Shown here: positions 1 through 64,000 of the stretch, one piece after another | How positions within the stretch are numbered: the stretch's first letter is position 1 | Layout: each line of letters opens with the position of its first letter | Sequence record: PP400787 | Direction: 5' to 3' (one strand) | Source: Escherichia phage FL23 | DNA: 64,000 bases | Position numbers and translations under genes: made by a program | The notes under the pieces: generated by a model | What the model was told of the DNA's origin: nothing | The model's database searches: none | What the model saw: only the letters and a program-made list of their open reading frames with translations

Positions 1-1
1 T

Positions 2-91
2 CTACGCGATCTTTATATTGCGATGAACGAAGAAATGATAAAAGAGCTAAAACGTCAACTGAAGGTGATTCAATTTGGCCAGGGAAATTAA
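2..91 (+). CDS. 3' end of an upstream early ORF, 5'-truncated by the window edge (ends ...VIQFGQGN*)
   Basis: Open frame from position 2 to TAA at 89-91; synteny (arn.x region upstream of arn). Confidence 0.3.
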   Translation, partial: LRDLYIAMNEEMIKELKRQLKVIQFGQGN

Positions 92-293
92 TTCAAAATC
101 CGATTATTTTAACTCTCTCAATGATAAAGATAAAAATCTAATACGGCATTTTATTGTTGAGATGGGATATACCGATACACGCGATTTAAGAGAACATATA
201 TTTGAATGTGGTGTAGCTAAAAAGTTTTCATTCACATGCAAATGTTTAAGAGAGGTAATTCAGCACTATGAACAATTTAGTCGCAAAACATAA
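75..293 (+). CDS. hypothetical small protein; start uncertain (TTG at 75, alternative ATG at 162)
   Basis: ORF track; AAGG 9 nt upstream of TTG; no recognisable motif. Confidence 0.35.
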   Translation: MAREINSKSDYFNSLNDKDKNLIRHFIVEMGYTDTRDLREHIFECGVAKKFSFTCKCLREVIQHYEQFSRKT

Positions 294-376
294 TTTTAAT
301 AAAGCTTCTGTTCATAAGGATAAGAAGAAAGCGTTTAAAGAATCTAATCGCAAACAGAAACATAAGGGGAAGGTCT

Positions 377-655
377 ATGATTATTGATTCTCAATCCGTG
401 GTTCAATACACAATCAAAATTGATATTCTAGAAAAGCTATATAAGTTTCTACCAAACCTATACCATTCAATTGTTAATGAATTAGTTGAAGAACTACATC
501 TTGAGAATAATGATTTCTTAATTGGAACTTATAAAGACCTCTCAAAAGCAGGATATTTCTACGTAATTCCAGCTCCAGGAAAAAGTATTGATGATGTATT
601 AAAAACTATAATGATTTATGTCCATGATTATGAAATTGAAGATTATTTCGAATGA
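377..655 (+). CDS. arn: Arn-like anti-restriction protein (92 aa, acidic)
   Basis: 92-aa ORF next to asiA, sequence recognised as T4 Arn-like; SD AAGGGGA before ATG. Confidence 0.65.
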   Translation: MIIDSQSVVQYTIKIDILEKLYKFLPNLYHSIVNELVEELHLENNDFLIGTYKDLSKAGYFYVIPAPGKSIDDVLKTIMIYVHDYEIEDYFE

Positions 656-804
656 GTCATAATCTTGAAAAGGTAATCGAGCATAATGTAGCTCAGGAAC
701 GTAAGTCGTTCAAGGAATTCGTAGAAAAAATTTTTGAAGAAAATAACACAGACCAGTTTACAAATCAAGCGTCTGATGATATTATAACAAAGTCAACTAA
801 TTGA
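652..804 (+). CDS. small hypothetical ORF (50 aa) between arn and asiA
   Basis: ATG overlaps arn stop (ATGA); not in ORF track (below length cutoff). Confidence 0.35.
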   Translation: MSHNLEKVIEHNVAQERKSFKEFVEKIFEENNTDQFTNQASDDIITKSTN

Positions 805-816
805 GTGGTATAGTTA

Positions 817-1089
817 ATGAATAAAAACATTGATACAGTTCGTGAAATTATTACTGTTGCGTCTATTTTGATTAAATTTTCCAGAGAAGATATTGTTGAG
901 AATCGTGCTAATTTTATTGCATTTCTGAATGAGATTGGAGTAACGCATGAAGGTAGAAAATTAAATCAGAATTCATTCCGTAAAATTGTTTCTGAATTAA
1001 CTCAAGAAGATAAGAAAACCCTCATCGACGAATTCAACGAGGGTTTTGAGGGTGTATATCGATATCTAGAGATGTATACGAACAAATAA
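817..1089 (+). CDS. asiA: AsiA anti-sigma70 factor / MotA co-activator
   Basis: 90-aa protein MNKNIDTVREIITVASILIKF...EMYTNK recognised as T4 AsiA. Confidence 0.9.
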   Translation: MNKNIDTVREIITVASILIKFSREDIVENRANFIAFLNEIGVTHEGRKLNQNSFRKIVSELTQEDKKTLIDEFNEGFEGVYRYLEMYTNK

Positions 1090-1746
1090 TTATTTAGCCC
1101 TTCCTAATATTCTGGCCGCCTGAGCACATATTGATTCAAGGCGGTCATTACTTATATGATCATTTCTATACCAGTACATGGTTATCGTTCCAGCATAGAT
1201 ATTATCCAAATTAAAATATGGACAACTGTACATGTAGTTTATTTCGGGAGTAGGCTTTTTAGTTGGTAAAAAAGCAAATTTTGAGTTGGAATAATAATGA
1301 CGTCCATTTAAATGAACTGCATATTCATCCATAGTTTTATCAACAGGATATCCTCCAAGTGATTTTTCACTTATTGTTGAAGGTAATTTTCCTTCATATG
1401 CTATAATATCAACAAAATAGTTTAAGTTTTTAGGGCGGAAAGAATACACCGCACTAAAGTCTGCCTCAGATGATATATGAACTATCTGGAGTTGTTCCAG
1501 GGCGACAGATTCAAAGCGTGCATTTCTTTCCTTTTCAATAATTTCACTGTATGTTTCATACTTTGATTGCTTGTAGTACTCAAAGAAACTATCTCCCCTA
1601 TACCAAACAATCGCCATTATAAACAAAAGAATTACGACAGCTACCCGGGAAGCAAGAACTTTCCCGGTAGCGTTATCTTTGAACAAGCGATCTAGAACAC
1701 CAAACAGAATATCAGAGGGCGAAAATGATATTCTAGGTGCTGCCAT
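1090..1746 (-). CDS. t: holin t
   Basis: 218 aa, N-terminal MAAPRISFSPSDILFGVLDRLF and one TM segment; T4 holin; downstream of gene 38. Confidence 0.9.
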   Translation of the reverse strand: MAAPRISFSPSDILFGVLDRLFKDNATGKVLASRVAVVILLFIMAIVWYRGDSFFEYYKQSKYETYSEIIEKERNARFESVALEQLQIVHISSEADFSAVYSFRPKNLNYFVDIIAYEGKLPSTISEKSLGGYPVDKTMDEYAVHLNGRHYYSNSKFAFLPTKKPTPEINYMYSCPYFNLDNIYAGTITMYWYRNDHISNDRLESICAQAARILGRAK

Positions 1747-1776
1747 AGACCCTCCTTTTAAGGATATTTATTCAAA

Positions 1777-2553
1777 TTATACTCTTGGACCATATATTGC
1801 TCCAACATTTATCCACGTTGGAGCAGACCCTATAACAGCATAACCAGCAGCGCCGCCATTATATTCAGATCCTTGACCGCGAATATTGCATCTACCTCCC
1901 GCGGAACCTACTTCACCACCGTTTCCGCCGTTATAGATACCATTCACGGATCCTGAGCCAGGTGCAGAAATAGTACCACCAGTCGCGCCTGATTGCATAT
2001 CAATAGATCCGCCTGGCGCACCAAAAGGACGACCGCCACCGCCGCCAAAGGTCAATCTCATTTGTGAAAAAGGAGAATAATATCCGCCGCCACCGCCGCC
2101 GCCACCGCCTGCAATAGCTCCACCATTATTAATTCTTAGTCTCCCACCAATATCGTTTTGAATACAATGACCTCCAGCTGAGCCAGGACTATTGCTACCG
2201 CCATTCCCGCCACGACCATACATCGTTACGCCGTGTATATTTAACTGAACATATTCATTCGGTGTATCTCCGTACATGAAGAATAAAGGAACATCTTTAG
2301 AATATGATACTAAATCTCCAGTGATATTAAACACTATAGGTGCACTACCTGCCTCAAAACATCTATCTCGGAACCATTGACCATTGAAGTTATGGTCTGC
2401 TCCAAGCGTGTGAATTACTTCAACAGATCGACCTATCATATTACTCATCCAAAATGGAATTCCCATTCTCAATCTCTGCGCGGCACCACCCATCCAAGGG
2501 TCTCCAGTTTGTACCCTCGCAGACCATCCTACCCACGGTCCTTCAACTGCCAT
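1777..2553 (-). CDS. 38: gp38 receptor-recognising adhesin, glycine-rich (T2/T6 type rather than the T4 assembly-chaperone type)
   Basis: Poly-Gly tracts ([23 protein letters not shown]) typical of gp38 adhesin glycine-rich motifs; start at second ATG (2553) preceded by GGAGG; ORF track start 2583 probably too far upstream. Confidence 0.8.
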
Positions 2554-2565
2554 ATAAACCTCCAA

Positions 2566-2579
2566 GGGGCCGAAGCCCC
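2566..2579 (-). other. GGGGCUUCGGCCCC tetraloop hairpin in the 37/38 intercistronic region, immediately 5' of the gene 38 SD
   Basis: Plus strand ggggccgaagcccc; 5-bp GC stem with UUCG loop on the minus-strand mRNA. Confidence 0.7.
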
Positions 2580-2584
2580 TCATT

Positions 2585-5500
2585 TTATTTTAACAATGAT
2601 TTGACTAATTTTTTAAGCTCTTCAATCTCTGACTTAAGTTCCGCAATTTCTGTAGTATGTTCATTTATTGCAGCTGTATTTAAACCAATTACACCGTTAT
2701 AGTTCAAACGAAGTAAAGCTTCGCCATCAGGGTCACCTTCAACTAATTCTGGTAAAATAGCTTGAACTTCTTGGGCTATCAAACCGGCGTTAGGTTCCCA
2801 TTTCTGATTGCCTTCTTCGTCCGTTCCACGTTTCTGCATATAAGTGTAACCGTTAATTTTAGAAAGCTTCTGAGAAGCATTTTCAAATTTAACAAGGTCT
2901 TTTTTAACACGAATATCAGAACGGACATAAACATCACGGACAAACGTTGAATAACTATCATTTGCCTGAACGAGATGCCCATGAGAAACGATAGCTCTTC
3001 CAACTTCTGTCCAAAAAGCACCGGTTGAATCCCAAAGCCCAGGATGAGATTGATAGCCTGCTCCCCAGTTTGCAATATGTACACCATTGGCAACCATGTT
3101 AATTCGCCCATCACCACCATGAACTAATCCGGTATCATTATCACCAATAACAAGACATGGTCCAGTCCACGCCGGGTCACCACCGCCAGCCGATAATCTT
3201 GCTCCGGCTTTAACCATGTCAGGAACGTACATGTTTCCATTATAGTGGAATTCGAAGATAGCTTGTGGGTCGGAACCGTTTTCCTGATTACCTACACGAA
3301 TAATACCTTGTGCCCAGTTATTAGGAATGCGTCGCATACCAAAATCAACACCAGATACGTATCCTTCATTCGTAATAACAGATTTTCCTTTGATAATTGG
3401 ATAATAACTATCATTACCGACGTAGCCAAAATCCACAAATATCGGAGCTTCCTGGCGCCATTGATTTCCCCAATCGCCGGCCTGGTGACTGGTCCAGACA
3501 GAGCCATTAATAAAAAGTCGGTCCCTATTAAAATTAAAAGTGGCAGACCCTTCCGGGTTTAAAGCAATATCACCACCATTATTAACATATATGCCTGATC
3601 TATTTTGGAAACTATAAAACGATATGGCATTATCAGCACCACCATTACCTACATACCAGTTATCAACGCCTGCTTTTTGTCCTTTCAAATAGCCAGATTC
3701 GGTTGCCGCGCTATTAATAACGATGGCATCAGAGTTTGCATTAAGAGTTAAGCGACCTGTCAGCGTATCGCCTTCTTTTGAAACACGGCTATAGACAGCA
3801 CCAAGAAGATTGGTTATATCACCGGAAGAATTAAACGTTTTCCAGATATCAGACCAGATGTTACCATTGCGACCAATAGTAGCTTCACCACCACCAACCT
3901 GGACATTATCAGGGAAGTTAACAGTACCGTCTTGATTAAAACGAGACGTATGGCCTTGTGATCCATCTTCTTTCAGATGATGAATAACGAATGTACCCGA
4001 ATTAATTTCAGTACCTAAAGACCAAACGGCTTTACCGTTTAAAAACTTCTGTTTAACAATAGGATAATATTTGCTTACAGCATCATCATCGATTTCCTGG
4101 AAAATAGGAGCCGCTTGAACATATTGAATATCATAACCACCAGCGCCTGCGCCATGACCAGTAAATTTAATATAGCCGTTTGCTGCGAACGTATTGTAAC
4201 TTGATTGTAAATCTGGAATAGTAACTTTACCAGTATCTAAAGCCATACTAAACGGGCGAAGTGGACCGATATCACCATTTTTACCTTCACCATAAGCAGT
4301 TGGAATAATATGAAGACTTCCTTCTGAACGTCTAAAAATAGCTCCATAATCTGCATTCCAAATGCGAAGAGCATTCACTGCTCCAGATGAAATTTCGCCT
4401 GTTGTGTGAACTCCCCTATTTCCAGCAGTAACACCAGATGATTCAAATGAACCGTTAACGTTCATTTCTACTTCACCTGTTGTAAGTCTTTGAATATAGC
4501 TCATCCAACTAGTTGCATCAGAAATTTCCATGACATTTTTACGATTACCTACACTAGGATTAGTAAACGTATTACCCCAAACAGAAATTGTCATATTATC
4601 AACTGAACTACTACCAGTTGTGTTACCTCTAAACAACAGTGTAGAAGCATTATTTATACCATCGATATTAACAGAACCACCAATAACGTCAATATTACCA
4701 GGAGTAACTAACAAACCGCCATGAGTATTAATGTTTGTAGTACCCTTACCACGGAAATAGTGATGATAATTACCGCCTTGATAATATCCTAAAAGAGTCT
4801 GACCATCTCCAAACGCGTTATTATCGTGGTATGTCACTACAGTAGCAAGAGCATAATTTTCAGTTGGAGGAGTAGTTAAATCGGTTCCGTTAGTAGAATA
4901 TCCAGCTACAAATTTTCTTAGGCTAGTTGTTTCGCTTGGACTAAATAAAAACGTTTTTGTGCCATTGTTAACACTGAAATAATATCCGTCTTGATGCCAT
5001 TTAAATCCAGTATCATTATCTCCTAAAGCAATTGAGGACGTTCCTAATTCAGAATATCCTTTAGGGCCGCCTGGGGTGCCTATAGAAATAGAATGACCCG
5101 CTTTCAATCCACCGGACCATGTAAACGACCAAAGATAAGCGTCAAGTCCATCACCTGCATACCAAGTTATCCCATCATTGTCTTTAACCTCATGAAAAAT
5201 ACCTGCACCTACGGCATTACGCATGACACGAAGATGATTAATAGCAGTAGTGCTTTCAGATAATGGGGTGTTATTTGCTAATGAATAGATATCATAATCT
5301 CCTGCCTTCTTCCCGTTTGTAATAACTTTGTCGGTCAGAATTTGTGGAGACGAAATAGATTTCCATGCTGATACTTCAGGTGAAGTAAATAGGCCACTGC
5401 CTGAAAATGCATAAGTGCTTTCGCTACCAGCGGCGTAGTCTTGAACCCTGATATTAAGTACTTGTGTAGTTAAACCATCATTAGCCGGGGAATAAATGAT

Positions 5501-5896
5501 TCCACGTTCGCGACTATTGCCATCGAAAAAACGAACATGCGCTGTACCTGAACTTTTTGTAATAAGTTCTCCGCCTTCAGTCATAATCTGCCCAGCAGCA
5601 ATAATATCGCGAGTTACTCGAGCAATACCAGTTAAATTAAAATTACCAGTCTGAGTGAAGGTGCCATCTAAAGTATAATCGCCAGTTTGGTTATAATTGC
5701 CTGTATGAATAACATTCCCGTCAATACTACCGCCTTTAGCAAAACCCAGATCAATAATATTTCCTTGGTCATCTTTAGTAAAAAGTACACGGTCTTTTAA
5801 GTTTATAGCCAATTCACCTTCGGCTAATACTGAAGCGGCAGGACGTGCTCCTGCAGTTTTGCTTCTTTTAAATTGTATTTGTTTTAAAGTAGCCAT
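2585..5896 (-). CDS. 37: gp37 long tail fibre distal subunit with C-terminal coiled-coil/intramolecular-chaperone-like end
   Basis: 1103 aa; N-terminus [13 protein letters not shown]...[12 protein letters not shown] is gp37-like; C-terminus ...[21 protein letters not shown] rather than a T4-type His-box tip. Confidence 0.9.
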
Positions 5897-5904
5897 AAGT
5901 CCTC

Positions 5905-6561
5905 TTAATAATAGCCGAAATCTTGAACAGAATCCTTAATAACAATTTGATCAAATCGTGGAACATGTGAGGGTTGAGATGCAGGATTCTGTGAAAAAAG
6001 GTTTGGCGCAGTTAAATTTCCTGTCATAGTGTCTCCAGAGCGTAATACCCTAGAGTTTGCGTTTGCTGTAACAATATTTATTGCTCCATCAACATAATCT
6101 TTCCGCGTAAGGTCATAATTATTTACTGGTGATAACGAAGTTACACGGATTTGTGATGCTTCAATTACACCCTTTGAGCTAATATCTCCATTTCGCGTGT
6201 TAATTACTACAGTTCTACCTGCTGTTCCTTGTGATGATTTAAAACCAATACCATACCACGAAACAATATCCATATTTGTAGTATCATACGTGGCACTATC
6301 ACCAGGACCAGCAAAAATACCATTATCACCTGACCCTGCGCCAGGAACAGTCATTCCTTTATTAAAAATTACTTTATTTAAATAAGTACCACCATTAGCT
6401 TTAGAAACGAAATCGTTATCAGCAGCTTGCGGTTTATTGTATTCTGAATATATTTTAAATGATTTATAGAGTACATCGTCACCGGCTGGATTCAATGGAA
6501 AATTTCCTTGATGCCAAATGACAGAGCCTCCGGTTGTTGAACCTACTTTTAAATCAGCCAT
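5905..6561 (-). CDS. 36: gp36 long tail fibre distal connector
   Basis: 218 aa, position between 35 and 37, sequence recognised. Confidence 0.85.
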   Translation of the reverse strand: MADLKVGSTTGGSVIWHQGNFPLNPAGDDVLYKSFKIYSEYNKPQAADNDFVSKANGGTYLNKVIFNKGMTVPGAGSGDNGIFAGPGDSATYDTTNMDIVSWYGIGFKSSQGTAGRTVVINTRNGDISSKGVIEASQIRVTSLSPVNNYDLTRKDYVDGAINIVTANANSRVLRSGDTMTGNLTAPNLFSQNPASQPSHVPRFDQIVIKDSVQDFGYY

Positions 6562-6584
6562 TGTATGCCCCTTTATTTTAATAG

Positions 6585-6592
6585 TATTTATA
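6585..6592 (-). promoter_or_regulatory. late promoter TATAAATA for genes 36-37-38
   Basis: Plus strand tatttata, about 24 nt upstream of the gene 36 ATG. Confidence 0.6.
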
Positions 6593-6595
6593 AAG

Positions 6596-6618
6596 AAAAA
6601 GGGAACCCGAAGGCTCCC
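6596..6618 (-). terminator. hairpin GGGAGCCUUCGGGUUCCC plus U-run after gene 35
   Basis: Plus strand aaaaagggaacccgaaggctccc; stem with one G-U wobble, UUCG loop. Confidence 0.6.
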
Positions 6619-6623
6619 TCAAT

Positions 6624-7739
6624 TTAAACTTCTCTAAATTCTTGTCCAAACACTTTACCAGTTTTAGACGATGCTTGTGTAGGAAGTACCATTATATCTG
6701 GAGGTGAAGCAGATTCACAGACATAATTAACGCGAATACCGTTGACGCCAAATTCAGCAGGTTTTGAAATGCCGCCATTTCTTGATACTTCAGAAAAGCT
6801 TAAATTTCTCATGCCTCCTTGACCTGCTTGGGCAGTTCTTTGTGCATATATCGTAAATCCTACCGCATTTTCAGGAACAACTACATAGTCTTCCTTTAAT
6901 TCCCATGACCCAGCTTGACCAGTAAACTCAGCATGTGTTGAAGAAATATATCCATCCGATTCATTATAAAATCTAATGGATATATTCGTAGTTCCAAGAG
7001 CAAGTAAATCAGCATCAGCATATAGTTGTGCTTTAAGATAAAGAACATCGCCTGGAATTAAATTATAATCAGATAATTTACTTATAGCAGCTGAAGTTGG
7101 TAGACGCGCAATTTCGTTATTAGTTCCACCAACCGCTGACATAAACTGCTCAACGCTTTCATATGTTCTTCTTGGAAACCCGGTAGCTCCGACGTCTTCT
7201 AAACTGTCAAATACAACATCTAAAATAGTTTGATAATCATCCGTGCTTTTTCTGTTGCTCAGTTTAACATGCTCTAATGCGATAGCTCTTTTAGAAGAAG
7301 TGTAAAAAGCAGCATATGATACATCAAATCTTGACAATACAGAGTCAGATGGAAAAGCAGACGTTCCTGCTGTTCTTAACCAAGATACTACTTCAGGAGG
7401 AAAATTAACCTTTCCGCTAGTTAATATAGCAACAATTCTATTATTCGTCAAAGAATTCATGAAACTAACAAAAGCGGCTGATGTAGTATCATTTGAAGTA
7501 GAAAAAGCATATGACTTACTATCAACTAATGCTCCTGTAGAGGGATCAAAAACTCTTAAATGAAGACCTGCGCTAAATGTTTGATTTCCTACAGGATTAT
7601 CCTGAAATTTAACATATGGTCCTGCGGTAGAAAGCGGGCAAGAACCCGCTATACTTATTTTGTATCTTACTGAATTGCTTTCCGATAAAAATGGCGTTTG
7701 GACATATCCTTGTCCAAACTCTGCCATAAATTTTTCCAT
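6624..7739 (-). CDS. 35: gp35 long tail fibre hinge connector
   Basis: 371 aa, synteny 34-35-36. Confidence 0.85.
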   Translation of the reverse strand: MEKFMAEFGQGYVQTPFLSESNSVRYKISIAGSCPLSTAGPYVKFQDNPVGNQTFSAGLHLRVFDPSTGALVDSKSYAFSTSNDTTSAAFVSFMNSLTNNRIVAILTSGKVNFPPEVVSWLRTAGTSAFPSDSVLSRFDVSYAAFYTSSKRAIALEHVKLSNRKSTDDYQTILDVVFDSLEDVGATGFPRRTYESVEQFMSAVGGTNNEIARLPTSAAISKLSDYNLIPGDVLYLKAQLYADADLLALGTTNISIRFYNESDGYISSTHAEFTGQAGSWELKEDYVVVPENAVGFTIYAQRTAQAGQGGMRNLSFSEVSRNGGISKPAEFGVNGIRVNYVCESASPPDIMVLPTQASSKTGKVFGQEFREV

Positions 7740-7747
7740 AATACCTC

Positions 7748-10700
7748 TTATTCAACCCATTCAAATTTAACAGTTTTATTCACTGGGTCAGGAACAATGC
7801 GAACATTACCAATTCGTAAGAAATCACGAATAGTAAGATTCCCCATTATAGCATTATCAGATGGTAAAGCACCAATATCAGATGGCTGAGGAGGGTTACC
7901 CCCATCAAATACTTGAACAAAACTTGACCAAGAGTTTTTGGTTTTCTGCCATGTACGTGTCCAACGAGTGGTACGTGCTTCTGGTGTTGTTGGATAAGTA
8001 ATCCAATCTTGGTAAAGCGAATCAAGTGTGTTACCAAACTGAGTCAGTGTACCAGGAGATTTAACTTCTTCGCCACGTTCTAAGTATGGAAGTCCAGTCA
8101 CTTCATTAGTTTTTTCAACCATTTTAAAATAACCAGGGAACTGGTTATAAGTGGCTGAATCGTTAATATCGATTGACCAGAATCCTACTGTATCAGATGT
8201 TGGTGCGCGGGTGTATAAATCAGATGTTTTAGTACCCTGAGAACGAATTCTCGAGTTAACAGTTAAACCACCGCTGTTAATTGTTGCTCCACCTTTACTA
8301 ATGATAAGCCCTTCACCAATTGTAACTTGACCGGATTGATTATTAATTGATAATGGACGTAATCCATTAAATCCACCAAACTGATCACCGGCTGCAGTGA
8401 GCATAAAATAGGTGTCATTACCAGCATTACGAATAAAGAATCCGTAATTTCCATTTATTGCTCTAAAAGCATTTGCTGATTTACTGGTAAATTCTCCATT
8501 AGCAGTAACTGAATTACCAAATGTTGCAACGCCATTCGCATTCAATGAACCAGAAGCATTTACATCTATCGGCATTACAGTACCATTGATATTAAACAAT
8601 ATCTTTCCAGCTGTATTGCGCTGAGAATAAAAGTGATGAGATGTTTCATCACCAACTTCAAATACAGTAGAACGCGTTGAATCTGGTCTGCCACTAAACT
8701 GGTTTCCCCAAACTTTGATAGTCATCGTCTGCGCTGGGTTAGTTTCAGTTTGAGGTCCTTTCTCAAAAATCAGACGAGCTGCTGTTCCAGTTTTAGAAAT
8801 AGTTAATGTATTTACCGAAACTGAACCACCAAACGTAGCAGTACTAGATGATACAAGAGGGGCACTCAGATTCGTTTGTTGGGTTAAGGTTAGTGAACCA
8901 TTAACCGTCTGTGCAATATCCCTACGAATGAACTGAGATGAATCTAGACCATCCAATAAATTACTATCTACAGCTTTTGCTTTTAACGGCAGATAATTTG
9001 CTAATACACGGTTTAATTCATATGGTGATATTGCATAGCTATTTTTCTCATATGATTCTAATGGCTGTGTTGAACCTACCGTATCATTACCAACGAACGT
9101 AATTGAACTAGATGAAGTTTTAACAAAACCTCTTATCGCAGTAGTAGCTGCCCAGGTAGGTTCACTCTGCACAATCCATTTTAAATTTTTTGGAGATACA
9201 GCAGTATTTGCTGACGTTCCAGTCACAGTTTCAGACTGAGTTGCAACTTTAATAACGCCTTCCTGTGCTTCAGTAGATTTAGTACCTAAAAGCTTTTTAG
9301 GAGTTATTAGAACATTATCCAATGTTCCTGCAGCAGCTTCAACTTGTGTAGCTACACGAAGTGTACCACGCTGTGTCTCATTTGCTTCAAGAATATTAAG
9401 GGTATAATGGTCCCAGAGAGTTCCTGATTCAACTAATCCAGATAGAGCAACAACAGAAGTACGATCAGTACTATTAAATCTGGTTTTAATTTTTAATGGT
9501 GTAGAGATACGAGTATCGTCGACGCCTGCGTCGAATTCAACTTGCGTAGCAATTTCAGCTATACCACTTAAACTTTCAGTTGCTCTACGGTCATTTAAAG
9601 TTTTAGGAGTGACTGCACGAGTATAGTCAGTTCCTGTATTAACTTCACTTTGCGTAGCAATTTCAATTAAACCAATTCTTCCATCAGTTGATGTCTTTTT
9701 ATGTAACGTTTCTGGCGTTACAACAGCATTTGCCCATCCTTGCTGACTTTGTCCAGCAATTACTTCACTTTCAACTGCTAAAATTACTGCACCCTGTTGA
9801 GTAGGCGTAGCTTTATACTGATCCAAAGCTTTAGGTGAAACAACTAAATTATTAGTGTTTTTATTATAAACATTCGTACCATTTAATTCACGGCTAGAAG
9901 CTGGAGTAGCTCCTGCAGTAGATACAAAAGTTACAATACCAGATAATGATTCAGAACCTTGACGAGCTTGAAGCTTTTTAGGAGTGATGATTGTAGTATC
10001 ATCAGTACCTGCATTAGTTTCTTGCTGCGTAGCAATTTCAGCAACACCTCTACGAGTTTCTGTAGCAGTTCTTTCATTCAGCTTTTTAGGAGTAATGATA
10101 AGGTCATCTGCAAAAGAGAATGTGGTGTTCTGATTCACTTGAGCAGTAGTTGCTATTCTTGCAATACCTCTACGAGTTTCAGTAGCAGTACGATTAGCTA
10201 ACGTTTCTGGAGTAATTGCTAATTCTTTTTGTGGAGAATTTTCTAAATCGACATTAGCTTGAGCTTGTGTAGCTAAAGCAATTACGCCTAATCTTGCTCT
10301 AGTAGAATCATTTAAAGAATCTACTCTTTCTACAGTTGGAACGTTTTGCTGTACAACCCAGTATTTTCCATCAGAATCTTCTATATAAGCAAGTTGTAAA
10401 ACTGGAACATAATTAGTTTCGCCATTAAAAACTAATTCTTGGACTGTAACCCATTTAGTTTCAGGCGGATATTCTGAACGTTTTGGGAATTGCAGCAATT
10501 GAACTGAAGAAGCAATTTTATCTTCATCAGCAGCTTTGATTTTAACTGTTTGTCCTTTTCTCATGTAATTCATGGAAATTTTAACAGTATCACCAACAGA
10601 AATATCAGTCGGAAGCTGAAGCTCAATTGTCTGAGCTGTTCCGTTATTCGCACCAAATACCATAACTTCTTCATTTGGACGAATATTAGAATTAGTTGTT

Positions 10701-11617
10701 ATAATACGTAAACGCGCTTTACTATCCCCGTCAAACAATCTCCACAATTTCTCATTATCATCAAACATCAAGAAACCGTCAATCGTTGTACGGCCTTCAA
10801 TGGAATGAGTTCCAACTTCTTGTATTGAAGTCGTTTCATCGTATGTAGTAACAATTGTATGATAAAGCGGATTTAGTTTATCTAAATCGACGAAATTAAT
10901 AATATCGCCATGATTAGCAAATCTTGGAAGTTTAACATTAATTGGTGCAGCAGAAGTAAATCTACGCACGATAAAATCGTTGGATTGCGCTTGATAAGTA
11001 TTCGCTGGTGTTACAACTATAGCTTCTCTACTATAATCAGCAACATACATTTGCCACAGACGATTACTAAAAATTAAAACTAGCTGTGACTTTGGATGAG
11101 TCATTAGTACTGAACGTACCTGTTCACCTCTAAAGTTTACAATACTTTGCACTGGAGCTACAATTAAAACTTGGTTAACTCCAGGTTTTCCTCCAATATC
11201 TTGGAGAACGATAGTATCACCATCAATTGGAGAAGATGGTAAAGTAAACGTGATGTCATTTCCAGCTGCGGTGTTAACCGAAATTGCTTCACCCGATTTT
11301 AATTGATATGAACCAGATGAAACCGTAATCCAGTTAGCATCGGTACGTAATGCTCTCCAGCGTCCGCTATTAAAAGCTCCTGCTGGTTTTGGAATATCAT
11401 TTATAGCAGCCCAAAAGCGGTTATCATAAATGATTACAAAATCTTTTAAATATCCACGAGTTGGATCATATTGTTGAACTGTGTTTTCTTGAATTAAGTA
11501 ATCAACGTTAACACCGTCAGTTCCTACGGTACGATCAGCTAAAGCTACGTTGATTATTTTATCGCCACCTGCGTCCAGACCATCTTCTGCTCTGAACTTT
11601 CTTTTAATCTCGGCCAT
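7748..11617 (-). CDS. 34: gp34 long tail fibre proximal subunit
   Basis: 1289 aa; N-terminus MAEIKRKFRAEDGLDAGGDKIINVALADRTVGTDGVN; internal ~40-aa tandem repeats. Confidence 0.9.
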   Translation of the reverse strand: MAEIKRKFRAEDGLDAGGDKIINVALADRTVGTDGVNVDYLIQENTVQQYDPTRGYLKDFVIIYDNRFWAAINDIPKPAGAFNSGRWRALRTDANWITVSSGSYQLKSGEAISVNTAAGNDITFTLPSSPIDGDTIVLQDIGGKPGVNQVLIVAPVQSIVNFRGEQVRSVLMTHPKSQLVLIFSNRLWQMYVADYSREAIVVTPANTYQAQSNDFIVRRFTSAAPINVKLPRFANHGDIINFVDLDKLNPLYHTIVTTYDETTSIQEVGTHSIEGRTTIDGFLMFDDNEKLWRLFDGDSKARLRIITTNSNIRPNEEVMVFGANNGTAQTIELQLPTDISVGDTVKISMNYMRKGQTVKIKAADEDKIASSVQLLQFPKRSEYPPETKWVTVQELVFNGETNYVPVLQLAYIEDSDGKYWVVQQNVPTVERVDSLNDSTRARLGVIALATQAQANVDLENSPQKELAITPETLANRTATETRRGIARIATTAQVNQNTTFSFADDLIITPKKLNERTATETRRGVAEIATQQETNAGTDDTTIITPKKLQARQGSESLSGIVTFVSTAGATPASSRELNGTNVYNKNTNNLVVSPKALDQYKATPTQQGAVILAVESEVIAGQSQQGWANAVVTPETLHKKTSTDGRIGLIEIATQSEVNTGTDYTRAVTPKTLNDRRATESLSGIAEIATQVEFDAGVDDTRISTPLKIKTRFNSTDRTSVVALSGLVESGTLWDHYTLNILEANETQRGTLRVATQVEAAAGTLDNVLITPKKLLGTKSTEAQEGVIKVATQSETVTGTSANTAVSPKNLKWIVQSEPTWAATTAIRGFVKTSSSSITFVGNDTVGSTQPLESYEKNSYAISPYELNRVLANYLPLKAKAVDSNLLDGLDSSQFIRRDIAQTVNGSLTLTQQTNLSAPLVSSSTATFGGSVSVNTLTISKTGTAARLIFEKGPQTETNPAQTMTIKVWGNQFSGRPDSTRSTVFEVGDETSHHFYSQRNTAGKILFNINGTVMPIDVNASGSLNANGVATFGNSVTANGEFTSKSANAFRAINGNYGFFIRNAGNDTYFMLTAAGDQFGGFNGLRPLSINNQSGQVTIGEGLIISKGGATINSGGLTVNSRIRSQGTKTSDLYTRAPTSDTVGFWSIDINDSATYNQFPGYFKMVEKTNEVTGLPYLERGEEVKSPGTLTQFGNTLDSLYQDWITYPTTPEARTTRWTRTWQKTKNSWSSFVQVFDGGNPPQPSDIGALPSDNAIMGNLTIRDFLRIGNVRIVPDPVNKTVKFEWVE
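9250..10330 (-). repeat. in-frame tandem repeats within gene 34 (about six ITPxxLxxRTATETRRGxAxIAT units)
   Basis: Repeated DNA, e.g. cctctacgagtttctgtagcagt near 10041 and 10161; protein-level repeats. Confidence 0.6.
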
Positions 11618-11651
11618 TCTCCCGGGCTCCTATTGTGTTTTCAATAATAAG

Positions 11652-11659
11652 TATTTATA
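11652..11659 (-). promoter_or_regulatory. late promoter TATAAATA for gene 34
   Basis: Plus strand tatttata, 35 nt upstream of the gene 34 start. Confidence 0.6.
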
Positions 11660-11662
11660 CTT

Positions 11663-11692
11663 GTTTACTTTAAGATTTGGATGGTATATAAT
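11663..11692 (+). promoter_or_regulatory. early promoter for rnh (GTTTACT-N17-TATAAT)
   Basis: gtttact ttaagatttggatggta tataat. Confidence 0.55.
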
Positions 11693-11721
11693 AGAAATCT
11701 CACTAATTGAACGAGGTTCAT

Positions 11722-12639
11722 ATGGATTTAGAAATGATGCTGGATGAAGATTATAAAGAAGGAATTTGCTTTATTGACTTTAGTCAAATTGCGCTTTCAA
11801 CTGCTCTTGTAAACTTCCCAGATAAAGAAAAAATTAATTTATCAATGGTTCGTCATTTGATATTGAACTCAATTAAGTTTAATGTCAAAAAAGCAAAAAC
11901 GCTTGGATACACTAAAATTGTACTGTGTATTGATAATGCGAAATCTGGATATTGGCGTCGTGATTTCGCGTATTATTATAAGAAAAACCGCGGAAAAGCA
12001 CGAGAAGAATCTACTTGGGACTGGGAAGGTTATTTTGAATCCAGCCATAAAGTTATAGATGAATTGAAAGCTTATATGCCATACATTGTTATGGATATTG
12101 ATAAGTATGAAGCGGATGACCACATTGCTGTTCTTGTTAAAAAGTTCTCTTTAGAAGGACACAAGATTTTAATCATTTCATCGGATGGTGACTTTACACA
12201 GCTTCACAAATACCCAAATGTTAAGCAATGGTCGCCGATGCATAAGAAATGGGTTAAAATTAAAAGCGGTTCTGCTGAAATTGACTGTATGACTAAAATC
12301 CTTAAAGGCGACAAAAAGGATAACGTTGCTTCAGTTAAAGTACGATCTGACTTTTGGTTTACCAGAGTTGAAGGTGAACGAACTCCTTCAATGAAAACTT
12401 CAATCGTTGAAGCTATTGCTAATGACCGTGAGCAAGCTAAGGTGCTTCTCACTGAATCTGAATATAATCGTTATAAAGAAAATTTAGTTCTAATTGATTT
12501 TGATTATATTCCTGATAATATTGCTTCAAACATTGTGAATTACTATAATTCATATAAATTACCACCGCGTGGCAAAATTTATTCATATTTTGTAAAAGCG
12601 GGTCTTTCTAAATTAACTAATAGCATTAATGAATTTTGA
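11722..12639 (+). CDS. rnh: RNase H (5'-3' exonuclease / flap endonuclease)
   Basis: 305 aa from ATG 11722 (MDLEMMLDEDYKEG...); ORF track TTG start at 11707 rejected. Confidence 0.9.
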   Translation: MDLEMMLDEDYKEGICFIDFSQIALSTALVNFPDKEKINLSMVRHLILNSIKFNVKKAKTLGYTKIVLCIDNAKSGYWRRDFAYYYKKNRGKAREESTWDWEGYFESSHKVIDELKAYMPYIVMDIDKYEADDHIAVLVKKFSLEGHKILIISSDGDFTQLHKYPNVKQWSPMHKKWVKIKSGSAEIDCMTKILKGDKKDNVASVKVRSDFWFTRVEGERTPSMKTSIVEAIANDREQAKVLLTESEYNRYKENLVLIDFDYIPDNIASNIVNYYNSYKLPPRGKIYSYFVKAGLSKLTNSINEF

Positions 12640-12647
12640 GGTGAATA

Positions 12648-12917
12648 ATGGCTAAAAAAGAAATGGTTGAATTTGATGAAGCTATCCATGGCGAAGACTT
12701 GGCCAAATTTATCAAAGAAGCATCTGATCATAAACTGAAAATTTCCGGTTATAATGAACTGATTAAAGATATTCGAATTCGTGCCAAAGATGAACTTGGC
12801 GTTGATGGTAAGATGTTTAATCGTCTGTTAGCTTTGTATCATAAAGATAACCGTGATGTGTTTGAAGCTGAAACTGAAGAGGTAGTTGAACTTTATGACA
12901 CAGTTTTCTCTAAATGA
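12648..12917 (+). CDS. dsbA: DsbA, dsDNA-binding late transcription enhancer
   Basis: 89 aa, synteny rnh-dsbA-33. Confidence 0.75.
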   Translation: MAKKEMVEFDEAIHGEDLAKFIKEASDHKLKISGYNELIKDIRIRAKDELGVDGKMFNRLLALYHKDNRDVFEAETEEVVELYDTVFSK

Positions 12918-13233
12918 TATTCGTCCGGTCGATGAGACCGGTCTTTCAGAAAAAGAACTTTCAATTAAGAAAGAAAAAGATGAAATTGCAAAGCTTCTTG
13001 ACCGTCAAGAAAATGGATTTATTATTGAAAAAATGGTAGAAGAGTTTGGAATGAGTTATCTTGAAGCTACAACAGCATTCTTAGAAGAAAACTCTATTCC
13101 TGAAACTCAATTTGCTAAATTTATTCCTTCGGGTATAATTGAAAAAATTCAGTCAGAAGCTATTGACGAAAATCTTTTACGTCCTTCTGTTGTTCGTTGT
13201 GAAAAAACTAATACATTAGATTTTCTGCTATGA
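12895..13233 (+). CDS. 33: gp33 late transcription co-activator
   Basis: 112 aa from MTQFSLNDIRP; acidic C-terminal region. Confidence 0.8.
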   Translation: MTQFSLNDIRPVDETGLSEKELSIKKEKDEIAKLLDRQENGFIIEKMVEEFGMSYLEATTAFLEENSIPETQFAKFIPSGIIEKIQSEAIDENLLRPSVVRCEKTNTLDFLL

Positions 13234-13883
13234 TTAAACTCCGCATGCCTGCTGGTGGTGAAAGATACATTGATGGTAAATCAGTTTATAAATTATACTT
13301 AATGATAAAACAACATATGAATGGAAAGTATGATGTTATTAAGTATAATTGGTGCATGCGGGTGTCTGATGCCGCTTATCAAAAGCGAAGGGATAAGTAT
13401 TTTTTCCAGAAGTTATCAGAAAAATATAAATTAAAGGAACTTGCTTTAATTTTTATAAGTAATTTGGTTGCTAACCAAGATGCTTGGATTGGTGACATCT
13501 CTGACGCTGATGCACTTGTGTTTTATCGTGAATATATCGGACGCTTAAAGCAAATTAAATTTAAGTTTGAAGAAGATATTCGCAACATTTATTATTTTAG
13601 TAAAAAAGTTGAAGTTTCTGCTTTTAAAGAAATCTTTGAATATAATCCAAAGGTTCAGTCAAGTTATATTTTTAAACTTCTGCAATCGAACATAATTTCG
13701 TTTGAGACGTTTATCTTGCTTGATTCATTTTTAAATATAATTGATAAACATGATGAACAGACTGATAATTTAGTCTGGAATAATTATTCTATAAAGTTAA
13801 AGGCTTATAGAAAAATTTTAAATATTGATTCACAGAAAGCTAAAAATGTTTTCATTGAAACTGTGAAATCTTGCAAGTATTAA
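13230..13883 (+). CDS. 59: gp59 helicase loader
   Basis: 217 aa, MIKLRMPAGGERYIDGKSVYKLY...; upstream of gene 32. Confidence 0.85.
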   Translation: MIKLRMPAGGERYIDGKSVYKLYLMIKQHMNGKYDVIKYNWCMRVSDAAYQKRRDKYFFQKLSEKYKLKELALIFISNLVANQDAWIGDISDADALVFYREYIGRLKQIKFKFEEDIRNIYYFSKKVEVSAFKEIFEYNPKVQSSYIFKLLQSNIISFETFILLDSFLNIIDKHDEQTDNLVWNNYSIKLKAYRKILNIDSQKAKNVFIETVKSCKY

Positions 13884-13884
13884 T

Positions 13885-13908
13885 TGCTTATTATAAATAG
13901 ATTATAAT
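13885..13908 (+). promoter_or_regulatory. gene 32 promoters: MotA-box-like TGCTTAT, late TATAAATA (13893-13900) and TATAAT
   Basis: ttgcttattataaatagattataat. Confidence 0.5.
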
Positions 13909-13912
13909 TATC

Positions 13913-13982
13913 TCACTGACCAGCTATGAGGTCATACATCGTCATAGCACCAACTGTTAATTAAATTAAAAAGGAAATAAAA
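13913..13982 (+). promoter_or_regulatory. gene 32 translational operator: pseudoknot plus AU-rich unstructured gp32-binding leader
   Basis: ctcactgaccagctatgaggtcatacatcgtcatagcac followed by aactgttaattaaattaaaaaggaaataaaa and then the ATG. Confidence 0.75.
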
Positions 13983-14891
13983 ATGTTTAAACGTAAATCT
14001 ACTGCTGAACTCGCTGCACAAATGGCTAAACTAGCTGGAAATAAAGGTGGTTTTTCTTCTGAAGATAAAGGCGAGTGGAAACTGAAACTCGACAATGCGG
14101 GTAACGGTCAAGCAGTAATTCGTTTTCTTCCGTCTAAAAATGATGAACAAGCACCATTCGCAATTCTTGTAAATCATGGTTTCAAGAAAAATGGTAAATG
14201 GTATATTGAAAACTGTTCATCTACCCACGGTGATTACGATTCTTGCCCAGTATGTCAATACATCAGTAAAAATGATCTGTACAACACTGATAATAAAGAG
14301 TACAGCCTTGTTAAACGTAAAACTTCTTACTGGGCTAACATTCTTGTTGTAAAAGACCCGGCTGTTCCAGAAAACGAAGGTAAAGTATTTAAATACCGTT
14401 TCGGTAAGAAAATCTGGGATAAAATCAATGCAATGATTGCGGTTGATGTCGAAATGGGTGAAACTCCGGTTGATGTAACTTGTCCGTGGGAAGGTGCTAA
14501 CTTTGTACTGAAAGTTAAACAAGTTTCTGGTTTTAGTAACTACGATGAATCTAAATTCCTGAATCAATCTGCGATTCCAAACATTGACGATGAATCTTTC
14601 CAGAAAGAACTGTTCGAACAAATGGTTGACCTTTCTGAAATGACTTCTAAAGATAAATTCAAATCGTTTGAAGAACTGAGCACTAAATTCGGTCAAGTTA
14701 TGGGAACTGCTGCTATGGGCGGTGCCGCAGCAACTGCCGCTAAGAAAGCTGATAAAGTTGCTGATGATTTGGATGCATTTAATGTTGATGACTTCAAAAC
14801 AAAAACTGAAGATGATTTTATGAGCTCAAGCTCTGGCAGTTCATCTAGTGCTGATGACACGGACCTGGATGACCTTTTGAATGACCTTTAA
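13983..14891 (+). CDS. 32: gp32 single-stranded DNA-binding protein
   Basis: 302 aa; [37 protein letters not shown]; acidic C-terminus. Confidence 0.95.
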
Positions 14892-14913
14892 CGGATTATA
14901 TTACTAATTAATT

Positions 14914-14938
14914 GGGGACCCTAGAGGTCCCCTTTTTT
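14914..14938 (+). terminator. rho-independent terminator after gene 32
   Basis: ggggacc-ctaga-ggtcccc followed by tttttt. Confidence 0.85.
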
Positions 14939-14964
14939 ATTTTAAAAAATTTTTTCACAAAACA

Positions 14965-14994
14965 GTTTACATACCACAAGGACTGTGGTACTAT
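14965..14994 (+). promoter_or_regulatory. early promoter with spacer stem-loop (GTTTACA-N17-TACTAT)
   Basis: gtttaca taccacaaggactgtgg tactat; ccaca/tgtgg hairpin in spacer. Confidence 0.5.
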
Positions 14995-15037
14995 ACAACT
15001 ATCGGCAATACTGCTGATGATTAAAGAGGAAAACAAT

Positions 15038-15265
15038 ATGGCTAAAGTTGATATTGACATCGTTGATTTTGAATATATTGAAGAAATTATTCGTAATCGT
15101 TATCCTGAACTTAGTATCACAAGCGTACAAGATTCTAAGTTTTGGAGTATTCAAATCGTTATTGAAGGTCCTCTTGAAGACCTCACCCGCTTTATGGCTA
15201 ATGAATATTGTGATGGCATGGATTCTGAAGACGCAGAATTTTACATGGGATTGATTGAACAATAA
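15038..15265 (+). CDS. hypothetical early protein (frd.3-like, 75 aa)
   Basis: ATG 15038 preceded by AAAGAGGA; ORF track start 14912 rejected. Confidence 0.55.
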
Positions 15266-15308
15266 TTATCAAGGGGCTATTAAGCCCCTATCAAAATGAG
15301 GAAACGTA

Positions 15309-15689
15309 ATGTATATTGGCAAAAAGTATGAACTTGTTCCAAGACTTATTGATACATTTATTAATTATAGCCCACGTTCTAATTCATCAATCGTTAAAGC
15401 TATTCGAGATAATGGCGGATGGTTTGAAGTTAAAGAAGTTTCCGTCGCTAATGGATATAAAGCAGTAAAACACATTGAATGCGCAAATGGAAAGCATTTT
15501 TACCTCAAAGATAGACTTTTAGAAATTTGCGAAGATGAATTTCATTGTTTTCGTGAGTATAAAGAACCGACTTCTGAAGAAGATGAAGTCAAAGACAAGG
15601 TTTCTGGCGTAACAAAAATTCACTGCATTGTTGACGAAAACAATGTAGATGAAATCATTGAACTTTTGCAAAAAACTTTCAAAAAGTAG
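15309..15689 (+). CDS. hypothetical early protein (frd.2-like, 126 aa)
   Basis: ATG with GAGGA SD. Confidence 0.55.
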   Translation: MYIGKKYELVPRLIDTFINYSPRSNSSIVKAIRDNGGWFEVKEVSVANGYKAVKHIECANGKHFYLKDRLLEICEDEFHCFREYKEPTSEEDEVKDKVSGVTKIHCIVDENNVDEIIELLQKTFKK

Positions 15690-15724
15690 TTTACAGTAGG
15701 GTAGTAGTGTGATGCTATTACCCT
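15689..15724 (+). promoter_or_regulatory. early promoter -35 GTTTACA with overlapping stem-loop (agggta/taccct)
   Basis: gtttacagtagggtagtagtgtgatgctattaccct. Confidence 0.4.
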
Positions 15725-15748
15725 ATCAAAACTAATGGAGAAAAGAAA

Positions 15749-15817
15749 ATGTTCGCACCTTATATTATGGCAGCAGTTATGTTGGTCTGTTTATATCTTT
15801 TGATTAAAGCTTGCTAA
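15749..15817 (+). CDS. 22-aa hydrophobic peptide ORF (MFAPYIMAAVMLVCLYLLIKAC)
   Basis: GGAG SD 10 nt upstream; single predicted TM helix; below ORF-track cutoff. Confidence 0.3.
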   Translation: MFAPYIMAAVMLVCLYLLIKAC

Positions 15818-15827
15818 GGAGAATAAA

Positions 15828-16070
15828 ATGAGATTACAACGCCAGAGCATCAAAGATTCAGAAGTTAGAGGTAAATGGTATTTTAATATCATCGGTAAAG
15901 ATTCTGAACTTGTTGAAAAAGCTGAACACCTTTTACGCGATATGGGATGGGAAGATGAATGTGATAGATGCCCTCTTTATGAGGATGGAGAAAGCGCAGG
16001 ATTCTGGATTTATCATTCTGACGTTGATCAGTTTAAAGCTGATTGGAAAATTGTGAAAAAGTCTATTTGA
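15828..16070 (+). CDS. hypothetical protein (80 aa)
   Basis: ATG with AGGAGA SD; no recognised domain. Confidence 0.5.
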   Translation: MRLQRQSIKDSEVRGKWYFNIIGKDSELVEKAEHLLRDMGWEDECDRCPLYEDGESAGFWIYHSDVDQFKADWKIVKKSI

Positions 16071-16080
16071 GGAAAATATT

Positions 16081-16413
16081 ATGTCTGACATTCATGTAAC
16101 TGGAATTTCACAAGTAAATATTCGCTGCCAATTTAAAACTGTACCCGGGGTGACTCATATTACTTTATCACACGACCCATATTCTCGTGGAAGACAGTTA
16201 ACTGGTGTAATTAAGTTTTTCGGTGGAATTGGTGGTAATGAATTTACTATAGGCGATGAAGAAATTGTTGGCTGTAAATTAAAAGTTCAGAAAGGCGTGT
16301 TAGAACTTTTTAGTGATGAAGTTTTTGATGAAATCTCACGGGCAGTTAACAAAGGAATGTTAACGTTAATTAAAATGATTAAAGCTAGCGGATATGTTCC
16401 TGATCCTTTTTAA
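16081..16413 (+). CDS. hypothetical protein (110 aa)
   Basis: ATG with GAGGA SD; no recognised domain. Confidence 0.5.
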   Translation: MSDIHVTGISQVNIRCQFKTVPGVTHITLSHDPYSRGRQLTGVIKFFGGIGGNEFTIGDEEIVGCKLKVQKGVLELFSDEVFDEISRAVNKGMLTLIKMIKASGYVPDPF

Positions 16414-16424
16414 TAGGAGATAAT

Positions 16425-17251
<827 letters not shown>

Positions 17252-17271
17252 AATAACGCGTGGCGGAAAAT

Positions 17272-17619
17272 ATGAATTTTAATTATTACCCTATTCTATT
17301 AGAAAAAGACATGAAACAGCCAAAATGGCAAGGTCCTCAGTTTATTAAAGGTGTCTATCAATTAGTAGTTCCTAAAGACAAGATTTATAGCAGTTGTTTC
17401 ACTGAATCCGCTTGCAGTATTTTCGGTAATAGTTCTCCGTATTGGAATTTTGACATAAAGCTGGATAGAAATATCGATATTTGGTTGAAAGCTATGGATA
17501 TTGGTAATATCACGTTTGATGAGAATAATTATCATATTATTGGTCGCTTTTCCAAACGCGGTAAAGAATTATATTTCACGCCTGAAATTGAGAGAAAATT
17601 TGATGCTAAACCGTATTGA
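17272..17619 (+). CDS. hypothetical protein (115 aa) in an insertion between frd and td
   Basis: ATG 17272 (ORF track GTG 17260); no recognised domain. Confidence 0.5.
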   Translation: MNFNYYPILLEKDMKQPKWQGPQFIKGVYQLVVPKDKIYSSCFTESACSIFGNSSPYWNFDIKLDRNIDIWLKAMDIGNITFDENNYHIIGRFSKRGKELYFTPEIERKFDAKPY

Positions 17620-17663
17620 TTATTAGCTTCATAAAATGTATTATAATTTATATAAGGTACTAA

Positions 17664-18212
17664 ATGAAACAATACCAAGATTTAATTAAAGACATTTTTG
17701 AAAATGGTTATGAAACCGATGACCGAACAGGCACAGGAACAATTGCTTTGTTCGGTACTAAATTGCGTTGGGATTTAACTAAAGGTTTTCCTGCAGTAAC
17801 AACTAAGAAGCTCGCCTGGAAAGCTTGCATTGCTGAGCTGCTTTGGTTTTTATCGGGAAGCACAAATGTCAATGATTTGCGATTAATTCAACATGATTCG
17901 TTAATCCAAGGCAAAACAGTTTGGGATGAAAATTACGAAAATCAAGCAAAAGATTTAGGATACCATAGCGGTGAACTTGGTCCAATTTATGGAAAACAGT
18001 GGCGTGATTTTGGTGGTGTAGACCAAATTATAGAAGTTATTGATCGTATTAAAAAATTGCCAAATGATAGGCGTCAAATTGTTTCAGCATGGAATCCAGC
18101 TGAACTCAAGCAGATGGCATTACCGCCTTGTCATATGTTCTATCAGTTTAATGTGCGTAATGGATACCTTGACCTTCAGTGGTATCAACGATCAGTAGAT
18201 GTTTTCTTGGGT
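17664..18212 (+). CDS. td: thymidylate synthase, exon 1 (183 codons)
   Basis: MKQYQDLIKDIFENGYETDDRTGTGT...; exon ends ...gttttcttgggt, intron starts taattgaggcctgag. Confidence 0.9.
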
Positions 18213-19228
18213 TAATTGAGGCCTGAGTATAAGGTGACTTATACTTGTAATCTATCTAAACGGGGAACCTCTCTAGTAGACAATCCCGTGCTAAATTGTA
18301 GGACTGCCCTTTAATAAATACTTCTATATTTAAAGAGGTATTTATGAAAAGCGGAATTTATCAGATTAAAAATACTTTAAACAATAAAGTATATGTAGGA
18401 AGTGCTAAAGATTTTGAAAAGAGATGGAAGAGGCATTTTAAAGATTTAGAAAAAGGATGCCATTCTTCTATAAAGCTTCAGAGGTCTTTTAACAAACATG
18501 GTAATGTGTTTGAATGTTCTATTTTGGAAGAAATTCCATATGAGAAAGATTTGATTATTGAACGAGAAAATTTTTGGATTAAAGAGCTTAATTCTAAAAT
18601 TAATGGATACAATATTGCTGATGCAACGTTTGGTGATACATGTTCTACGCATCCATTAAAAGAAGAAATTATTAAGAAACGTTCTGAAACTGTTAAAGCT
18701 AAGATGCTTAAACTTGGACCTGATGGTCGGAAAGCTCTTTACAGTAAACCCGGAAGTAAAAACGGGCGTTGGAATCCAGAAACCCATAAGTTTTGTAAGT
18801 GCGGTGTTCGCATACAAACTTCTGCTTATACTTGTAGTAAATGCAGAAATCGTTCAGGTGAAAATAATTCATTCTTTAATCATAAGCATTCAGACATAAC
18901 TAAATCTAAAATATCAGAAAAGATGAAAGGTAAAAAGCCTAGTAATATTAAAAAGATTTCATGTGATGGGGTTATTTTTGATTGTGCAGCAGATGCAGCT
19001 AGACATTTTAAAATTTCGTCTGGATTAGTTACTTATCGTGTAAAATCTGATAAATGGAATTGGTTCTACATAAATGCCTAACGACTATCCCTTTGGGGAG
19101 TAGGGTCAAGTGACTCGAAACGATAGACAACTTGCTTTAACAAGTTGGAGATATAGTCTGATCTGCATGGTGACATGCAGCTGGATATAATTCCGGGGTA
19201 AGATTAACGACCTTATCTGAACATAATG
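18213..19228 (+). mobile_element. group I self-splicing intron in td (1016 nt) carrying I-TevI
   Basis: P1/IGS gcctgag pairs with exon end cttgggt; core motifs gtagggtcaagtgactcgaaa and atatagtctgatctgcat; ends ...ctgaacataatg. Confidence 0.9.
18344..19081 (+). CDS. I-TevI: I-TevI GIY-YIG homing endonuclease (intron ORF)
   Basis: 245 aa; GIYQIKNTLNNKVYVGSAKDFEKRWKRH; C-terminal Zn finger and DNA-binding domain. Confidence 0.9.
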   Translation: MKSGIYQIKNTLNNKVYVGSAKDFEKRWKRHFKDLEKGCHSSIKLQRSFNKHGNVFECSILEEIPYEKDLIIERENFWIKELNSKINGYNIADATFGDTCSTHPLKEEIIKKRSETVKAKMLKLGPDGRKALYSKPGSKNGRWNPETHKFCKCGVRIQTSAYTCSKCRNRSGENNSFFNHKHSDITKSKISEKMKGKKPSNIKKISCDGVIFDCAADAARHFKISSGLVTYRVKSDKWNWFYINA

Positions 19229-19540
19229 CTTCCATTTAATATTGCATCATATGCTGCGTTAGTTCATATTGTAGCTAAGATGTGTAATCTTATCCCAGGA
19301 GATTTGATATTTTCTGGTGGTAATACTCATATCTATATGAATCACGTAGAACAATGTAAAGAAATTTTACGTCGTGAGCCTAAAGAACTGTGCGAACTTA
19401 AAATTGATTGGCCTATAGAGTTTGAAAATTGTGACACCGAAACACAGCTTTACTGGTTAACTGAATACATGAAACCGAAAGATTTTATCCTTGAAAATTA
19501 TGAATCGCATCCGGCAATTAAAGGGAAAATGGCAATATGA
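19229..19540 (+). CDS. td: thymidylate synthase, exon 2 (103 codons; spliced product 286 aa)
   Basis: In-frame continuation [21 protein letters not shown]...; frame verified across junction. Confidence 0.9.
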
Positions 19541-19800
19541 TTTTACGATTTAAAGATACTTCTGGCGTTGTTCTTTTTACACTTCCTAACCCAAGCGAGT
19601 TAGAAGTTCCAGGACCAGAACAGCCTATTATCATTTATGGTAAAAAATATTATACTCATAAAATGACTCGTGAGTATTTTGATAATAAAATTTCCACAGT
19701 TAAAACTTCTTCAGATTGTTACTATGATATTACTGTATTAACGGAAAAACAATATGACGAATTATCAACGCGCGGGCCGTCTATGCCAGGTAGTGAATAA
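19537..19800 (+). CDS. hypothetical protein (87 aa) between td and nrdA
   Basis: ATGA overlap with td stop. Confidence 0.5.
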
Positions 19801-20080
19801 ATATAAATCCGACTTTGATGTTAATATTCACCGTGGTACATTTTGGGGAAATTACGTCGGTAAAGATGCTGGCAGCCGGGAGGCTGCCATTGAATTATTC
19901 AAAAAAGATTTTATACGTCGAATTAAATCCGGAGAAATAACTAAAGCACATTTAGAGCCTTTACGTGGAATGAGGCTAGGATGCACATGTAAACCAAAGC
20001 CGTGTCATGGTGATATAATAGCTCATATAGTTAACCGATTGTTTAAAGACGATTTTCAAGTTGAGGACTTATGCAATTAA
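19754..20080 (+). CDS. DUF4326-like protein (C-terminal [12 protein letters not shown] signature)
   Basis: Motif recognition: WGNY... and L.C.C.P..CHGD; overlaps upstream ORF by 47 nt. Confidence 0.5.
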
Positions 20081-21504
20081 TTAATGTTATCAAAAGTAGT
20101 GGTGTTTCTCAGAGCTTTGACCCGCAAAAAATTATTAAAGTTTTATCTTGGGCAGCTGAGGGAACATCAGTAGATCCTTATGAATTATATGAAAATATTA
20201 AATCATATCTCCGTGATGGAATGACCACTGATGATATTCAGACTATTGTCATTAAGGCCGCTGCGAATTCTATTTCGGTTGAAGAACCTGATTATCAATA
20301 TGTAGCTGCACGCTGTTTAATGTTTGCTCTTCGTAAGCATGTTTATGGGCAGTATGAACCACGTTCATTTATTGACCATATTTCTTACTGTGTAAATGAA
20401 GGTAAATATGACCCTGAATTATTGTCAAAATATTCAGCAGAAGAAATTACATTTTTAGAATCAAAAATTAAGCACGAACGGGATATGGAATTTACTTATT
20501 CCGGGGCGATGCAATTAAAAGAAAAATATCTAGTTAAAGATAAAACCACTGGTCAAATTTATGAAACTCCGCAGTTTGCATTTATGACTATTGGAATGGC
20601 ACTGCATCAAGATGAACCTGTTGACAGATTAAAACATGTTATTCGTTTTTATGAAGCAGTATCTACTCGACAGATTTCACTGCCAACTCCTATTATGGCT
20701 GGTTGCCGTACTCCAACTCGACAGTTTAGTTCATGCGTTGTTATTGAAGCAGGTGATTCGCTGAAGTCTATCAATAAGGCTTCTGCTTCAATTGTTGAGT
20801 ATATTTCTAAACGAGCTGGAATTGGCATTAACGTTGGTATGATTCGTGCTGAAGGTTCTAAGATTGGCACAGGTGAAGTGCGTCATACTGGCGTTATTCC
20901 TTTTTGGAAACATTTTCAGACTGCTGTTAAATCATGCTCACAGGGTGGAATTCGTGGCGGCGCTGCTACTGCTTATTATCCTATTTGGCATTTGGAAGTT
21001 GAAAATCTTCTCGTTTTGAAAAATAACAAAGGCGTAGAAGAAAACCGTATCCGTCATATGGATTATGGCGTCCAGCTGAATGATTTGATGATGGAACGTT
21101 TTGGAAAGAACGACTACATCACTTTGTTCAGTCCACATGAAATGGGTGGCGAACTTTATTATTCTTATTTTAAAGACCAAGACCGTTTCCGTGAATTGTA
21201 CGAAGCAGCAGAAAAAGACCCTAATATTCGTAAAAAGCGTATTAAAGCTCGTGAACTATTTGAATTGCTCATGACTGAACGTTCAGGAACAGCAAGGATT
21301 TATGTACAGTTCATTGATAATACGAATAACTATACTCCGTTTATTCGTGAAAAGGCGCCTATTCGTCAGAGTAACTTGTGCTGTGAAATTGCTATTCCAA
21401 CAAATGATGTGAATAGCCAACAAACCCGTTTAATCAAAATTAAGAAGTCGGATGTAGCTAAGTTTTATGAAGCTAATCCTGGCGGTATAATTCAAAGCAA
21501 ATAA
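20071..21504 (+). CDS. nrdA: ribonucleotide reductase large subunit, N-terminal piece (nrdA-a)
   Basis: ATP-cone; FSSCVVIE (Cys225 equivalent); SNLCCEIAIPT (Asn/Cys/Glu active site); then 28 non-conserved codons to stop. Confidence 0.85.
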   Translation: MQLINVIKSSGVSQSFDPQKIIKVLSWAAEGTSVDPYELYENIKSYLRDGMTTDDIQTIVIKAAANSISVEEPDYQYVAARCLMFALRKHVYGQYEPRSFIDHISYCVNEGKYDPELLSKYSAEEITFLESKIKHERDMEFTYSGAMQLKEKYLVKDKTTGQIYETPQFAFMTIGMALHQDEPVDRLKHVIRFYEAVSTRQISLPTPIMAGCRTPTRQFSSCVVIEAGDSLKSINKASASIVEYISKRAGIGINVGMIRAEGSKIGTGEVRHTGVIPFWKHFQTAVKSCSQGGIRGGAATAYYPIWHLEVENLLVLKNNKGVEENRIRHMDYGVQLNDLMMERFGKNDYITLFSPHEMGGELYYSYFKDQDRFRELYEAAEKDPNIRKKRIKARELFELLMTERSGTARIYVQFIDNTNNYTPFIREKAPIRQSNLCCEIAIPTNDVNSQQTRLIKIKKSDVAKFYEANPGGIIQSK

Positions 21505-21549
21505 AGTACACAGACCGTTAATAAATAATCCATAACAAGAGGAAAAGTT

Positions 21550-22260
21550 ATGGATTATTTTAAAATTTACAATAACCTTATTTCTAAAGCTAAGAATAGA
21601 AAATTAGATTGCTATACCGAATCACACCATATTATACCTCTGTGTATTGGTGGTTCTGATACAAAGGAAAACCTGGTAGATTTGACACCAGAAGAGCATT
21701 ACATAGCTCATCAATTATTAGTAAAGATATATCCAGATAATCATAAATTGATATTTGCCGCTAATATGATGTGTGTTTATTCTAAAGATAATATTGAACG
21801 AAAGAACACCAATAAACGCCATGGGTGGCTTAGAAGAAAATTGGCTATTTCTGTATCTGAAAATAATAAAGGCAAACCAGCTTGGAACAAAGGTATTCCT
21901 ATGTCTCCAGAAGTTAAATCTCGACTTCAAACATCTTGGGTGTTTACATTTCCGGATGGTCATGAGGAAATTCATCGAGGTCTTAACGAATTTTGTAAAG
22001 AGCATAATTTAAATCCATCTGCAATGTCAGCCGTTTGTAAAGGTAAACGGTCGCATCACAAAGGATTTAAGTGTAAGAAATTGGATAAGATTTCAGAGCT
22101 TGATAATTTAGTTTTCGTCAGTAAACCTCATCCAAAGGGATTAAAACCCCATAACTTAATTGCTGTAAAAATAAACGGTATAGAATATCAATCAATACAT
22201 CGAGCATCTAAAGCTTTAGGAATTACTAGAAAAAAGGTAGAAGAATTAAATGAATATTGA
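21550..22260 (+). CDS. HNH homing endonuclease inserted within nrdA (MobE-like)
   Basis: CYTESHHIIPLCIGGSDTKENLVDLTPEEHYIAH HNH motif; SD GAGGA; stop overlaps nrdA-b start. Confidence 0.8.
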   Translation: MDYFKIYNNLISKAKNRKLDCYTESHHIIPLCIGGSDTKENLVDLTPEEHYIAHQLLVKIYPDNHKLIFAANMMCVYSKDNIERKNTNKRHGWLRRKLAISVSENNKGKPAWNKGIPMSPEVKSRLQTSWVFTFPDGHEEIHRGLNEFCKEHNLNPSAMSAVCKGKRSHHKGFKCKKLDKISELDNLVFVSKPHPKGLKPHNLIAVKINGIEYQSIHRASKALGITRKKVEELNEY

Positions 22261-23239
22261 TTATGAATTTGTAGATGAATTTTACGAAGATGATGAGTAT
22301 ACTACAATAAAAGTTATTGAAAACAAGGGAGAAGTGGGGCTTTGTACTCTCTCTGCATTCGTACTAGATAATTTTGACTGGCAAGACCAAGATAAAATTA
22401 ATGAATTGGCAGAAGTTCAAGTTCGTGCTCTTGATAATCTTTTGGATTACCAAGGATATCCAGTTCCTGAAGCAGAAAAAGCTAAAAAGCGTCGTAACCT
22501 TGGTGTAGGTGTTACTAACTATGCAGCTTGGCTGGCAAGTAACTTTGCTTCTTATGAAGATGCTAACGATTTAACACATGAACTATTTGAGAGATTACAG
22601 TATGGACTCATTAAAGCATCCATTAAGCTCGCCAAAGAAAAAGGACCTTGCGAATATTATTCAGACACTCGTTGGTCTCGAGGCGAACTACCTATCGACT
22701 GGTACAATAAAAAGATTGACCAAATCGCAGCTCCAAAATACGTTTGTGACTGGTCGTCGCTGCGGGAAGACCTTAAGCTCTTTGGCATCCGTAATAGCAC
22801 ATTATCAGCACTTATGCCATGTGAGTCATCTTCCCAAGTTTCTAACAGTACAAACGGTATCGAGCCTCCACGTGGACCGGTAAGTGTTAAAGAATCAAAA
22901 GAGGGTTCATTTAATCAAGTTGTTCCGAATATTGAGCATAACATAGACCTTTACGACTATACATGGAAATTAGCTAAGAAAGGTAATAAACCTTATCTTA
23001 CGCAGGTAGCTATTATGCTGAAATGGGTATGTCAATCGGCTTCAGCGAATACATATTATGACCCACAGATTTTTCCAAAAGGAAAGGTTCCAATGTCAAT
23101 AATGATTGATGATATGCTATACGGATGGTATTATGGCATTAAAAATTTCTATTATCATAATACCCGCGATGGTTCTGGTACTGATGATTATGAAATAGAA
23201 ACTCCAAAAGCAGATGATTGTTCATCCTGTAAATTATGA
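22250..23239 (+). CDS. nrdA: ribonucleotide reductase large subunit, C-terminal piece (nrdA-b)
   Basis: Own ATG; resumes at GLCTLSAF (second active-site Cys) and runs to the C-terminal DDCSSCKL redox tail. Confidence 0.85.
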   Translation: MNIDYEFVDEFYEDDEYTTIKVIENKGEVGLCTLSAFVLDNFDWQDQDKINELAEVQVRALDNLLDYQGYPVPEAEKAKKRRNLGVGVTNYAAWLASNFASYEDANDLTHELFERLQYGLIKASIKLAKEKGPCEYYSDTRWSRGELPIDWYNKKIDQIAAPKYVCDWSSLREDLKLFGIRNSTLSALMPCESSSQVSNSTNGIEPPRGPVSVKESKEGSFNQVVPNIEHNIDLYDYTWKLAKKGNKPYLTQVAIMLKWVCQSASANTYYDPQIFPKGKVPMSIMIDDMLYGWYYGIKNFYYHNTRDGSGTDDYEIETPKADDCSSCKL

Positions 23240-24848
23240 TATAATTACCACAAGGATGTGGTTAACTAAGAATAACGCTATGTTTGATAATATATACAAA
23301 AACGGAAAGTTTCTTCCATTTGGAGAAGAAAAACTTAAATCTAGACTAACAGAAGAAGATAAAGCTCTTCTAACTGATGGAATAGATTTTAAGCTCAATG
23401 TGTTCCAAATTATGGAAGGCATTGACATTAACGATCTAAAATGTGCAGTTTGTGGAAATTTCATTTCTCTGAAAACGGCAAAGAAACGTGTATTTCCAGC
23501 AACATGTAGTAAATCCTGCGCAGGGATATTTTTCGCGGATAAGAGAATTCAAAGCCGTGATACAAATTTTGGCGGAAAAGAAAAATATAAAAAATATTTG
23601 TCTGAACTTCAACGCAAAAATTCTTTAGAAAAATATGGAACAACTCATCAAAAAATTTCAAGAAATAAAAATAGAAAAACTTTAATTGAACGATATGGGG
23701 TAACGCATAATTCACAATTAGAAAGTGTGAAAGAAGCGAGAAAAGTTATAGAAAACGGTAAATCAGTTGATATTCTGAATTCTAGAAAATCTCGCGAAAA
23801 ATCTAAGAAGACTAAATTAAATTGGACTGAAGAATATAAGGCATCGTTATATTCATCTATAGGAAAATCTATTAAAAATAACGGTCATATTAATCATGAT
23901 ATACTAGATAAAATCAATTACAAAATTTCTATAGAAGAACTACAACAATTAGCAAATTGTTCTCGGATGACGGCTTATAGAGCTCTTTCATCCAAAGGAC
24001 TAATTGACGTTCATTATACTCAAAGTTCTATAGAGCAATTCATTTTAGATCTAGGATTTGATTGCGTAGAAACTAGAAAAATTATTCCTCCGTATGAATT
24101 AGATATTTACATTCCTGAGAAAAAATTGGCTATAGAATACGATGGAATTTATTGGCATTCTAGCGGGTCAAAGGAAACAGATAAAATTAAAGAAACTTAT
24201 CATTTGATGAAGACAGAGATGTGTGAAGCACAAGGAATTCAATTACTTCACATCTTCGAAAATGAATGGATTGATGATACAAAAAGAGAGATCTGGAAAT
24301 CCATTATAAAGCATAAATTAGGATTATCAGAAAGAATACCAGCCCGAAAATGCAAAGCGCGTTTTGTTAATAAGGATGAGGCAAAAGAATTTATTAATAA
24401 GAATCATCTTCAAGGATTTTGCTCGGGAGCTCATACGTATAAAGGACTTTATTACAATAATGAGTTAGTTCAAATTATTTCTATCGGTAAATCTAGATAT
24501 AGCTCAGGTGATGAACTTTTAAGGATGTGTTCAAAATTAGGGATTTGTGTTGTAGGAGGAGCCTCAAAATTATTAAAAGGAATTAATTGTCTATCTTATG
24601 GCAATCGAAGATGGTGCAGTACATTATCAAATGTTTATGACTCTGTCATGGAATTTAGTCATATCTCTGAGCCGTGTTATTGGTATGTCGATAAAGGAGA
24701 GGTATTTCACCGCTCGAGCTATATGAAACATAAGCTTAAAAACAAGCTTAAAAATTATGATGATACAATAACTGAAGTAGAAAATTGTTATGCAAATGGT
24801 CTTAGAAGAATCTGGGACTGTGGAAATTTAGTTTACAGGACAAAATAA
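23214..24848 (+). CDS. large multi-domain putative nuclease (Zn ribbon, repeated YG(T/V)TH motifs, Vsr/DUF559-like core, C-terminal domain)
   Basis: CAVCGN...CSKSC; EKYGTTHQ/ERYGVTHNSQ repeats; LAIEYDGIYWH...LLHIFENEW; start ambiguous (23214, 23256 or 23280). Confidence 0.55.
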   Translation: MIVHPVNYDIITTRMWLTKNNAMFDNIYKNGKFLPFGEEKLKSRLTEEDKALLTDGIDFKLNVFQIMEGIDINDLKCAVCGNFISLKTAKKRVFPATCSKSCAGIFFADKRIQSRDTNFGGKEKYKKYLSELQRKNSLEKYGTTHQKISRNKNRKTLIERYGVTHNSQLESVKEARKVIENGKSVDILNSRKSREKSKKTKLNWTEEYKASLYSSIGKSIKNNGHINHDILDKINYKISIEELQQLANCSRMTAYRALSSKGLIDVHYTQSSIEQFILDLGFDCVETRKIIPPYELDIYIPEKKLAIEYDGIYWHSSGSKETDKIKETYHLMKTEMCEAQGIQLLHIFENEWIDDTKREIWKSIIKHKLGLSERIPARKCKARFVNKDEAKEFINKNHLQGFCSGAHTYKGLYYNNELVQIISIGKSRYSSGDELLRMCSKLGICVVGGASKLLKGINCLSYGNRRWCSTLSNVYDSVMEFSHISEPCYWYVDKGEVFHRSSYMKHKLKNKLKNYDDTITEVENCYANGLRRIWDCGNLVYRTK

Positions 24849-25523
24849 TGAGTACAGTTTTTAATACTAAACAGGTCGATGTTTTAAAAGAACCTATGTT
24901 TTTTGGTTCAGGTCTTGGTATTGCGCGTTATGATATTCAACGGCATCGAGTATTTGAAGAACTTATTGAACGTCAGCTCTCGTTTTTCTGGCGTCCTGAA
25001 GAAGTAAACTTGATGATGGATGCTGCACAGTTTAATAAGCTTCCTCAGTATCAACAAAATATTTTTACTAATAATCTGAAGTATCAATCATTACTTGATA
25101 GTATTCAAGGTCGTGCGCCGTCTGCTGTACTTATGCCATTGCTTTCAGACCCAAGCCTTGATACATGGGTTGCTACATGGACTTTTAGTGAAACTATTCA
25201 CAGTCGTTCATATACTCATATCATGCGAAATCTTTATACTGATCCGTCAAAGGTATTTGATGAGATTGTATTAGATGAAGCTATTATGAAACGTGCTGAA
25301 TCTATCGGTCGTTATTATGATGATGTTCTGACTAAAACCCGTGAATGGGAAAATGCTAAAGAATTTGTAGAACTAGCTAAAGAATCTCCTGATGCCGACT
25401 TTCGTTTAAACCGAGCTATTAAACAAGAAGCCGAAGCTAAACGTGCTTTAATGAAATCTCTTTACCTCTGTTTGCACGTTATTAATGCCTTAGAAGCTAT
25501 TCGTTTTTATGTATCTTTTGCGT
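24848..25523 (+). CDS. nrdB: ribonucleotide reductase small subunit, exon 1
   Basis: LKEPMFFG...RYD...QLSFFWRPEEV...WAFSETIHSRSYTHI...FYVSFA; 5' splice site inferred after gcgt (P1 gcgu/gcgc). Confidence 0.8.
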
Positions 25524-26115
25524 AAAATGCGCCTTTAAACGGTAACGTTTATCGAAAACTCCTTTAATTGCTGGAAAGTCCTTTATAGGAAAACTAGCAG
25601 CCAAGGTTTTGCTTGCACCTTTAATTAGTATAATATGATTATACTTTTAAGAGGATGCACAATTGAACTATAGAAAAATTTGGATAGATGCTAACGGACC
25701 TACCTAAAGATTCTGATGGAAGACCATAAGAAAAGAACATCAGCAAAAACATTAGAAATGGTTAAGAATGGGACCCATCCTGCACAAAAAGAAATCACAT
25801 GTGATTTCTGCGGTCACATTGGTAAAGGTCCTGGATTTTATCTAAAACATAATGACAGATGTAAATTAAATCCAAATAGAATTCAATTGAATTGTCCATA
25901 TTGTGATAAGAAAGATTTATCACCATCAACATATAAACGATGGCACGGCGACAATTGCAAAGCAAGGTTCAACGACTAGTCTTCGGACGTAGGGTCAAGC
26001 GACTCGAAATGGGGAGAATCCCTCTGGGATTGTGATATAGTCTGGTCTGCATAGTAATATGTAGCAGTTCATAAGAGAACGGGTTGAGAATTAGCGAGCT
26101 CAATCGAACATAACG
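25524..26115 (+). mobile_element. group I intron in nrdB (about 592 nt; boundaries inferred, +/- a few nt)
   Basis: Core motifs gtagggtcaagcgactcgaaa and atatagtctggtctgcat shared with the td intron; splice restores FYVSFA-C-TFNF...MEGNAKIM. Confidence 0.75.
25716..25979 (+). CDS. intron ORF, likely a truncated I-TevIII-like endonuclease remnant (Zn-finger region only, 87 aa)
   Basis: CDFCGH...CPYCDK...WHGDNCKARF; no complete HNH/GIY-YIG catalytic motif seen. Confidence 0.55.
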   Translation: MEDHKKRTSAKTLEMVKNGTHPAQKEITCDFCGHIGKGPGFYLKHNDRCKLNPNRIQLNCPYCDKKDLSPSTYKRWHGDNCKARFND

Positions 26116-26618
26116 GTACCTTTAACTTCCATAAAAACATGGAAATCATGGAAGGTAATGCCAAGATTATGAAGTTCATTGCACGTGATGAGCAGCTTCA
26201 TCTTAAAGGTACACAATATATTATTCGTCAACTTCAATCTGGTACTGATGGCGATGAATGGGTTAAAATTGCTCAAGAGTGCGAGCAAGAAGCAGTTGAT
26301 ATTTTCATGGAAGTTAACCGCCAAGAAAAAGATTGGGCAGTTCATTTATTTAAAGATGGCGATGTTCCTGGATTAAATACAAATAGCATGTGGAGCTTTA
26401 TTGATTACTTAACTGTATCTCGTATGAAACAGTGTGGTCTTCCATGCCCAATTACCGATGCTCCGGTTAAACACCCATATCCTTGGATTCGTGAATATCT
26501 TAATTCTGATAATGTTCAATCCGCGCCACAAGAAGTAGAACTGTCATCTTACCTTGTTGCGCAGATTGATAATGATGTTGATGATAAAGTTATGATGAGT
26601 TTTAAAAAATACTTTTAA
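26116..26618 (+). CDS. nrdB: ribonucleotide reductase small subunit, exon 2
   Basis: ...MEGNAKIMKFIARDEQLHLKGTQ...SSYLVAQID; aligns with class Ia NrdB C-terminus. Confidence 0.8.
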
Positions 26619-26622
26619 GGAG

Positions 26623-26644
26623 TGGGCCGCAAGGCCCATTTTAT
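26623..26644 (+). terminator. terminator-like hairpin after nrdB
   Basis: gggcc-gcaa-ggccc followed by attttatt. Confidence 0.6.
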
Positions 26645-26645
26645 T

Positions 26646-28233
<1,588 letters not shown>

Positions 28234-28236
28234 GCT

Positions 28237-28290
28237 GTTTACAAGTCCCTCGTGTTGTGTTATAGTAGTCTTACTGACATAACATGAGGA
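28237..28290 (+). repeat. 54-bp early-promoter/leader cassette, copy A (identical to 42394-42447)
   Basis: gtttacaagtccctcgtgttgtgttatagtagtcttactgacataacatgagga; -35 GTTTACA, 17-nt spacer, -10 TATAGT, SD GAGGA. Confidence 0.8.
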
Positions 28291-28297
28291 CTTTATG

Positions 28298-28801
28298 ATG
28301 GATTTACAACTTATTACTACTGAAATGGTCGTTGAAGCATACGGTGATACTACAGATGGGATTTCTGTATTCAAAGGAAATCGTCGAGTTGGATATATCA
28401 CCGATCTTAAGAAAGATTTAGCTAAGCAAGTCAAGCGGAAAACGACCATTAAAGAATATCGAAATCGTCGTCTTGAGCAAGCCCGTGATATGCTTCCTGA
28501 TGCGGTTGAAGAGATGAAAGTCTTTTTAGAAAATCAACTCGCTAAGTATGAGTGCGAAGTATTCATTAATCAGACTCAACCCAATGTTCATATCAATAGC
28601 TGCAAATGCTACATTATTGTTAATCCTTTGACGGGAAAGCATCGTCTTGGAATTAGTAATCCAAATCGTAGTGCATCGGATATGGCAGAAGATGTTGAGG
28701 CATGCTTTAAAATTTCTAAATCTCCAGCTGAACATCATATTTTAATTAACGGTCTTTCTCAAGACGATATTATAGAGGTTATTAAAACTTTATGCAATTA
28801 A
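28298..28801 (+). CDS. alc: Alc (blocks host transcription on cytosine-containing DNA)
   Basis: 167 aa, position between rnlA and pseT, sequence recognised. Confidence 0.75.
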   Translation: MDLQLITTEMVVEAYGDTTDGISVFKGNRRVGYITDLKKDLAKQVKRKTTIKEYRNRRLEQARDMLPDAVEEMKVFLENQLAKYECEVFINQTQPNVHINSCKCYIIVNPLTGKHRLGISNPNRSASDMAEDVEACFKISKSPAEHHILINGLSQDDIIEVIKTLCN

Positions 28802-29145
28802 GTAATACAACAGCTGGATTGCTATTACTTGTAATAGCATTTGGCGGAACATCTATTATTTTAAAAAATAAGGTAGAAAGATTAGAAACATCAGTTACTG
28901 AAATTACAAAAACGGCCAATGAAAACGCCTTAGCATTAAATAATTTGCGAATTCAGTATAATTATATTGATGCGATGAATAATAAAAATCGTGAGGCAAT
29001 TGCTGCTATTGAGCGTGAAAATGAAAAACTGCGCAAAGACGCAAAGAAGGCGGATGTGGTGGCTCATAAGCCAGGATTGGTTGAAAAACAAATCAACAAC
29101 TCCTTCAACAAGTTCGCAGAAGACATCCAGGACCTTTCTAAATGA
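28792..29145 (+). CDS. hypothetical membrane protein (pseT.3-like; N-terminal TM segment)
   Basis: LLLLVIAFGGTSIIL hydrophobic segment followed by coiled-coil-like region. Confidence 0.5.
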   Translation: MQLSNTTAGLLLLVIAFGGTSIILKNKVERLETSVTEITKTANENALALNNLRIQYNYIDAMNNKNREAIAAIERENEKLRKDAKKADVVAHKPGLVEKQINNSFNKFAEDIQDLSK

Positions 29146-29441
29146 TTAAACTATCAGCAGTAATATTATCTATTGGTCTTCTAGTTGGTTGTTCGACAAA
29201 GCCTCTAGAAGTAAAGAAAGAAACAGTTCATCCTAATTGGCCAGTACAAATAAAGTCATACGATGAAGCTAAACTATCCTGGCAAGTTAAAGTTATTGAT
29301 GGTAAAGCTTGGGTCGGTATGCCATTTGAAGATTCCCAGGAATTTCGCATTTGGCTTAATGATGTAAAACGATATGTACATGATCAGAAAACTATGATAT
29401 GTTATTATCGTCAAGAGTTAAAAGAGGATAAATGCAAATGA
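29142..29441 (+). CDS. putative lipoprotein (pseT.2-like)
   Basis: Signal peptide with lipobox LLVGC. Confidence 0.5.
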   Translation: MIKLSAVILSIGLLVGCSTKPLEVKKETVHPNWPVQIKSYDEAKLSWQVKVIDGKAWVGMPFEDSQEFRIWLNDVKRYVHDQKTMICYYRQELKEDKCK

Positions 29442-29662
29442 TTTCATGGCATCAATTTGAACATCTCAAAGGATTGATTTATGAATCCGAGATGGCTGCA
29501 ATGATTTATGGACGCCAGATTCAACGGTTAGAATCTTTACCTCCAACTAATGATGTTTTATTAGCTCAATCTCGGGCTAATCTTAAAAATGAATACCAAA
29601 ATAAGTGGGGTAAAGCATCTAAAGACCTGCATGATTATATTCAATCATTGGTTGAGAAATAA
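29432..29662 (+). CDS. hypothetical protein (76 aa)
   Basis: ORF with ATG, translational coupling to neighbours. Confidence 0.45.
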   Translation: MQMISWHQFEHLKGLIYESEMAAMIYGRQIQRLESLPPTNDVLLAQSRANLKNEYQNKWGKASKDLHDYIQSLVEK

Positions 29663-29665
29663 TAA

Positions 29666-30890
<1,225 letters not shown>

Positions 30891-30891
<1 letters not shown>

Positions 30892-31088
30892 TGGCTTTGC
30901 ATCATGAAACTTGGGCTATTGTTATTGTAAATAGCGGTTTAGTTGGTACTAGTAATGGTCAATTTTGTGATTTCACTAGTGAAATCAGAGCTTGGGAGGA
31001 ATGTCTTAAATTAAGAGAAAAGAATCCCGATGTTGAACTAACAGTAAAGAAAACTAAACTGCCTTTACCGTGGAAAACTTATGAATAA
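30891..31088 (+). CDS. hypothetical protein (65 aa)
   Basis: ORF, ATGG overlap with pseT stop. Confidence 0.45.
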
Positions 31089-31281
31089 TCTAGAAAAGAT
31101 TTATCGTCTTTGTGATAAAATTGAAAAAGAAAAGAAATATCTATTTTGTTTATGGCCTATTGTTGACGGAAGAGTAGGCCTAGATGTTCTTGATTATGAA
31201 ACAGAAGACAAAGTAGATGGTTCAACTTTTGATAACGCTTTGGATGTTATTGATTGGCTCGAAGAAAATTATGTGAGGTAA
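31081..31281 (+). CDS. hypothetical protein (66 aa)
   Basis: ORF with ATG. Confidence 0.45.
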   Translation: MNNLEKIYRLCDKIEKEKKYLFCLWPIVDGRVGLDVLDYETEDKVDGSTFDNALDVIDWLEENYVR

Positions 31282-31283
31282 AT

Positions 31284-31559
31284 ATGTTTCCGACTTACTC
31301 TAAAATCGTAGAAGTAGTGTTTAGCCAAATTATCGCTAATAACATGTTTGAAAAGCTTGATAATGCAGCTGAACTTCGAATCCACGCTCAAGTGACTCAT
31401 GTATTGAATACTTTGCTTCCAGACCAGGTGGATTCTGTTGCCATCACGTTGTATCCAGGTTCCGCGCATATCATTGTTGTATTCGGTCTTGATGCTGAGC
31501 TAGTCATCAAAGGCGATATTCGCTTTGAATCACAGACATCAGAATTCAAAGCAATTTAA
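31284..31559 (+). CDS. hypothetical protein (91 aa)
   Basis: ATG 31284 preferred over upstream ORF-track start. Confidence 0.45.
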   Translation: MFPTYSKIVEVVFSQIIANNMFEKLDNAAELRIHAQVTHVLNTLLPDQVDSVAITLYPGSAHIIVVFGLDAELVIKGDIRFESQTSEFKAI

Positions 31560-31561
31560 TA

Positions 31562-31600
31562 GTTTACTTTACGGTAGAGTTGTGATATTATAGCTCTACC
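31562..31600 (+). promoter_or_regulatory. early promoter with stem-loop (GTTTACT-N17-TATTAT; ggtagag/ctctacc)
   Basis: agtttactttacggtagagttgtgatattatagctctacc. Confidence 0.5.
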
Positions 31601-31621
31601 AAAACAAACGAGGAAATTGAA

Positions 31622-32149
31622 ATGAGCGAATGGTTTGAAGAAGATAAGGTTTATCGCTTTAAAACTGGGTATAAAGATATTTTTAATGAAACTTGCGGGG
31701 CTAATAAACGAATTGCCCAGTTTATTGGGGAAAATTCATTTAAAGTAAAAATAGATCCTGCGAAAAATGTTATTAGCATTAAACGCGAAATTGATGACTG
31801 CTGGTATAAAGCTGTTGATGTAATGGGCGAATCTTATAAAGTTAGCCCGTTATTTTCAATTGCTTATATGTTAGAATATTCTTTTTTCGAAGAAGTTCAA
31901 AAAGATGATTCTGTCAGTAAATTTGAAATTAAAGCTGATAAAGAAATTAAGTGGAAAGTAGTAGGTATTACTGGTTGTATGTTTTATATCTATGCTCAAA
32001 CTGATACGAAGGAAGAAGCTAAAAAGAAAGCTCTAGAATATCTTGAAGAGTATGAAGAAGGTCCGGTAATGATTACTCAAGATGCTGAATTAGTTTCTGT
32101 CAAATTAGTTAAAAACGTTGAAAGTAAGGAGCTGGGATCAACATGCTAA
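31622..32149 (+). CDS. hypothetical protein (175 aa)
   Basis: ORF with GAGGA SD. Confidence 0.5.
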   Translation: MSEWFEEDKVYRFKTGYKDIFNETCGANKRIAQFIGENSFKVKIDPAKNVISIKREIDDCWYKAVDVMGESYKVSPLFSIAYMLEYSFFEEVQKDDSVSKFEIKADKEIKWKVVGITGCMFYIYAQTDTKEEAKKKALEYLEEYEEGPVMITQDAELVSVKLVKNVESKELGSTC

Positions 32150-32379
32150 GTGAAAAACCAATTACTGTTAAAGAATTCCAAGAAAAAGTTAAGCTATTTG
32201 CGCAGGAATTGGTAAATAAGGTTTCTGAACGATTTCCTGAAACATCGGTTCGTGTTATTACCGAAACTCCTCGTTCAGTATTAGTAATTGTGAATCCAGG
32301 TGATGGCGATCAAATATCGCATCTTAAATTAGATTTTGATGGATTAGTTGAAGCACAAAGGGTGTATGGCGTACTATGA
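32143..32379 (+). CDS. hypothetical protein (78 aa)
   Basis: ORF, overlaps neighbours. Confidence 0.45.
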   Translation: MLSEKPITVKEFQEKVKLFAQELVNKVSERFPETSVRVITETPRSVLVIVNPGDGDQISHLKLDFDGLVEAQRVYGVL

Positions 32380-32714
32380 TGAATTTAACTGATATAATTG
32401 ATAATTGTCTTGAAAATGATACTGGCGATCATAGAGCGCTTGATTCTGAAACAGCAAAGTTCATTAGAATAACTTTAATGAATGATACTCTGGTGAATAG
32501 TATTCATCCTTCTGTGTATGATGCTATTATTGTGACGAAGTATCCAGTTGAGCTTCACAAAAAGATGACTGGCGCAGTTTTTATTGATAAGAAAAACCGC
32601 TTTAAAGATGGGCTGAATATAATTACTTCTGTTGTTAAAAGTATAACTAAACTTCGTCACGAAATTTATCGTGTTGAAACTGCTAAATCTGCTTATCTGG
32701 TGATTATGAAATGA
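32376..32714 (+). CDS. hypothetical protein (112 aa)
   Basis: ORF, overlaps neighbours. Confidence 0.45.
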   Translation: MMNLTDIIDNCLENDTGDHRALDSETAKFIRITLMNDTLVNSIHPSVYDAIIVTKYPVELHKKMTGAVFIDKKNRFKDGLNIITSVVKSITKLRHEIYRVETAKSAYLVIMK

Positions 32715-33292
32715 AAGCGAGTACAGTACTTCAAATTGCATATTTAGTATCACAGGAATCAAAATGTTGCTCCTGGAAGGTAGGAGCAGTAATTGAAAAG
32801 AATGGACGTATTATTTCTACTGGGTATAATGGTTCACCCGCAGGGGGTGTGAACTGTTGTGATTATGCTGCTGAGCAAGGTTGGTTGCTAAATAAACCTA
32901 AACATACTATCATTCAAGGTCATAAGCCTGAATGTGTATCATTTGGTTCAACTGATCGTTTTGTCTTGGCGAAAGAACACCGCAGCGCTCACTCGGAATG
33001 GTCATCTAAAAATGAAATTCATGCTGAACTAAATGCAATTTTGTTTGCTGCACGAAATGGTTCTTCTATTGAAGGTGCTACTATGTATGTAACACTTTCT
33101 CCTTGCCCAGATTGCGCAAAAGCGATAGCTCAATCTGGTATTAAAAAGCTGGTTTATTGTGAAACATACGACAAAAATAAACCTGGTTGGGATGATATTC
33201 TGCGAAATGCAGGTATTGAAGTGTTTAATGTTCCTAAGAAAAACTTGAATAAGTTAAATTGGGAAAATATCAACGAATTCTGCGGTGAATAA
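32711..33292 (+). CDS. cd: dCMP deaminase
   Basis: 193 aa; HAE...PCPDC zinc-binding cytidine/dCMP deaminase motifs. Confidence 0.9.
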   Translation: MKASTVLQIAYLVSQESKCCSWKVGAVIEKNGRIISTGYNGSPAGGVNCCDYAAEQGWLLNKPKHTIIQGHKPECVSFGSTDRFVLAKEHRSAHSEWSSKNEIHAELNAILFAARNGSSIEGATMYVTLSPCPDCAKAIAQSGIKKLVYCETYDKNKPGWDDILRNAGIEVFNVPKKNLNKLNWENINEFCGE

Positions 33293-33528
33293 TGAAATTT
33301 CGTTTGGTAAAGCTCACAGCAATTAGTTCTTATTCTAACGAGAACATCTCATTTGCTGTAGAGTATAAGAAATATTTTTTCTCTAAATGGAAACAGTATT
33401 ATAAAACTGACTGGACTAGTATTGATAGACCATATAGTTGGAAATCTGATTTAGAAAAATGTCAAAAATTACTTTCCACCCTTAAAGAACGTGGAACAAC
33501 TCATATTAAAACTGTAATAGGTAAATAA
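33292..33528 (+). CDS. hypothetical protein (78 aa)
   Basis: ORF, ATGA coupling to cd. Confidence 0.45.
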   Translation: MKFRLVKLTAISSYSNENISFAVEYKKYFFSKWKQYYKTDWTSIDRPYSWKSDLEKCQKLLSTLKERGTTHIKTVIGK

Positions 33529-33837
33529 ATGAAACTAACAACTGAGCAGAAAGTAGCAATTCGTGAAATTTTGAAAACTAAATTGTCCATGGGTGTTTCA
33601 AACGTAGTTTTTGAAAAGTCTGATGGTACTATTCGTACTATGAAAGGTACTCGTGATGCAGACTTTATGCCAACCATGCAAACTGGTAAATTGACTGAAT
33701 CTACTCGGAAAGAATCTACGGATATGATTCCAGTATTTGATGTTGAACTTGGCGCTTGGCGAGGTTTTTCTATTGACAAATTGATTTCTGTTAATGGTAT
33801 GAAAGTTGAGCATTTGCTCCAATTTATTGGTAAATAA
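33529..33837 (+). CDS. hypothetical protein (102 aa)
   Basis: ORF. Confidence 0.45.
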   Translation: MKLTTEQKVAIREILKTKLSMGVSNVVFEKSDGTIRTMKGTRDADFMPTMQTGKLTESTRKESTDMIPVFDVELGAWRGFSIDKLISVNGMKVEHLLQFIGK

Positions 33838-33894
33838 ATGCTTTAAGAATTATTTGTTAATATTAATTTATCTGTTAACAAAAAAGGAAAAACG

Positions 33895-34230
33895 ATGTCT
33901 GAAGTACAACAGCTACCAATTCGTGCTGTCGGTGAATATGTTATTTTAGTTTCTGAACCTGCACAAGCCGGTGATGAAGAAGTTACAGAATCAGGACTTA
34001 TTATTGGTAAACGTGTTCAAGGTGAAGTTCCTGAACTGTGTGTAGTTCACTCTGTTGGTCCTGATGTTCCTGAAGGTTTCTGCGAAGTTGGTGATTTGAC
34101 TTCTCTTCCAGTTGGTCAAATTCGAAATGTTCCGCATCCTTTTGTAGCTCTGGGTCTTAAGCAGCCAAAAGAAATTAAACAAAAATTCGTTACCTGTCAC
34201 TATAAAGCTATTCCGTGTCTTTATAAGTGA
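33895..34230 (+). CDS. 31: gp31 co-chaperonin (GroES analogue for capsid folding)
   Basis: 111 aa; [22 protein letters not shown]... Confidence 0.9.
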
Positions 34231-34238
34231 TATAAATA
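34231..34238 (+). promoter_or_regulatory. candidate late promoter TATAAATA upstream of rIII
   Basis: gtgatataaataataat. Confidence 0.35.
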
Positions 34239-34377
34239 ATAATATGAATTGGGTGTCGGAATAATAAGTTAACCGAACAATTCTATGTGGTAGTCTACAA
34301 CTGAGAGATCTGTCGAAAGAAGATGAAATTCAGAAGAACGTGACTACCGAGTTTTAATCTCTAACGAGAATTTTTAA

Positions 34378-34626
34378 ATGATTAAACAATTACAACACGC
34401 TCTTGAACTGCAACGAAACGCATGGAATAATGGTCACGAAAACTATGGCGCATCTATTGATGTTGAAGCCGAAGCTCTTGAAATCCTGCGTTATTTCAAA
34501 CATCTGAATCCTGCTCAAACTGCATTAGCTGCTGAGCTTCAGGAAAAAGATGAACTTAAATATGCTAAGCCTCTGGCTTCTGCTGCACGAAAAGCAGTTC
34601 GTCACTTTGTGGTAACACTGAAGTAA
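34378..34626 (+). CDS. rIII: RIII lysis-inhibition accessory protein
   Basis: 82 aa; MIKQLQHALELQRNAWNNGHENYG... Confidence 0.85.
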   Translation: MIKQLQHALELQRNAWNNGHENYGASIDVEAEALEILRYFKHLNPAQTALAAELQEKDELKYAKPLASAARKAVRHFVVTLK

Positions 34627-34865
34627 TTTACTGGAGATTCACTGCCTTAGTGTGAGCTAAAATCGAGGAGCCGTCGAACTGTCTGATTAATGATTTGCGA
34701 ATCATTATAGTTTTAAGACCCCGGCAGTTTTACGGTGTACCTCTTGAATGTTACTATCATGCGTCAGAAAAGTGTTATCTGTGTAAGTCTTGGTGGTATG
34801 ATGACGAGGTTTATGGTTATCCTGTCGGTAAATATTCAAAACCTATGTTCCCCTTGAGGGCTTGC

Positions 34866-34900
34866 GCAGGCAATGCCAATAAGTCCTGCATTTTCATTTA
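34866..34900 (+). terminator. terminator-like hairpin plus U-rich tail at the end of an ORF-free segment
   Basis: gcagg...cctgc followed by attttcattt. Confidence 0.4.
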
Positions 34901-34914
34901 AAAGAGAATTTATA

Positions 34915-35091
34915 ATGGCAAAACAAGCTAAAGCAAAGAAAGCAGTTGAAAAGAAAGTTGGTGATTCTAAACGCGCTGGCTACAAGCGTGGGTCGAACTC
35001 TCGTATCAATCAAACTGTTGAGAAGATCATGCGCCGAGCACGTGCGGTTCTTCGAGATGATGCTTCTCGTTTTGGTAAGCAGAAAGCATAA
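34915..35091 (+). CDS. small basic lysine-rich protein (30.9-like, 58 aa)
   Basis: ATG 34915 with AAAGAGA SD; MAKQAKAKKAVEKKVGDSKRAGYKRG. Confidence 0.5.
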   Translation: MAKQAKAKKAVEKKVGDSKRAGYKRGSNSRINQTVEKIMRRARAVLRDDASRFGKQKA

Positions 35092-35095
35092 GTTG

Positions 35096-35126
35096 AGGAC
35101 TCCTTCGGGAGTCCTTTTTTATTTTC
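35096..35126 (+). terminator. rho-independent terminator (UUCG loop)
   Basis: aggactcc-ttcg-ggagtcct followed by ttttttatttt. Confidence 0.85.
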
Positions 35127-35144
35127 CAAAGATTGCATAAAGTT

Positions 35145-35174
35145 GTTTACAGTACGGTTCCTTTGTGATAGTAT
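35145..35174 (+). promoter_or_regulatory. early promoter (GTTTACA-N17-TAGTAT)
   Basis: gtttaca gtacggttcctttgtga tagtat. Confidence 0.5.
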
Positions 35175-35201
35175 TATCTTACACAAACAAAGGAGAATAA
35201 A

Positions 35202-35534
35202 ATGAAAACGATTAATCTGAACGCTGCAGTTAAAACTAAATGCTTCAATGGTAAATATAATGAAACTATGTGGTTCTTAATGGCAGTTGAAGGTGATATT
35301 ATTGAAGTAGAAACAACAGAAGGTATGGGAACAGATTTCACCTTTACAATTCAAGTTCATAATTTCTTTACTGGTTGGATTTATGAATTGAATAAAGTAA
35401 TCGTTGGAAAAATTGAACAAAATGAATTAGGTGAATGGTATTATGTTACAGCTCGCCAACGTGCCGAACGCTTAATTGAGAAGATGAAAAAAGTTGGTAA
35501 ACTTGACATGCAGCATTGGAAAGTAGTAAAATAA
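35202..35534 (+). CDS. hypothetical protein (110 aa)
   Basis: ORF with AGGAGA SD. Confidence 0.5.
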   Translation: MKTINLNAAVKTKCFNGKYNETMWFLMAVEGDIIEVETTEGMGTDFTFTIQVHNFFTGWIYELNKVIVGKIEQNELGEWYYVTARQRAERLIEKMKKVGKLDMQHWKVVK

Positions 35535-35536
35535 TT

Positions 35537-35575
35537 GTTTACTTTTGTACAGGACATGATATTATATACCTGTAC
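35537..35575 (+). promoter_or_regulatory. early promoter with stem-loop (GTTTACT...; gtacagg/cctgtac)
   Basis: gtttacttttgtacaggacatgatattatatacctgtac. Confidence 0.5.
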
Positions 35576-35601
35576 CGCAATTAAACATCTTGGAGAATAA
35601 A

Positions 35602-35967
35602 ATGAACTACATTAACTTTGAACGTAAATATGTTTCTAATGGTATTGCAGGTTCTATTGATACCATCTGCCTTTGGAAACATCAAAATGGATCAGTATGC
35701 GAAATCGAACAGTATATGACTCCTAACTACGTTTATATGCGATTTGAAAACGGTATCACGGTTTCAATCACGATGGAAGGTTCCAACTTTAAAATCGCTC
35801 TGGATGATGATTTCCGTCAACGTGATTTAGGGACTCATCCTTGCTGGAATGGTGCTAATCGTAAACTCTTAGTTAAAACTTGGATTCGTCATATTCTGAG
35901 TAACAAAGCTAAACCTGAGCACTTGGAAGCAATCTTTGATGTAGTTCTTAACGAATTTGATATTTAA
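35602..35967 (+). CDS. hypothetical protein (121 aa)
   Basis: ATG 35602 with GGAGAA SD; ORF track TTG 35590 rejected. Confidence 0.5.
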   Translation: MNYINFERKYVSNGIAGSIDTICLWKHQNGSVCEIEQYMTPNYVYMRFENGITVSITMEGSNFKIALDDDFRQRDLGTHPCWNGANRKLLVKTWIRHILSNKAKPEHLEAIFDVVLNEFDI

Positions 35968-35977
35968 AATAAATGAG

Positions 35978-35991
35978 GGGCTTCGGCCCCT
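35978..35991 (+). other. GGGGCUUCGGCCCC tetraloop hairpin between a stop codon and the next SD
   Basis: taaatgaggggcttcggcccctattgaggaaaatattatg. Confidence 0.7.
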
Positions 35992-36006
35992 ATTGAGGAA
36001 AATATT

Positions 36007-36294
36007 ATGTTTATGACTACTTATTTTGATACCCGCAAAAATTTCTGTGAAGTTGTTTTCTCAAAGGCACCTAAAGACCTTCCTGCACATTTGCAACCTA
36101 CTAGCGAATCGATTAAAAACTACGTTGATGTGGTTTGTCCTTTAGAGTTCCGTACTGTAAATGGGCGTGATACTTTAGCTATCACTAAACTCAATCGCGA
36201 AATTGACATTGACCCTTCAATTGCGCGCGAAATTAATATCTCTGATATTGGCGGCGGTAATGTTAAATCGCACGGTTTTCAGATGAGGTTCTAA
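36007..36294 (+). CDS. hypothetical protein (95 aa)
   Basis: ORF with GAGGA SD. Confidence 0.5.
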   Translation: MFMTTYFDTRKNFCEVVFSKAPKDLPAHLQPTSESIKNYVDVVCPLEFRTVNGRDTLAITKLNREIDIDPSIAREINISDIGGGNVKSHGFQMRF

Positions 36295-36491
36295 TGAAAT
36301 TCTTTTTAGGTCAAACTGTTGAATTAAAGGGAGTTGGTATACCTGGATTAATTTCTAAGGTTCTACCTCCATTTAAATGGAGTGGTATTCAAATAAAAGA
36401 GGCTTATATTGTTTCCTGGGTAGATGGAAATGAAGACCTTCGTATGGGTGATGAATTATCTCCTATCTACGGATTAAAGGAATTAGTATGA
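36294..36491 (+). CDS. hypothetical protein (65 aa)
   Basis: ORF, coupled to neighbours. Confidence 0.45.
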   Translation: MKFFLGQTVELKGVGIPGLISKVLPPFKWSGIQIKEAYIVSWVDGNEDLRMGDELSPIYGLKELV

Positions 36492-36694
36492 ATATAATTA
36501 ATAAGATTTTTGGAATTCAGTACATTAAGGTCACATATAAAGTAACAGATAAAAATCCATATACTGATGAACGTGAAGAACCACGAGTTGAGTCTATTAT
36601 ATTAGAAAAGGACCCTAACTGGCCAGTTGAATTTCGTCTACCAAACTATGGTCATTGGGCTGATGTTGAAATTATAAGCATTGAAAATGTCTGA
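36488..36694 (+). CDS. hypothetical protein (68 aa)
   Basis: ORF, coupled to neighbours. Confidence 0.45.
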   Translation: MNIINKIFGIQYIKVTYKVTDKNPYTDEREEPRVESIILEKDPNWPVEFRLPNYGHWADVEIISIENV

Positions 36695-37145
36695 GTTAGA
36701 GATTAGAAGCAATTTTAGGTGGCCATCATGTGCATTAAGTAATTTCGCCCATTGGCCTTTCGTTATGGATGGTATTCAATTTGGAGGTCTTGAAGGATTC
36801 CTCCAAGGATGCAAGGTGAAAAATGTTGAACAACAACGTCGTATATTTGGGTTATCCGGGCTTGCCGCCCAACAAGCTGGAAGGTCTTATGCAAGAGCTC
36901 AGGACCGCGGAACCCTCTTCTGGCTTGGAGTTCCATTTTCAAGATACTCCCCAGCGTGGAAAGAATTATACACAAATGCATATTTTGAAGCAGCGATCCA
37001 AAACAGAGGCTTTCGCGATGCATTACAAGCCTCGAAAGGAAAAGTTTTGAAGCACAGCATGGCTAGTGGTCTAACAAAAGATGATACAATACTAACCGAA
37101 GCTGAATTTATTGATGTGTTAAACCTATTAAGAGACTCTCTATGA
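36687..37145 (+). CDS. NADAR / YbiA-like (DUF1768) domain protein
   Basis: ALSNFAHWPFVMDGIQFGGLEGFLQGCKV resembles the YbiA core (FSNFAAWPIKVDGKTW...SEHYFQAQKF); locally elevated GC. Confidence 0.65.
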   Translation: MSELEIRSNFRWPSCALSNFAHWPFVMDGIQFGGLEGFLQGCKVKNVEQQRRIFGLSGLAAQQAGRSYARAQDRGTLFWLGVPFSRYSPAWKELYTNAYFEAAIQNRGFRDALQASKGKVLKHSMASGLTKDDTILTEAEFIDVLNLLRDSL

Positions 37146-37978
37146 AGCCTACTATTTTAACTGATATTGATGGAGTATGTTTAAGCTGGCAATCAGGCCT
37201 TCCTTATTTTGCTCAGAAATATAATCTTCCGTTAGAACATATTTTAAAAATGATCCAAGATGAAAAATTTATTTCTCCAGGTAAACTCTTTAACTGCGAT
37301 GAAGAACTTGGTGTCAAGTTAATTGAAAAATACAATCGTTCAGATTTTATTCGTTACTTGTCTCCATATAAAGATGCTCTGTGTGTAATTAACAAATTAA
37401 AAGAAGATTATAATTTTGTTGCTGTTACAGCATTGGGTGATTCTATTGACGCTCTGCTGAATCGTCAATTTAATTTGAATGCTCTTTTTCCTGGTGCCTT
37501 CTCAGAAGTAATGATGTGTGGTCACGATTCTTCAAAAGAAGAGTTGTTCAAAAAGGCAAAAGAGAAATATAACGTAATTTGTTATATCGACGATCTCGCT
37601 CACCACTGTGATCATGCGAGTGAAATATTAAGTGTTCCTGTTTATTGGATGGCTCGAGGGGAGCGTGACAATATTCCAAAAACTGCTCAGCGAGTTTATA
37701 CATGGAATGATGTAGAGAATAAGCTTTTTTCGCCGAAGGAAAATAAAGAAAGTTTTGATCGTGAAAAAGCTATAAAAGATGCAATCGAGAAGATGATTAA
37801 AAACGATTCTTTTCCTTGGAACACTACCTGGAGAACTCCTGGATTTAATCCTTATAATCTATATCATCCATATCAGACGCATCCGTTTCAGACATGGAAC
37901 TATATTAAACCCGGTGGCATAGAGTATTTGTATAATAGACCTACTTGTGGTGATAATATTTTCCAAGGAGCATTTTAA
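37142..37978 (+). CDS. HAD-superfamily hydrolase-like protein with C-terminal extension (30.2-like)
   Basis: N-terminal LTDIDGV (HAD motif I DxDG); 278 aa. Confidence 0.5.
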   Translation: MKPTILTDIDGVCLSWQSGLPYFAQKYNLPLEHILKMIQDEKFISPGKLFNCDEELGVKLIEKYNRSDFIRYLSPYKDALCVINKLKEDYNFVAVTALGDSIDALLNRQFNLNALFPGAFSEVMMCGHDSSKEELFKKAKEKYNVICYIDDLAHHCDHASEILSVPVYWMARGERDNIPKTAQRVYTWNDVENKLFSPKENKESFDREKAIKDAIEKMIKNDSFPWNTTWRTPGFNPYNLYHPYQTHPFQTWNYIKPGGIEYLYNRPTCGDNIFQGAF

Positions 37979-38247
37979 TGTTTGTTGTTCACACTATTTA
38001 TGAAAATGAAGGTAATACTACACGTGATTACGGTCACGTAAATCAATTTTTTAGATGCAATCCAGAATTCCGAGCTCAAAAAGACGAACGAATTTTTAAA
38101 AAATGCGTAGAGCAAGGTTTCATTTATATCAAGCACTGGATGCAAGGAAATAAAGTTAGAACCACATATCATAAGTCTTTGACTGAGCTTAATGATGAAT
38201 TGATTTATAATAGAGCTGTAAACCAAACTCTGAAGGATGAACAATGA
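37978..38247 (+). CDS. hypothetical protein (89 aa)
   Basis: ORF, ATGA-type coupling. Confidence 0.45.
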   Translation: MFVVHTIYENEGNTTRDYGHVNQFFRCNPEFRAQKDERIFKKCVEQGFIYIKHWMQGNKVRTTYHKSLTELNDELIYNRAVNQTLKDEQ

Positions 38248-39707
38248 TTCTTAAAATTCTGAACGAAATAGCATCTATTGGTTCAACTAAGCAGAAGCAA
38301 GCAATTCTTGAAAAGAATAAAGATAATGAATTGCTTAAACGAGTATATCGTCTGACTTATTCTCGTGGGCTGCAGTATTATATCAAGAAATGGCCTAAAC
38401 CTGGTATTGCTACCCAGAGTTTTGGAATGTTGACTCTTACCGATATGCTTGACTTCATTGAATTCACATTAGCTACTCGGAAATTGACTGGAAATGCAGC
38501 AATTGAGGAATTAACTGGATATATCACCGATGGTAAAAAAGATGATGTTGAAGTTTTGCGTCGAGTGATGATGCGAGACCTTGAATGTGGTGCTTCAGTA
38601 TCTATTGCAAACAAAGTTTGGCCAGGTTTAATTCCTGAACAACCTCAAATGCTTGCAAGTTCTTATGATGAAAAAGGCATTAATAGGAATATCAAATTTC
38701 CAGCTTTTGCCCAGTTAAAAGCTGATGGAGCTCGGTGCTTTGCCGAAGTCAGAGGTGATGAATTAGATGATGTTCGTCTTTTATCACGAGCCGGTAATGA
38801 ATATCTAGGATTAGATCTTCTTAAGGAAGAATTAATCAAAATGACCGCTGAAGCTCGCCAGATTCATCCAGAAGGTGTGTTAATTGATGGCGAATTGGTA
38901 TACCATGAGCAAGTTAAAAAGGAGCCAGAAGGCCTAGATTTTCTTTTTGATGCTCATCCTGAAAACAGTAAAGTTAAAGACTTCACAGAAGTAGCTGAAT
39001 CACGTACTGCTTCTAATGGAATCGCTAATAAATCTTTAAAGGGAACCATTTCCGAAAAAGAAGCACAATGCATGAAGTTTCAGGTCTGGGATTATGTACC
39101 GTTGGTAGAAATATACGGTCTTCCTGCATTTCGTTTGAAATATGATGTACGTTTTTCTAAACTAGAACAAATGACATCTGGATATGATAAAGTAATTTTA
39201 ATTGAAAACCAGGTAGTAAATAACCTAGATGAAGCTAAGGTAATTTATAAAAAGTATATTGACCAAGGTCTTGAAGGTATTATTCTCAAAAATATCGATG
39301 GATTATGGGAAAATGCTCGTTCAAAAAATCTCTATAAATTTAAAGAAGTAATTGATGTTGATTTAAAAATTGTAGGAATTTATCCTCACCGTAAAGACCC
39401 TACTAAAGCAGGTGGATTTATTCTTGAGTCAGAGTGTGGAAAAATTAAAGTAAATGCTGGTTCAGGCTTAAAAGATAAAGCCGGTGTAAAATCACATGAA
39501 CTTGACCGTACTCGCATTATGGAAAACCAAAATTATTATATTGGAAAAATTCTAGAGTGCGAATGCAACGGTTGGTTAAAATCTGATGGCCGCACTGATT
39601 ACGTTAAATTATTTCTTCCGATTGCGATTCGTTTACGTGAAGATAAAACTAAAGCTAATACATTCGAAGATGTATTTGGTGATTTTCATGAGGTAACTGG
39701 TTTATGA
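38244..39707 (+). CDS. 30: ATP-dependent DNA ligase
   Basis: 487 aa; MILKILNEIASIGSTKQKQAILEKN; KADG adenylation motif. Confidence 0.9.
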   Translation: MILKILNEIASIGSTKQKQAILEKNKDNELLKRVYRLTYSRGLQYYIKKWPKPGIATQSFGMLTLTDMLDFIEFTLATRKLTGNAAIEELTGYITDGKKDDVEVLRRVMMRDLECGASVSIANKVWPGLIPEQPQMLASSYDEKGINRNIKFPAFAQLKADGARCFAEVRGDELDDVRLLSRAGNEYLGLDLLKEELIKMTAEARQIHPEGVLIDGELVYHEQVKKEPEGLDFLFDAHPENSKVKDFTEVAESRTASNGIANKSLKGTISEKEAQCMKFQVWDYVPLVEIYGLPAFRLKYDVRFSKLEQMTSGYDKVILIENQVVNNLDEAKVIYKKYIDQGLEGIILKNIDGLWENARSKNLYKFKEVIDVDLKIVGIYPHRKDPTKAGGFILESECGKIKVNAGSGLKDKAGVKSHELDRTRIMENQNYYIGKILECECNGWLKSDGRTDYVKLFLPIAIRLREDKTKANTFEDVFGDFHEVTGL

Positions 39708-39892
39708 AAGCTTACTTAGAAACAATTGTCGTGGCTCAAAAAGAAGGTGGAGATGTTTCTACTTCTGTATCACAAATCATGATTGAATTTATAGATGCAT
39801 ACGCTTATAATAAATTCACAGAAACATTTGATGCCTATGAAAAAGGTCCAAAGTTTGAAATATATCGTACTCTCTTACCACTAGATTATTAA
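39704..39892 (+). CDS. hypothetical protein (62 aa)
   Basis: ATGA overlap with ligase stop. Confidence 0.4.
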   Translation: MKAYLETIVVAQKEGGDVSTSVSQIMIEFIDAYAYNKFTETFDAYEKGPKFEIYRTLLPLDY

Positions 39893-39913
39893 AGGCCTTC
39901 GGGCCTTTAATTT
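39891..39913 (+). terminator. rho-independent terminator (UUCG loop)
   Basis: aaaggcc-ttcg-ggccttt followed by aatttt. Confidence 0.75.
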
Positions 39914-39921
39914 TATAAATA
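39914..39921 (+). promoter_or_regulatory. late promoter TATAAATA for alt
   Basis: ttttataaatag, about 20 nt upstream of the alt ATG. Confidence 0.6.
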
Positions 39922-39941
39922 GAATAAACACTAGAGAGGAT

Positions 39942-42032
39942 ATGATGGAACTAATTACAGAATTATTTGACGAAGATACTACTCTTCCGATTACAAACTT
40001 AAATCCAAAGAAGAAAATACCACAAATTTTTTCAGTTCATGTTGATGATGCAATTGAACAACCAGGCTTTCGTTTATGTACCTATACATCTGGAGGTGAT
40101 ACTAATCGCGATTTAAAGATGGGCGATAAAATGATGCATATTGTTCCTTTTACATTAACTGCTAAAGGTTCAATTGCCAAATTAAAAGGTCTTGGTCCAA
40201 GCCCAATTAATTATATCAATTCAGTTTTTACTGTTGCAATGCAAACAATGCGTCAGTATAAAATTGATGCCTGCATGCTTCGTATTCTTAAGTCTAAAAC
40301 CGCTGGTCAAGCTCGACAAATTCAAGTTATTGCTGATAGACTTATCCGTAGTCGTTCAGGGGGCAGATACGTCCTTCTTAAGGAACTCTGGGATTATGAT
40401 AAAAAGTACGCATATATTCTTATACATCGCAAAAATGTATCACTGGAAGACATTCCGGGAGTTCCGGAAATTAGTACCGAGCTCTTTACTAAAGTTGAAT
40501 CGAAGGTCGGTGATGTTTATATCAATAAAGATACTGGAGCTCAAGTAACTAAAAATGAGGCAATTGCAGCATCTATTGCGCAAGAAAATGATAAACGTTC
40601 TGATCAAGCTGTAATCGTTAAAGTTAAAATTTCCCGTAGAGCAATTGCACAAAGCCAGTCATTGGAATCTTCTAGATTTGAAAGTGAATTATTCCAGAAG
40701 TATGAATCTACCGCAGCTAATTTCAATAAACCTGCTACCGCTCCTTTAATTCCCGAAGCAGAAGAAATGAAGCTTGGAATTAATTCATTAGCTTCTAAAA
40801 CTAAGGCAGCAAAAATTATTGCCGAAGGAACTGCGAATGAACTTCACTATGACTATAAATTCTTTTCAAAAAGTGAGGTTGATGAAGTTTCTGAAAAAAT
40901 TAAAGATGTAATTCTTAATGCGATTAAAAATGAACCAACTACTTCAATAAAATGTTTAGAGAAATACGCAGCAGCTGTTAATCAACTCTTTGAAGAATAT
41001 AAAGATAATTGGCTTGATAAACATAATAAAACTCGTAAAGGGCAGACAGATGAAGTCTGGGGAGAAATAACTAAAAATGCCTGGAATGCAGCAAAAACTA
41101 AATTCCTCAAACGAATGATTTATAGTTTTTCTGGAATTGGTGCAGGCCCAATGATTGATATTACTATTGCCCGTGATGGTTCTAAATATACTCCATCGCA
41201 AAAGCGCGGTATTAGAGAGTATTGTGGTTCAGGATATACAGACATTAATAATCTTCTTTTAGGTCGTTACAATCCAGAACGATATGATGTAATGAGTGAA
41301 AAAGAAATTGAATCTGCTATAAATAATTTAGATTCAGCTTTTGAAAATGGTGACCGCATACCGGAAGGCATTACAGTTTATCGTGCTCAAAGTATGACTG
41401 CTCCTATATACGAAGCACTAGTTAAAAATAAAGTGTTCTATTTCAGAAATTTTGTATCTACTTCTTTAACTCCTATCATTTTTGGACGTTTTGGAATTAC
41501 ACATGCTGGTATTGGTCTTTTAGAACCAGAAGCTCGTAATGAATTAACAGTTGATAAAAATGAAGAAGGAATAACTATTAATCCAAACGAAATAAGAGCG
41601 TATAAAGAAAATCCTGAATACGTTAAAGTTCAAATAGGATGGGCAATTGATGGAGCTCATAAAGTTAATGTTGTATATCCAGGAAGTCTCGGAATAGCAA
41701 CAGAAGCTGAAGTTATTCTACCGCGCGGACTGATGGTCAAAGTTAATAAAATAACTGATGCTTCTAATAATGACGGAACAACATCTAACAATACAAAACT
41801 CATTCAAGCTGAAGTTATGACCACAGAAGAACTCACCGAATCGGTAATCTATGACGGAGACCATTTAATGGAAACTGGTGAATTGGTTACAATGACAGGT
41901 GATATAGAAGATAGAGTTGACTTTGCATCATTTGTTTCATCAAATGTTAAACAGAAAGTAGAATCATCTCTTGGAATTATTGCGTCTTGCATAGATATTA
42001 CAAACATGCCTTACAAGTTCGTTCAAGGATAA
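39942..42032 (+). CDS. alt: Alt, virion-packaged ADP-ribosyltransferase
   Basis: 696 aa; N-terminal MELITELFD capsid-targeting-like region; ART R-S-E motifs (YRAQ, FVSTSL); late promoter. Confidence 0.8.
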   Translation: MMELITELFDEDTTLPITNLNPKKKIPQIFSVHVDDAIEQPGFRLCTYTSGGDTNRDLKMGDKMMHIVPFTLTAKGSIAKLKGLGPSPINYINSVFTVAMQTMRQYKIDACMLRILKSKTAGQARQIQVIADRLIRSRSGGRYVLLKELWDYDKKYAYILIHRKNVSLEDIPGVPEISTELFTKVESKVGDVYINKDTGAQVTKNEAIAASIAQENDKRSDQAVIVKVKISRRAIAQSQSLESSRFESELFQKYESTAANFNKPATAPLIPEAEEMKLGINSLASKTKAAKIIAEGTANELHYDYKFFSKSEVDEVSEKIKDVILNAIKNEPTTSIKCLEKYAAAVNQLFEEYKDNWLDKHNKTRKGQTDEVWGEITKNAWNAAKTKFLKRMIYSFSGIGAGPMIDITIARDGSKYTPSQKRGIREYCGSGYTDINNLLLGRYNPERYDVMSEKEIESAINNLDSAFENGDRIPEGITVYRAQSMTAPIYEALVKNKVFYFRNFVSTSLTPIIFGRFGITHAGIGLLEPEARNELTVDKNEEGITINPNEIRAYKENPEYVKVQIGWAIDGAHKVNVVYPGSLGIATEAEVILPRGLMVKVNKITDASNNDGTTSNNTKLIQAEVMTTEELTESVIYDGDHLMETGELVTMTGDIEDRVDFASFVSSNVKQKVESSLGIIASCIDITNMPYKFVQG

Positions 42033-42035
42033 ATC

Positions 42036-42422
42036 ATGGAACTTATTACAGAATTATTTGACGGCGCTTCGGCGCCGGTTGTTAACTTAAATCCTAAGCA
42101 TAAAATACCACAAATTTTTGCTATCCAAGCCGGCGAAGAAAGCGTGCTTCCTGGATTTAGATTTTGTACATATACCTCTGGTGGTGATACAAATAAAAAC
42201 GTTAAGCCAGGCGATAAAATGATGCATATCGTAATGATAGGCGTCAACGAGAAATTATCGCTGGTTAAGCTTAGAAACTTGGGTGGAAATCCAATTGGCG
42301 TCATTAATGCGGTTTTTGATACTGCTCTTCAAACAATGAAGCAGTATAAAATTGACGCATGCCTATTCCGCGTACTAAAAAGTTCAAAATGTAGTTTACA
42401 AGTCCCTCGTGTTGTGTTATAG
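42036..42422 (+). CDS. truncated Alt N-terminal paralog (128 aa)
   Basis: MELITELFDG...LPGFRFCTYTSGGDTN...MMHIV...KQYKIDAC parallels Alt residues 1-125; ORF ends inside repeat copy B. Confidence 0.55.
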   Translation: MELITELFDGASAPVVNLNPKHKIPQIFAIQAGEESVLPGFRFCTYTSGGDTNKNVKPGDKMMHIVMIGVNEKLSLVKLRNLGGNPIGVINAVFDTALQTMKQYKIDACLFRVLKSSKCSLQVPRVVL

Positions 42423-42447
42423 TAGTCTTACTGACATAACATGAGGA
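42394..42447 (+). repeat. 54-bp early-promoter/leader cassette, copy B (identical to 28237-28290)
   Basis: Exact 54/54 match found by eye; flanks differ. Confidence 0.8.
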
Positions 42448-42454
42448 ACACAAA

Positions 42455-42745
42455 ATGAAATCTTCTTTGCGCTTTTTAGGTCAAGAACTTGTAGTTGAAG
42501 GCGTTATTCCTGCTGATAATGCTTTTAACGAAGCAGTTTATGATGAATTTATCAAAATTTTCGGAACAGATAAAAAGTTTGGAATTTTTCCTTCTAAAAA
42601 TTTTTCAAAGCCAGAACAGACTGAAAGTATTTTTCAGGGTGTAGTAACAGGTAAATTTGAGTCAGAAGCTCCTGTAAAAATTGAAGTTTATATTGAAGAC
42701 GGTTTAGTTGCTTCAGTTGCTGCTTTCATTTCATTCCGTAAATAA
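42455..42745 (+). CDS. hypothetical protein (96 aa) expressed from cassette copy B
   Basis: ATG 8 nt after the cassette SD. Confidence 0.5.
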   Translation: MKSSLRFLGQELVVEGVIPADNAFNEAVYDEFIKIFGTDKKFGIFPSKNFSKPEQTESIFQGVVTGKFESEAPVKIEVYIEDGLVASVAAFISFRK

Positions 42746-42751
42746 AAATAT

Positions 42752-42769
42752 GGGGACCGAAAGGTCCCC
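42752..42769. terminator. bidirectional terminator hairpin (GAAA loop) between convergent ORF and gene 54
   Basis: ggggacc-gaaa-ggtcccc with A/T runs on both sides. Confidence 0.7.
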
Positions 42770-42773
42770 ATTG

Positions 42774-43739
42774 TTATATTGCTCCTAATATTTTACTTTG
42801 CGAATTGACAATTCCTGTCATGGTATTAATGTTTGAAATGCTTCCAGCAGTTCCCCCTAATCTACTGAGTCGTGAAAGCGAATTAGATAGTCCAGTAACG
42901 CCTCCGCTATTTCCGAGAACGCTTTGAATACCATTTATAGCAGCAGATTCAAGCCATTCAAGCGCAGCTTGCCTATCAACTGCTCCAGCCTGCATCACTC
43001 TATACGCAAAAGTAACGTCAAATGTAGTTATTTGGTTATCTCCATCATATGATAACTCAGGAGCGCTCACTGATATTGGAATGCATCCGGTGAACATCAC
43101 CGCAGTATGAGGCAATCCATTACGAGAATGAAGATTAACTTGGATATCCGCCTCAACATCTTGCGGCAGAGCACGCAATCCAGTTACTGGGTCTTGAACA
43201 GCATTAACCCAGTCTTGCATTGCACGATAGTTACAAGCTTCTGAATCCATTCTAAATGAAATAACCAAAGGGTCTAATTCTCTCCCAGTTATACGAATAT
43301 TAGGGGAATTATAGTTCCAGTCAGTTTCATAAGATAATCTATTCTCTGGCATTTTTACAGAATATATCATCAATCCAGATGAGTTATATGCCATGTTAAA
43401 GAAGTCAATTAAATATGTACCAACTGTAAATGAGCCTAATAAACTCTGGACAGTACGTTGACTCATGGCACCAATAAGATATTTACTGACTCCTGATTTT
43501 CTTATTAGTTTTTGTGTGCCAGCTGTAATTAGCGTGGTAATTCCCTGATTAATATCACCTTGAGTTAATCCTAACCAATTTGAATTTAGGCCCAAGTTAT
43601 TATAAGAAAAGTTGCTAATTGAACTTATCAACGAAGAGCTTTTAGTTGATGGAGTTGTCGCAAAAACGCAGCTAAACATATTATTACGTTGGAAATCTGC
43701 GTTTATTGCTTGATTATTAAATTCCTCTAAAGAATACAT
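42774..43739 (-). CDS. 54: gp54 baseplate tail-tube initiator
   Basis: 321 aa; MYSLEEFNNQAINADFQRNNMF. Confidence 0.9.
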   Translation of the reverse strand: MYSLEEFNNQAINADFQRNNMFSCVFATTPSTKSSSLISSISNFSYNNLGLNSNWLGLTQGDINQGITTLITAGTQKLIRKSGVSKYLIGAMSQRTVQSLLGSFTVGTYLIDFFNMAYNSSGLMIYSVKMPENRLSYETDWNYNSPNIRITGRELDPLVISFRMDSEACNYRAMQDWVNAVQDPVTGLRALPQDVEADIQVNLHSRNGLPHTAVMFTGCIPISVSAPELSYDGDNQITTFDVTFAYRVMQAGAVDRQAALEWLESAAINGIQSVLGNSGGVTGLSNSLSRLSRLGGTAGSISNINTMTGIVNSQSKILGAI

Positions 43740-44833
43740 TAAAAAGTCCCCGCATATAAAGAAGCACGGTTTAACGTGATAATTTCTCTCATAGTAATCT
43801 CGAGAGTAAATGTACTAGGGAGGTTTGGAGCAATAGCTAATCCGTTAAAGTTACCATTAGGTGTTTTATCAAATCTGATGCTCTGGATTTGGCATGGACC
43901 AAATATTTCCGTTTTTCCATCAAACTTAGATGTTGCACCAAAGTTTTTCACCATCCAAACTGTCGGGTTTGAAACTACTAGAACGTTGGTTAAACTCGAT
44001 GTCATTTTCTCAAATAGTGTTTTATTTTTAGCTGCGTCTTCCGGAGATAAAGGTTCAATTAACGTAGAACGATACCAATCATCTAAATACCCCTTTATTT
44101 CAGCAGCATATTGAGATTTACCCGTTTCACCATAAGAAAAATAGTTAAAATATTGATAGATATTAATAATAGCCATTAAATCTTCTGTTGAACGTGGAGT
44201 CAAATCCCATGTAAACACTTTAGTTCTATTTTCAGCACCACCATACATACTTCTGGCTGTCGTATAAATCTGTTCATTATTATCAGCCATTATACCTTGT
44301 GTTATACTTTCCAACGCCCCAAATACTGCAGTTGAAGCAATATTACTTAGCACACCAGTAGCAGTACCTCCGCCTCTACTGATGAGGCTTTCTTGAACAT
44401 CATTAAATCTATGTGATGATGTATCAACATCAGATTTAGATCTCGGTAAAAGAATGTTTGCGATAGGAGATTTACTTATTGTTCCTGAATTATTATTTGA
44501 TATTAATCCATTTGATAGTTTTGATACTGTACTACTAATAGTGTTTCTAGCTGTACGTAAAATACTCGAAGATGAAGAAGAGTAGTTAGATCTCATCGAT
44601 CTAAGACTTCCAGAATCCCTAGATGACATATTGTATGCAGTAAATAATAATCCATTCTTATATAGATCTGTTACCTGGAAGTCCCCTGTAGTGTCATTAC
44701 CACTAGCACGCCCAGTTGGAAACTGGGCTGTGTATGTTTTAGTTCCTACTTCTGATTTAGTGCTCTGTCCGGCTGAAATTTTCTCACCGGACTTTTTAAT
44801 TAAATCAGCAGTTATTTCTTTAACAATTGCCAT
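43739..44833 (-). CDS. 48: gp48 baseplate / tail tube junction protein
   Basis: 364 aa, synteny 29-48-54. Confidence 0.9.
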   Translation of the reverse strand: MAIVKEITADLIKKSGEKISAGQSTKSEVGTKTYTAQFPTGRASGNDTTGDFQVTDLYKNGLLFTAYNMSSRDSGSLRSMRSNYSSSSSSILRTARNTISSTVSKLSNGLISNNNSGTISKSPIANILLPRSKSDVDTSSHRFNDVQESLISRGGGTATGVLSNIASTAVFGALESITQGIMADNNEQIYTTARSMYGGAENRTKVFTWDLTPRSTEDLMAIINIYQYFNYFSYGETGKSQYAAEIKGYLDDWYRSTLIEPLSPEDAAKNKTLFEKMTSSLTNVLVVSNPTVWMVKNFGATSKFDGKTEIFGPCQIQSIRFDKTPNGNFNGLAIAPNLPSTFTLEITMREIITLNRASLYAGTF

Positions 44834-44841
44834 ATTATTCC

Positions 44842-46614
44842 TTAATTAACTCCAGTCGCATCAAATACACCAGGAGCAGTCGTGCTCGTTACGGGTGTCA
44901 TATTATGAACGACAGTATTTTTCTTAATAACATTATTAGTATTATTGATTGAAGGAGATGCTTGTTGAACAGGAGCTTGCTGTGCTTTGTTCTTTTCAAT
45001 CACCTGGACTTGTTTCGCTTCTGGTGATTTAGCAGAAGTTTCAGGTTTGGCATTAGGCTGATTTTTCTTGAGCTCTTGATAAGTAGCATCAATTTTAGAA
45101 AATCTAGCAGCAAGTTCTTTTTTAACTGCCGGTGAATTATTTAAATCCGGGTCATCCATCCGTTTTTTAAGGTCTTCATAGGCAGCTTCAACTGATTTAA
45201 CCGTTGAGTCTTTACTCATATCAGCTGAATCGGCATATTGTTCAAAACGATTCATAGCAGCACGAGCTTCATTAGCTTTCATTAAAGCAATTTTAGCTTC
45301 TTCCGGAGAAAGTTGCTTTAATTTTTCTTCTTCCTCTGCTCTCTCTTCATCAGTCGTTAGTGCTTCTTTATTATCAACACCACGAATCCAGTTAGATGCG
45401 CGAGTTTTCCAGTTCGCAATTTTGTCTAATCCTTTCGCTATAGGCCCAAGATCTCCGTTCATTCTTTTGTATTGATAATTTGCAACTTTTTCTTGATCTT
45501 CTTTGCTAAGAGAAGCATTTGTAGTATTTTGGAAATTTTCCAGTGCTCTTCCTTCTACTTCATCAGCAGTGTCTTTCATGCCAGGAATGACTCGAAGAAT
45601 TGCAGCAGATAATTTAGCCATACCTAATTGAATAAGCTCTCCTAAATTAAAAAGAACCTTTCCAAGCCCTTCTACAATAGCTACCGTCAAACCACCCCAA
45701 TCTCCAGCTTCCCAGAACTTTTTAATTCCATCGATAGAACTAAAGATGCTCTGTAATAAAGGACCCCATGTTCCGGTTTCGCTAGAGAATTTAGTAAAGT
45801 CAGTATTAAATAAATCCCAGGCTTTTGAAAATTTATCTGACCAATATTTAAAGTGAACCATCAGCAGATCTATTCCAACAACAACAGCCAATATCATTGC
45901 AGTCATTTTAGCAGCTTCAATAGCAGCACTGACGGTGTACTTAAATAACATGCTTGATATTTTATCACTAATTGAAATGGATTTCTTAAATCCAAAATCA
46001 ACAGTCTTTGTTAATTTATCTAAAGCTTGAGATAATTTTAAGTTAAATGCTTCTTTTTTCTGTTTTTCTTCTGGCGATTCTTGTTTGGGTTCAACTGGCC
46101 GAGGGGTAGGGAAAAAATCAGCGTCAGGATCATTATTAACTGCTTCAGGAGTCGGTAATAAAGGACCCACAGATTCGGCAGTATCATCCTCAACGACTTT
46201 AACAGGAATAGCGCTTTCAACAGTGGCTAAACTAGTTCCAGTCTGTTGAATTCCAGCTGTCTGGATTTTTTGCTCTAGTAAACTTGTTAATTTATCTAAT
46301 TTGCTTCCGAGTGATTCACCGATTTCTTTATTAATATTGTTGCCAATTTCGACAGTTTCAGCAATTAACTCAGAACCGGCAGTAGTATCACTCACTGCGC
46401 TTTCTACGTTACCAATTGCTCCAACTATTTCATTCGATTTTTCTTCGACAGTTTGAGCTATTAATTCAGAAGCAGCTTGAGCATCATCCAATTTCGTAGA
46501 TATATCATTAAGTCCAGATAAAGTGTTAGAAGCGGATTTAGCCGCTTCCTGTGTCGGTTTATTATCTGAAATAACTTTTCTACGCATCGTTTGCATTTCT
46601 TGTGGCTTTTTCAT
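44842..46614 (-). CDS. 29: gp29 tape measure / baseplate hub protein
   Basis: 590 aa. Confidence 0.9.
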   Translation of the reverse strand: MKKPQEMQTMRRKVISDNKPTQEAAKSASNTLSGLNDISTKLDDAQAASELIAQTVEEKSNEIVGAIGNVESAVSDTTAGSELIAETVEIGNNINKEIGESLGSKLDKLTSLLEQKIQTAGIQQTGTSLATVESAIPVKVVEDDTAESVGPLLPTPEAVNNDPDADFFPTPRPVEPKQESPEEKQKKEAFNLKLSQALDKLTKTVDFGFKKSISISDKISSMLFKYTVSAAIEAAKMTAMILAVVVGIDLLMVHFKYWSDKFSKAWDLFNTDFTKFSSETGTWGPLLQSIFSSIDGIKKFWEAGDWGGLTVAIVEGLGKVLFNLGELIQLGMAKLSAAILRVIPGMKDTADEVEGRALENFQNTTNASLSKEDQEKVANYQYKRMNGDLGPIAKGLDKIANWKTRASNWIRGVDNKEALTTDEERAEEEEKLKQLSPEEAKIALMKANEARAAMNRFEQYADSADMSKDSTVKSVEAAYEDLKKRMDDPDLNNSPAVKKELAARFSKIDATYQELKKNQPNAKPETSAKSPEAKQVQVIEKNKAQQAPVQQASPSINNTNNVIKKNTVVHNMTPVTSTTAPGVFDATGVN

Positions 46615-47144
46615 TCAAATAATCCAATAATATTGCCAATTCCAGTTATTGGACCATTAGGGCCAGGAATTGCTAAAGTTGTAAAAATATCATTTGCCCA
46701 TTTTAAAACGAATGCTGGCATCTCAAGAAAATTAATTTCTTTAACTTCATCATTGACCTTAAGCAAGCATTTAGATAACATATCGCTCACCGTTAAAAAT
46801 TGTTCAAATTTTCCAGGAGGTCTAAAATAAAATGTATTTCCTTGGTATTGAAATTCTAATCTTTGGCATACATAAACATCATTAATGTCATAAGTATAGC
46901 CATCTATTTCTTTACGAGATTTAATCTTTCCATTAAATTCCAATAAATGAATAGAAACGAAATCAACTTCTGCCGGTGATAAATTCGGACAAATAGAATC
47001 AATAAGAAGTTTTAAATTTTCATCAGGACCTTTAACATCCTTTAAAATGTTATAATGTTTAAGACCCATTTTAGGAATAGAAACTTCTTTATTACTTATT
47101 GGAAGAACTACTTTCTTCAGTGGTAGTATCAGATTTAAATTCAT
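46611..47144 (-). CDS. 28: gp28 baseplate hub distal subunit
   Basis: 177 aa; overlaps the gene 27 3' end by 53 nt. Confidence 0.8.
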
Positions 47145-48264
47145 TTTTAACCTTAACTGGGTCTATTGTTTCCAGTTTCGTTGCATTAGTGAACATATAT
47201 AGATGAGTTACTGAATTATTATTGGATAATTCATGGATAACTTCATCAACGTAAAATTCTGTTTTAAATTGGTTTTTACTATCATTAAAAATAATTTTAA
47301 CACCAGGAGTCAAGTTAAAATTACCGACAGTAGAACATTTAGCATAGCCGTCATATTGTGCCATAGTTTGAAGACGAATAGCTTCTTCATATCCATTCCT
47401 ATAAGTCATTTCAGAATAAGCACCTGACCTTGACACCACAATAGAGTTTTCACCCTTTCCTGTAGTAATCATTGGCAGTGAAGAATCTAAAAATGAATGA
47501 GCATAGATAGTAGCATTTTTCATTGGGTCACGTTTGTGAGGATTCGATTTAGTCAACCAAACAAAATCATATGCTAATGGATATTTTAATTCTTGGACAA
47601 ATTGACCTATTAAAGATGGCTCACCGGCAATCATTGGATATGGTTCTTGATTTATCATCATATCATAGTCCATCATGTTAACTCCCATGATGTCTTGCCA
47701 TACAAATACAAATTTGTCGCTTCCTACAGCTAGAGCAACTTCTCTTACATATGACAAATAATTTTCAAATGTACTAGTCCATGGAATATCAGGAACATAA
47801 GCATTTATAGCATTTATTGCTGGAGTTAATAATGTGCGGTCTTGATAAATGACGCCAAGCATTTCTTTTATAGATTCACCTGCATCAGGGAAAAATGGTC
47901 GACCAAATTTAAGATTTTCTATAGAATGAATAGTTCCCAATTCAATAGCAATGATGTTATCACCTTTTGAATCTACTGACACAGAAAAATGCTTACATCC
48001 ATAAATTCGTGTTTTAACATTATTAATATCATTTGCATTAGCTACAGAAATCTGAATTATTTCATTTCCATCCATTTTTGTATGGATGTTTTTAGAATCA
48101 TAAAACTGCAGCATTCCTTCATTTCGGCCATAAAGAGAATCCCGCATAGTTAATGTAGTAATAGTAGCAGCTAATTCAACAAATCTATTATTACTCCAAG
48201 CGTCGTAGCTATCAAATAATTTAACGCTGAGATTTGGATATCCGGGGCGTTGCAACATACTCAT
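47092..48264 (-). CDS. 27: gp27 baseplate hub
   Basis: 390 aa. Confidence 0.85.
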
Positions 48265-49013
48265 TATTGTTTATCCTTCTCAATCAGTTTTAATACGAAT
48301 CCGCGCTCAGCAGGAATCATTTTCATTATTGAATTTAAGCTATAATTACTTTTTACGAGTGTGTGATTAATTTGATAAAAAGTAAATATCTCATCTGGGT
48401 TAACTAATAGCTTAAACACGTCTACTATATCAGTGTATTTTTTAATGTACTTATTACAGCATGACATATGTAGAGTTAAATTAATAGGATTCATTGCATC
48501 GAGAATTTTTTCTAATGTTTCTATCTCGATGGCATCAACAAGTTCTATTTGACTGGACTCGCTAATTTCCTTCCAATCATACCAAATTTCATCTACTTGA
48601 ACAGAATGAATATTTTCAGTAATCATCTTTGCTTTATTTTCATAAAACTCAGAAGGAAACTTTAATTTAATTTTAACATTAGCTACATCAAAAACAGGTT
48701 CCTTTAATTCTTTTTGATATATTTCAAATGGAACTGTCTTTTCTTTTTTACATTTTGGACATACGAATGTGACTGGTACTTTAGTTTTACCTATTGACCC
48801 TACAAATACCTGCAAAAATATAAATGGTTGCCAAGTCTTCGGATAGTCTCCAAAATAATCATCAATTAAATCAGTAATTATTTCTTTTTGTTCTTGTGGT
48901 GACCGATGTTCTATATCGTTTCGAACTAACAAAAAATCTCGATAATCTTCTACCGTAAATGGTTTAAAACGATGAACACCATCTGGTAATTTACAACGAA
49001 TAATGTTTGCCAT
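48264..49013 (-). CDS. 51: gp51 baseplate hub assembly catalyst
   Basis: 249 aa. Confidence 0.85.
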
Positions 49014-49030
49014 AGATGCTCCTTTTATTC

Positions 49031-49042
49031 TATTTATAAATA
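49031..49042. promoter_or_regulatory. divergent overlapping late promoters (TATTTATAAATA) for gene 51 (minus) and gene 26 (plus)
   Basis: TATAAATA readable on both strands within 12 bp. Confidence 0.6.
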
Positions 49043-49063
49043 TGATAAATAAAGGAGCTAAAT

Positions 49064-49690
49064 ATGTATGAATACAAATTTGATGTGAGAGTTGGTTCTA
49101 AAATAATCAATTGTCGCGCATTCACGCTTAAAGAATATCTAGAACTTATTACTGCCAAAAATAATGGTTCCGTAGAAGTAATTGTTAAAAAGCTAATCAA
49201 AGACTGCACAAATGCAAAAGATTTAAACCGTCAAGAATCAGAACTATTGTTAATTCATTTATGGGCACATTCTCTCGGTGAAGTTAATCACGAAAACTCC
49301 TGGAAGTGCACCTGTGGAACTGAAATACCAACCCATATAAATCTATTACATACACAAATAGATGCACCAGAAGACCTCTGGTATACACTAGGTGACATTA
49401 AAATTAAATTCCGATACCCTAAAATTTTTGATGATAAAAATATAGCCCACATGATAGTATCATGCATAGAAACGATTCATGCTAACGGGGAAAGCATTCC
49501 AGTTGAAGACTTAAATGAAAAAGAACTGGAAGATTTATACTCTATCATCACAGAGTCAGATATTGTAGCTATAAAAGATATGCTTTTAAAGCCTACTGTT
49601 TATTTGGCTGTTCCAATTAAGTGTCCAGAGTGTGGAAAAACTCACGCTCATGTAATAAGAGGACTCAAAGAATTCTTTGAGTTACTATAA
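49064..49690 (+). CDS. 26: gp26 baseplate hub subunit
   Basis: 208 aa. Confidence 0.85.
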
Positions 49691-50088
49691 TGGCAAATAT
49701 TAATAAGCTTTATTCTGACATCGACCCAGAAATGAAAATGGACTGGGACAAAGACGTTTCCAGATCTCTTGGATTAAGGTCAATTAAAAATAGCCTTTTA
49801 GGAATTATTACAACCAGAAAAGGTTCAAGACCGTTTGACCCTGAATTTGGATGTGATTTATCAGATCAGCTTTTTGAAAATATGACTCCTCTTACTGCTG
49901 ATACGGTTGAGCGTAACATCGAAAGCGCAGTAAGAAACTATGAGCCACGTATTGATAAATTAGCAGTTAATGTAATACCGGTTTATGATGATTATACTCT
50001 GATAGTAGAAATACGCTTTTCGGTCATCGATAACCCCGATGATATTGAGCAGATAAAACTGCAATTGGCTTCCAGTAATAGGGTATAA
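49690..50088 (+). CDS. 25: gp25 baseplate wedge (sheath initiator)
   Basis: 132 aa. Confidence 0.85.
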   Translation: MANINKLYSDIDPEMKMDWDKDVSRSLGLRSIKNSLLGIITTRKGSRPFDPEFGCDLSDQLFENMTPLTADTVERNIESAVRNYEPRIDKLAVNVIPVYDDYTLIVEIRFSVIDNPDDIEQIKLQLASSNRV

Positions 50089-50114
50089 TGCTTCACGTTA
50101 AAACGTGGTATAAT
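50089..50114 (+). promoter_or_regulatory. MotA-dependent middle promoter of uvsY (TGCTTCA box + TATAAT); likely core of the uvsY replication origin
   Basis: atgcttca cgttaaaacgtgg tataat. Confidence 0.6.
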
Positions 50115-50154
50115 GAATCTAAGTCCATCCAATAACAATTGAATAGAGAACAAT

Positions 50155-50568
50155 ATGAGATTAGAAGATCTTCAAGAAGAATTGAAGAAAGATGTGTTTA
50201 TAGATTCGACTAAATTACAGTATGAAGCAGCTAATAATGTGATGTTATATAGTAAATGGCTTAATAAGCATTCAAGTATTAAAAAGGAAATGCTTAGAAT
50301 TGATGCACAGAAAAAAGTTGCTCTTAAAGCAAGATTAGACTACTACTCGGGACGAGGAGATGGTGATGAATTTAGTATGGATCGTTATGAGAAGTCAGAA
50401 ATGAAGACAGTTCTATCAGCTGATAAGGATGTTTTAAAGGTTGATACTTCATTACAATATTGGGGAATTTTATTAGATTTTTGTAGCGGAGCTCTTGATG
50501 CTATTAAATCACGTGGATTTGCTATTAAGCATATTCAAGACATGCGGGCATTTGAGGCTGGAAAATAA
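50155..50568 (+). CDS. uvsY: UvsY recombination mediator
   Basis: 137 aa; MRLEDLQEELKKDVFIDSTKLQYEAANN. Confidence 0.9.
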   Translation: MRLEDLQEELKKDVFIDSTKLQYEAANNVMLYSKWLNKHSSIKKEMLRIDAQKKVALKARLDYYSGRGDGDEFSMDRYEKSEMKTVLSADKDVLKVDTSLQYWGILLDFCSGALDAIKSRGFAIKHIQDMRAFEAGK

Positions 50569-50795
50569 TGAGATATAGCATTGATGACGCTTTTAATTAT
50601 GAAGAAGAATTTGAAACTGAGATTCAATTCTTAATGAAAAAGTATAATCTTAAGCGTCAGGATATTCGTATCCTGGCCGATCACCCGTGCGGTGAAGATG
50701 TCCTTTATATTAAAGGAAAATTTGCCGGATATCTTGATGAATATTTTTATTCTAAAGATATGGGCATTGATATGCATATGAGAGATATGGGGTAA
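50568..50795 (+). CDS. hypothetical protein (75 aa)
   Basis: ATGA overlap with uvsY stop. Confidence 0.5.
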   Translation: MRYSIDDAFNYEEEFETEIQFLMKKYNLKRQDIRILADHPCGEDVLYIKGKFAGYLDEYFYSKDMGIDMHMRDMG

Positions 50796-50797
50796 AT

Positions 50798-50890
50798 ATG
50801 ACAAATTATAAAGAAGTATTTAGACTTTTAGCAGAAATGGAAGCATGTTTAAAGCGTGTACAAGAAATGCGTTTTAAGATGGGGTTATAA
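50798..50890 (+). CDS. 30-aa small ORF (MTNYKEVFRLLAEMEACLKRVQEMRFKMGL)
   Basis: Tightly coupled to upstream ORF; below ORF-track cutoff. Confidence 0.3.
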   Translation: MTNYKEVFRLLAEMEACLKRVQEMRFKMGL

Positions 50891-50922
50891 ATAGATATAT
50901 ATATAATTCAGAGGAGACAATC

Positions 50923-51090
50923 ATGTCAGATAAGATTTGTGTTGTCTGTAAAACTCCAATCGATTCTGCATTGGTTGTTGAAACAGACAAAGGTCCTGTA
51001 CATCCTGGGCCTTGCTATAATTACATTAAAGAACTACCAGTTTCAGAAAGTTCGGAAGAACAATTAAATGAAACACAACTTTTGCTATAG
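50923..51090 (+). CDS. 55-aa CxxC...PC small protein (zinc-ribbon-like)
   Basis: GAGGAG SD; MSDKICVVCKTPIDS...HPGPCYNY. Confidence 0.4.
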   Translation: MSDKICVVCKTPIDSALVVETDKGPVHPGPCYNYIKELPVSESSEEQLNETQLLL

Positions 51091-51106
51091 TGTGACCTTT
51101 AGTCTA

Positions 51107-51136
51107 TAGTTTTGGCCCTTCCTTTTTGGTTGGGCC
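51107..51136 (+). terminator. terminator-like hairpin plus T-run
   Basis: ggccc...gggcc followed by ttttttaattt. Confidence 0.45.
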
Positions 51137-51145
51137 TTTTTTAAT

Positions 51146-51376
51146 TTAAAAGCTTTCTTCTACTTCATCGTCTGAATCTTCTAATTCAGCTCTTTTTCCT
51201 GCCAAAGCATCTCTCACAGAGATGTCATCAGTATCTTTTAATTCAGTTTCTTTAACTCTTTTCTTATAATAAGCTTCAAGTTCTTCTAAACCTTCTAATG
51301 TTTGACAAGAGGCAATTTTACCCATAAATTCATCAATAGAAGCTTCATAAAGAAATTGTTTAAATTCTAGTAACAT
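51146..51376 (-). CDS. uvsW.1: UvsW.1 (76 aa, acidic C-terminus)
   Basis: ATG at 51376 with GGAG SD; ORF track TTG start 51388 rejected. Confidence 0.65.
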   Translation of the reverse strand: MLLEFKQFLYEASIDEFMGKIASCQTLEGLEELEAYYKKRVKETELKDTDDISVRDALAGKRAELEDSDDEVEESF

Positions 51377-51387
51377 CTTTTTCTCCA

Positions 51388-51403
51388 AAGGGCCGAAGCC
51401 CTT
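51388..51403 (-). other. AAGGGCUUCGGCCCUU hairpin between the uvsW stop and the uvsW.1 SD
   Basis: Plus strand aagggccgaagccctt. Confidence 0.6.
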
Positions 51404-52910
51404 ATAAATTAACTGTTTTCATTACGTAATTAAATTTTTCATCTGCGTAGCGCTGAATACGATCAATGCCGTGTTTTAAAAGATAGTTCAAATGAACGTA
51501 TTTCTTTTTCGTATTAGCAGATTTTGGCTTGACGCCTGCGTCATCTATAAGATCCCAGACTGTTGCAATTGTTTTAGAACCATGTTTACGTAATACGCGA
51601 CCTATTGTTTGCAATACAATAATTTTAGATTTAACACCGTGTGCTAAAACAACGTGATGCAGATTTTTAACTGAAATACCAGTAGAAAATACACCATAAC
51701 TAGCTACTATAATTATTCCTTTACCGTTTTCAGCTAAGGTTTTCATTATATTGCGGGTTTCGGTATCAACTTCCCCTGATACGTAATAAACTTTATCGTA
51801 TTCATTTTTAATTAAATCGAAAATAGCTTTACCGTGCGATACGTGTTTAAACATGACAAAAGCGTTTTCATCTTTTTGTGCAAGCTTAATAGCCAATTTA
51901 GCGATCCATTTATTTCTTTTACTAAGCCCCGTAATAATTTTTATTTCTTCTTGATAAGTTTTTCCCTTTAATTTAGTAGTGAACTCATCGGGATAGCGAA
52001 GAAAAATACTATTAATTTTTAGCTCAGTTACTTGTCCATCTTCCATTAACTTAGAAGTCGTTACTGGCTTAAATATTTCACCAAACATTCCAACATACTG
52101 CATGATATTGGCTTTGCCATCACGTAATGAACCAGACAAACCGAATTTGAACATGCAGTTATTTAAACCTGATATGATAGATGAAATACTTTTTCCTGTA
52201 GCAAGATGACATTCATCATTCATCATCATTCCAAACTGTGAGAACCATTCTTTCGGTTGTTTTACTACAGTTTGCCATGTACCAACAACGACTGGTGCAT
52301 CATTTTTATATTTATCATCTTTTGATGCTCCGCCACCAATTTTCTTTATCATTGCATGACTGAATAAACGATAGTCAACGAAGTCATCAGCCATCTGAGT
52401 TGTCAGAGCAGTTGTTGGAACAATGATAAGAATTTTACCTTCATAATTTTCCAAATAATATCGCGCAAGCAAAGCTTGAATTAACGATTTACCAGCGGAT
52501 GTTGGAAGATTAAGAATTCTACGACGATTAACTAATCCTTCGAACACTGCATCTTTTTGATACCAGTGTGGTTCAATTCTTTTATTTCCTGAATAGATTT
52601 CTAATTTAGAAAGCCATTCATCAAAATCTTTTCTTGATAATTCTTCTTTTTCGTTAATTTGTGGGTCAATCCAGGCTTTATAGCCAAAGTTATCACAGAA
52701 CTTTTTAATTTGCCCGACTAAGCCGAATGGAAGAAGACGATTATAATCTAACAGACGGATTCGTCCATCCCAGTTGCCATATCTGAAGCGAGGGTTAAAT
52801 CTATATCCATCGGCCTCAAACGAAAAGAAATCTCTTAATTCGTGGAACGTGCTCTCTTCACAATCGATGCGTACATGACTGAAGTCGTGAAAATGTACTT
52901 TAATATCCAT
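51402..52910 (-). CDS. uvsW: UvsW SF2 helicase
   Basis: 502 aa; Walker A PTSAGKS; DECH box. Confidence 0.9.
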   Translation of the reverse strand: MDIKVHFHDFSHVRIDCEESTFHELRDFFSFEADGYRFNPRFRYGNWDGRIRLLDYNRLLPFGLVGQIKKFCDNFGYKAWIDPQINEKEELSRKDFDEWLSKLEIYSGNKRIEPHWYQKDAVFEGLVNRRRILNLPTSAGKSLIQALLARYYLENYEGKILIIVPTTALTTQMADDFVDYRLFSHAMIKKIGGGASKDDKYKNDAPVVVGTWQTVVKQPKEWFSQFGMMMNDECHLATGKSISSIISGLNNCMFKFGLSGSLRDGKANIMQYVGMFGEIFKPVTTSKLMEDGQVTELKINSIFLRYPDEFTTKLKGKTYQEEIKIITGLSKRNKWIAKLAIKLAQKDENAFVMFKHVSHGKAIFDLIKNEYDKVYYVSGEVDTETRNIMKTLAENGKGIIIVASYGVFSTGISVKNLHHVVLAHGVKSKIIVLQTIGRVLRKHGSKTIATVWDLIDDAGVKPKSANTKKKYVHLNYLLKHGIDRIQRYADEKFNYVMKTVNL

Positions 52911-52912
52911 AA

Positions 52913-53530
52913 TTATGCCTTACTAAATTTGCCTTTAGAATCTCTTTTCATGAGACGACCTTTAATAAATCCGTCGGGAATAATACCGTCTGGTTGTATT
53001 AATTTATTTATTGCGCCATTATTGACCCAAAAAGTTCCTGTGGTAGTCGGTTTGACTTTACATCCTTTTCTGGACTTTCTATTAGGATGAACCATCCCTT
53101 TTACAAATCCTTCTGGAACAAGTTCTCCAGGCTTAATAAAAATATTTTTAGTTCCATTAGTGTAACAAGTTGTACCTAATACCGTGCCCGGTGAGTTTTC
53201 AAATCTCTTAGCGGAAGATTCTTTCATCTTTGCTATAACCTCTGTAGTCATAACAATTCCACCAATTCCGCCAGGTTTCATATTATAATAATTTTTGCTT
53301 TTTATTATTTCAGAAGTTATAATTTCTTCTTCATACATGTACGCTTCTTCGGAAGTTTTAAACTCTTTTAGTATTGTTCTAGAGAAATTGTTTTCACCAT
53401 ATTTCTTTATGGCCTGCTGAATTGCCTTACCGGAACCAAGGTAACCATCATTCAAGTCATCAGTAGAGTGTTTTCCTATATACTTTTTACCATTTATTAG
53501 ATTTGTTGTTTCATATACAAAGTGGTACAT
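52913..53530 (-). CDS. segD: GIY-YIG homing endonuclease (Seg-like, likely segD)
   Basis: HFVYETTNLINGKKYIGKH; duplicated C-terminal NGxxNxxIxPGExxPEGFxKG motif. Confidence 0.7.
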   Translation of the reverse strand: MYHFVYETTNLINGKKYIGKHSTDDLNDGYLGSGKAIQQAIKKYGENNFSRTILKEFKTSEEAYMYEEEIITSEIIKSKNYYNMKPGGIGGIVMTTEVIAKMKESSAKRFENSPGTVLGTTCYTNGTKNIFIKPGELVPEGFVKGMVHPNRKSRKGCKVKPTTTGTFWVNNGAINKLIQPDGIIPDGFIKGRLMKRDSKGKFSKA

Positions 53531-53579
53531 ACTATTTTCCGAGTAATAAATATATCTATATTTATACTGAGGAAATATT

Positions 53580-54260
53580 ATGATAGATAAAGATTATATT
53601 GCAGAGCTGAAGGCTCTTGATGATAATAAAGAAGCTAAAGCTAAATTAGCTGAATATGCTGAACAGTTTGGTATAAAGGTCAAAAAGAATAAATCTTTTG
53701 ATAATATCGTTGTTGATATTGAAGAAGCCCTCCAGAAGCTCGCTAGTGAACCTATGCCAGAGACTGATGGGTTATCTATTAAAGACTTAATTGATGCTGC
53801 TGATGCCGCAGAGGGATTAAAATATGACGATGAAGAAGTCAATCCAGAAGCAGCACTTTTGATTGATTCTCCGGTTAAATCTGACATTAAAATTGAAGTA
53901 GTAGAAACGGATAAAATTCCTGAAAATACCGATGTTTTGATTGAAGATACTCCTTTTGTTGAAGAAAAATTCGAGCAGGCTGTAGCTGAGATTATTGAAT
54001 CTGAAAAGCCGTCTGTATTTACTCTTCCGGAAAACTTTAGTCCGAATCTTCAGCTGATTGGAAAAAATCCAGGATTCTGCACCGTTCCTTGGTGGATTTA
54101 CCAGTGGATTGCTGAAACTCCGGATTGGAAATCTCACCCAACTAGTTTTGAGCATGCGTCAGCACACCAAACTTTATTTAGCTTAATTTATTACATTAAC
54201 CGTGACGGATCAGTTTTAATTCGTGAAACACGCAATTCTTCTTTCGTAACATTAAAATAA
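53580..54260 (+). CDS. inh: Inh, inhibitor of prohead protease gp21
   Basis: 226 aa, acidic; synteny upstream of hoc. Confidence 0.6.
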   Translation: MIDKDYIAELKALDDNKEAKAKLAEYAEQFGIKVKKNKSFDNIVVDIEEALQKLASEPMPETDGLSIKDLIDAADAAEGLKYDDEEVNPEAALLIDSPVKSDIKIEVVETDKIPENTDVLIEDTPFVEEKFEQAVAEIIESEKPSVFTLPENFSPNLQLIGKNPGFCTVPWWIYQWIAETPDWKSHPTSFEHASAHQTLFSLIYYINRDGSVLIRETRNSSFVTLK

Positions 54261-54269
54261 GGATAACTT

Positions 54270-55400
54270 ATGACTTTTACAGTTGATATAACTCCTAAAA
54301 CACCTACTGGAGTTATAGATCAGACTCAGCAGTTTACTGCTACACCCAGTGGTCAAACTGGAGATGGACCTATTACATATGCTTGGAGCGTAGATGATGT
54401 TCCGCAAGATGGAACTGAAGCAACTTTTAGTTATGTACTAAAAGGACCTGCTGGTCAAAAGACTATTAAAGTAGTTGCAACAAACACAGTTCCAGATACT
54501 GATGCTGAAACAGCAGAAGCTACTACAACTATCACAGTTCAAAACAAGACACAGACAACTACCTTAGCTGTAACTCCTGCTAGTCCTGCTGCTGGAGTAA
54601 TTGGAACCCCAGTTCAATTTACTGCTGCCTTAGCTTCTCAACCATCAGGCGCATCTGCTACGTATCAGTGGCATGTAGATGGTTCTCCTGTGAGCGAAGC
54701 AACTAGTGCTACATTCAATTACACTCCTACTACAAGCGGAGTTAAAAAAATTAAGTGTGTAGCTCAAGTAACCGCGGCAGATTATGATGCACTGAGCGTT
54801 ACTTCTAATGAAGTATCACTGACTGTTAATAAGAAGACAATGAATCCACAGGTTACATTGACTCCTCCTTCTATTAATGTTCAGCAAGATGCTTCGGCTA
54901 CATTTACTGCTAATGTTACTGGCGCACCTGAGGCAGCACAAATTACTTACTCGTGGAAGAAAGATTCTTCTCCTGTAGAAGGGTCAACTAACGTATATAC
55001 TGTCGATACCTCATCTGTTGGAAGTCAAACTATTGAAGTTACTGCAACTGTTACCGCTACTGATTATGATAGCAAAACTATCGCAGCAGAAGGTCAAGTT
55101 CAGGTAACTGATAAAGTTGCTCCGGAACCAGAAGGTGAATTACCTTATGTTCATCCTCTTCCACATCGTACTTCAGCTTATATCTGGTGCGGTTGGTGGG
55201 TTATGGATGAAATCCAAAAAATGACTGAAGAAGGTAAAGACTGGAAAACTGACGACCCAGACAGTAAATACTACCTGCATCGTTACACTCTTCAGAAGAT
55301 GATGAAAGACTATCCAGAAGTTGATGTTCAAGAATCACGCAATGGATACATCATTCATAAAACTGCTTTAGAAACTGGTATCATCTATACCTATCCATAA
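54270..55400 (+). CDS. hoc: Hoc, highly immunogenic outer capsid protein (Ig-like repeats)
   Basis: 376 aa; repeated T/S/V-rich Ig-like modules; C-terminal capsid-binding domain. Confidence 0.85.
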   Translation: MTFTVDITPKTPTGVIDQTQQFTATPSGQTGDGPITYAWSVDDVPQDGTEATFSYVLKGPAGQKTIKVVATNTVPDTDAETAEATTTITVQNKTQTTTLAVTPASPAAGVIGTPVQFTAALASQPSGASATYQWHVDGSPVSEATSATFNYTPTTSGVKKIKCVAQVTAADYDALSVTSNEVSLTVNKKTMNPQVTLTPPSINVQQDASATFTANVTGAPEAAQITYSWKKDSSPVEGSTNVYTVDTSSVGSQTIEVTATVTATDYDSKTIAAEGQVQVTDKVAPEPEGELPYVHPLPHRTSAYIWCGWWVMDEIQKMTEEGKDWKTDDPDSKYYLHRYTLQKMMKDYPEVDVQESRNGYIIHKTALETGIIYTYP

Positions 55401-55406
55401 TCATAA

Positions 55407-55431
55407 GGGGCTTCGGCCCCTTTCTTCATTT
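55407..55431 (+). terminator. rho-independent terminator (UUCG loop) after hoc
   Basis: ggggc-ttcg-gcccc followed by tttcttcatttt. Confidence 0.8.
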
Positions 55432-55489
55432 TGAAAGCACACAAAACACAATCAGAAAATGATGTATATAATGGCACCAACTCGATAAC

Positions 55490-55687
55490 ATGAGATTGAT
55501 TATGAGAACTGAGGTTGTGGTGTTTACTCTTCATGAGTCTGGAAAGTCATTCATTGAAATTGCTCGTGAATTAAACTTACAGGCGAAAGAAGTGGCTGTA
55601 TTATGGGCTCGAGCTATGACTGCTAAGAATAAATTTGAAACTCGAGAAAAAGTTGTCTATAGAAAAAGACATATTAATAAAAGGTGA
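55490..55687 (+). CDS. hypothetical protein (65 aa, possible HTH)
   Basis: ORF with ATG. Confidence 0.45.
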   Translation: MRLIMRTEVVVFTLHESGKSFIEIARELNLQAKEVAVLWARAMTAKNKFETREKVVYRKRHINKR

Positions 55688-55690
55688 AAA

Positions 55691-55969
55691 ATGGAACAGT
55701 ATGATCTTTATGAAAATGAATCTTTTGCTAATCGATTACGCGAAAAAGCACTTAAAAGTAAACAGTTTAAACTAGAGTGTTTTATTAAAGATTTTTCGGA
55801 ACTTGCTAATAAAGCAGCTGAACAAGGTAAAACATATTTTAGTTATTATTGTACTGCTCGCGATAAATTGATTACTGAAGAAATTGGTGATTGGCTGAGA
55901 AAAGAAGGATTTAGCTTTAAAGTCAATAGTGATCAGCGTGATGGTGATTGGTTAGAAATTACATTTTGA
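55691..55969 (+). CDS. hypothetical protein (92 aa)
   Basis: ORF with ATG. Confidence 0.45.
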   Translation: MEQYDLYENESFANRLREKALKSKQFKLECFIKDFSELANKAAEQGKTYFSYYCTARDKLITEEIGDWLRKEGFSFKVNSDQRDGDWLEITF

Positions 55970-55978
55970 GGATTAATT

Positions 55979-56983
55979 ATGTTTAAAAAGTATAGCAGTC
56001 TTGAAAATCATTACAACTCTAAATTTATTGAAAAACTTTATAGCTTGGGATTGACTGGTGGGGAGTGGGTAGCTCGTGAAAAGATTCACGGCACAAATTT
56101 CTCATTGATTATTGAGCGTGATAAAGTAACTTGCGCTAAACGCACTGGTCCTATTCTTCCTGCTGAAGATTTCTTTGGGTATGAAATTATTTTGAAGAAT
56201 TACTCTGATTCCATTAAAGCAGTACAAGATATTATGGAAACTTCAGCGGTTGTATCTTATCAAGTTTTTGGCGAATTCGCTGGACCTGGCATTCAGAAGA
56301 ATGTCGATTATGGCGATAAAGATTTTTATGTATTTGACATTATTGTTACTACAGAAAGTGGTGATGTGACTTATGTCGATGATTATATGATGGAATCATT
56401 CTGCAATACATTTAAATTTAAAATGGCTCCACTTTTAGGTCGCGGTAAATTTGAAGAACTTATTAAATTGCCAAATGATTTAGATTCTGTCGTCCAGGAT
56501 TATAATTTTACGGTAGACCATGCTGGATTAGTTGATGCAAATAAATGCGTTTGGAATGCTGAAGTAAAAGGCGAAGTATTTACCGCTGAAGGATATGTAT
56601 TGAAACCTTGTTATCCTTCTTGGATGCCTAATGGCAATCGCGTAGCTATCAAATGCAAGAACTCTAAATTTAGTGAAAAGAAAAAGTCTGATAAGCCTAT
56701 TAAAGCTAAAGTTGAACTGTCAGAAGCTGATAACAAATTGGTTGGAATTTTAGCTTGTTACGTTACACTGAACCGAGTAAATAACGTTATTTCTAAAATT
56801 GGTGAAATTGGTCCAAAAGATTTTGGAAAGGTGATGGGGCTAACTGTTCAAGATATTTTGGAAGAAACTTCTCGTGAAGGTATTACTCTAACTCAAGCGG
56901 ATAATCCTTCTTTGATTAAGAAGGAATTAGTTAAAATGGTACAAGATGTACTTCGTCCGGCTTGGATTGAATTGGTAAGTTAA
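55979..56983 (+). CDS. rnlB: RNA ligase 2
   Basis: 334 aa; motif I KIHGTN. Confidence 0.9.
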
Positions 56984-56990
56984 ATAAAAA

Positions 56991-57017
56991 GGGACCTTTC
57001 GGTCCCTTTGTTTTATT
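56991..57017. terminator. bidirectional terminator between rnlB and gene 24
   Basis: gggacc-tttc-ggtccc flanked by A-run and T-run. Confidence 0.75.
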
Positions 57018-58296
57018 CATCAATGATAATTTTTGGTAGCTTAACACCTAATAAAACAGACAAATCTGAACGACCCGCCATTTTATCCATATCTCCACCA
57101 TCAATTACTCTTGCTTCTTTTTCATCTTTTGCTACAGTGTAAGGATTTGCAGATAAAGCATATCTAACTAATAAACCGATAGATGGCTGCAAACTTTCTG
57201 GATCAACTACAACTTTAAATGCACCTACATGTTCAGGGTCATCTAAGTCAAGACCTTCTGTATACGGAGCATAGAAAATTGATCCAACAATTTCTTTTTC
57301 ACCAATATTTTCTACTACGCCAACGATTACATAATCTAATGGACTGTTGGTATCGCAATAAAGCGGTAAACCATTAGCTAAGAACCCGTAGGCATTTTGT
57401 GAAAGATATTTGTCATCTTCTGGTTTATGTTTTAACCAACCTGATGCAGCAAGAATCGCAGCGGCACGAGCTGAAGCAACACAGAACGTTGCTGTATAAG
57501 TTGATTCTTTTTGGATATGTGAAACCATTTCACATACCATTCGATATAATGAACGACCCGCTTCAGGTGCAGATGCATAACTCAAATCAATGAATCCAGT
57601 ATCAGTAATTCCTGTAACTTTATAACGTTTTGATACTGTAATCAAAGACTGCAGAATATCTTTATTGATTTCATCTGCCATTTCGGTTGCAAGCAAATCT
57701 TCCAAGAAATTAGGAGCATCGAATCCATTTGCTTCTAAATCTTGTGCTAATTCAACTGTAATGCCAGTTTTAAGTTTACGAGATTTAACTGCGGTTTGCC
57801 ATTTATTAATCTGGAATCTAGCATCCGCAATTTCACTATCAGAGCTTTCAAATTTGCTTGTTACTGCAGCATCAGAAAATAGACGAACCTTTAAAAGAAC
57901 GATTGCAATCTGAAGAGCTAATTCTAAATCGCTTTCTTCAATATCAGCAAATGGTGTATCTTCTAATACTTTATAAACGATATTATTATATTTGAATAAA
58001 TCGCCTTTATTGAGAGTTAATTTAGACTCTTCTGTTAATTCTGTGATTTGTTCTCGGTCTACATACCCAGCTTCGCCAGCGTAAGTAGCACCAGTTTTAA
58101 ATGTAAATTCGTTATCTGGGTTAAGGTATTTGATACCATAAAAAGCAGCAACAGGTTGATTAGTTCTTTGCGTTGCTACAATGTCAGAATATATTAATTT
58201 AGTGGTAGCGCGAGTCAAAGCAACGAGATTTGGGCGACCGATTGAGTTGCTATTCGTTGTGGTTGATTCGCGCAGAAGTTCGTTGATTTTAGCCAT
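57013..58296 (-). CDS. 24: gp24 capsid vertex protein
   Basis: 427 aa, gp23 paralog. Confidence 0.9.
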   Translation of the reverse strand: MAKINELLRESTTTNSNSIGRPNLVALTRATTKLIYSDIVATQRTNQPVAAFYGIKYLNPDNEFTFKTGATYAGEAGYVDREQITELTEESKLTLNKGDLFKYNNIVYKVLEDTPFADIEESDLELALQIAIVLLKVRLFSDAAVTSKFESSDSEIADARFQINKWQTAVKSRKLKTGITVELAQDLEANGFDAPNFLEDLLATEMADEINKDILQSLITVSKRYKVTGITDTGFIDLSYASAPEAGRSLYRMVCEMVSHIQKESTYTATFCVASARAAAILAASGWLKHKPEDDKYLSQNAYGFLANGLPLYCDTNSPLDYVIVGVVENIGEKEIVGSIFYAPYTEGLDLDDPEHVGAFKVVVDPESLQPSIGLLVRYALSANPYTVAKDEKEARVIDGGDMDKMAGRSDLSVLLGVKLPKIIIDE

Positions 58297-58323
58297 TGCG
58301 CTTTCCTTTTGGTTTATATGATT

Positions 58324-58331
58324 TATTTATA
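58324..58331 (-). promoter_or_regulatory. late promoter TATAAATA for gene 24
   Basis: Plus strand tatttata. Confidence 0.6.
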
Positions 58332-58335
58332 CCAT

Positions 58336-58364
58336 AAAAACAACTAAAGGGACCCGAAGGTCCC
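58336..58364 (-). terminator. terminator after gene 23 (GGGACCUUCGGGUCCC plus U-run)
   Basis: Plus strand aaaaacaactaaagggacccgaaggtccc. Confidence 0.8.
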
Positions 58365-58379
58365 TTAAATCGTCAAAGA

Positions 58380-59945
58380 TTAGATACCTTTAACATATAC
58401 ACGTCTAAAGTAAGCGTTCTTACCAAGGCTATTCAGAATAGAAGGCATACCGCTCTGGATGCGAGAAGCCGGAGCCTGAGCAGCGGATTCTGCAAATGGG
58501 TTGATACCGATACCGTAACGAGTTTTGAATCCCATTACCGGTTGGAAGTTCTTCGGATCGGAACCACGCAGCGGAGTCAGAGCTACATATGGAGCATAGT
58601 AAATACCAGCATCCATTTCGTTAGGACCTTTATAACCTACAGTGAAATAATCCTGTTTAGCATACTGGTCGATATATACACGGTATTTACCACCCAGAAC
58701 ACCAGCAAATACTGACTTGGTAGTATCAGTGTTAAAGCCAGTAGCCAGACCTTGTGCAGCATAAGAAATGCCGGTATCAACTGAAGCCAGAACGTTAACT
58801 ACGTTACGGGAAGCGATAATGAAGTTACCTTCGCCGCGACCAGTCTGACGAGCAATTTCAACTGCTTCTTTGTCAATCTGGAACAACAGAGCTTTAAAGG
58901 ATTCACCTGCCCAGCGAGCACCACGAATATCGATTGGGTCCTGGAAGTCAAATACACCAGCTTTAGAACCCGGAGTCAGGGTCATACCAGATTTACCAAC
59001 CTGAGCGGAGTAGTTAATCCAATCAACAACTTCGCGGTTGATTTCCAGCATAATTTCGGTAGCCAGAATACCAGACAGTTCAGCATCAGCATCCATACCG
59101 TGAACAGCGCGAAGGTCTTGTGCTAATTCAATAGAGTAAGCAGCTTTCAGCTGACGAGATTTAGCTTCGATAACTTGCTTATCGATACGGAAGCCCATTT
59201 CATTCCATGGGTTATCGGTAGAACCATTGAAACCTTCCTGGAGTTCAGCGATAGAAGTAGCCATACCTTCAGCGATTTCTACCAGTACACCAGCTTCCAT
59301 TTGTTTCTTAATTTCAGCATCTAATTTAGCTGCGTCAGATGCACTAGTATCAATTTGCTTAACTTCTGTAGCTTGCAGATATACAGTACCAGTGTCCTGG
59401 AAGAAGTGGGTGTAAATAGTTCCAACTTCAAGAGTATCACTTGCTTTCAAAGCAGCGAATTTCTTAGCAGCACCCTGACCAGAGAACATTGCATCTGGAC
59501 CATACATTGGGTGGAATGCTTCTTTAGCACCGGCAGCGATCGGATCTTTACCATATACCGCGCGGAGTGCGAATACCTGACCGGTTGGGCTGTTCATCGG
59601 CTGAACACCACAAATATCGAAAGCAATCAGGTTAGGAATAGCACGACGTACCATACCCATAACAGCCGGGCCAATCTGGGTTACTGCGCCAGAAGTCTGA
59701 CCTGCAGCGATGTTGGTAGCATTGTAACCGTGGTCACCACCAATTTCAGCTTCTGTTAAGAAAGAACCGAATGCCTGAGCAATTTTTTCGTCTTTATATT
59801 CCGGAGCTGTCTGGAAATCTTTTTCCTGGTTTTCAAAGATTTTAGCGATAATCGCTTGTTTGCTATTAGCAATTTCCGGTAAACCTTCACCTTCCAGTAA
59901 TGGCTTCCATTTGTTCAAAAGTTCAGCTTTAGTTTTGATAGTCAT
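58380..59945 (-). CDS. 23: gp23 major capsid protein
   Basis: 521 aa; MTIKTKAELLNKWKPLLEGEG... Confidence 0.95.
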   Translation of the reverse strand: MTIKTKAELLNKWKPLLEGEGLPEIANSKQAIIAKIFENQEKDFQTAPEYKDEKIAQAFGSFLTEAEIGGDHGYNATNIAAGQTSGAVTQIGPAVMGMVRRAIPNLIAFDICGVQPMNSPTGQVFALRAVYGKDPIAAGAKEAFHPMYGPDAMFSGQGAAKKFAALKASDTLEVGTIYTHFFQDTGTVYLQATEVKQIDTSASDAAKLDAEIKKQMEAGVLVEIAEGMATSIAELQEGFNGSTDNPWNEMGFRIDKQVIEAKSRQLKAAYSIELAQDLRAVHGMDADAELSGILATEIMLEINREVVDWINYSAQVGKSGMTLTPGSKAGVFDFQDPIDIRGARWAGESFKALLFQIDKEAVEIARQTGRGEGNFIIASRNVVNVLASVDTGISYAAQGLATGFNTDTTKSVFAGVLGGKYRVYIDQYAKQDYFTVGYKGPNEMDAGIYYAPYVALTPLRGSDPKNFQPVMGFKTRYGIGINPFAESAAQAPASRIQSGMPSILNSLGKNAYFRRVYVKGI

Positions 59946-59963
59946 TTGTGTTAACCTTTAAAA

Positions 59964-60773
59964 TTAGAAACGAGATGCGACTTTCGCATATACACTTACA
60001 ATATCTTCTGCACCCTGTGCAGCTTTATCTTCTACAGCTTCAGTGACGAAATTCAGTCCGGCTGCTTCAGTATCAGGAGTATTTATACTCTCAGTAATAG
60101 TGCTTTCATCTTTATTAGATTTCTTCACCATTTCTACGATTGCACTCAATTTACTTGAGAATGCATCTGAATAATCCATACCTTCGACCAGAGCAGAGAC
60201 TTTTTCTTTTTGAGACTCAGTCAGATCTTTAGTACTTTCGCTCAATGCCACTTCACGCTGCACATAATTGATATATGCGTCACGCTTATTGAGTTCTTCG
60301 AACAGACGAGCTGATTCTTCTTTATGTTCTTGCAGCTCTTCTTCCATTTCAGCTACAACATCAACTGATTCTTCTGGAACAACAACGTTGTGTTCAATGA
60401 AGAGCTCTTTCAATCCACCAAGCATGGATTCAAACAGTTCGGCTTTGATACCTTTATCTACTGCTAATTTATTTTCAGTGAGCCATTCTTTTGCAAGATG
60501 GTCAAGGAATTTAGAAGCTTGCTCAGCGATTTTCTTCTCAGCTTTTTCTTCTGCTTCTTCTTTATTTTTTTCTACTTCTTCTTCTGCTTTTTCAGCAATT
60601 TTAGCGATATGAGATTCAGCTAATTTAACGGCGTGCTGCTTGACGGTAGCTTCGAATACAGTGCCGAAAGTTTCTTTTGCTTCCGGAGAAATATTAACTG
60701 ATTCGAAAATACTATCAAGAGCAACGGAAGCATCAATTTTCTGCGCTTCGGCAATCAGTTGTTCTTTAAGCAT
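59964..60773 (-). CDS. 22: gp22 prohead core scaffold
   Basis: 269 aa, Ala/Glu/Lys-rich coiled coil. Confidence 0.9.
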   Translation of the reverse strand: MLKEQLIAEAQKIDASVALDSIFESVNISPEAKETFGTVFEATVKQHAVKLAESHIAKIAEKAEEEVEKNKEEAEEKAEKKIAEQASKFLDHLAKEWLTENKLAVDKGIKAELFESMLGGLKELFIEHNVVVPEESVDVVAEMEEELQEHKEESARLFEELNKRDAYINYVQREVALSESTKDLTESQKEKVSALVEGMDYSDAFSSKLSAIVEMVKKSNKDESTITESINTPDTEAAGLNFVTEAVEDKAAQGAEDIVSVYAKVASRF

Positions 60774-60800
60774 TTTGTAGTCCTGTTGTTTAGATAATAA

Positions 60801-60808
60801 TATTTATA
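60801..60808 (-). promoter_or_regulatory. late promoter TATAAATA for gene 22, overlapping the gene 21 stop
   Basis: Plus strand tatttata. Confidence 0.6.
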
Positions 60809-61442
60809 ACGCTTTTTTCATGGCCTCTGCGAGAGCCATATAGGCGTCATCGGCACTTGTATCGGCTTCCGCCGTCTGTGATTCGGTAATTTCCTTAGGA
60901 GTTACCCATGCATCTGGAGCACTTGGACCCCATACTGCATCAACACCTACAGTTAATTTGAATCCTTCGTTTACGATACGATAACCTTTATTTGTGTCAG
61001 TCAATGAACCTAATCCACGAGAAGAAACTCCTGGAATCCATCCGGCACGAATATTAGCTGCTAATTTATCTCCAGGACCATGGTCACCTTCAATAACACG
61101 AGCTCGTCCGTATACGTCATTTCCTTTCCACCACATATCTTCTATAATGATAGCGGCTTGCATCGGGTCAACATTAGCGCGTGGAGGATGATTTAATTCT
61201 CCGAGAGCTTGTTTAGTTAAAACTTGCTCATTAATATAGTCTTTTACCGCTTTTTCTAATATACGTTTTGGATAAAGACGTTTATTTCTATTGACGACTT
61301 CCGCTTGCATGAATATTCCTTCGATGTATAAACCAGGTTTTAAACCTAAGTCTTTTCCATCATGAGATTCAAGCATTGGTACGCCATCAATAATTTCGCC
61401 AGGTTGACCCCAAGTTTCAATTAGTAATTGGGGTTCATTCAT
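60804..61442 (-). CDS. 21: gp21 prohead protease
   Basis: 212 aa; [30 protein letters not shown]. Confidence 0.9.
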   Translation of the reverse strand: MNEPQLLIETWGQPGEIIDGVPMLESHDGKDLGLKPGLYIEGIFMQAEVVNRNKRLYPKRILEKAVKDYINEQVLTKQALGELNHPPRANVDPMQAAIIIEDMWWKGNDVYGRARVIEGDHGPGDKLAANIRAGWIPGVSSRGLGSLTDTNKGYRIVNEGFKLTVGVDAVWGPSAPDAWVTPKEITESQTAEADTSADDAYMALAEAMKKAL

Positions 61443-61867
61443 TAGCTTAATCCTAATGCTTTACGGCGTTTAAGAGCTTTTTTACGCTTACGCTGAGCAC
61501 GAGATTGACCTGCTGGATTGGCAATCTTCGTTTTGGTAGCTTTACGAGCAATTTGTCTACGTTTTGCTTTAGACAACCCGGTAGTTTGAAATGCATTACG
61601 TTCGCGGGTTTTGCGATCTTTAGTGCGAGTAATTTCACCACGGGCAGAAACATGTTTAACGATAAATTCATTTAACGGCATATTTTCATTAATAGAAGCT
61701 AATGCAACCGCTAAATCAGTTTCATCATCAAGCATATTCTCGACAATTGTATTTATATCGTCTTTATTTAAAGCGGAAGACAATTCGTCAAAGCGACCCT
61801 GTGCTTCAGGAATAAGTGCTTCGACATTCTCGAGAACTAATTCATGAGTTTCAGGGATCAGAAGCAT
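61442..61867 (-). CDS. 68: gp68 prohead core protein
   Basis: 141 aa, basic C-terminus; synteny 20-67-68-21. Confidence 0.75.
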
Positions 61868-62105
61868 TATTCATCATCCTCGTCTTCGTCAGAGTCTTTG
61901 TCTTTTTTGTCGTCTTTATCATCACTATCTTCGTCTTCGTCATCATCCTCGTCATCAGGTTCTTCACCTTCGATTAAGAAATTACGAGCGATAGCGATTT
62001 TTTCTTCTTTAATTAAATCAGTCGTTCTTGCAGCCATGGCTTCAGCAAATAATTTACGAGCGGCTACGAGGTCGTTTGATTTAATAGCTTCAATTAAACC
62101 TTCCA

Positions 62106-62106
<1 letters not shown>
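61867..62106 (-). CDS. 67: gp67 prohead core protein (highly acidic C-terminus)
   Basis: 79 aa; [32 protein letters not shown]. Confidence 0.75.
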
Positions 62107-63731
<1,625 letters not shown>

Positions 63732-63763
63732 TTAAGCAGGATGGGGATTTCTCCCCATTCATT

Positions 63764-64000
63764 TTATTCCCAATAATCGAGAGCAAGAGTTACTTCAAAG
63801 GTTTGGATTTCATTGTTTGAATCCCAATCTAATTGAAGTTCACCCACGTTAGTAGGCCACAGACCTTTAATTTCAATTTCTTTTGTTACTGTTTTAGCAT
63901 CACGAGCATATTGACGAACAATAGCGCTCTTTTTATACTCTGCAGGTTTTCCACCAGTAATTTCGTTTCCTTGACCAGCAGCAATGCTTTGCCAATCAAC
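63764..64000 (-). CDS. 19: gp19 tail tube protein, C-terminal part (N-terminus beyond window end)
   Basis: Open minus-strand frame to window edge ending ...FEVTLALDYWE*; synteny upstream of gene 20. Confidence 0.65.
   Translation of the reverse strand, partial: VDWQSIAAGQGNEITGGKPAEYKKSAIVRQYARDAKTVTKEIEIKGLWPTNVGELQLDWDSNNEIQTFEVTLALDYWE

Follow-up and report, generated by a model that had tools for sequence, protein, structure and literature searches.

A T2/T6-like distal tail-fibre block with a T6-type, Tsx-associated gp38 adhesin in Escherichia phage FL23

Introduction

Bacteriophage T4 binds its receptor directly through gp37, the protein that forms the distal half of the long tail fibre. 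The other arrangement found among T-even phages has been in the textbooks since the 1980s: gp37 releases the chaperone that forms part of it and carries a T2/T6-type adhesin. Drexler et al. reportedly found in 1986 that the gp37 of T2 is processed, and the structure of the fibre tip of Salmonella phage S16 was solved in 2018. Escherichia phages FL23 and FL44, which have identical Gp38 proteins, no longer form plaques on MG1655 without tsx (Lutz et al. 2025, PMC12032242).

Here we analyse a 64,000-nucleotide stretch of FL23 DNA (record PP400787), which we refer to as the window. We are highly confident that it contains a T2/T6-like Tequatrovirus fibre block with a gp37 predicted to cleave itself, a gp38 that would dock on it as a T6-type Tsx adhesin, and a chimeric gene 38. 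The gene identities and domains in this reading were computed and the Tsx assignment comes from the literature, while cleavage, docking and contacts are proposed by homology.

Results

Genes 34 to 38, described in an earlier sequence-only reading of this DNA, are all present as open reading frames on the minus strand, and the sizes that reading gave for gp37 and gp38 were right. Gene 34 (7748..11617, 1289 aa; Pfam Gp34_trimer and Gp34_2nd) encodes the proximal half-fibre, gene 35 (6624..7739, 371 aa; 95-98% identical to gp35 of T4, T2 and T6) the hinge connector, gene 36 (5905..6561, 218 aa; Pfam Phage_T4_gp36, 1.5e-28) the distal connector and gene 37 (2585..5896, 1103 aa; PHROG 1699, "long tail fiber protein distal subunit", E = 0) the distal half-fibre subunit. 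Gene 38 (1777..2553, 258 aa), which Pfam, PDB and FL44 matches mark as encoding a monomeric tail-fibre tip adhesin, lies between gene 37 and the holin gene t (1090..1746, minus strand; Pfam Phage_holin_T, 2.1e-117), which adjoins it on the downstream side. The whole set had been assigned to positions 1777-5896; this holds for gp38 and gp37, but gp34 to gp36 lie outside, at 5905-11617.

The same reading described a chimera of T4-like proximal and T2-type distal genes, a description we do not retain. At the protein level gp34 and gp35 are 93-98% identical to those of T4, T2 and T6 alike (gp34, 93-95%), and gp36 is 81-82% identical to that of T4 and T2. Since gp34 and gp35 are equally close to all three phages, this is the commonest Tequatrovirus layout and no special chimera; the block is the usual module for the distal long tail fibre in a T2/T6-like coliphage (Tequatrovirus). 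As the alignments described below show, the real mosaicism is within gp38 and gp37.

Two short elements lie between these genes. An exact match to the T4-type late promoter consensus, TATAAATA, is found at 6585..6592 (minus strand), 23 nt upstream of gene 36, and is likely the promoter of the 36-37-38 transcript; the consensus occurs 17 times across the 64-kb window against 9.8 expected, a modest excess over chance, so the assignment rests on the position of the site. The gp37-gp38 intergenic region (2554..2584, minus strand) contains a hairpin, GGGGC-UUCG-GCCCC, with a predicted folding energy of -14.1 kcal/mol (z -2.4), and after it a Shine-Dalgarno sequence, GGAGG; an equivalent stem-loop is annotated in the K3 record X04747. 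Rfam and tRNA scans of the window gave no matches. The mechanical open reading frame of gp38 is 268 aa long, with its ATG at 2583, but the true start is at 2553, giving 258 aa: GGAGG precedes it, the ten extra codons overlap the GGGGCUUCGGCCCC hairpin and homologues begin MAV...; the GenBank annotation of gene 38 is 777 nt long.

The first 50 residues of gp37 are 84-94% identical to those of T4, T2 and T6, and the remainder is about 35% identical. At its other end the protein matches Peptidase_S74 (PF13884, 2.1e-12 at aa 993-1052), and aa 914-1103 align with S16 gp37 (6F45_A, 4.5e-43) through the last residue. These matches delimit an intramolecular chaperone of 111 residues (aa 993-1103; 2588..2920, minus strand), which starts with the Ser-x4-Lys cleavage motif S993-D-I-R-V-K998 and ends in a helical heptad stretch, the part that the earlier reading had noticed. 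Around the motif the sequence reads DVYVR|SDIRVKK and lines up with the cleavage site of S16, DLNVS^SDRRIKK (PMC7917993), and we predict that gp37 is autocleaved between R992 and S993. The mature distal tip would then be about aa 914-992 (2921..3157, minus strand), the part that aligns with the distal fragment of S16 gp37 in 6F45_A, and by analogy with the S16 structure (PMC7917993) its last strand, DVYVR, may form the docking face for gp38. The claim that gp37 ends in a chaperone-like C-terminus and not in a T4 His-box tip is thus borne out by the Peptidase_S74 match and by a single HxH motif, compared with eight in T4 gp37.

The neighbouring gp38 matches the Pfam families GP38 (PF05268, 2.9e-71, profile positions 1-218 of 218) and Gp38_N (PF21721, 5.1e-20, profile positions 1-40 of 40), PHROG 2056 (9e-109), the S16 adhesin (PDB 6F45_D, 1.4e-50 over residues 1-255) and the receptor-binding domain of PP01 gp38 (PDB 9V85, 2.1e-78). 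The scores for the two gp38 Pfam families and for Peptidase_S74 are such that these assignments are not due to chance. By this measure gp38 is identified as a full-length tip adhesin of the T2/T6/S16 type, and its identity to two crystal structures suggests that it folds as a three-layer polyglycine-II sandwich. The full-length Pfam and PDB matches, together with the published Tsx requirement, support the view that gp38 is a T2/T6-type tip adhesin that sets receptor specificity.

Within gp38, the N-terminal attachment domain recognized by Gp38_N (aa 1-40; 2434..2553, minus strand), which would dock on the gp37 tip, has tryptophans at positions 7, 10, 20 and 35, with W7, W20 and W35 invariant across five aligned adhesins. 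This domain is 100% identical to that of FL18, 50% to those of T6 and Ox2 and 42% to that of T2, and it co-varies with the type of gp37 C-terminus. The specificity domain (aa 113-258; 1780..2217, minus strand), delimited by alignment with T6, T2, Ox2 and FL18, consists of five glycine-rich motifs (GRMs) that are conserved among these adhesins and four hypervariable segments (HVS) that vary. Their boundaries, which are approximate and alignment-defined, place GRM1 at 2197-2217, HVS1 at 2125-2196, GRM2 at 2083-2124, HVS2 at 2047-2082, GRM3 at 2020-2046, HVS3 at 1933-2019, GRM4 at 1915-1932, HVS4 at 1858-1914 and GRM5 at 1843-1857, all on the minus strand. The glycine-rich architecture noted in the earlier reading is confirmed: glycine accounts for 24% of the whole protein, rises to 34% within residues 113-258, and occurs in runs of nine and five; the nine-glycine run of GRM2 is encoded by a tandem Gly-codon repeat of CCG/CCA type (2084..2109, minus strand; TRF period 3/12).

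The earlier reading had called the gp37 tip T2-type. Comparison with named phages shows the adhesin to be specifically T6-type and not T2-type: the gp38 specificity domain is 96% identical to that of T6 (which uses Tsx), 75% to that of FL18 (OmpA), 53% to that of Ox2 and 52% to that of T2, whose gene 38 was compared by protein alignment. T6 shares with the window the Tsx receptor and the specificity domain (aa 113-258), but its gp37 (994 aa) is only about 35% identical, its chaperone domain about 32%, and the tip and attachment subtypes differ. As subtype references we used K3 gene 37 (X04747) and gene 38 of Ox2 and M1 (X05675, X05676). The C-terminus of K3 gp37 is T2-like and only 28% identical to that of the window, the N-terminus of Ox2 gp38 and its gp37 tip are T6-like, and S16 is the closest of the tested references. 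For the gp37 tip and the gp38 N-terminus we considered the label "K3-like", a subtype named by Trojet et al., and dropped it as unconfirmed. S16, a Salmonella phage whose tip (PDB 6F45) served as structural template, resembles the window in the whole of gp38, the gp37 tip and chaperone, and the cleavage motif; its gp38, in contrast, binds Salmonella OmpC, with unrelated HVS, and its gp37 is much shorter. RB27, phiE142, KMB40 and ESH35 have the same gp37/gp38 type, with 91-95% nucleotide identity over the whole block and 94-97% protein identity in gp38; they diverge in patches, along the shaft of gp37 and in the 3' half of gene 38. The search for relatives yielded roughly 250 full-length sequences of gene 38. 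In FL18, a Mosigvirus that uses OmpA (PMC12032242), the nucleotide identity of gp37 is about 90%, and gp38 has the same protein sequence over residues 1-157, through HVS1 and the nine-glycine run; after the polyglycine tract, identity drops to 17% in HVS2, 66% in HVS3 and 68% in HVS4.

The HVS of the window are those of T6, with identities of 100% (HVS1), 92% (HVS2), 90% (HVS3) and 95% (HVS4). Adhesins for Tsx share essentially one HVS set (Trojet et al., PMC3157838); T6-like adhesins, including that of RB27 (94% identical to gp38 of the window), use Tsx (PMC3157838), as does KarlGJung (90% identical; PMC13353012). From these comparisons the window adhesin is assigned to the T6-like, Tsx-specific subgroup and not to the T2 type. 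Positions 1777-5896, a stretch of 4.1 kb, are 100% identical in nucleotides to Escherichia phage FL44 (PP400790.1), whose gp37 (XAO17930.1) and gp38 (XAO17931.1) are identical to those of the window. The checks that the sequence-only reading proposed for the receptor are, for this sequence, already in print: infection of E. coli K-12 needs Tsx, and tsx was the only deletion among 12 receptor knock-outs listed as abolishing infection by FL23 and FL44 (PMC12032242). The Tsx requirement of phages with this exact gp38 has thus been known since 2025.

Gene 38 changes its closest relative along its length. At codon 113 divergence from T6 falls from 32% to 4.5%, the switch to T6 identity lying exactly at GRM1, and divergence from FL18 rises from 3% to 34% at codon 157, where the max-chi2 breakpoint is located (window position 2083; reached in 0/200 permutations). 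In the max-chi2 analysis and the codon mismatch map, the Gly-codon repeat at 2084..2109 coincides with this breakpoint against the OmpA-type adhesin of FL18, and divergence begins exactly where the 27-nt Gly-codon repeat ends. Among the five pairwise breakpoints that we examined, those against T6, FL18 and ESH35 are located on GRMs 1, 2 and 3, and two (codons 35 and 103) fall outside any GRM. The suggestion that specificity is swapped at the Gly-codon repeats fits this pattern.

Discussion

The closest described systems suggest how this fibre tip might be built. Assisted by the 111-residue intramolecular chaperone at its C-terminus, gp37 would trimerise; the chaperone would then cut itself off between Arg992 and Ser993 and so expose a flat gp37 tip. 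One gp38 monomer could plug into this tip through its tryptophan-bearing N-terminal domain, its GRMs building a polyglycine sandwich core that displays four hypervariable loops, and these T6-type loops would attach to Tsx, a nucleoside channel of E. coli. The autocleavage, the geometry of docking and the contacts between loops and receptor are proposed here by homology to S16 and to T6 and T2.

T4 offers a different way to read these genes, in which gp38 would serve only in assembly, as a chaperone that does not enter the virion, and the receptor would be bound by the C-terminus of gp37. The window has the T4 gene order 37-38-t, and T2-type gp38 is also reported to help gp37 assemble (PMC7917993). 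Nevertheless, the best E value of gp38 against the 183-aa T4 gp38 is 0.98 (BLASTP) and it matches the adhesin family over its full length; gp37 gives no significant alignment with aa 810-1026 of T4 gp37 (the needle tip), T4 has no nucleotide match between 1777 and 5700, and the HxH count of gp37 also speaks against a T4-type tip. Homology of gp38 to the T4 chaperone-type protein and a receptor-binding tip on gp37 were the two observations that the earlier reading had named as contradicting it; we looked for both and found neither. On sequence grounds neither gp38 nor the gp37 tip resembles its T4 version, and we reject a T4-type organization as having next to no chance of being correct. A less drastic departure from the Tsx reading would be a polyspecific adhesin, for which Tsx is the main receptor on K-12 while substitutions add affinity for OmpA, LPS or a non-E. 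coli porin, on the precedent of PST or fPS-65, with a host range wider than "Tsx" implies. PST is only three residues away from T6, in HVS2 and HVS3, and gains recognition of OmpA and of Yersinia (Trojet et al., PMC3157838); fPS-65, with a gp38 that is 90% identical, requires LPS heptoses on Yersinia. The specificity domain of the window differs from that of T6 at six residues (S163, D185, A197, N204, N232 and I248), of which S163 lies in HVS2 and D185, A197 and N204 in HVS3, and its HVS1 matches that of FL18, an OmpA user, at every residue. Set against this is the standing of tsx as the sole infection-abolishing deletion for FL23 and FL44, and we consider polyspecificity unlikely, though far less so than a T4-type organization.

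We read gene 38 itself as a natural chimera, in which a non-T6 attachment half, matched to its own type of gp37, was joined at GRM1 to a T6-type specificity half. The breakpoints at GRMs match the recombination model that Tétart and Krisch published. The GRMs are conserved for structural reasons, and boundaries between variable and conserved sequence would adjoin them under any mechanism; with only five pairwise breakpoints, those at codons 35 and 103 not in a GRM, the sharp changes in identity could be attributed to diversifying selection on the HVS of a vertically inherited gene 38. The changes, however, are reciprocal: nucleotide identity is about 97% with FL18 in the 5' half of the gene and about 95% with T6 in the 3' half, synonymous sites included, with 32-34% divergence on the far side of each junction, and FL18 belongs to another genus, its gp35 being only about 60% identical in nucleotides. 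Point mutation therefore cannot account for the junctions, and we regard selection on a vertically inherited gene as very unlikely. Whether gene 38 records a recent exchange between genera at the polyglycine tracts, linking the Tsx adhesin of this Tequatrovirus with the OmpA adhesin of the Mosigvirus FL18, strikes us as evenly balanced. The window phage (a Tequatrovirus) and FL18, both isolates from Danish pig faeces, have gp37 and gene 38 up to codon 157 in common, with about 97% of the nucleotides identical. If the junctions are true crossovers, they would represent a clean natural receptor switch, from Tsx to OmpA or the reverse, within the GRMs.

As a discovery the block is of small value, its architecture being known and the receptor of this exact protein having been published in 2025. 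It does provide a worked example of how the hypervariable segments of gp38 reveal which receptor a T-even phage uses, and the module boundaries at GRM1 and GRM2 are natural graft points for new specificity in host-range engineering.

Lastly, we note that the window and FL44 differ in one respect. Positions 14001-64000 show 0 mismatches to FL44, and elsewhere in the window the two sequences differ only within gene 34, so that a replaced gp34 allele, differing by 254 nt and 75 aa, is the sole local difference; the link to the experiments with FL44 therefore runs through the identity of gp37 and gp38 and not of the whole phage. Although their adhesins are identical, FL23 and FL44 have been reported to differ in ECOR host range, and the replaced gp34 allele might contribute to this difference.

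The distal fibre tip and its receptor

We find that gene 38 (1777-2553, minus strand; 258 aa) encodes a tip adhesin, as a sequence-only reading of this DNA had proposed, and not a chaperone of the T4 type. Its product matches the whole Pfam GP38 adhesin profile (2.9e-71) as well as Gp38_N (5.1e-20), aligns end to end with the adhesin in the crystal structure from Salmonella phage S16 (6F45_D; 1.4e-50) and, from residue 37 onward, aligns with the receptor-binding domain of PP01 gp38 (9V85; 2.1e-78). A Trp-bearing N-terminal attachment domain is followed by a beta-helix segment and then by a region in which four hypervariable segments (HVS) are set apart by five glycine-rich motifs (GRMs). Comparison with gp38 of T4, the chaperone, showed no similarity (E 0.98), let alone a full-length alignment.

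Gene 37 (2585-5896, minus strand; 1103 aa) likewise departs from T4. The first 50 residues of gp37 are 84-94% identical to those of T4, T2 and T6, while over the remainder identity drops to ~35% and nucleotide matches almost vanish. There is one HxH motif versus eight in T4 gp37, and no alignment to the T4 needle, which bears out the suggestion that gp37 lacks a T4-type receptor-binding tip. The ending that had been described as coiled-coil and chaperone-like is the helical end of the last 111 residues, which constitute a Peptidase_S74 intramolecular chaperone (Pfam match at residues 993-1052). The junction DVYVR|S993-D-I-R-V-K998 lines up with the S16 autocleavage site DLNVS^SDRRIKK. Among the references compared, this tip and chaperone are closest to S16; the T2/K3 and T6/Ox2 forms are just ~28-32% identical. 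We also note that gp37 residues 418-561 (4214-4645, minus strand) match the C-terminal trimerisation domain of gp34 (Pfam Gp34_trimer, 1.5e-07; PDB 4UXE and 5NXF, ~1e-11), and this domain is thus common to the proximal and distal half-fibres.

The alignment of gp38 variable segments with adhesins of known specificity, proposed earlier, points to Tsx. Over the specificity domain (residues 113-258), identity is 96% to T6 (Tsx), 75% to Escherichia phage FL18 (OmpA), 53% to Ox2 (OmpA) and 52% to T2 (FadL/OmpF), and HVS1 to HVS4 are 100, 92, 90 and 95% identical to those of T6. The assignment is further supported by RB27 (gp38 94% identical), which Trojet et al. group with T6-like, Tsx-using adhesins (PMC3157838), and by KarlGJung (90%), also a Tsx phage (PMC13353012). 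The outer-membrane-protein knock-out experiment suggested earlier is already published: among twelve receptor knock-outs, neither FL23 nor Escherichia phage FL44 formed plaques on the MG1655 tsx deletion (PMC12032242). Additional receptors on other hosts are possible, since six residues of the specificity domain are unlike T6, PST was broadened to OmpA and Yersinia by just three HVS2/HVS3 changes (PMC3157838), and fPS-65, whose gp38 is 90% identical, needs LPS heptoses in Yersinia (PMC7917993).

By homology, gp37 would trimerise with the help of its C-terminal chaperone and, judging from motif and alignment, would cleave itself at R992|S993. One gp38 may then dock on the DVYVR tip via Trp prongs, as in S16, where it would display its T6-type loops on a polyglycine core; for the identical protein, published experiments show that infection depends on Tsx. 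The earlier observation is thus confirmed and its interpretation largely right, and these findings are standard, published knowledge for exactly this sequence.

Mosaicism of the fibre genes

A chimera of T4-like proximal genes with a T2-type tip had been proposed for 1777-5896. That interval holds genes 37 and 38, and the proximal genes fall just outside it. They are indeed T4-like (whichever of T4, T2 or T6 is compared, gp34 and gp35 are 93-98% identical, and gp36 is ~81% identical to T4 and T2), but this is true of every T-even and marks no such chimera; the adhesin is the group's prevailing form of gp38 (PMC3157838). The actual mosaicism lies within gene 38, not at the proximal/distal boundary. 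Maximum chi-square analysis of five pairwise comparisons, in each of which the observed value was reached in 0/200 permutations, placed breakpoints at codon 113 against T6 (GRM1, GRGGNGG; nucleotide divergence falling 5' to 3' from 32% to 4.5%), codon 157 against FL18, a Mosigvirus (the last Gly of a 27-nt Gly-codon repeat in GRM2; 3% to 34%), codon 172 against ESH35 (GRM3; 3.7% to 13.7%), codon 103 against PTE-Eco05 (9% to 42%) and codon 35 against KMB40 (24.5% to 7.9%). Gene 38 is therefore composed of two halves: an attachment half that is not of T6 type and goes with the gp37 type present here, and a specificity half that is of T6 type. In the sister adhesin of FL18, the receptor switches directly after the poly-Gly run. 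Three of the five breakpoints fit the proposed swapping at Gly-codon repeats, those at codons 103 and 35 lying outside any GRM. This agrees with the model of Tétart et al. (1996 and 1998; cited by PMC3157838 and PMC12032242) in which recombination is concentrated at GRMs, the five comparisons being an illustration and not proof.

A separate observation concerns the annotation of the FL18 adhesin (PP400780.1, 2697-3470). Its GenBank CDS begins at an internal Met (714 nt) and appears to be 5'-truncated by 20 codons, because the frame runs on upstream as far as the MAVEGPW... start that is also seen in the window.

Relation to FL44

FL44 (PP400790.1) is a Tequatrovirus from Danish pig faeces, isolated on MG1655. 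The window is identical to it at every nucleotide of 1777-5896 and shows no mismatch over 14001-64000; within the first 12.9 kb the sole stretch unlike FL44 is 8264-11364, inside gene 34 (254 mismatches plus 8 gaps, which alter 75 amino acids). The window phage is therefore a sibling of FL44, in agreement with the description of FL23 by Lutz et al. (99.77% identity, Gp38 identical; PMC12032242). No database record searched exceeds a 98.1% match to the divergent stretch, and the N-terminal third of gp34 is 98-99% identical to T4 gp34 versus 90% to FL44. A replaced proximal-fibre allele thus sets apart two phages with the same adhesin, whose ECOR infection patterns are reported as different.

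Gene layout and expression

On the minus strand of 1-11700, the order of transcription is gene 34 (7748-11617; 1289 aa; Pfam Gp34_trimer and Gp34_2nd), 35 (6624-7739; 371 aa), 36 (5905-6561; 218 aa; Phage_T4_gp36), 37, 38 and holin t (1090-1746; Phage_holin_T). Exact T4 late-promoter boxes (TATAAATA) precede gene 34 by 34 nt and gene 36 by 23 nt, and from these positions genes 36-37-38 probably form a single late transcript. Between genes 37 and 38 (2554-2584, minus strand), immediately before the Shine-Dalgarno sequence of gene 38, is a GGGGC-UUCG-GCCCC tetraloop hairpin (-14.1 kcal/mol), whose equivalent is conserved in phage K3 and was annotated there decades ago as a potential terminator. 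Called mechanically, the gene 38 ORF reaches an ATG at 2583 (268 aa). The true start is that of the 258-aa form, since GGAGG precedes it and the ten additional codons cover the hairpin.

The nrd region

The nrdB gene (24848-26618, plus strand) consists of two exon-like ORFs (225 and 159 aa) ~620 nt apart, and td, as annotated in FL44, is likewise broken by an ORF for a homing endonuclease. Both interruptions are probably classic T-even group I introns, yet a search of the window at the Rfam gathering threshold gave no match. The gene for the large subunit of ribonucleotide reductase, nrdA (20071-23239, plus strand), is split into ORFs of 477 and 329 aa, the cut falling at about position 220 of the Pfam profile for the barrel domain, with a 236-aa I-HmuI/NUMOD-type homing endonuclease ORF between them (21550-22260). 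No group I intron was found there by Rfam at the gathering threshold, and the split is either an intron or a 'gene in pieces' of the kind reported for Aeromonas phage Aeh1. Between nrdA and nrdB, a 544-aa ORF (23214-24848, plus strand), 'hypothetical' in the FL44 annotation, hits PHROG 3339 'homing endonuclease' (6.8e-152) as well as a PHROG of HNH endonucleases; mobE, which occupies this position in T4, is far smaller.

Follow-up and report, generated by a model that had tools for sequence, protein, structure and literature searches.

Between gene 32 and frd of Escherichia phage FL44: a conserved promoter/stem-loop element, an unannotated micro-ORF and two genes probably lost from T4

The window, a stretch of DNA of 64,000 nucleotides, was 100% identical to Escherichia phage FL44 (Tequatrovirus), and the region considered here is, with high confidence in the explanation as a whole, an ordinary early gene 32-to-frd stretch of a T4-like phage. 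Six ORFs, each with a Shine-Dalgarno (SD) site, were located between gene 32 (13983-14891) and frd (16670-17251), exactly where the preliminary description had placed them. The features are as follows:

14965..14994, plus strand: early-promoter-like element 5' of frd.3 (GTTTACA-N17-TACTAT, TG-extended -10, internal 7-bp stem)
15038..15265, plus strand: frd.3 orthologue, 75 aa (PF05798, E 8e-40; 100% identical to T4 Frd.3)
15272..15289, plus strand: G+C-rich stem-loop between frd.3 and frd.2 (-12.9 kcal/mol, z = -2.6)
15309..15689, plus strand: frd.2 orthologue, 126 aa (PF03197, E 4.5e-33)
15689..15727, plus strand: PeSL-type composite element (-35, 13-bp stem, -10 hexamer)
15749..15817, plus strand: p22, 22-codon ORF with its own SD, intact in 200 records
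15828..16070, plus strand: frd.1 orthologue, 80 aa (DUF5417)
16081..16413, plus strand: DUF7247 gene, 110 aa (PF23905)
16425..16670, plus strand: acidic ORF, 81 aa (phrog_3183, no Pfam family)
16670..17251, plus strand: frd (dihydrofolate reductase), downstream end of the cluster

The terminator of gene 32 (14914-14932) is followed by the promoter-like element at 14965, whose equivalent bears a promoter annotation in phage SA21RB. The frd.3-frd.2 stem-loop, which the SA21RB annotation lists as a terminator, is preceded by the promoter-like sequence TTTACA-N18-AATTAT (15240-15269), and its tail, CCCTATCAAAA, matches the tail of the PeSL-type element at 15689-15727. The T4 frd.2 product is an early protein with an LSm-like fold, encoded by a fitness gene (PMC12152347, PMC11879866). 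From p22 onwards the small ORFs p22, frd.1, DUF7247 and the 81-aa gene form a tight string, each with its own SD, which runs directly into frd. An Rfam scan of positions 13000-20000 detected the td group I intron alone.

The GTTTACA motif with a stem-loop that had been noticed downstream of frd.2 was confirmed in the sequence. Its -35 motif (15689-15695), whose first G is shared with the frd.2 stop codon TAG (15687-15689), is preceded by the A+T-rich sequence CAAAAAACTTTCAAAAAGTA and followed by a 13-bp stem (15696-15708 / 15714-15726) with a 5-nt loop and by the -10 hexamer TGCTAT (15713-15718); the 3' end of the region consists of GGAG at 15737-15740 and then ATG at 15749, in keeping with the PeSL layout. 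The folding energy of the stem-loop was -21.1 kcal/mol (z = -5.75), a stability equalled by none of the shuffled sequences (0/200). By itself the GTTTACA heptamer showed no enrichment across the window (14 occurrences against 10.7 expected), and the composite element was conserved in 491 phage records and constant across 13 relatives except for three variable bases. Copies of it were present at two to three places per genome in many records, including one located 5' of an AAA-ATPase gene in L008. SA21RB has both a promoter and a terminator annotation at this position. The stem-loop (15696-15726) has no U-tract and the terminator scan made no intrinsic-terminator call there; the supplementary text of the T4 dRNA-seq study contained no match for this site. 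Judged by its sequence and layout, the element belongs with the PeSL-type promoter/stem-loop cassettes known from T4-type hyperplastic regions (PMC2839356, PMC4122927). Promoter firing and attenuation of read-through were shown experimentally for the PeSLs of RB49 and phi1 (PMC2839356, PMC4122927); by analogy, in the relatives of FL44 the element would fire as an early promoter and its stem-loop would attenuate read-through from frd.3/frd.2.

The -10 hexamer of FL44 departs from this pattern. T4 and the 12 other sampled relatives carry TACTAT, fitting the consensus TTTACW-N17-TAYWAT, whereas the FL44 sequence, TTTACA-N17-TGCTAT, matches in the -35 and the spacing and has G rather than A at the second -10 base (15714), an A to G change found in FL44 only among the 491 records. 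This substitution probably weakens initiation, which makes promoter activity in FL44 doubtful, and the cluster would then rely to a greater extent on read-through that starts at the 14965 promoter. The G could also be a sequencing error in the single deposited genome. Given this difference at the second -10 base, FL44 and the 98.7%-identical Ge15 form a natural test pair for the function of the element.

T4 (NC_000866.4) annotates frd.3, frd.2 and frd.1 only between gene 32 and frd, as the preliminary description had stated, and its gene content here is not identical to that of FL44, which has more ORFs. The surplus does not start right after the promoter, where the preliminary description had put it, for the promoter, the 22-aa ORF and the 80-aa ORF are all in T4 and the additional genes lie further downstream. 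The 80-aa ORF, previously counted as extra, contains a conserved CxxCP-YEDG motif. It matched PF17438 (DUF5417) with 114.2 bits (cut-off 23.9; E 3e-33) and shared 96% identity with T4 Frd.1, which occupies the corresponding place, showing at the level of sequence that it is frd.1 and not an additional gene. The ORF at 16425, taken before for the frd.1-like gene, had no Pfam match, PF17438 included; a blastp comparison with five DUF5417 proteins was empty, and the ORF was assigned to phrog_3183. Its 81-aa product has a pI of 4.05, its stop codon overlaps the start of frd, and it is absent from T4. The gene hardly varied, with 424 records showing at least 95% identity; a homologue was found directly 5' of DHFR in a distant contig (33% identity, E 1.5e-7), and in RB51 the gene is replaced.

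The 110-aa ORF matched PF23905 (DUF7247) over residues 1-109 with 148.3 bits (cut-off 27), so the earlier statement that neither extra protein has a familiar motif did not hold for this ORF. Residues R15-C16-Q17, P22-G23, G92, L96 and M99 were invariant, and the RCQ...PG motif was common to relatives at 30-60% identity. A structure prediction based on close homologues only reached a pLDDT of 37, which rose to 82.8 when eight remote relatives from an HMM search of 1.8 billion proteins were added; the predicted fold has a four-stranded sheet and three helices. Two long matches of the DUF7247 profile (P0033, P0034) were discarded as low-complexity or repeat artefacts. The remote-homology search that had been suggested assigned families (DUF7247, phrog_3183); the DUF7247 model had no informative fold match. 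PDB sequence searches with frd.1, DUF7247 and the 81-aa protein gave nothing significant, NCBIfam and PADLOC gave sub-threshold noise only, and literature searches found nothing on DUF5417, on DUF7247 or on the p22 peptide sequence. The searches counted 477 phage records with DUF7247 and 469 with the 81-aa gene, T2, T6, RB3 and RB32 among them; DUF7247 was missing from T2, N2, G3G7 and T4, which has a 16-codon stub only. Two divergent DUF7247 allele groups (65-70% identity) exist within Tequatrovirus, and the family also occurs in unrelated phages, namely Phapecoctavirus and one contig with GATase/amidoligase genes. Hundreds of records already list the products of these two genes as hypothetical proteins, and DUF7247 is a curated Pfam family.

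In the blastn alignment of the window with T4, positions 16093-16649 (557 bp) stood opposite 29 bp, and the PeSL-type element and p22 were present in T4 almost base for base. The synteny comparison thus bore out a surplus over T4, but a different one from the block first proposed: the alignment showed it to consist solely of DUF7247 and the 81-aa gene. Of the DUF7247 5' end, 58 nt survive in T4 as the 16-codon stub, and the ribosome-binding site and start codon are left as well. Aligned with the 5' part of DUF7247 from FL44 and RB51, the T4 spacer gave a score that none of the shuffles reached (0/2000). The corresponding vestige of the 81-aa 3' end had a score matched by 745/2000 shuffles and was not significant alone; because this vestige is too short, the 3' limit of the deletion rests on synteny. 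The order frd.2 ... DUF5417, DUF7247, ... DHFR was found in the outgroups Citrobacter phage Merlin, Klebsiella phage JD18 and three metagenomic T4-like contigs, so that frd.1, DUF7247 and frd keep their order in three other Tevenvirinae lineages (Moonvirus, Jiaodavirus and the metagenomic T4-like contigs). Because of the DUF7247 vestige in T4 and the frd.1-DUF7247 order in the outgroups, the comparison showed the surplus genes to be ancestral and lost by the T4 lineage, which deleted about 0.5 kb (DUF7247 and the 81-aa gene), apparently with a 3' junction at a short ATTnAAA similarity close to where the 81-aa gene ends. T4 is the reduced form at this site, so comparisons templated on T4 will misread ancestral genes as insertions.

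The converse reading, that FL44 acquired a mobile cassette (promoter with 22-, 80- and 110-aa ORFs) between frd.2 and frd.1, is very improbable. It draws on the element at 15689 being a genuine PeSL-type motif, on the same stem-loop sequence occurring at a second locus in some genomes, and on Dhakavirus MN04, in which a PeSL with p22 lies at a different locus, between motB and cef, so that such modules move. In T4, however, the promoter, p22 and the 80-aa ORF (frd.1) occupy the corresponding positions, the surplus genes lie 3' of frd.1 with no promoter between, and both the DUF7247 vestige of T4 and the outgroups, which keep frd.1 followed by DUF7247, speak against an insertion; on the T4 alignment, the vestige and the outgroup synteny it was rejected for FL44. 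The surplus genes have no early promoter of their own, and the -10 of the PeSL-type element is altered in FL44. That the small ORFs at 15749-16670 are gene-finder noise is scarcely credible, as nothing but their small size speaks for it, against strong Pfam and PHROG family matches, homologues of 30-60% identity at the same position in other genera, and SD sites with tight spacing for all of them.

The case of p22 is less clear-cut. The ORF encodes MFAPYIMAAVMLVCLYLLIKAC, 22 residues forming a single hydrophobic helix (GRAVY +2.05) with one charged residue near the C-terminus, and would be a single-pass membrane micro-protein. It was intact in 200 genomes including T4 (146018-146083, minus strand). 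That it is no functional protein gene, but a chance ORF or a mere leader in the 5' UTR of frd.1 conserved through the recent spread of an RNA/DNA module, is a serious possibility, albeit the weaker one. The ORF is very short, and not one of the about 100 records listed gives it a CDS annotation; its nucleotide identity was at least 99% in 127/200 records and, identity being so high, few substitutions are informative; its stop codon abuts the frd.1 SD, as fits a purely coupling role; and many relatives manage without it, among them RB51, JK38, N2 and T2. On the other hand, p22 has its own correctly spaced SD (GGAG, 15737-15740), and in the Tequatrovirus variant represented by SA21RB and TOPO13 all of the p22 substitutions (4/4) were synonymous third-position changes, with a chance probability of about 0.002. 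The MN04 copy differs by 13 nucleotide changes, giving four synonymous and five conservative codon changes, yet it preserves length, start, stop and SD, with hydrophobic-for-hydrophobic replacements only and identical termini, while both alternative frames in this comparison hold stops. Apart from MN04, tblastn and degenerate-pattern scans uncovered no further p22 diversity. The cluster would encode dispensable early accessory proteins acting on host components, and DUF7247 and/or the 81-aa protein might be counter-defence or host-range factors that inhibit a host protein by binding, a rather unlikely suggestion which would account for their retention in most wild Tequatroviruses, for their gain and loss from strain to strain and for the fact that T4 can dispense with them when grown on laboratory hosts. 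It is favoured by the early-gene position of both genes, by their patchy presence with several clean, apparently independent losses (DUF7247 gone in T2, N2, G3G7 and T4; the 81-aa gene replaced in RB51), by the two DUF7247 allele groups within one genus, by the presence of the family in unrelated phages and by the small size and acidity of the 81-aa protein. Against it, there is no homology to any characterised inhibitor and no informative fold match, PADLOC and NCBIfam gave only noise below threshold, and the near invariance of the 81-aa gene is not an arms-race pattern.

We give about even chances to the combined reading in which p22 is truly an early gene, shared by T4 and about 200 relatives, encoding a membrane micro-protein that is mobile with its PeSL as a self-contained unit, and in which, as a distinct point, frd.1 and DUF7247 may be translated together as a two-protein unit broken in T4. 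The frd.1/DUF7247 junction is frequently a TAATG stop/start overlap in the outgroups, and the two would be co-translated neighbours; a search for a DUF5417-DUF7247 fusion (Rosetta-stone test) found none. The conserved 22-codon ORF, unannotated in every record listed, is the only mildly new item at the locus, and represents a cheap candidate for a new T4 gene in the growing class of phage membrane micro-proteins.

Mapping of 14 loci of relatives by tblastn revealed at least seven architectures, which marks the stretch between gene 32 and frd as a hot-spot of gene turnover. RB51 and JK38 have an inserted 86-aa ORF immediately 5' of the PeSL-type element, the p22 indel lies directly 3' of the element, in CT01 the element is deleted in a gene fusion, and in other cases single ORFs were gained or lost precisely between repeated RBS/start sequences. 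The earlier picture of a cassette at a hyperplastic site thus stands as regards the PeSL-type element and the gene turnover, but not as regards an insertion, the surplus being ancestral. As posed, the original observation matters little, as it concerns a gene-content polymorphism of a type already known, in a region whose plasticity is known too.

The locus was compared with known systems. The T4 genes frd.1, frd.2 and frd.3 (NC_000866.4 T4p240-242) have the same order and position downstream of gene 32, with identities to FL44 of 100% (Frd.3), 96% (Frd.1) and 66% (Frd.2), and share the promoter/stem-loop and the unannotated p22, whereas FL44 retains DUF7247 and the 81-aa ORF between frd.1 and frd and additionally has a 115-aa ORF between frd and td. 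ORFs of the RB series and other Tequatroviruses (for example RB51ncORF237c, Sf24_gp86, ime09 homologues and T2/T6 "hypothetical proteins") are the same two genes with no substantive difference, FL44 having the common allele of each. In size and hydrophobicity the putative p22 product resembles the small hydrophobic single-helix membrane micro-proteins (<50 aa) of bacteria and phages, but no sequence relationship to any named small protein was found. The element at 15689 resembles the PeSLs (Arbiol et al. 2010, PMC2839356; Comeau et al. 2014, PMC4122927) in its A+T-rich lead-in, TTTACA-N17, -10 and stem-loop over the promoter boxes, in the SD and start codon downstream, in its intergenic position beside ORF-level indels, and in the recurrence of copies elsewhere in the genome and in another genus. 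It differs in that the TGCTAT of FL44 falls outside the TAYWAT consensus of the T4/PST pair and resembles the "degraded" PST PeSLs, in that the indels between FL44 and T4 are not PeSL-bounded here but lie at short ATTnAAA similarity or duplicated RBS/start motifs, and in that it carries as first cargo the conserved micro-ORF p22, which has no counterpart in either of those two descriptions.

Escherichia phage FL44, a Tequatrovirus that came from pig faeces (PP400790.1), was 100% identical over 14900-16700, and its name is used here for the phage of the window; similar sequence was present in 587 phage records. In the FL44 record, five hypothetical CDS separate gene 32, for the single-stranded-DNA-binding protein, from the dihydrofolate reductase gene (frd). 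The six ORFs counted there in the preliminary description were all found at the coordinates listed below, each with a Shine-Dalgarno (SD) sequence, and its figure of three ORFs in T4 was correct, the NC_000866.4 annotation between 32 and frd comprising frd.3, frd.2 and frd.1 only.

Features between gene 32 and frd in the window
13983-14891, gene 32
15038-15265, frd.3
15309-15689, frd.2
15689-15727, promoter-early stem-loop (PeSL)-type element
15749-15817, 22-codon ORF (p22)
15828-16070, frd.1 (80 aa, DUF5417)
16081-16413, DUF7247 gene (110 aa)
16425-16670, 81-aa gene
16670-17251, frd

The ORFs and the element are real, but orthology had been wrongly assigned. The 80-aa ORF at 15828-16070, regarded as an extra gene, is frd.1 itself: it matched Pfam DUF5417 (E 3e-33), the family by which RefSeq names T4 frd.1, and it occupies the position of T4 Frd.1, with 96% identity to it. 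The ORF at 16425-16670, described as frd.1-like, had no Pfam match, fell into a different PHROG (phrog_3183) and showed no similarity to five DUF5417 proteins, while the 110-aa product was a full-length member of Pfam DUF7247 (148 bits).

In a blastn comparison of the window with T4, the aligned blocks were 14801-16092 and 16650-17253, with 16093-16649 (557 bp) corresponding to 29 bp in T4. Because the difference is confined to this interval, the promoter/stem-loop, p22 and frd.1 are common to both phages; in the sequences listed, changes were confined to the triplet following GTTTACA and a single position of the -10 hexamer. An inserted block starting after the promoter, as previously proposed, is thus unsupported, and the surplus of FL44 consists of the DUF7247 gene and the 81-aa ORF.

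The direction of change can be read from the T4 spacer between frd.1 and frd, which has 71 nt and opens with the ribosome-binding site and start codon (ATG) of DUF7247. Over 58 nt, with a 9-nt gap, it aligned to the beginning of the DUF7247 gene in FL44 and in RB51, with a score reached by 0/2000 shuffles. The vestige is a 16-codon ORF, MYVIEIIQVSIRFQLK followed by a stop (1893-1943 of the T4 GT7 locus, L001; between frd.1 and frd in NC_000866.4), as against the intact MSDIHVTGI(S/T)QV(N/R)IRCQ(F/L)K, and it may still be translated. The final 20 nt of the spacer resembled the end of the 81-aa gene, a similarity that is not significant alone (745/2000 shuffles). DUF7247 relatives (37-60% identity) lie directly 3' of a DUF5417 gene and 5' of DHFR in Citrobacter phage Merlin (Moonvirus), Klebsiella phage JD18 (Jiaodavirus) and three metagenomic T4-like contigs, often with a TAATG stop/start overlap at the DUF5417/DUF7247 junction, and an 81-aa protein homologue (33% identity, E 1.5e-7) lies directly 5' of DHFR in one metagenomic T4-like contig. 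By tblastn, DUF7247 was found in 477 phage records (identity at least 60% in 242) and the 81-aa gene in 469, full length in 448, with T2, T6, RB3 and RB32 among them. The T4 vestige, the outgroup gene order and this wide distribution show that the FL44 arrangement is the commoner and older state and T4 a deletion derivative that lost the genes, which makes T4 the reduced outlier at this site.

The architecture was surveyed in 14 retrieved loci.

Architectures of the site
FL44, Ge15, SA21RB: frd.2, PeSL, p22, frd.1, DUF7247, 81-aa gene
G3G7: without DUF7247; 81-aa gene start joined to the DUF7247-type RBS
T2, N2: without p22 and without DUF7247
JK38: additional 86-aa ORF 5' of the PeSL element; without p22
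RB51: like JK38, with a divergent DUF7247 allele; 81-aa gene cut to 30 codons, then an unrelated 113-aa ORF
CT01: deletion joins the 86-aa ORF to frd.1, element removed
T4: without DUF7247 (16-codon stub left) and without the 81-aa gene

The RB51 remnant of the 81-aa gene (L003 2118-2207) was 70% identical over its 30 codons and began with ATA instead of ATG, the 113-aa ORF taking its place. In Shigella phage CT01 (L013 1283-1705), a 140-aa ORF combined residues 1-76 of the RB51-type 86-aa ORF with Frd.1 residues 9-80, the PeSL formerly between them being deleted. The clean indels fell between near-repeats of the RBS/start region, for example CTAATGGAGAA and CTAAGGAGAA around p22, and GAGGAAAATATTATG and TAGGAGATAATATG around DUF7247. 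The suggestion of a hyperplastic-site cassette stands as to the PeSL-type element and the plasticity of the site. None of the events that distinguish FL44 from T4 here had a PeSL on both sides. The small early genes between 32 and frd are an ordinary, previously deposited set within a known plastic region.

A word-indexed search of 5.8 billion proteins returned only close relatives of DUF7247, and eight further genuine ones (30-60% identity) came from a profile search over 1.8 billion representatives. R15, C16, Q17, P22, G23, I27, G92, L96 and M99 were invariant in the joint alignment, from which AlphaFold2 predicted, with good confidence, four strands followed by three helices (pLDDT 82.8, pTM 0.73; pLDDT 37 with the shallow alignment lacking the eight remote relatives). 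In Phapecoctavirus, and in a contig with adjacent GATase, amidoligase and COOH-NH2-ligase genes, DUF7247 is present but DUF5417 is not. These homologues outside T4-like phages (L022 3001-3315, L030 1465-1788) adjoined, in the contig, Peptidase_C26, GATase_6, COOH-NH2 ligase and amidoligase genes and lay, in phAPEC8, 3' of a tRNA methyltransferase gene. A search for proteins fusing DUF5417 to DUF7247 gave none. With a pI of 4.05, the 81-aa protein is acidic; it is nearly invariant (at least 95% identity in 424 records), with no relationship found in Pfam, PDB, NCBIfam or PADLOC. For the neighboring T4 Frd.2, an LSm-like fold has been predicted, and its gene was the sole 'Fit' gene of unknown function in a T4 CRISPRi-ART screen (PMC12152347, PMC11879866).

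Elsewhere in the window, in the interval 13230-13983, a 217-aa ORF, equal in length to the gp59 genes adjoining gp32 in related contigs, directly precedes gene 32, whereas in T4 the homing-endonuclease gene segG adjoins it; segG therefore appears to be absent from FL44. Between frd and td, a 407-bp segment (17254-17660) bears a 9-bp near-repeat on both sides (AAATGAAAT and AAATGAAAC) and a promoter-like TTGATT-N17-TATTAT just 5' of td.

Additional ORF between frd and td
17272-17619, 115-aa ORF, phrog_1928, not in T4

In G3G7 and SA21RB this position holds another ORF, of 68 aa, and the RB51 record already bears the note 'flanked by 9 bp repeat'. In the interval 18344-19180, td carries a group I intron with an I-TevI ORF of 245 aa (Rfam Intron_gpI at 18950-19180, 42.5 bits, gathering score 50, hence under the cut-off). 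An early-promoter-like sequence of 54 nt, GTTTACAAGTCCCTCGTGTTGTGTTATAGTAGTCTTACTGACATAACATGAGGA, is present in two perfect copies 14 kb apart (28237-28290 and 42394-42447), with diverged duplicated segments close to them (39942-40144 and 42033-42232).

The 22-codon ORF would encode a hydrophobic peptide, MFAPYIMAAVMLVCLYLLIKAC (GRAVY +2.05); a GGAG of its own lies 8 nt before the ORF, and its stop codon directly adjoins the frd.1 SD. It was intact in 200 phage records, including T4, T6, RB27, RB32, RB59 and PST, with an identical peptide in 161; none of about 100 records listed annotated it as a CDS, and no match to the peptide was found in the papers searched. All four differences in the SA21RB/TOPO13 variant were synonymous, third-position changes (chance about 0.002, with 21% of possible substitutions synonymous), and ECO07P5 had A8V in addition. 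A 22-codon homologue, MFAPYIMITVIVICLYLLIKAC, was present in Dhakavirus MN04, between motB and cef and away from frd, hence at another locus and in another genus than the Tequatrovirus copy; its 13 nucleotide differences comprised four synonymous and five hydrophobic-for-hydrophobic codon changes, both alternative frames were closed, and it lay between a related stem-loop/promoter and the SD of the next gene, stem-loop and homologue together falling at L017 1440-1590. Informative substitutions are few and several relatives are without p22; the pattern points to a translated micro-gene moving together with its PeSL. This micro-ORF, unannotated even in T4, is one of two points worth keeping.

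The other concerns the -10 hexamer of the element. GTTTACA at 15689 is followed, as first described, by a stem-loop (15696-15726; 13-bp stem, 5-nt loop; -21.1 kcal/mol, z = -5.75, equally stable shuffles 0/200); the heptamer alone was not over-represented in the window (14 copies, 10.7 expected). The stem-loop lacks a U-tract and was not picked up by an intrinsic terminator scan. At the corresponding place, the SA21RB record has annotations for a T4-type early promoter and for a terminator. The core, GGGTAGTAGTGTGATACTATTACCCTATC, was unchanged across 13 relatives, which varied only at the three bases after GTTTACA, and the element occurred in 491 records, many with two or three places per genome. 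A second-locus core in an IMG/VR contig of 167,948 bp (L008 2329-2380) lay 5' of a 322-aa AAA/STAND-like ATPase and 3' of a DUF4031 gene. FL44 alone has TGCTAT as the -10 hexamer (G at 15714), whereas the others have TACTAT; its 47-mer was matched perfectly in 1/491 records, FL44 itself, and Ge15, 98.7% identical to FL44, has A at the equivalent position. For open-complex formation at sigma-70 promoters, no base is more critical than the A in second place of the -10 hexamer, so G15714 would imply either a weakened promoter in FL44 or a sequencing error. We retain it as a candidate for natural variation in the -10 box of a conserved PeSL. For comparison, Comeau et al. described 'half' PeSLs in PST, with -35 and stem intact and the -10 absent (PMC4122927). 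In its A+T-rich lead-in, -35 box and spacing, overlaid stem-loop and ensuing SD and start codon, the FL44 element resembles the PeSL cassettes defined for RB49/phi1 (PMC2839356) and extended to T4/PST with the consensus TTTACW-N17-TAYWAT (PMC4122927), from which its -10 hexamer departs at the second base.

Follow-up and report, generated by a model that had tools for sequence, protein, structure and literature searches.

The window, a 64,000-nucleotide stretch of Escherichia phage FL23 (sequence record PP400787), is 100% identical in its DNA to Escherichia phage FL44 of the genus Tequatrovirus, and the comparisons below are given under the FL44 name. Two nucleotide-metabolism genes of this phage, frd and td, are separated by a short segment that carries one open reading frame, here called ORF1. 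The features of the locus are as follows.

16670-17251, plus strand: frd, dihydrofolate reductase, from the open reading frame list and a 100% match to the FL44 gene annotated DHFR; the protein ends ...SVYK, with its TGA stop at 17249-17251.
17245-17253, plus strand: left copy of the direct repeat TAAATGAAA, from an exact-match search; the alignment with T4 sets the indel boundary here.
17254-17271, plus strand: short non-coding leader of ORF1, with a weak Shine-Dalgarno-like GG at -7/-6.
17272-17619, plus strand: ORF1, 115 amino acids, ATG start, pI 8.5; a member of PHROG 1928, an uncharacterised and apparently Tevenvirinae-restricted family.
17620-17663, plus strand: spacer of 44 nt between ORF1 and td, with the td Shine-Dalgarno sequence AAGGT at 17654-17658.
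17661-17669, plus strand: right copy of TAAATGAAA, containing the td start codon (17664), from the T4 alignment and the exact-match search.
17664-18212, plus strand: exon 1 of td, thymidylate synthase, from the open reading frame list and the FL44 and T4 annotation.
18344-19081 and 19226-19540, plus strand: I-TevI within the group I intron of td, then td exon 2, from the FL44 and T4 annotation.

The VYK terminus of Frd is common to all T-even genera. The left copy of the repeat holds the frd stop codon together with an ATGAAA identical to the start of td, and the frd frame, if followed past its stop, stays open until a TGA at 17273-17275 that overlaps the ATG of ORF1. An Rfam scan of 16600-19600 at the gathering threshold returned no family, the td group I intron (approximately 18216-19225) included, a miss that may reflect the interruption of the intron by the large I-TevI ORF.

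In T4 (NC_000866), in which these genes lie on the minus strand, td starts at 145112 and frd ends at 145109, producing a 4-nt ATGA overlap. The initial annotation of this DNA had described this overlap correctly, and its coordinates for frd, ORF1 and td are all accurate. It had also proposed that the region be aligned and the structure of the product predicted; both were carried out, the structure prediction yielding a confident model with no solved relative (described below) and the pairwise alignment of FL44 with T4 a clean indel, with exactly 416 bp extra in FL44. The gap of about 410 bp that it described corresponds to the 412 nt that separate the stop of frd from the ATG of td, the indel itself being 416 bp. 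In FL44 the edges of the indel form a perfect 9-bp direct repeat, TAAATGAAA, of which T4 keeps a single copy. A junction motif said to be present on both sides is indeed found as this exact 9-mer, but on the right this 9-mer is not adjoined by the TATATAA, which is 7 nt upstream. The 9-mer occurs seven times on the plus strand of the window, and the 611-bp region examined contains five further direct repeats of at least 8 nt; a 9-nt repeat is unremarkable in AT-rich DNA, and its weight lies only in its exact placement at both edges of the indel.

Across phage records, it is T4 that holds the minority state at the frd/td junction, and the ORF1 arrangement is the commonest. DNA of the 412-nt interval is present at 80-100% identity in 362 phage records, including T6, RB3, RB6, RB18, RB27, AR1 and PST, whereas the T4-type junction, counted with a 43-nt probe that matches only that junction, occurs in 32, half of which are T4 itself and the others about a dozen relatives. 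With the same ORF at the same position in most relatives, the earlier view of it as an unusual insertion falls. Within the T-even group (Tequatro-, Mosig-, Dhaka- and Gaprivervirus) the slot exists in three states: empty, with the ATGA overlap, as in T4; occupied by ORF1 only, as in FL44, T6 and most Tequatrovirus; or occupied by ORF3 only, as in ACG-C40 and JS98. ORF3, a 67-amino-acid ORF unrelated to ORF1, is found at 90% identity or above in approximately 135 records; in phage ACG-C40 (L010, 949-1155) its product begins MSNKLKVKDVPNAM..., the ORF starts on the frd ATGA and overlaps td through a TAATG at its end. Between Tequatrovirus and the Dhakavirus phages JS98 and JS10 its identity is 97%; more distant homologues are present in Klebsiella phages resembling Marfavirus (about 80%) and in Phapecoctavirus, which is unrelated (about 42%). 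Searches of Pfam, NCBIfam and PADLOC gave no match to it. The frd-td region as a whole was recovered from 547 records at megablast level, nearly all of which are covered by the three alleles together. The 115-codon gene is an ordinary gene presence/absence polymorphism.

Two local variations were observed beside this polymorphism. FL44 has a DUF7247 gene (16081-16413) and an ORF of 81 amino acids (16425-16670) between frd.1 (DUF5417, 15828-16070) and frd; T4 has only a 71-nt gap there, which makes this a second presence/absence polymorphism adjoining the first. In phage F2 (L016, 94-711) the end of frd differs by one base, TAAAAATGAAAT instead of TATAAATGAAAT, which places the TGA out of frame; the F2 frd is consequently 12 codons longer and overlaps the start of ORF1.

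ORF1 is a typical member of PHROG 1928 in its profile match (E=1.8e-35 to phrog_1928, residues 4-111 on profile positions 2-125 of 126), in its motifs and in its placement between frd and td. Among 45 sequences of the family there is no or almost no variation at Q16, W19, G27, Y29, G91, F93, K95, G97 and F102 (none at all at W19, G91, K95 and G97), and the window protein has every one of these residues. By tblastn, homologues at 28-46% identity were identified in 226 further records. Across the 588 listed records the search gave 588 places, one in each, and all the copies that were inspected lie downstream of frd. A homologue stands directly after frd and before td in S16 (Gelderlandvirus), PKO111 (Jiaodavirus), PM2 (Mosugukvirus) and ZX14 (Kanagawavirus), as it does in P545 (Marfavirus), CF1 (Moonvirus) and Kc304 (Winklervirus), and each of the two metagenome contigs L014 and L015 has a copy, 63-66% identical, in this slot; homologues at 28-66% identity thus directly follow frd in at least eight other genera. 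Most of the non-T-even phages examined possess a second gene of similar size behind orf1. This gene, orf2, is a paralogue of orf1, with QKKW, HGIY and GRFxKxG motifs in common, and orf2-type proteins are picked up by the ORF1 profile at E values of 1e-11 to 1e-6. L014 and Marfavirus possess an additional third gene, a homologue (79% identical) of the ACG-C40 67-amino-acid ORF. Annotated genes in these arrays overlap by 1-23 nt at nearly every boundary, and in the other genera frd, orf1, orf2, orf3 where present, and td appear to be translationally coupled. The space between frd and td is the usual home of the family, and in most genera of the Tevenvirinae it is occupied by one to three small genes: orf1, the paralogous orf2 and, in some, orf3. 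Searched exhaustively with the profile, 1.84 billion representative proteins yielded only 41 clusters, all of 37-139 amino acids, and from the contexts examined the family appears to be small and confined to T4-like phages.

The distribution of the family bears directly on whether the 416-bp segment could be a small transposable element that generated a 9-bp target-site duplication. Such an element would fit the direct repeat at both ends and also the 9-nt inverted pair TATATAAAT/ATTTATATA that is found at 17241-17249 and 17646-17654. The segment, however, encodes no transposase, and its sole ORF comes from a family that is fixed here in many genera, with a single tblastn place in each listed record and all examined copies downstream of frd; moreover, nine inverted pairs of 8 nt or more occur in this AT-rich region, and an inverted pair of this kind is therefore expected by chance. 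Transposition can be regarded as effectively refuted. Of the precise insertion at a short repeat that had been suggested, what stands is the 416-bp difference from T4 bounded by a 9-bp direct repeat; a target duplication of the transposition type does not.

In common with its neighbour td, ORF1 has changed little at the protein level. When FL44 is paired with teqskov, F2 and PHB12, whose alleles are diverged, dN/dS is 0.03-0.06, equal to that of td for the same pairs, and dS reaches 0.27-0.75. Judged by these sequence comparisons, ORF1 is a real gene under strong purifying selection. A start at the frd ATGA (17248) was considered, since it offers an ATG in frame and a metagenome protein (P0002) has a longer N-terminus, and was ruled out: this frame meets a stop at codon 3 in all T-even alleles, and the starts in L014 and L015 align with 17272. 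The leader upstream of 17272 loosely resembles the 3' end of frd in L014 and L015, and it may be the relic of a longer frd C-terminal extension that overlapped ORF1 through an ATGA, as seen in other genera.

Sequence searches with the ORF1 protein returned no match in Pfam (even at E <=10), NCBIfam or PADLOC, and a sequence profile search of the PDB found no relative. The AlphaFold model, built on the 45-sequence alignment, is confident (pLDDT 93.1, pTM 0.86) and comprises six or seven strands with one helix at residues 68-76. Its matches in BFVD are only uncharacterised proteins of T4-like phages, Aeromonas phages included, and the predicted fold matched no solved structure and no nuclease fold. 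The product is accordingly modelled as a compact beta-rich domain with one helix and is predicted to lack any signature of a nuclease or enzyme. Among the closest known systems are OB-fold nucleic-acid-binding domains (HIN, RPA/Teb1, S1 and the RecO N-terminal domain).

The seg, mob and hef genes are typically found, like ORF1, as small polymorphic genes between conserved ones, and several records of the BASEL collection label the ORF1 product a 'putative homing endonuclease'. A free-standing enzyme that cuts the empty junction and copies its own gene there by repair would also accord with the co-transfer of ORF1 and frd that is evident in the Mosigvirus PHB12 (see below). This explanation is nevertheless very improbable and, to the extent that sequence and fold can tell, refuted. 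No family member matches a GIY-YIG, HNH, LAGLIDADG or other Pfam nuclease, the Pfam search of the 45 members having given nothing meaningful, and BLASTP against the window's own I-TevI (E=2.9) revealed no similarity. With regard to the GIY-YIG domain (PF01541), residues 27-29 read 'GVY', but no conserved YIG follows, and Arg, Glu and Asn do not form an invariant set; invariance is limited to W, G, K and G, and a conserved acidic or histidine catalytic set is lacking. The confident model, in which no nuclease fold is recognised, likewise argues against an endonuclease, and the deep stable synteny, the tandem paralogues and a dN/dS of 0.03-0.06 are unlike the patchy, decaying distribution of homing genes. 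The BASEL label has no support. The homing genes of T-even phages (PMC2988022) resemble ORF1 in their position between conserved genes, their presence/absence and their co-transfer with flanking DNA, but ORF1 differs from them in having no nuclease motif, domain or fold and in its deep synteny and strong purifying selection.

The initial annotation had favoured accessory or anti-defence cargo. A small early protein of this kind, interacting with the host and located among nucleotide-metabolism genes only incidentally, would fit a gene that is small, restricted to one phage group, dispensable, variably present and exchanged, and whose predicted fold has no solved relative. Small size, variability, exchange and novel folds are common to many known anti-defence proteins. 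This role, the main alternative to the function favoured below, is, however, unlikely: the coupled position between frd and td has been kept across at least eight genera with different hosts, and selection on the gene is very strongly purifying, with no diversifying sign, unlike that expected for arms-race genes. No known defence-system model in PADLOC matched ORF1, and no paper describing the gene was found in the literature searched. The anti-defence part of the proposal is unsupported by Pfam, NCBIfam, PADLOC or PDB matches, and the family is native to the slot in at least eight other genera.

Most likely the ORF1 product is a dispensable, slightly basic (pI 8.5), non-catalytic binding protein made alongside Frd and Td. 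That it is dispensable follows from T4 and most Mosigviruses, which do without the gene, and the same absence argues against a central role in thymidylate synthesis. Our best guess at a more specific function, a tentative one drawn from gene order and translational coupling, is an accessory partner of the thymidylate-cycle enzymes. More doubtful still is the idea that ORF1 and ORF2 represent a new fold acting as a dedicated partner of Frd and Td, for example as an adaptor holding the two enzymes in the dNTP-synthesis complex or as a regulator of how they are translated. If true, this would explain why the family has remained coupled between frd and td across the Tevenvirinae, though replaceable in T4.

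ORF1 has the same orientation as frd, td and nrdA, and a terminator scan found no terminator-like site around it; for these reasons it is probably co-transcribed with the three genes. In FL44 the translational coupling of td is replaced by its own ribosome-binding site, AAGGT. A promoter scan of the region returned 10 sites against 10.3 expected, which is chance level, and the sigma-70 entry TTGATT-17-TATTAT at 17616-17644 falls within this chance-level set. The spacer between ORF1 and td measures 44 nt in FL44 and teqskov and 13-15 nt in F2 and PHB12. The additional ~29 nt of the FL44 spacer include TTAGCTTCA (17623-17631) and TATAAT (17642-17647), which together resemble a T4 middle promoter and form a candidate MotA-dependent site. 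Remnants of orf2 or orf3 were also sought in this spacer; BLASTN at word size 7 gave no match between ORF1 and td to the L014 array or to the ACG-C40 allele, and the handful of bases that do match, close to where td begins, is too short to be meaningful.

The contents of the slot have been exchanged between lineages. The Mosigvirus PHB12 (L017, 70-1586) is a mosaic in which frd and ORF1 are 86% and 88% identical to FL44 at the nucleotide level and td is 89% identical to that of p000v; a recombination breakpoint therefore lies at the ORF1/td boundary. Such exchange is not limited to T-even phages, since the ORF1 homologue of P545 (L007) groups with that of CF1 (L008) at 88% bootstrap and its Frd with those of ZX14 and L014 (94%). 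The slot contents are traded by ordinary recombination and not by a mobile-element mechanism. In this the locus is like the hypervariable intergenic slots of T4-related genomes (PMC2993671), where small ORFs are present or absent between core genes and alleles are swapped by recombination among co-infecting relatives; it is unlike them in that its occupant is one family over at least nine genera, usually coupled to its neighbours, and not a random ORFan.

How the junction came to be empty in T4 and filled in FL44 is a question of history, for which two models can be proposed. In the preferred model, to which we assign a probability of about 0.6, the T-even ancestor had an empty frd/td junction and ORF1 was re-acquired by recombination, rather than being deleted in T4. 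ORF1 would have come from a phage like that represented by L014, through a homologous crossover in the well-conserved td. On the frd side, an illegitimate join just past the recipient's frd stop would have kept six bases from the previous start of td (ATGAAA) in place as the left copy of the repeat, and the ORF1 allele would later have spread among co-infecting phages via ordinary homologous recombination in its flanks. Across genera, Td is 78-87% identical at the protein level and Frd only 44-54%, and the combination of an irregular left junction with a seamless right one fits a crossover in td accompanied by an illegitimate join near frd.

In support of re-acquisition, the empty junction, with the sequence GTATAyAAATGAAA, is found in Dhakavirus MX01, Mosigvirus p000v and Gaprivervirus VR25, each with its own flanks, and no orf2 was found in T-even phages. 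In only two of 45 pairs, FL44 with L014 and FL44 with L015, does ORF1 identity (63-66%) exceed Frd identity (48%), ORF1 being 2-31 points below Frd in the remainder. Neighbour-joining trees, which were built from short proteins and in which the donor lineage is known from two metagenome contigs only, place the ORF1 proteins of the T-even phages with L014 and L015 at 97% bootstrap, to the exclusion of ZX14, whereas Td joins L014 with ZX14 (99%) and Frd joins L014, L015, ZX14 and P545 (94%). This incongruence, coupled with the excess of identity, shows horizontal movement of ORF1 between the T-even and L014-like lineages. The transfer could have run from the T-even phages to the L014 lineage, which would let ORF1 be native to the former. 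On balance, the claim that a single ORF was inserted at the junction is retained in the sense that ORF1 probably entered a T4-like empty junction by recombination, as the empty junction of three sister genera and the discordant gene trees suggest; the event was neither special nor rare.

The second model, a serious competitor that we consider the less probable of the two, proposes that ORF1 is ancestral in the T-even phages, a state that FL44 would simply retain, and that in T4 and its fellow empty-junction phages the gene was deleted between the two 9-bp copies of TAAATGAAA, either because replication slipped or because the microhomology supported illegitimate recombination. Members of the ORF1 family occupy the slot in every non-T-even genus examined, which makes the array the deep ancestral state, and ORF1 carriers form the large majority of Tequatrovirus. 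Removal of the DNA between the two 9-mers recreates the T4 junction exactly, and the AATGA-type stop/start overlaps at the frd/orf1, orf2/orf3 and orf3/td boundaries of L014 could serve as repeated deletion points. Illegitimate recombination at short direct repeats, giving deletions and duplications, is classical in the T4 rII deletion literature. The frd-td indel is like these deletions in that its edges lie exactly on a 9-bp repeat of which the shorter allele keeps one copy, but here the functional stop of frd and start of td both fall within the repeat, so that frd and td stay translationally coupled in the shorter allele. Against deletion, the same precise event would be needed at least twice, or the empty allele would have had to spread without foreign flanks, the flanks of T4 being Tequatrovirus-like up to the junction whereas those of MX01, p000v and VR25 are not. 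No diverged native ORF1 was found in Mosig-, Dhaka- or Gaprivervirus, the PHB12 copy being an import from Tequatrovirus. The nesting of T-even ORF1 with L014 and L015 would, in addition, demand an extra transfer under the deletion model; re-acquisition is favoured because it needs no further event.

The age of the two alleles was also considered. Phages with the T4-type junction have flanks 96-97% identical to T4, the same range as in ORF1 carriers, and neither allele is therefore obviously young. On the same values the T4-type phages are not a tight young clade, which would have pointed to a recent deletion, and allele age does not help to choose between the models.

ORF1 is already catalogued as a hypothetical gene (PHROG 1928), and its presence or absence is a case of the familiar plasticity of T4-like genomes, current understanding of whose evolution is not overturned by the slot described here. 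The chief value of the analysis is a correction: the T4 reference is unusual at this locus, so that a difference from T4 does not amount to the insertion of special cargo. It also draws attention to an uncharacterised family, restricted to this group of phages and fixed in many genera between a pair of genes for nucleotide metabolism, with a confidently predicted fold for which no solved match was found. The frd-td slot offers a clean natural example of alleles, empty, ORF1 or ORF3, moving between phage genera by recombination, in which stop/start overlaps may act as microhomology for the loss and gain of cassettes without breaking translational coupling.

Follow-up and report, generated by a model that had tools for sequence, protein, structure and literature searches.

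How several endonuclease genes can sit within and between the genes of a phage's nucleotide metabolism is the question raised by the td-nrdA-nrdB block of the window (the whole 64,000-nucleotide stretch analyzed here), whose sequence is 100% identical to that of Escherichia phage FL44 (Tequatrovirus), a T4-like coliphage. Our results indicate that this block, at 17.6 to 26.6 kb of the window, is very probably occupied by four independent homing elements and that the host genes they interrupt would be kept working. T4 carries I-TevI, mobE, and I-TevIII in the same region, and for that phage the hotspot itself is textbook knowledge. The window shares with the T4 td-nrdA-mobE-nrdB region its gene order, the td and nrdB introns (with I-TevI and an I-TevIII remnant; 98 to 99% identical), an endonuclease gene in the nrdA-nrdB gap, and denA and rnlA downstream. 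It differs from T4 in that nrdA is continuous there, in that the T4 gap holds a 141-aa HNH protein, MobE, and nrdB.1 where the window phage has a 544-aa Hef-like protein of the Vsr type, and in a 119-aa open reading frame (ORF) between frd and td that is present in FL44 and absent from T4. A preliminary description of the sequence had counted five elements within 9 kb; four lie inside 17664..26618, while the fifth, denA (endonuclease II; 26622..27056, plus strand; phrog_1111, 2e-65; Pfam GIY-YIG, 5e-06), begins just beyond. The denA product is indeed GIY-YIG-like and encoded directly downstream, but it is a conserved core phage nuclease, no mobile element; it degrades host DNA and occupies the corresponding position in T4 and Aeh1.

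The first element, the td intron with I-TevI, is present as the preliminary description had placed it. All features of the block described below are on the plus strand. The two td exons (17664..18212, Pfam Thymidylat_synt 9e-65, profile positions 1-175; 19229..19540, profile positions 176-266) comprise 183 and 103 codons, giving 286 aa as in the T4 enzyme, and they flank a 1,016-nt group I intron (18213..19228) at the same exon/intron junction as in T4. The intron is about 99% identical to its T4 counterpart (one indel and two substitutions), and Rfam Intron_gpI matches its 3' half only (18950-19180; 42.5 bits, E 3.5e-08). It would self-splice, and it encodes an intact GIY-YIG homing endonuclease, I-TevI (18344..19081; Pfam GIY-YIG 2e-18, I-TevI_ZnF 1e-20, I-TevI_DNA-bd 3e-32), whose gene has a single synonymous difference from that of T4, leaving the protein the same as the active enzyme of T4.

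The second element divides nrdA. Its upstream part, nrdA-N (20071..21504; 477 aa, equivalent to NrdA-a), is 96% identical to residues 1-449 of T4 NrdA, and its downstream part, nrdA-C (22250..23239; 329 aa, equivalent to NrdA-b), is 94% identical to residues 453-754; neither half has a frameshift relative to T4 NrdA. DNA and protein alignments to T4 delimit a mobile cassette (21418..22330) that replaces T4 codons P450-D451-A452 and consists of C-tail codons, a 45-nt spacer, a mobE-type HNH gene, and N-tail codons. The host-derived portion of nrdA-N ends at 21417 and is followed by a basic C-terminal tail, QQTRLIKIKKSDVAKFYEANPGGIIQSK (21418-21501; pI 10.0), homologous to the Aeh1 NrdA-a tail; nrdA-C, which shares its first 11 nt with the end of mobE, opens with an acidic N-terminal tail, MNIDYEFVDEFYEDDEYTTIKVIENKG (22250-22330; pI 4.05), with a motif conserved across cassettes. 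The split falls between the cysteines corresponding to E. coli C439 and C462, the site at which the Aeh1 insertion, between active-site cysteines, was described (PMC3045599). The free-standing MobE-type homing endonuclease within the cassette (21550..22260; 236 aa; phrog_655, 4e-59; Pfam I-HmuI_NUMOD-like, 1.6e-09) is full-length, with an HH..N..H motif that aligns to McrA and retains its catalytic residues and a DNA-binding region that aligns to I-HmuI.

An insert of about 913 nt is typical for an ORF-containing T4 intron, and one related metagenomic nrdA-N does contain an intein, elsewhere in the gene, which raises the possibility that the HNH gene is carried by a group I intron or an intein whose removal restores a continuous NrdA. 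Rfam finds nothing in the insert, which is weak evidence because Rfam missed the genuine nrdB intron too. Only 45 nt of the insert is noncoding, however; nrdA-N ends at a stop codon of its own, nrdA-C begins at a separate ATG that is coupled to the mobE stop, and Pfam detects no Hint or intein domain in either half. The sequences flanking mobE are also conserved as protein. Aeh1, FL44, and five further metagenomic cassettes, all at one insertion site, share homologous forms of both tails; YEDxEYTT in the nrdA-C tail is invariant in all seven cassettes, LxKxKKSxVxxF in the nrdA-N tail is kept in all seven, and changes fall mostly at third positions. In the acidic tail core, the sites variable at the first, second, and third codon positions number 8, 2, and 15 of 17, a pattern typical of coding sequence. 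Mass spectrometry found the Aeh1 tails in the mature proteins, and they were needed for activity (PMC3045599). We therefore regard removal as an intron or intein as extremely improbable. By sequence comparison, the interruption is neither, and is instead the same genes-in-pieces cassette as in Aeh1; the HNH gene noted earlier inside nrdA is present, splitting it into two translated genes.

The Aeh1 arrangement (nrdA-a / mobE / nrdA-b; Friedrich 2007, Crona 2011) resembles that of the window in its insertion point, in its layout (473, 237, and 323 aa, with a 46-nt gap and a mobE/nrdA-b overlap), in its homologous basic C-tail and acidic N-tail, and in an RNA hairpin over the mobE translation start region; the window MobE is 45.8% identical to that of Aeh1 across 96% of its length. 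It differs in host phage genus and gene neighborhood, as Aeh1 nrdAB does not adjoin td. The Aeh1 tails were without database matches in 2010 but today belong to a family, mentioned as unpublished in bioRxiv 10.1101/2022.08.31.505936. T4 gene 39/60 topoisomerase offers a further parallel, in that the Mob-type HNH gene mobA interrupts the gene of an essential enzyme, whose fragments bear tail-like extensions (PMC3045599; bioRxiv 10.1101/2022.08.31.505936); it differs in the host gene and in carrying a translational bypass cassette, none of which was seen in the nrdA element of the window. The nrdA cassette would supply a stop codon, a start codon, and a pair of peptide tails of opposite charge, and NrdA would therefore be made as two polypeptides, which would come back together in the way demonstrated biochemically for the Aeh1 homologue of the cassette. 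The biochemistry of split NrdA belongs to Aeh1; the FL44 version is known from its sequence.

Folding, shuffling, and comparison of cassettes identified a 14-bp RNA hairpin (21523..21560) with the Shine-Dalgarno sequence in its loop and the mobE AUG (21550) in its 3' arm. Its minimum free energy is -19.1 kcal/mol (z -4.4), none of 200 shuffled sequences folded equally well, and the structure is kept in five of the seven cassettes, with compensatory changes at two pairs. It is likely to be a translational repressor of mobE. In Aeh1, RNA structure is reported to inhibit MobE expression (PMC3045599), which the hairpin in the window parallels; the window hairpin sequesters the AUG, whereas that of Aeh1 pairs with the Shine-Dalgarno region.

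The third element is the 544-aa ORF between nrdA and nrdB (23214..24848), which fills the slot of T4 mobE and nrdB.1 and whose true start is probably M23, at 23280. It encodes a full-length, free-standing Hef-like homing endonuclease composed of a Zn ribbon, DUF7487 helical repeats, a Vsr-like EDxHD nuclease, and a Mom-like GNAT-fold domain. Its membership in the Hef family and the invariance of its nuclease residues are established by sequence comparison: the conserved D297 and H315 align with D196 and H213 of I-Bth0305I, and the position of the fourth acidic residue in EDxHD is uncertain. The phage U5 Hef, likewise free-standing between nrdA and nrdB, reportedly takes the place of mobE and cuts nrdB (PMC2988022); enzymes of the Hef type have been placed in the Vsr-like EDxHD family (PMC3239194). 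The Vsr-like catalytic core is common to all these enzymes (Sandegren 2005; Taylor 2011), but I-Bth0305I is intron encoded, has 266 aa, and uses NUMOD/HTH DNA-binding modules, and the window Hef adds to the core the Zn ribbon, the DUF7487 repeats, and the C-terminal Mom-like domain. That domain is conserved in Hef-like nucleases, and we found no discussion of it in the searchable literature. The family guesses made initially (GIY-YIG, HNH, and PD-(D/E)xK-like) were broadly right, the 544-aa putative nuclease being more exactly Hef/Vsr-like EDxHD.

The fourth element is the nrdB intron. Exons 1 (24848..25523; Pfam Ribonuc_red_sm) and 2 (26116..26618; profile positions 177-271), together 392 codons, meet at the T4 junction around a 592-nt group I intron (25524..26115) that a search of Rfam left undetected and that we assign as such from its 98% identity, with four small indels, to the T4 nrdB intron; a double change in one intron hairpin (CTGCATG/CATGCAG in T4, CTGCATA/TATGTAG in the window) preserves pairing. 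As noted at the outset, it carries a Zn-finger endonuclease remnant, an 87-aa ORF (25716..25979; phrog_27406, 3e-61) that represents only the C-terminal Zn-finger/DNA-binding part of I-TevIII (positions 184-269 of 269 of the phrog_12324 profile); the HNH half is absent. The truncation is that of the defective 97-aa ORF of T4, plus a further 2-nt deletion, and the ORF is certainly defunct, as in T4. Without a nuclease of its own, this intron would probably spread only by hitchhiking on a neighbor's cut, here that of Hef.

This remnant, shared with T4, raises the question of whether most of the ORFs are inactive, nrdA being a broken pseudogene in a phage that depends on the host reductase. Decay after fixation is common for homing endonuclease genes, and the T4 nrd genes are not strictly essential. 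Against this stand the identity of I-TevI to the active T4 enzyme, full-length MobE and Hef proteins with invariant catalytic residues, and two frameshift-free nrdA halves that remain 94 to 96% identical to T4 NrdA; in addition, purifying selection acts on the tails and the mobE hairpin across distant cassettes, and the same nrdA split is retained in 34 phage records. General decay is accordingly very improbable, and interrupted genes kept working remain our preferred reading.

Whether the density of elements is itself real can be judged from the rest of the window. A free-standing SegE-like GIY-YIG gene (52913..53530, minus strand; Pfam SegE_GIY-YIG, 4e-09) is present where the preliminary description reported a Seg-like gene; it adjoins uvsW, outside the cluster, and the FL44 record annotates just one further homing endonuclease across the other ~50 kb of the window. 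The window contains five endonuclease-type ORFs, and a 7.1-kb span accounts for four of them (P ~0.02 under uniform placement; P ~0.009 against the density in the whole T4 genome, 15 per 169 kb), a clustering modestly above chance, on thin statistics of five ORFs and a region picked after inspection. That the cluster merely reflects chance or the reader's selection is nonetheless very improbable, given that other endonuclease families fill the same slots elsewhere: T4 has its mobE, and related metagenomic phages have a GIY-YIG gene between td and nrdA (L046), an additional Mob-type gene in the nrdA-nrdB interval (L047), or an intein in nrdA-N away from the cassette site (L050). Ribonucleotide reductase genes are, moreover, common endonuclease targets (PMC3045599, PMC3653736).

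Among ~1013 phage records matching the region, 196 have the td intron, 117 the nrdB intron, 34 the nrdA cassette, and 16 this particular Hef. The presence or absence of each element among near-identical phages fits homing, and the earlier proposal of a hotspot of selfish invasion holds for the four elements, which come and go where flanking genes are 94 to 98% identical. Compared with T4, the flanks of the nrdA cassette show no clear sign of a divergent co-conversion tract; between FL44 and HY01, the 5' half of the cassette is 98 to 100% identical and the flanking nrdA is 94 to 97% identical, which fits recent lateral spread. Alternatively, the nucleases might owe their retention mainly to a benefit for the phage, such as exclusion or breakdown of co-infecting relatives or amplification of loci, and not purely to selfishness. 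Marker exclusion maps to such nucleases in T-even crosses (PMC2790892, PMC2988022), work published in 2026 credits SegB with promoting immune evasion through amplification of antidefense loci (PMC13096335), and Hef carries the extra Mom-like domain. Such a benefit as the main reason for their retention is unlikely, since patchy occurrence in near-identical phages is a signature of selfish spread and loss rather than of a conserved beneficial function, and the sequence gives no sign of a host-directed role.

Our combined results suggest that each element pairs a site-specific nuclease with a device that would preserve the function of the host gene it interrupts. During mixed infection, the nuclease would cut the naive allele of a phage lacking that element at its predicted target site, and recombinational repair would then copy the element together with flanking markers; by analogy with homologues in T4, U5, and Aeh1, these enzymes may cleave in this way and cause marker exclusion (PMC2988022, PMC2790892, PMC3045599). 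A hotspot of this sort is of an already known kind; what distinguishes the present one is that the large subunit of the reductase is split into two genes, as in Aeh1.

The td-nrdB region of FL44 (the name used here for the phage of the window; Escherichia phage FL44, PP400790.1, a Tequatrovirus, is 100% identical over the 11-kb query) carries a cluster of four elements between 17.6 and 26.6 kb: the td intron with I-TevI, a cassette that splits nrdA, an ORF for a Hef-like nuclease, and the nrdB intron. In phage T4 (NC_000866), our reference for gene order, the corresponding genes run frd, td with I-TevI, nrdA.2, nrdA.1, nrdA, mobE, nrdB.1, nrdB with I-TevIII, denA, and rnlA; the FL44 record (pig faeces, Denmark) labels them as td in two pieces, ribonucleotide reductase alpha in two, beta in two, two "homing endonucleases," and several hypothetical proteins. 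All of the elements listed in the preliminary description were found at the coordinates it gave, including the HNH gene inside nrdA, whose HNH residues are intact. Its wider claim of a "hotspot of selfish-element invasion" holds for the four elements of the cluster, and the marker exclusion that it proposed is a candidate effect; I-TevIII is dead, and denA (26622 to 27056), the T4 endonuclease II gene, comes off the list because it is not mobile and is found at this location in both T4 and the Aeromonas phage Aeh1. The Seg-like GIY-YIG gene at 52913 to 53530 is real and matches the SegE GIY-YIG family; it lies on the minus strand, adjoins uvsW as segE does in T4, and is the only other homing endonuclease gene in the 64-kb window. 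The clustering is moderately nonrandom (P of ~0.02 within the window and 0.009 against the average density in T4). A hotspot in the td/nrd region is textbook knowledge for T4, and the FL44 arrangement joins known kinds of elements, namely, T4 introns, an Aeh1-type split nrdA, and a U5-type Hef.

The nrdA gene is divided into ORFs of 477 aa (nrdA-N) and 329 aa (nrdA-C), which correspond to residues 1 to 449 and 453 to 754 of T4 NrdA (754 aa) at 96% and 94% identity, respectively; P450-D451-A452 of the T4 protein are replaced by a 913-nt insert at 21418 to 22330. The insert consists, in order, of 28 C-terminal residues and a stop codon (21502 to 21504), a 45-nt spacer, a 236-aa HNH protein of the MobE type, and an ATG (22250) followed by 27 N-terminal residues, with the nrdA-C start overlapping the last 11 nt of mobE. 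The two predicted NrdA polypeptides would bear the peptides LIKIKKSDVAKF and EFYEDDEYTTIK. The split falls between "NLCCEIA" in the N half and "GLCTL" in the C half (Cys32), which contain the counterparts of E. coli Cys439 and Cys462; in Aeh1, these cysteines are Cys431 and Cys31 (PMC3045599). In Aeh1, mobE likewise splits nrdA into nrdA-a and nrdA-b, whose products reassemble into an active reductase for which a basic C-tail and an acidic N-tail are essential (PMC3045599). By analogy with what was shown for Aeh1 (PMC3045599), we infer that the FL44 halves would form an active (a/b)2-beta2 reductase that needs its tails. The ORFs of the Aeh1 locus are 473, 237, and 323 aa long; the spacer there is 46 nt, and mobE overlaps nrdA-b.

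Two other readings of the split, an intein and a group I intron, were weighed and rejected on the combined grounds of a coding-type substitution pattern in the tails and the absence of intein motifs. As to an intein, neither nrdA half nor the HNH protein contains a Hint or intein Pfam domain, a stop codon and the 45-nt spacer interrupt the reading frame, and the tails start at QQTRL and finish at NKG/EVG. For a group I intron, the tails show the pattern of a translated, selected peptide, unlike intron RNA. The lack of any Rfam intron match in the insert (scan of 16 to 29 kb, E of ≤1) is weak evidence, since the same scan missed the genuine nrdB intron and cannot by itself exclude one in nrdA. 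We read the insert as a cassette of an endonuclease gene and two peptide tails. No divergent co-conversion tract was seen beside it in comparison with T4; the flanks are ~98% identical, with scattered synonymous changes.

MobE H26, H27, N41, H50, and H54 are invariant with the T4 and Aeh1 proteins and align to the HNH motif of McrA, and the Pfam HNH match is below threshold (18.2 versus 21.4 bits). Downstream of the nuclease lies an I-HmuI-like NUMOD module (PF22083, 1.6e-09, above threshold), and residues 76 to 175 align to the DNA-binding part of I-HmuI (PDB 1U3E). Outside the Tequatrovirus group, the closest relative is Aeh1 MobE, which is 46% identical over 96% of the length. Both tails are homologous between the two phages, with C-tails of RLIKIKKSDVAKF in FL44 and MLFKVKKSEVDKF in Aeh1, N-tails of EFYEDDEYTT and EVYEDEEYTT, and tail pI values of 10.0 and 4.05 versus 9.9 and 4.05.

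Relatives of the cassette were sought among 5.8 billion proteins, which yielded a graded series of full-length MobE homologs at 50 to 82% identity; all five that were looked up sit within a split nrdA at the same point. A scan of IMG/VR with a MobE alignment returned Aeh1 as the sole full-length relative because the patterns chosen came from the N-terminal domain. Across seven cassettes, conservation is stronger in the tail cores than in MobE, with L, K, K, and F fixed in every C-tail and E, Y-E-D, and E-Y-T-T fixed in every N-tail; variable sites in the N-tail core number 8, 2, and 15 of 17 at codon positions 1, 2, and 3. A 14-bp hairpin spans 21523 to 21560 (z of −4.4 against shuffled sequences); its stem contains the mobE AUG, and its loop contains the Shine-Dalgarno sequence. 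Five of the seven cassettes retain it, and two of its base pairs show compensatory changes, while Aeh1 and one metagenomic locus (L049) use other sequences; in Aeh1, a different hairpin covers the ribosome-binding site. The FL44 start-codon hairpin agrees with the inhibition of Aeh1 MobE expression by RNA structure described in the published work on that phage (PMC3045599).

The HNH gene within nrdA occurs in 34 phage records, mostly Tequatrovirus of E. coli, Shigella, Yersinia, and Salmonella, with ~20 at 93 to 100% identity and 14 at ~89%. Between FL44 and phage HY01, identity is 98 to 100% for the C-tail, the spacer, and the initial 350 nt of mobE and 94 to 97% for the flanking nrdA, but only 69% for a block of 200 nt (window positions 21900 to 22100) that specifies the DNA-binding region of MobE. 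This mosaic fits lateral spread, and the divergent block suggests, from the alignment, an exchange of modules between endonuclease alleles. HY01 has no gene between nrdA-C and nrdB. A 2022 preprint refers to the unpublished observation that "Aeh1 and several others" carry MobE in nrdA with conserved extensions (bioRxiv 10.1101/2022.08.31.505936); FL44 is therefore an undescribed member of a known arrangement and not a new kind.

In other phages, different families fill the slots of this cluster, as seen among the related metagenomic loci. In L046, a GIY-YIG endonuclease gene (211 to 939) separates td from nrdA and is encoded on the opposite strand; in L047, a second Mob-type HNH gene (4169 to 4810) occupies the nrdA-C/nrdB gap, beyond the one inside nrdA; and in L050 (607 to 2451 of an ENA ERZ14207129 contig) and L051, the N-terminal half of nrdA contains an intein (PT-HINT / Intein_splicing) besides the mobE split, so that a single gene carries two different selfish elements. 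In many T4-like phages (e.g., Yersinia phage PST and Shigella phage SP18), a full-length HNH relative with 33 to 35% identity adjoins or lies inside uvsW, and some of these phages annotate a "uvsW-A"; judging from these annotations and positions, the relatives hint that Mob-type endonucleases have split additional helicase genes.

The Hef-like ORF (23214 to 24848; 544 aa) is free-standing between nrdA and nrdB, the slot in which T4 has mobE, and matches a homing-endonuclease PHROG over its whole length (7e-152). Homologs named "Hef-like homing endonuclease" occur in Acinetobacter, Yersinia, Campylobacter, Pseudomonas, and other phages, and this Hef is present in 16 phage records at a minimum of 95% identity. 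According to a review, the nrdA-nrdB gap of phage U5 holds Hef in place of mobE, and this Hef cuts nrdB (PMC2988022). The preliminary description had called the ORF a putative PD-(D/E)xK nuclease, which proved right at the superfamily level. The only sequence match in the PDB is I-Bth0305I (3R3P; E of 0.03 with the single sequence and 3e-4 with a family profile), and Hef D297 and H315 align to its catalytic D196 and H213, as in a Vsr-like nuclease; Hef-type enzymes have been assigned to the Vsr-like "EDxHD" family, of which I-Bth0305I is the type (PMC3239194). Within the E-D-x-H-D set, the Asp, the His, and one Glu map clearly, and the alignment of the distal Asp (I-Bth0305I D222) is not confident. 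In 40 family members, D297, E308, H315, and four zinc-ribbon cysteines near the N terminus do not vary. Translation probably begins at M23 (23280), given homolog lengths of 519 to 522 aa and the poor modeling of the first 19 residues. With the annotated start, the ORF shares 26 nt with the 3' end of nrdA-C; its stop overlaps the nrdB ATG at 24848.

The last ~175 residues of Hef (~370 to 544) form a conserved domain that adopts a GNAT fold in the predicted model, and in a viral structure library the first named stand-alone match beyond the Hef family was a Mom protein (E of 1e-07). The nearest specific relative of the domain appears to be phage Mu Mom, a DNA adenine methylcarbamoylase. Profile comparison of Hef with Mu Mom gave a weak alignment (E of 0.017), in which Arg101 and Tyr149 of Mom, family-specific residues among those whose roles have been described (PMC7261163), correspond to the nearly invariant R437 and Y475 and Asp139 corresponds to Asn. 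The Pfam Mom model matched 7 of the 40 family members, below threshold, and some GenBank annotators label Hef relatives "nuclease/acetyltransferase." We found no discussion of a Mom-like domain in Hef in the literature searched, which did not include the primary Hef paper (PMC1275590) or Iyer et al. 2013 on DNA-modification systems. One speculative reading, which we consider unlikely, is that Hef-like enzymes combine a Vsr-like nuclease with a Mom-like GNAT domain that binds acyl-CoA and acts on DNA adenines, either chemically marking the target site in the carrier phage and so conferring immunity to self-cleavage or flipping bases for target recognition. If the self-marking variant were true, Hef would be a homing element resembling a restriction-modification system in one polypeptide.

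Both introns are close copies of those in T4. The td intron (18213 to 19228; 1,016 nt) breaks td at 18212/18213 and 19228/19229, the T4 insertion site, and is ~99% identical to its T4 counterpart, including both junctions (GGGT/TAATTG ... AATG/CT), with U preceding the 5' splice site and G at the 3' end. Rfam scored it at 42.5 bits against a gathering score of 50, with only the 3' half matched (scan of 16 to 29 kb, E of ≤1), because the ORF interrupts the model. That ORF, I-TevI (18344 to 19081), has GIY-YIG catalytic, Zn-finger linker, and C-terminal DNA-binding domains that all exceed Pfam thresholds; it differs from the T4 gene by one synonymous change, and the proteins are identical. Given this near-identity to an element studied experimentally in T4, self-splicing and cleavage of intron-less td would be expected.

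The nrdB intron (25524 to 26115; 592 nt) breaks nrdB at 25523/25524 and 26115/26116, the same site as in T4, and is 98% identical to the T4 intron; there are four small indels, all of them intronic. The junctions are kept (GCGT/AAAATG ... ACG/GTACC), and one hairpin differs from that of T4 by a double change of G-C to A-U that preserves pairing. Within 26085 to 26115, an extra A lies 3 nt before the 3' end (CATAACG versus CATACG in T4), and the terminal G is kept. Rfam release 15 Intron_gpI gave no match at an E of ≤1 to this genuine T4-type intron, and Rfam silence is consequently no evidence against ORF-containing phage group I introns. The intron ORF was correctly described beforehand as a Zn-finger endonuclease remnant: its 87 aa represent the final third of I-TevIII (profile positions 184 to 269 of 269), not the intact HNH enzyme of 269 aa as in RB3, and it is the same truncated, defective gene as annotated in T4, with T4's deletion plus a 2-nt deletion that shortens the ORF by 10 further codons.

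Upstream of the cluster, a 119-aa ORF in the frd-td gap (17260 to 17619) was considered as a sixth nuclease and rejected, as it has no nuclease signature; it belongs to phrog_1928 (function unknown) and has no Pfam match. One record names it a putative homing endonuclease, with no visible support. The ORF is present in 554 phage records, and T4, in which frd and td overlap, is therefore the exception. Scans of the region for promoters and terminators gave counts no higher than those in shuffled sequence.

The elements are unevenly distributed. Besides FL44, ~1,000 further T4-like phage records match the 11-kb query at lower coverage, and of ~1,013 related records, 196 have the td intron, 117 have the nrdB intron, 34 have the nrdA cassette, and 16 have Hef. 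Just two or three (FL44, vB_Eco_F26, and, nearly, Manna) combine all four elements; phage G8 is an example of a relative that lacks the cassette. At the level of sequence, catalytic motifs are intact in three of the four nucleases, the tails and the hairpin are under selection, and the elements are polymorphic for presence and absence.

Homologs of these elements allow us to infer how the cluster may work. During mixed infection, each nuclease would cut the allele that lacks its own element, and T4-type recombinational repair would then copy the element together with neighboring markers. Host genes would stay functional because both introns would be spliced out of the RNA, the tails would let NrdA function as two chains, and Hef is intergenic. 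Having no nuclease of its own, the nrdB intron would depend on a cut made by a neighbor; such hitchhiking of an intron has been shown for T4 MobE (PMC2790892), and Hef is a candidate for the neighbor whose cut spreads the nrdB intron in FL44.

The region displays three routes by which selfish nucleases neutralize their cost to essential genes: splicing of RNA, intergenic placement, and the splitting of a protein into self-assembling halves. For annotation, the region is a warning: what is labeled "two nrdA genes plus a hypothetical protein" in T4-like phages probably represents one functional enzyme and two homing endonucleases; for phage therapy genomics, such elements may bias the inheritance of neighboring markers in mixed infections. 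The main interest lies in the tails of the nrdA cassette, which are conserved and portable, and in the Mom-like domain of Hef-type nucleases, the latter as a lead for biochemistry. The split-nrdA cassette with its conserved tails recurs in coliphages, an Aeromonas phage, and uncultured phages, and this recurrence favors a proposal made for Aeh1 in 2010, namely, that the tails are part of the mobile element and offer a general alternative to introns and inteins. A second speculative reading, more modest than that for the Mom-like domain, is that the unit of mobE plus tails would be a self-contained class of mobile element with a "protein-level splicing substitute," homing into intact nrdA across phage genera. 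For the proposal made for Aeh1, FL44 provides an easily handled E. coli phage system.

Follow-up and report, generated by a model that had tools for sequence, protein, structure and literature searches.

The 47-nt overlap of nrdA.2 and nrdA.1 in Escherichia phage FL23 (PP400787) is very probably a derived, Tequatrovirus-specific junction between two early td-nrdA operon genes, independent of each other and both translated, one encoding a DUF5496 protein (NrdA.2) and the other a DUF4326 protein (NrdA.1). As a whole, that is, with the biochemical function proposed below for NrdA.1 joined to this gene arrangement, the best explanation of the locus is a likely one. The arrangement itself is already known: the nrdA.2/nrdA.1 pair stands in the reference T4 annotation, and a T4 record (OL964735.1) calls the nrdA.1 product “DUF4326 domain-containing protein”. 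What the present analysis adds is the origin of the overlap through loss of an ancestral stop/start junction and the observation that constraint is weakest in the shared stretch; it also brings together the published evidence for both proteins, which are found at very different levels, and the mis-annotation of nrdA.1 in some deposited genomes.

The stretch of DNA analysed (the window, 64,000 nt) matches Escherichia phage FL44, a Tequatrovirus of the Straboviridae (PP400790.1), with 100% identity over 1.2 kb, and several hundred T4-type genomes share 95–99% identity with it. The gene order on the plus strand is frd, a 119-aa ORF, td exon 1, the td intron ORF for I-TevI, td exon 2, nrdA.2, nrdA.1 and nrdA, the last being split in the present phage by an HNH endonuclease ORF (Table 1). 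A preliminary description of this DNA had placed between td and nrdA two ORFs that share 47 nt in different frames. Both the coordinates and the position are correct, with nrdA.1 lying in the +1 frame relative to nrdA.2 and nrdA starting at 20071; the start of nrdA.2, for its part, overlaps the td stop (ATGA). The same description regarded the overlap as unusually long, and the deposited annotation bears this out: among 36 same-strand overlapping junctions in the window, mostly of 1 or 4 nt, just five exceed 20 nt (53, 47, 29, 26 and 23 nt, the second being nrdA.2/nrdA.1). The 53-nt case involves two baseplate-hub genes, which we take to be those of gp27 and gp28.

Table 1. Features of the td-nrdA.2-nrdA.1-nrdA region (positions in the 64,000-nt window).
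Feature	Position	Strand	Family or remark
td exon 2	19226-19540	+	
nrdA.2, 87 aa, DUF5496	19537..19800	+	Pfam PF17600, phrog_2458
GGA, weak Shine-Dalgarno-like, 8 nt 5' of the nrdA.1 ATG	19743..19745	+	sequence reading; putative function
nrdA.1, 108 aa, DUF4326 domain at residues 12-90	19754..20080	+	Pfam PF14216, phrog_464
Out-of-frame overlap, 47 nt: NrdA.2 residues 73-87 and stop; NrdA.1 residues 1-15 and most of codon 16	19754..19800	+	
GTGAATAA, NrdA.1 codons V14-N15 and first two bases of K16	19793..19800	+	
DUF4326 signature C77-x-C79-x-P81-x2-C84-H85-G86-D87	19982..20014	+	
GAGGA, putative Shine-Dalgarno of nrdA, within the NrdA.1 C-terminal “VEDL” codons	20063..20067	+	sequence reading
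nrdA.1/nrdA start overlap, 10 nt	20071..20080	+	0 variable sites among 12 Tequatroviruses

Both ORFs give strong family profile matches in addition to their PHROG assignments. NrdA.2 matches DUF5496 over its entire length (positions 1–87 of 87; 2.7e-60, 200.9 bits against a threshold of 27), and NrdA.1 aligns through residues 12–90 with positions 2–81 of the 82 in PF14216 (E = 1.3e-21; 77.5 bits against a gathering threshold of 25), so that the DUF4326 membership put forward earlier, together with the profile check proposed for it, came out positive. The FWGNY element on which that assignment had partly leaned is present at residues 30–34, within an N-terminal block D-x2-I-x-R...[WF]-G-N-P represented here by D22, I25, R27, W31, G32 and N33, with P34 changed to Y in the clade. 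The signature said to end the ORF is likewise there, at residues 74–87, but 21 residues still follow it. All of C77, C79, P81, C84, H85, G86 and D87 of the C-x-C-x-P-x2-C-H-[GA]-D motif are retained, each being found in 92–99% of 154 diverse domains. NrdA.1 thus carries the full domain with every family-wide invariant residue (D22, I25, R27, G32, N33, L70, L75, C77, C79, P81, C84, H85, G86 and D87) and, like most members of Pfam DUF4326 and phrog_464, is a stand-alone protein of ~100 aa. It differs from them in traits of the Tequatrovirus clade, namely WGNY in place of the common WGNP, a 7-residue N-terminal extension and a Cys11 that is specific to T4-like phages. A C-terminal E-D-L/I motif is also kept in T4-like homologs, though it lies outside the Pfam domain.

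Comparison with T4, as had been advised, identifies an orthologous pair at ~96% identity (96.6% for NrdA.2), consisting of nrdA.1 (NP_049846, UniProt P32279, Y14A_BPT4) and nrdA.2 (NP_049847, P32280, Y14B_BPT4). The order td-nrdA.2-nrdA.1-nrdA, the lengths of 87 and 108 aa and the overlaps of 47 and 10 nt are the same, the 47-nt overlap following from the coordinates in NC_000866 (nrdA.1 at 142671-142997, nrdA.2 at 142951-143214). The two genes show point differences only, clustered in the overlap, where the T4 NrdA.1 N-terminus is MTNYSSVGRLCR and that of the present phage is a different version of 12 residues; in addition, a 20-nt spacer separates td from nrdA.2 in T4, whereas the present phage has the ATGA overlap.

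These matches bear directly on the idea of an annotation artefact, with the upstream ORF mis-called or nrdA.1 unexpressed. It can draw on deposits that leave nrdA.1 out (SHFML-11 and ZCEC15) or shorten it (RB14), yet in genomes that fail to annotate nrdA.1 the ORF is intact and residues 13–108 are 100% identical, and mass spectrometry detects both T4 proteins; with strong profile matches for both ORFs as well, the probability of an artefact is practically negligible. The mis-called upstream ORF that the preliminary description had contemplated is contradicted by the full-length DUF5496 match and by the abundance of the T4 ortholog in infected cells, and an earlier end of this ORF by the fact that the TAA at 19798-19800 is its first in-frame stop.

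The nrdA.1 ATG, the nrdA.2 TAA and the spacing between them are kept in all 12 Tequatroviruses compared, while the sequence they enclose varies more than any other stretch of either gene. Variable sites amount to 17 of 47 in the overlap (36%) versus 30 of 497 elsewhere (6%; Fisher p = 2e-8), and the changes hit every codon position in both frames. Nucleotide diversity reaches 0.126 in the overlap, compared with 0.039 for the remainder of nrdA.2 and 0.006 for the remainder of nrdA.1; it should be noted that part of the 12-genome sample was picked for low NrdA.2 identity, which inflates the diversity of nrdA.2 but not the contrast within it. The proteins give a similar picture. Residues 13–108 of NrdA.1 are identical in 12/12 genomes and the first 12 residues occur in six versions; mean pLDDT in the AlphaFold2 (AF2) model is 72 for residues 1–10 and 93–98 for residues 11–100; and alignments of distant NrdA.2 homologs reach only residues 76–81. 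Since variation in both genes peaks in the overlap, this is, as far as the sequences tell, a meeting of two loosely constrained tails, the C-terminal one of NrdA.2 and the N-terminal one of NrdA.1, without strong dual-coding constraint. The gene-within-gene arrangement suggested earlier does not hold, the overlap being terminal and free of nesting, and nested or overprinted genes were rejected for the same locus, as the two ORFs have just 47 nt (15 codons) in common, where both vary most.

A functional dual-coding or recoding element, either a programmed +1 frameshift yielding an NrdA.2-NrdA.1 fusion or coupling of the two genes by an RNA structure, could be imagined from the +1 frame of nrdA.1 and from the retention of ATG, TAA and overlap length in 12/12 genomes. 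It is nevertheless very improbable, as conservation of both genes is lowest in the overlap and an ordinary junction suffices in related genera, while T4 proteomics quantifies NrdA.2 and NrdA.1 separately, ~80-fold apart. No stable RNA fold was found at the overlap (MFE −11 kcal/mol, less stable than the average of shuffled sequences, z = +1.05), and no slippery sequence conserved in the 12 Tequatroviruses: the sole homopolymer, an A5 run at 19745-19749, is broken in RB14, NiC89, RB68 and L005. With the run not conserved and no stable fold, a programmed frameshift site was discarded.

In-frame starts of nrdA.1 are ATG 19754, GTG 19793 (codon 14), ATG 19970 (codon 73) and TTG 20039. The earlier statement that the first of these is the only ATG is therefore right in substance, as 19754 is the sole start codon 5' of the conserved core, from the preceding in-frame stop to Cys11, but not to the letter, given the three further in-frame starts downstream. 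An alignment of 34 T4-like homologs has the core starting with Cys11, which never varies, and continuing as V-V-N-K-Y, where VNKY is invariant; before Cys11 the homologs differ in both length and sequence. Among the 12 Tequatrovirus sequences the bases next to ATG 19754 vary (GAC, GCC or GAA), the hexamer ACGGAA, which contains the GGA listed in Table 1, is identical in all, and the base three positions further on is A, G or C. The conserved ATG 19754 would accordingly be the defensible start of nrdA.1. In the RB14 record a GTG start is used, which shortens the overlap to just 8 nt; the corresponding segment GTGAATAA holds both the out-of-frame TAA that ends nrdA.2 and the GTG in question.

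The origin of the overlap can be approached through the junctions of related phages, surveyed in 42 of 43 IMG/VR loci (L044, which is without the VNKY landmark, was left out). The order td-(variable)-nrdA.1-nrdA is kept in most T4-like genera sampled, and nrdA.2 is missing from most of them. In 32 of 36 scorable non-Tequatrovirus loci the junction 5' of nrdA.1 falls between −161 and +11 nt, which spans gaps and overlaps of up to 11 nt, typically 1 or 4 nt, and the N-termini at these junctions are mostly M-[KR]-x-C. Between td and nrdA, Mosigvirus p000y carries the same two families in an unchanged order, its nrdA.2-like gene (37% identity) being joined to nrdA.1 as GAGGACATGTAATGAAAATGTGC, with stop and start sharing one base. 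In contrast to the Tequatrovirus overlap, this is a canonical TAATG junction preceded by a GAGGA Shine-Dalgarno sequence, NrdA.1 starts with MKMC, and p000y is taken to represent the ancestral junction state. A DNA alignment indicates that Tequatrovirus is without 9 nt (“ATGAAAATG”) present in Mosigvirus and has 2 extra bases slightly upstream, a net difference of −7 nt.

These comparisons suggest the following course of events. The ancestral junction would have been of the TAATG type, with NrdA.1 starting M-K-x-C. A 9-nt deletion would then have taken out the nrdA.2 stop together with the nrdA.1 start, a nearby gain of 2 nt bringing the net change to −7 nt. Because the old stop/start was removed, nrdA.2, now out of register with the old TAA, would have read through ~6 extra codons to the out-of-frame TAA within GTG-AAT-AAA (V-N-K), and nrdA.1 would have acquired a new start, an ATG made by a TAC-to-TAT change 30 nt 5' of Cys11, where Mosigvirus has TAC. 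The polarity of the event, a deletion in Tequatrovirus rather than an insertion elsewhere, is suggested by the sequences of the outgroups.

Expression of both genes is documented in T4, where time-resolved proteomics of infection lists both proteins (Table S3, MaxQuant; PMC9697503). NrdA.2 (P32280) appears from the third time point on at ~2e9 LFQ, similar to NrdA, and NrdA.1 (P32279) from the fifth on at 1.6–3.3e7 LFQ (~2.6e7), ~80-fold below NrdA.2, although LFQ intensities between small proteins are only roughly comparable (PMC9697503). The former is classed as “early RNA, middle protein”, as is td, and the latter as “early RNA, late protein”, as are NrdA and NrdB (PMC9697503). Both T4 products thus clearly exist. 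The low level of NrdA.1 may follow from the placement of its start inside a heavily translated ORF and behind a weak GGA, which is consistent with the ~80-fold lower T4 signal, whereas nrdA itself would initiate at the strong GAGGA encoded by the NrdA.1 C-terminus. Sigma-70-like matches that could mark an internal nrdA.1 promoter occur at chance level, with 6 found versus 4.8 expected.

In a genome-wide CRISPRi-ART screen of T4, nrdA.1 and nrdA.2 were scored “Not Fit”, meaning that knock-down carries no fitness cost in the laboratory host, and nrdA, nrdB, td and frd were scored likewise (PMC11879866). Mosigvirus HX01 carries an nrdA.2-like gene between td and nrdA but no nrdA.1 there; a candidate second DUF4326 copy 5' of frd in this phage, a weak tblastn match (E = 0.064), proved to be FRD2. 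Given the T4 screen and the arrangement of HX01 without nrdA.1, an accessory function of NrdA.1, important in some hosts or conditions only, fits the data.

The position of nrdA.1 next to nrdA invites the view that its product is an accessory factor of ribonucleotide reductase (RNR), for instance in thiol redox or maturation support, co-made with NrdA. In many T4-like genera nrdA.1 lies directly 5' of nrdA and overlaps it, in another T4-like group (L041-L045) it overlaps the nrdB 3' end by 29–56 nt, and in the jumbo phage BF17 a DUF4326 gene is situated between nrdD and nrdG; NrdA.1 is, moreover, Cys-rich and shares its T4 expression class with NrdA and NrdB. This role is nonetheless improbable. 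Among 114 diverse viral DUF4326 loci gathered by a degenerate DNA motif scan, any RNR gene occurs in the DNA stretch retrieved in just 8, about half T4-like; the fusion partners of the domain elsewhere are of NAD/ADPr type and none is an RNR; HX01 retains nrdA without nrdA.1; and the NrdA.1 signal, ~80-fold under that of NrdA, is far from stoichiometric. When 760 ORFs neighbouring 90 diverse viral loci were clustered by BLAST, each cluster spanned at most 5 of the loci. Since RNR genes accompany only 8 of the 114 loci and no family recurs in more than 5 of 90, the link to RNR characterizes the clade and does not hold for the family at large. The neighbour clusters included a T4 RNase H-like exonuclease, RtcB and GIY-YIG proteins.

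DUF4326 reaches far beyond this clade. At E ≤ 1e-3 the family comprises 12,035 cluster representatives (clusters counted at 50% identity), found across phages, archaeal viruses and giant viruses. The AF2 model of NrdA.1, built with 98 homologs, has a pLDDT of 92.7 (an earlier run with 34 close homologs, at pLDDT 68, was set aside) and predicts short strands at residues 12–15 and 74–77 and helices at 42–59, 64–70 and 85–96. The C77-D87 motif would form the loop that joins strand 74–77 to helix 85–96, with the Cys at the strand end. Invariant polar residues of the family are D22, R27, N33, C77, C79, C84, H85 and D87. In 20 multidomain relatives scanned, the domain is combined with SLOG/DprA-like (6), NADAR (5), TIR (1), DNA polymerase A (1), T7-like RNA polymerase (1) and DUF4325 (1) domains, or occurs in tandem (3). 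This fusion pattern agrees with an observation of the Aravind laboratory, whose predictions are published (PMC9503650, PMC7824862); DUF4326 has been proposed to belong to a rhodanese-phosphatase superfamily, with predicted action on ribose-attached phosphates (PMC9503650).

It may tentatively be proposed, following that laboratory, that NrdA.1 is a small stand-alone enzyme that binds and hydrolyses a ribose-attached phosphate in an NAD/ADP-ribose-derived nucleotide or a breakdown product of one. Catalysis would proceed through the C-x-C-x-P-x2-C-H-G-D loop together with D22, R27 and N33, and the role of the enzyme would be accessory, dispensable in the laboratory and co-expressed with the phage nucleotide-synthesis genes. 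In the model NrdA.1 resembles phosphatases of the rhodanese/Cdc25/PTP type in having a conserved Cys that ends a beta-strand and leads through a short loop into a helix. It departs from the rhodanese-phosphatases in the loop itself, which reads C-T-C-K-P-K-P-C-H, without Arg, and not the C-X4/5-R signature. Neither the single protein nor a profile found anything below E = 0.3 in sequence searches of the PDB, and Foldseek gave no PDB match for the model and only other DUF4326 proteins in BFVD; similarity of the model to solved rhodanese-phosphatase members was not significant. Homology of DUF4326 to NADAR (PF08719) or SLOG, with hhalign probabilities of 0.1–0.2%, was rejected.

The main rival to a hydrolase is a structural zinc site: NrdA.1 may be a small zinc-binding module in which C77, C79, C84 and H85 (or D87) hold a structural metal, serving as a nucleotide- or nucleic-acid-binding adaptor or regulator. 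The three Cys and one His, arranged as C-x-C-x4-C-H, are 98–99% conserved, and such a module would also accord with the missing Arg, the fusions to DNA polymerase A and T7-like RNA polymerase, and the want of a significant structural match to solved enzymes. It is, however, rather unlikely, as the adjacent C84 and H85 would be awkward co-ligands for one metal, the additional invariant polar residues D22, R27, N33 and D87 resemble an active or binding site, and the commonest fusion partners, SLOG, NADAR and TIR, are small-molecule nucleotide domains.

For annotation, the pair serves as a caution: because the overlap is long, some Tequatrovirus deposits drop nrdA.1 or use the GTG start, which deprives the protein of a conserved Cys. 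For evolution, the locus illustrates how one indel at a stop/start junction may create a long overlap by bringing a different start and stop into use, without dual-coding constraint. As to function, the question concerns the whole DUF4326 family and is not special to the nrdA.1 locus; the domain is very common in viruses, and T4 nrdA.1 is its most tractable member. It is intriguing, if somewhat doubtful, to suppose that DUF4326 constitutes a new catalytic fold without a solved relative, by which viruses of bacteria, archaea and eukaryotes dismantle NAD/ADP-ribose-derived molecules. If this were true, the targets of DUF4326 proteins would be immune signals, ADPr adducts or phosphorylated ribose remnants, and the low dose supplied in T4-like phages from the ribonucleotide-reductase operon would tie counter-defence or nucleotide-pool clean-up to dNTP synthesis.

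The 47-nt overlap between nrdA.2 and nrdA.1 has counterparts both within the window and at related loci. Only one annotated same-strand overlap in the window is longer, that of 53 nt between a gene labelled "baseplate hub subunit" and one labelled "baseplate hub", a pair that we take to be gp27/gp28. Other DUF4326 loci also show long overlaps with ribonucleotide reductase genes: in one T4-like group (loci L041-L045) the DUF4326 gene starts 29-56 nt within the 3' end of nrdB, and in jumbo phage BF17 it lies between nrdD and nrdG, overlapping nrdG by 29 nt. Because of the overlap with nrdA.2, nrdA.1 has been annotated inconsistently: the RB14 record begins it at a GTG, giving a 95-aa product that loses the clade-invariant Cys11, while the SHFML-11 and ZCEC15 records leave it unannotated, the ORF being intact in both.

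At its other end, nrdA.1 meets the translation signals of nrdA. The C-terminal "[IVL]-E-D-[LI]" of NrdA.1 lies beyond the Pfam domain boundary and is conserved in T4-like homologs. The GAGGA Shine-Dalgarno sequence of nrdA falls within the codons for this motif, whose conservation may therefore be due to ribosome binding at nrdA and not to a role in the NrdA.1 protein.

Features of the td-nrdB region and the longest annotated same-strand overlap in the window
Feature	Position	Strand	Remarks
119-aa ORF	17260-17619	+	GTG start; between frd and td
td intron	18216-19225		carries I-TevI (ORF 18344-19081)
"[IVL]-E-D-[LI]" codons of nrdA.1	20056-20070	+	hold GAGGA of nrdA
nrdA, two-piece	20071-23239	+	
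nrdA piece 1	20071-21504	+	ends at about barrel-domain position 221
HNH/NUMOD ORF	21550-22260	+	236 aa, I-HmuI-like homing endonuclease; between nrdA pieces
nrdA piece 2	22250-23239	+	barrel domain resumes at about 219
544-aa ORF	23214-24848	+	between nrdA and nrdB
Baseplate hub gene overlap	47092-47144	-	53 nt

The nrdA gene itself falls into two pieces and may be either a split gene or one with an intron; the homing-endonuclease ORF between the pieces runs on for 11 nt into the second, across its ATG. Of the 488 phage records that match, 34 carry this HNH/NUMOD insert. The arrangement is similar to that of nrdA in Aeromonas phage Aeh1, a case of "genes-in-pieces". An Rfam scan at the gathering threshold reported no intron at the split, and it also missed the td intron, so that its silence in the td-nrdA region is no argument against introns.

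The neighbourhood of td and nrdA departs from that of T4 at two further points. A 119-aa ORF, given as a 115-aa version in the deposited record and without a match in a Pfam search, separates frd from td, two genes whose T4 counterparts directly overlap each other. The nrdA-nrdB interval, which in T4 holds mobE and nrdB.1, is occupied instead by a 544-aa ORF sharing its first 26 nt with the 3' end of nrdA; its sole match, to the REase_MTES_1575 nuclease domain, is weak and sub-threshold (22 bits against a cut-off of 38).

Gene order between td and nrdA also varies among T4-like phages. In one such genome (L029, 4357-4611) the interval between nrdA.1 and nrdA holds a distant homolog of nrdA.2 (36% identity), placed downstream of nrdA.1, whereas in FL23 nrdA.2 lies upstream of it. 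The small gene has therefore changed position inside the td-nrdA gap.
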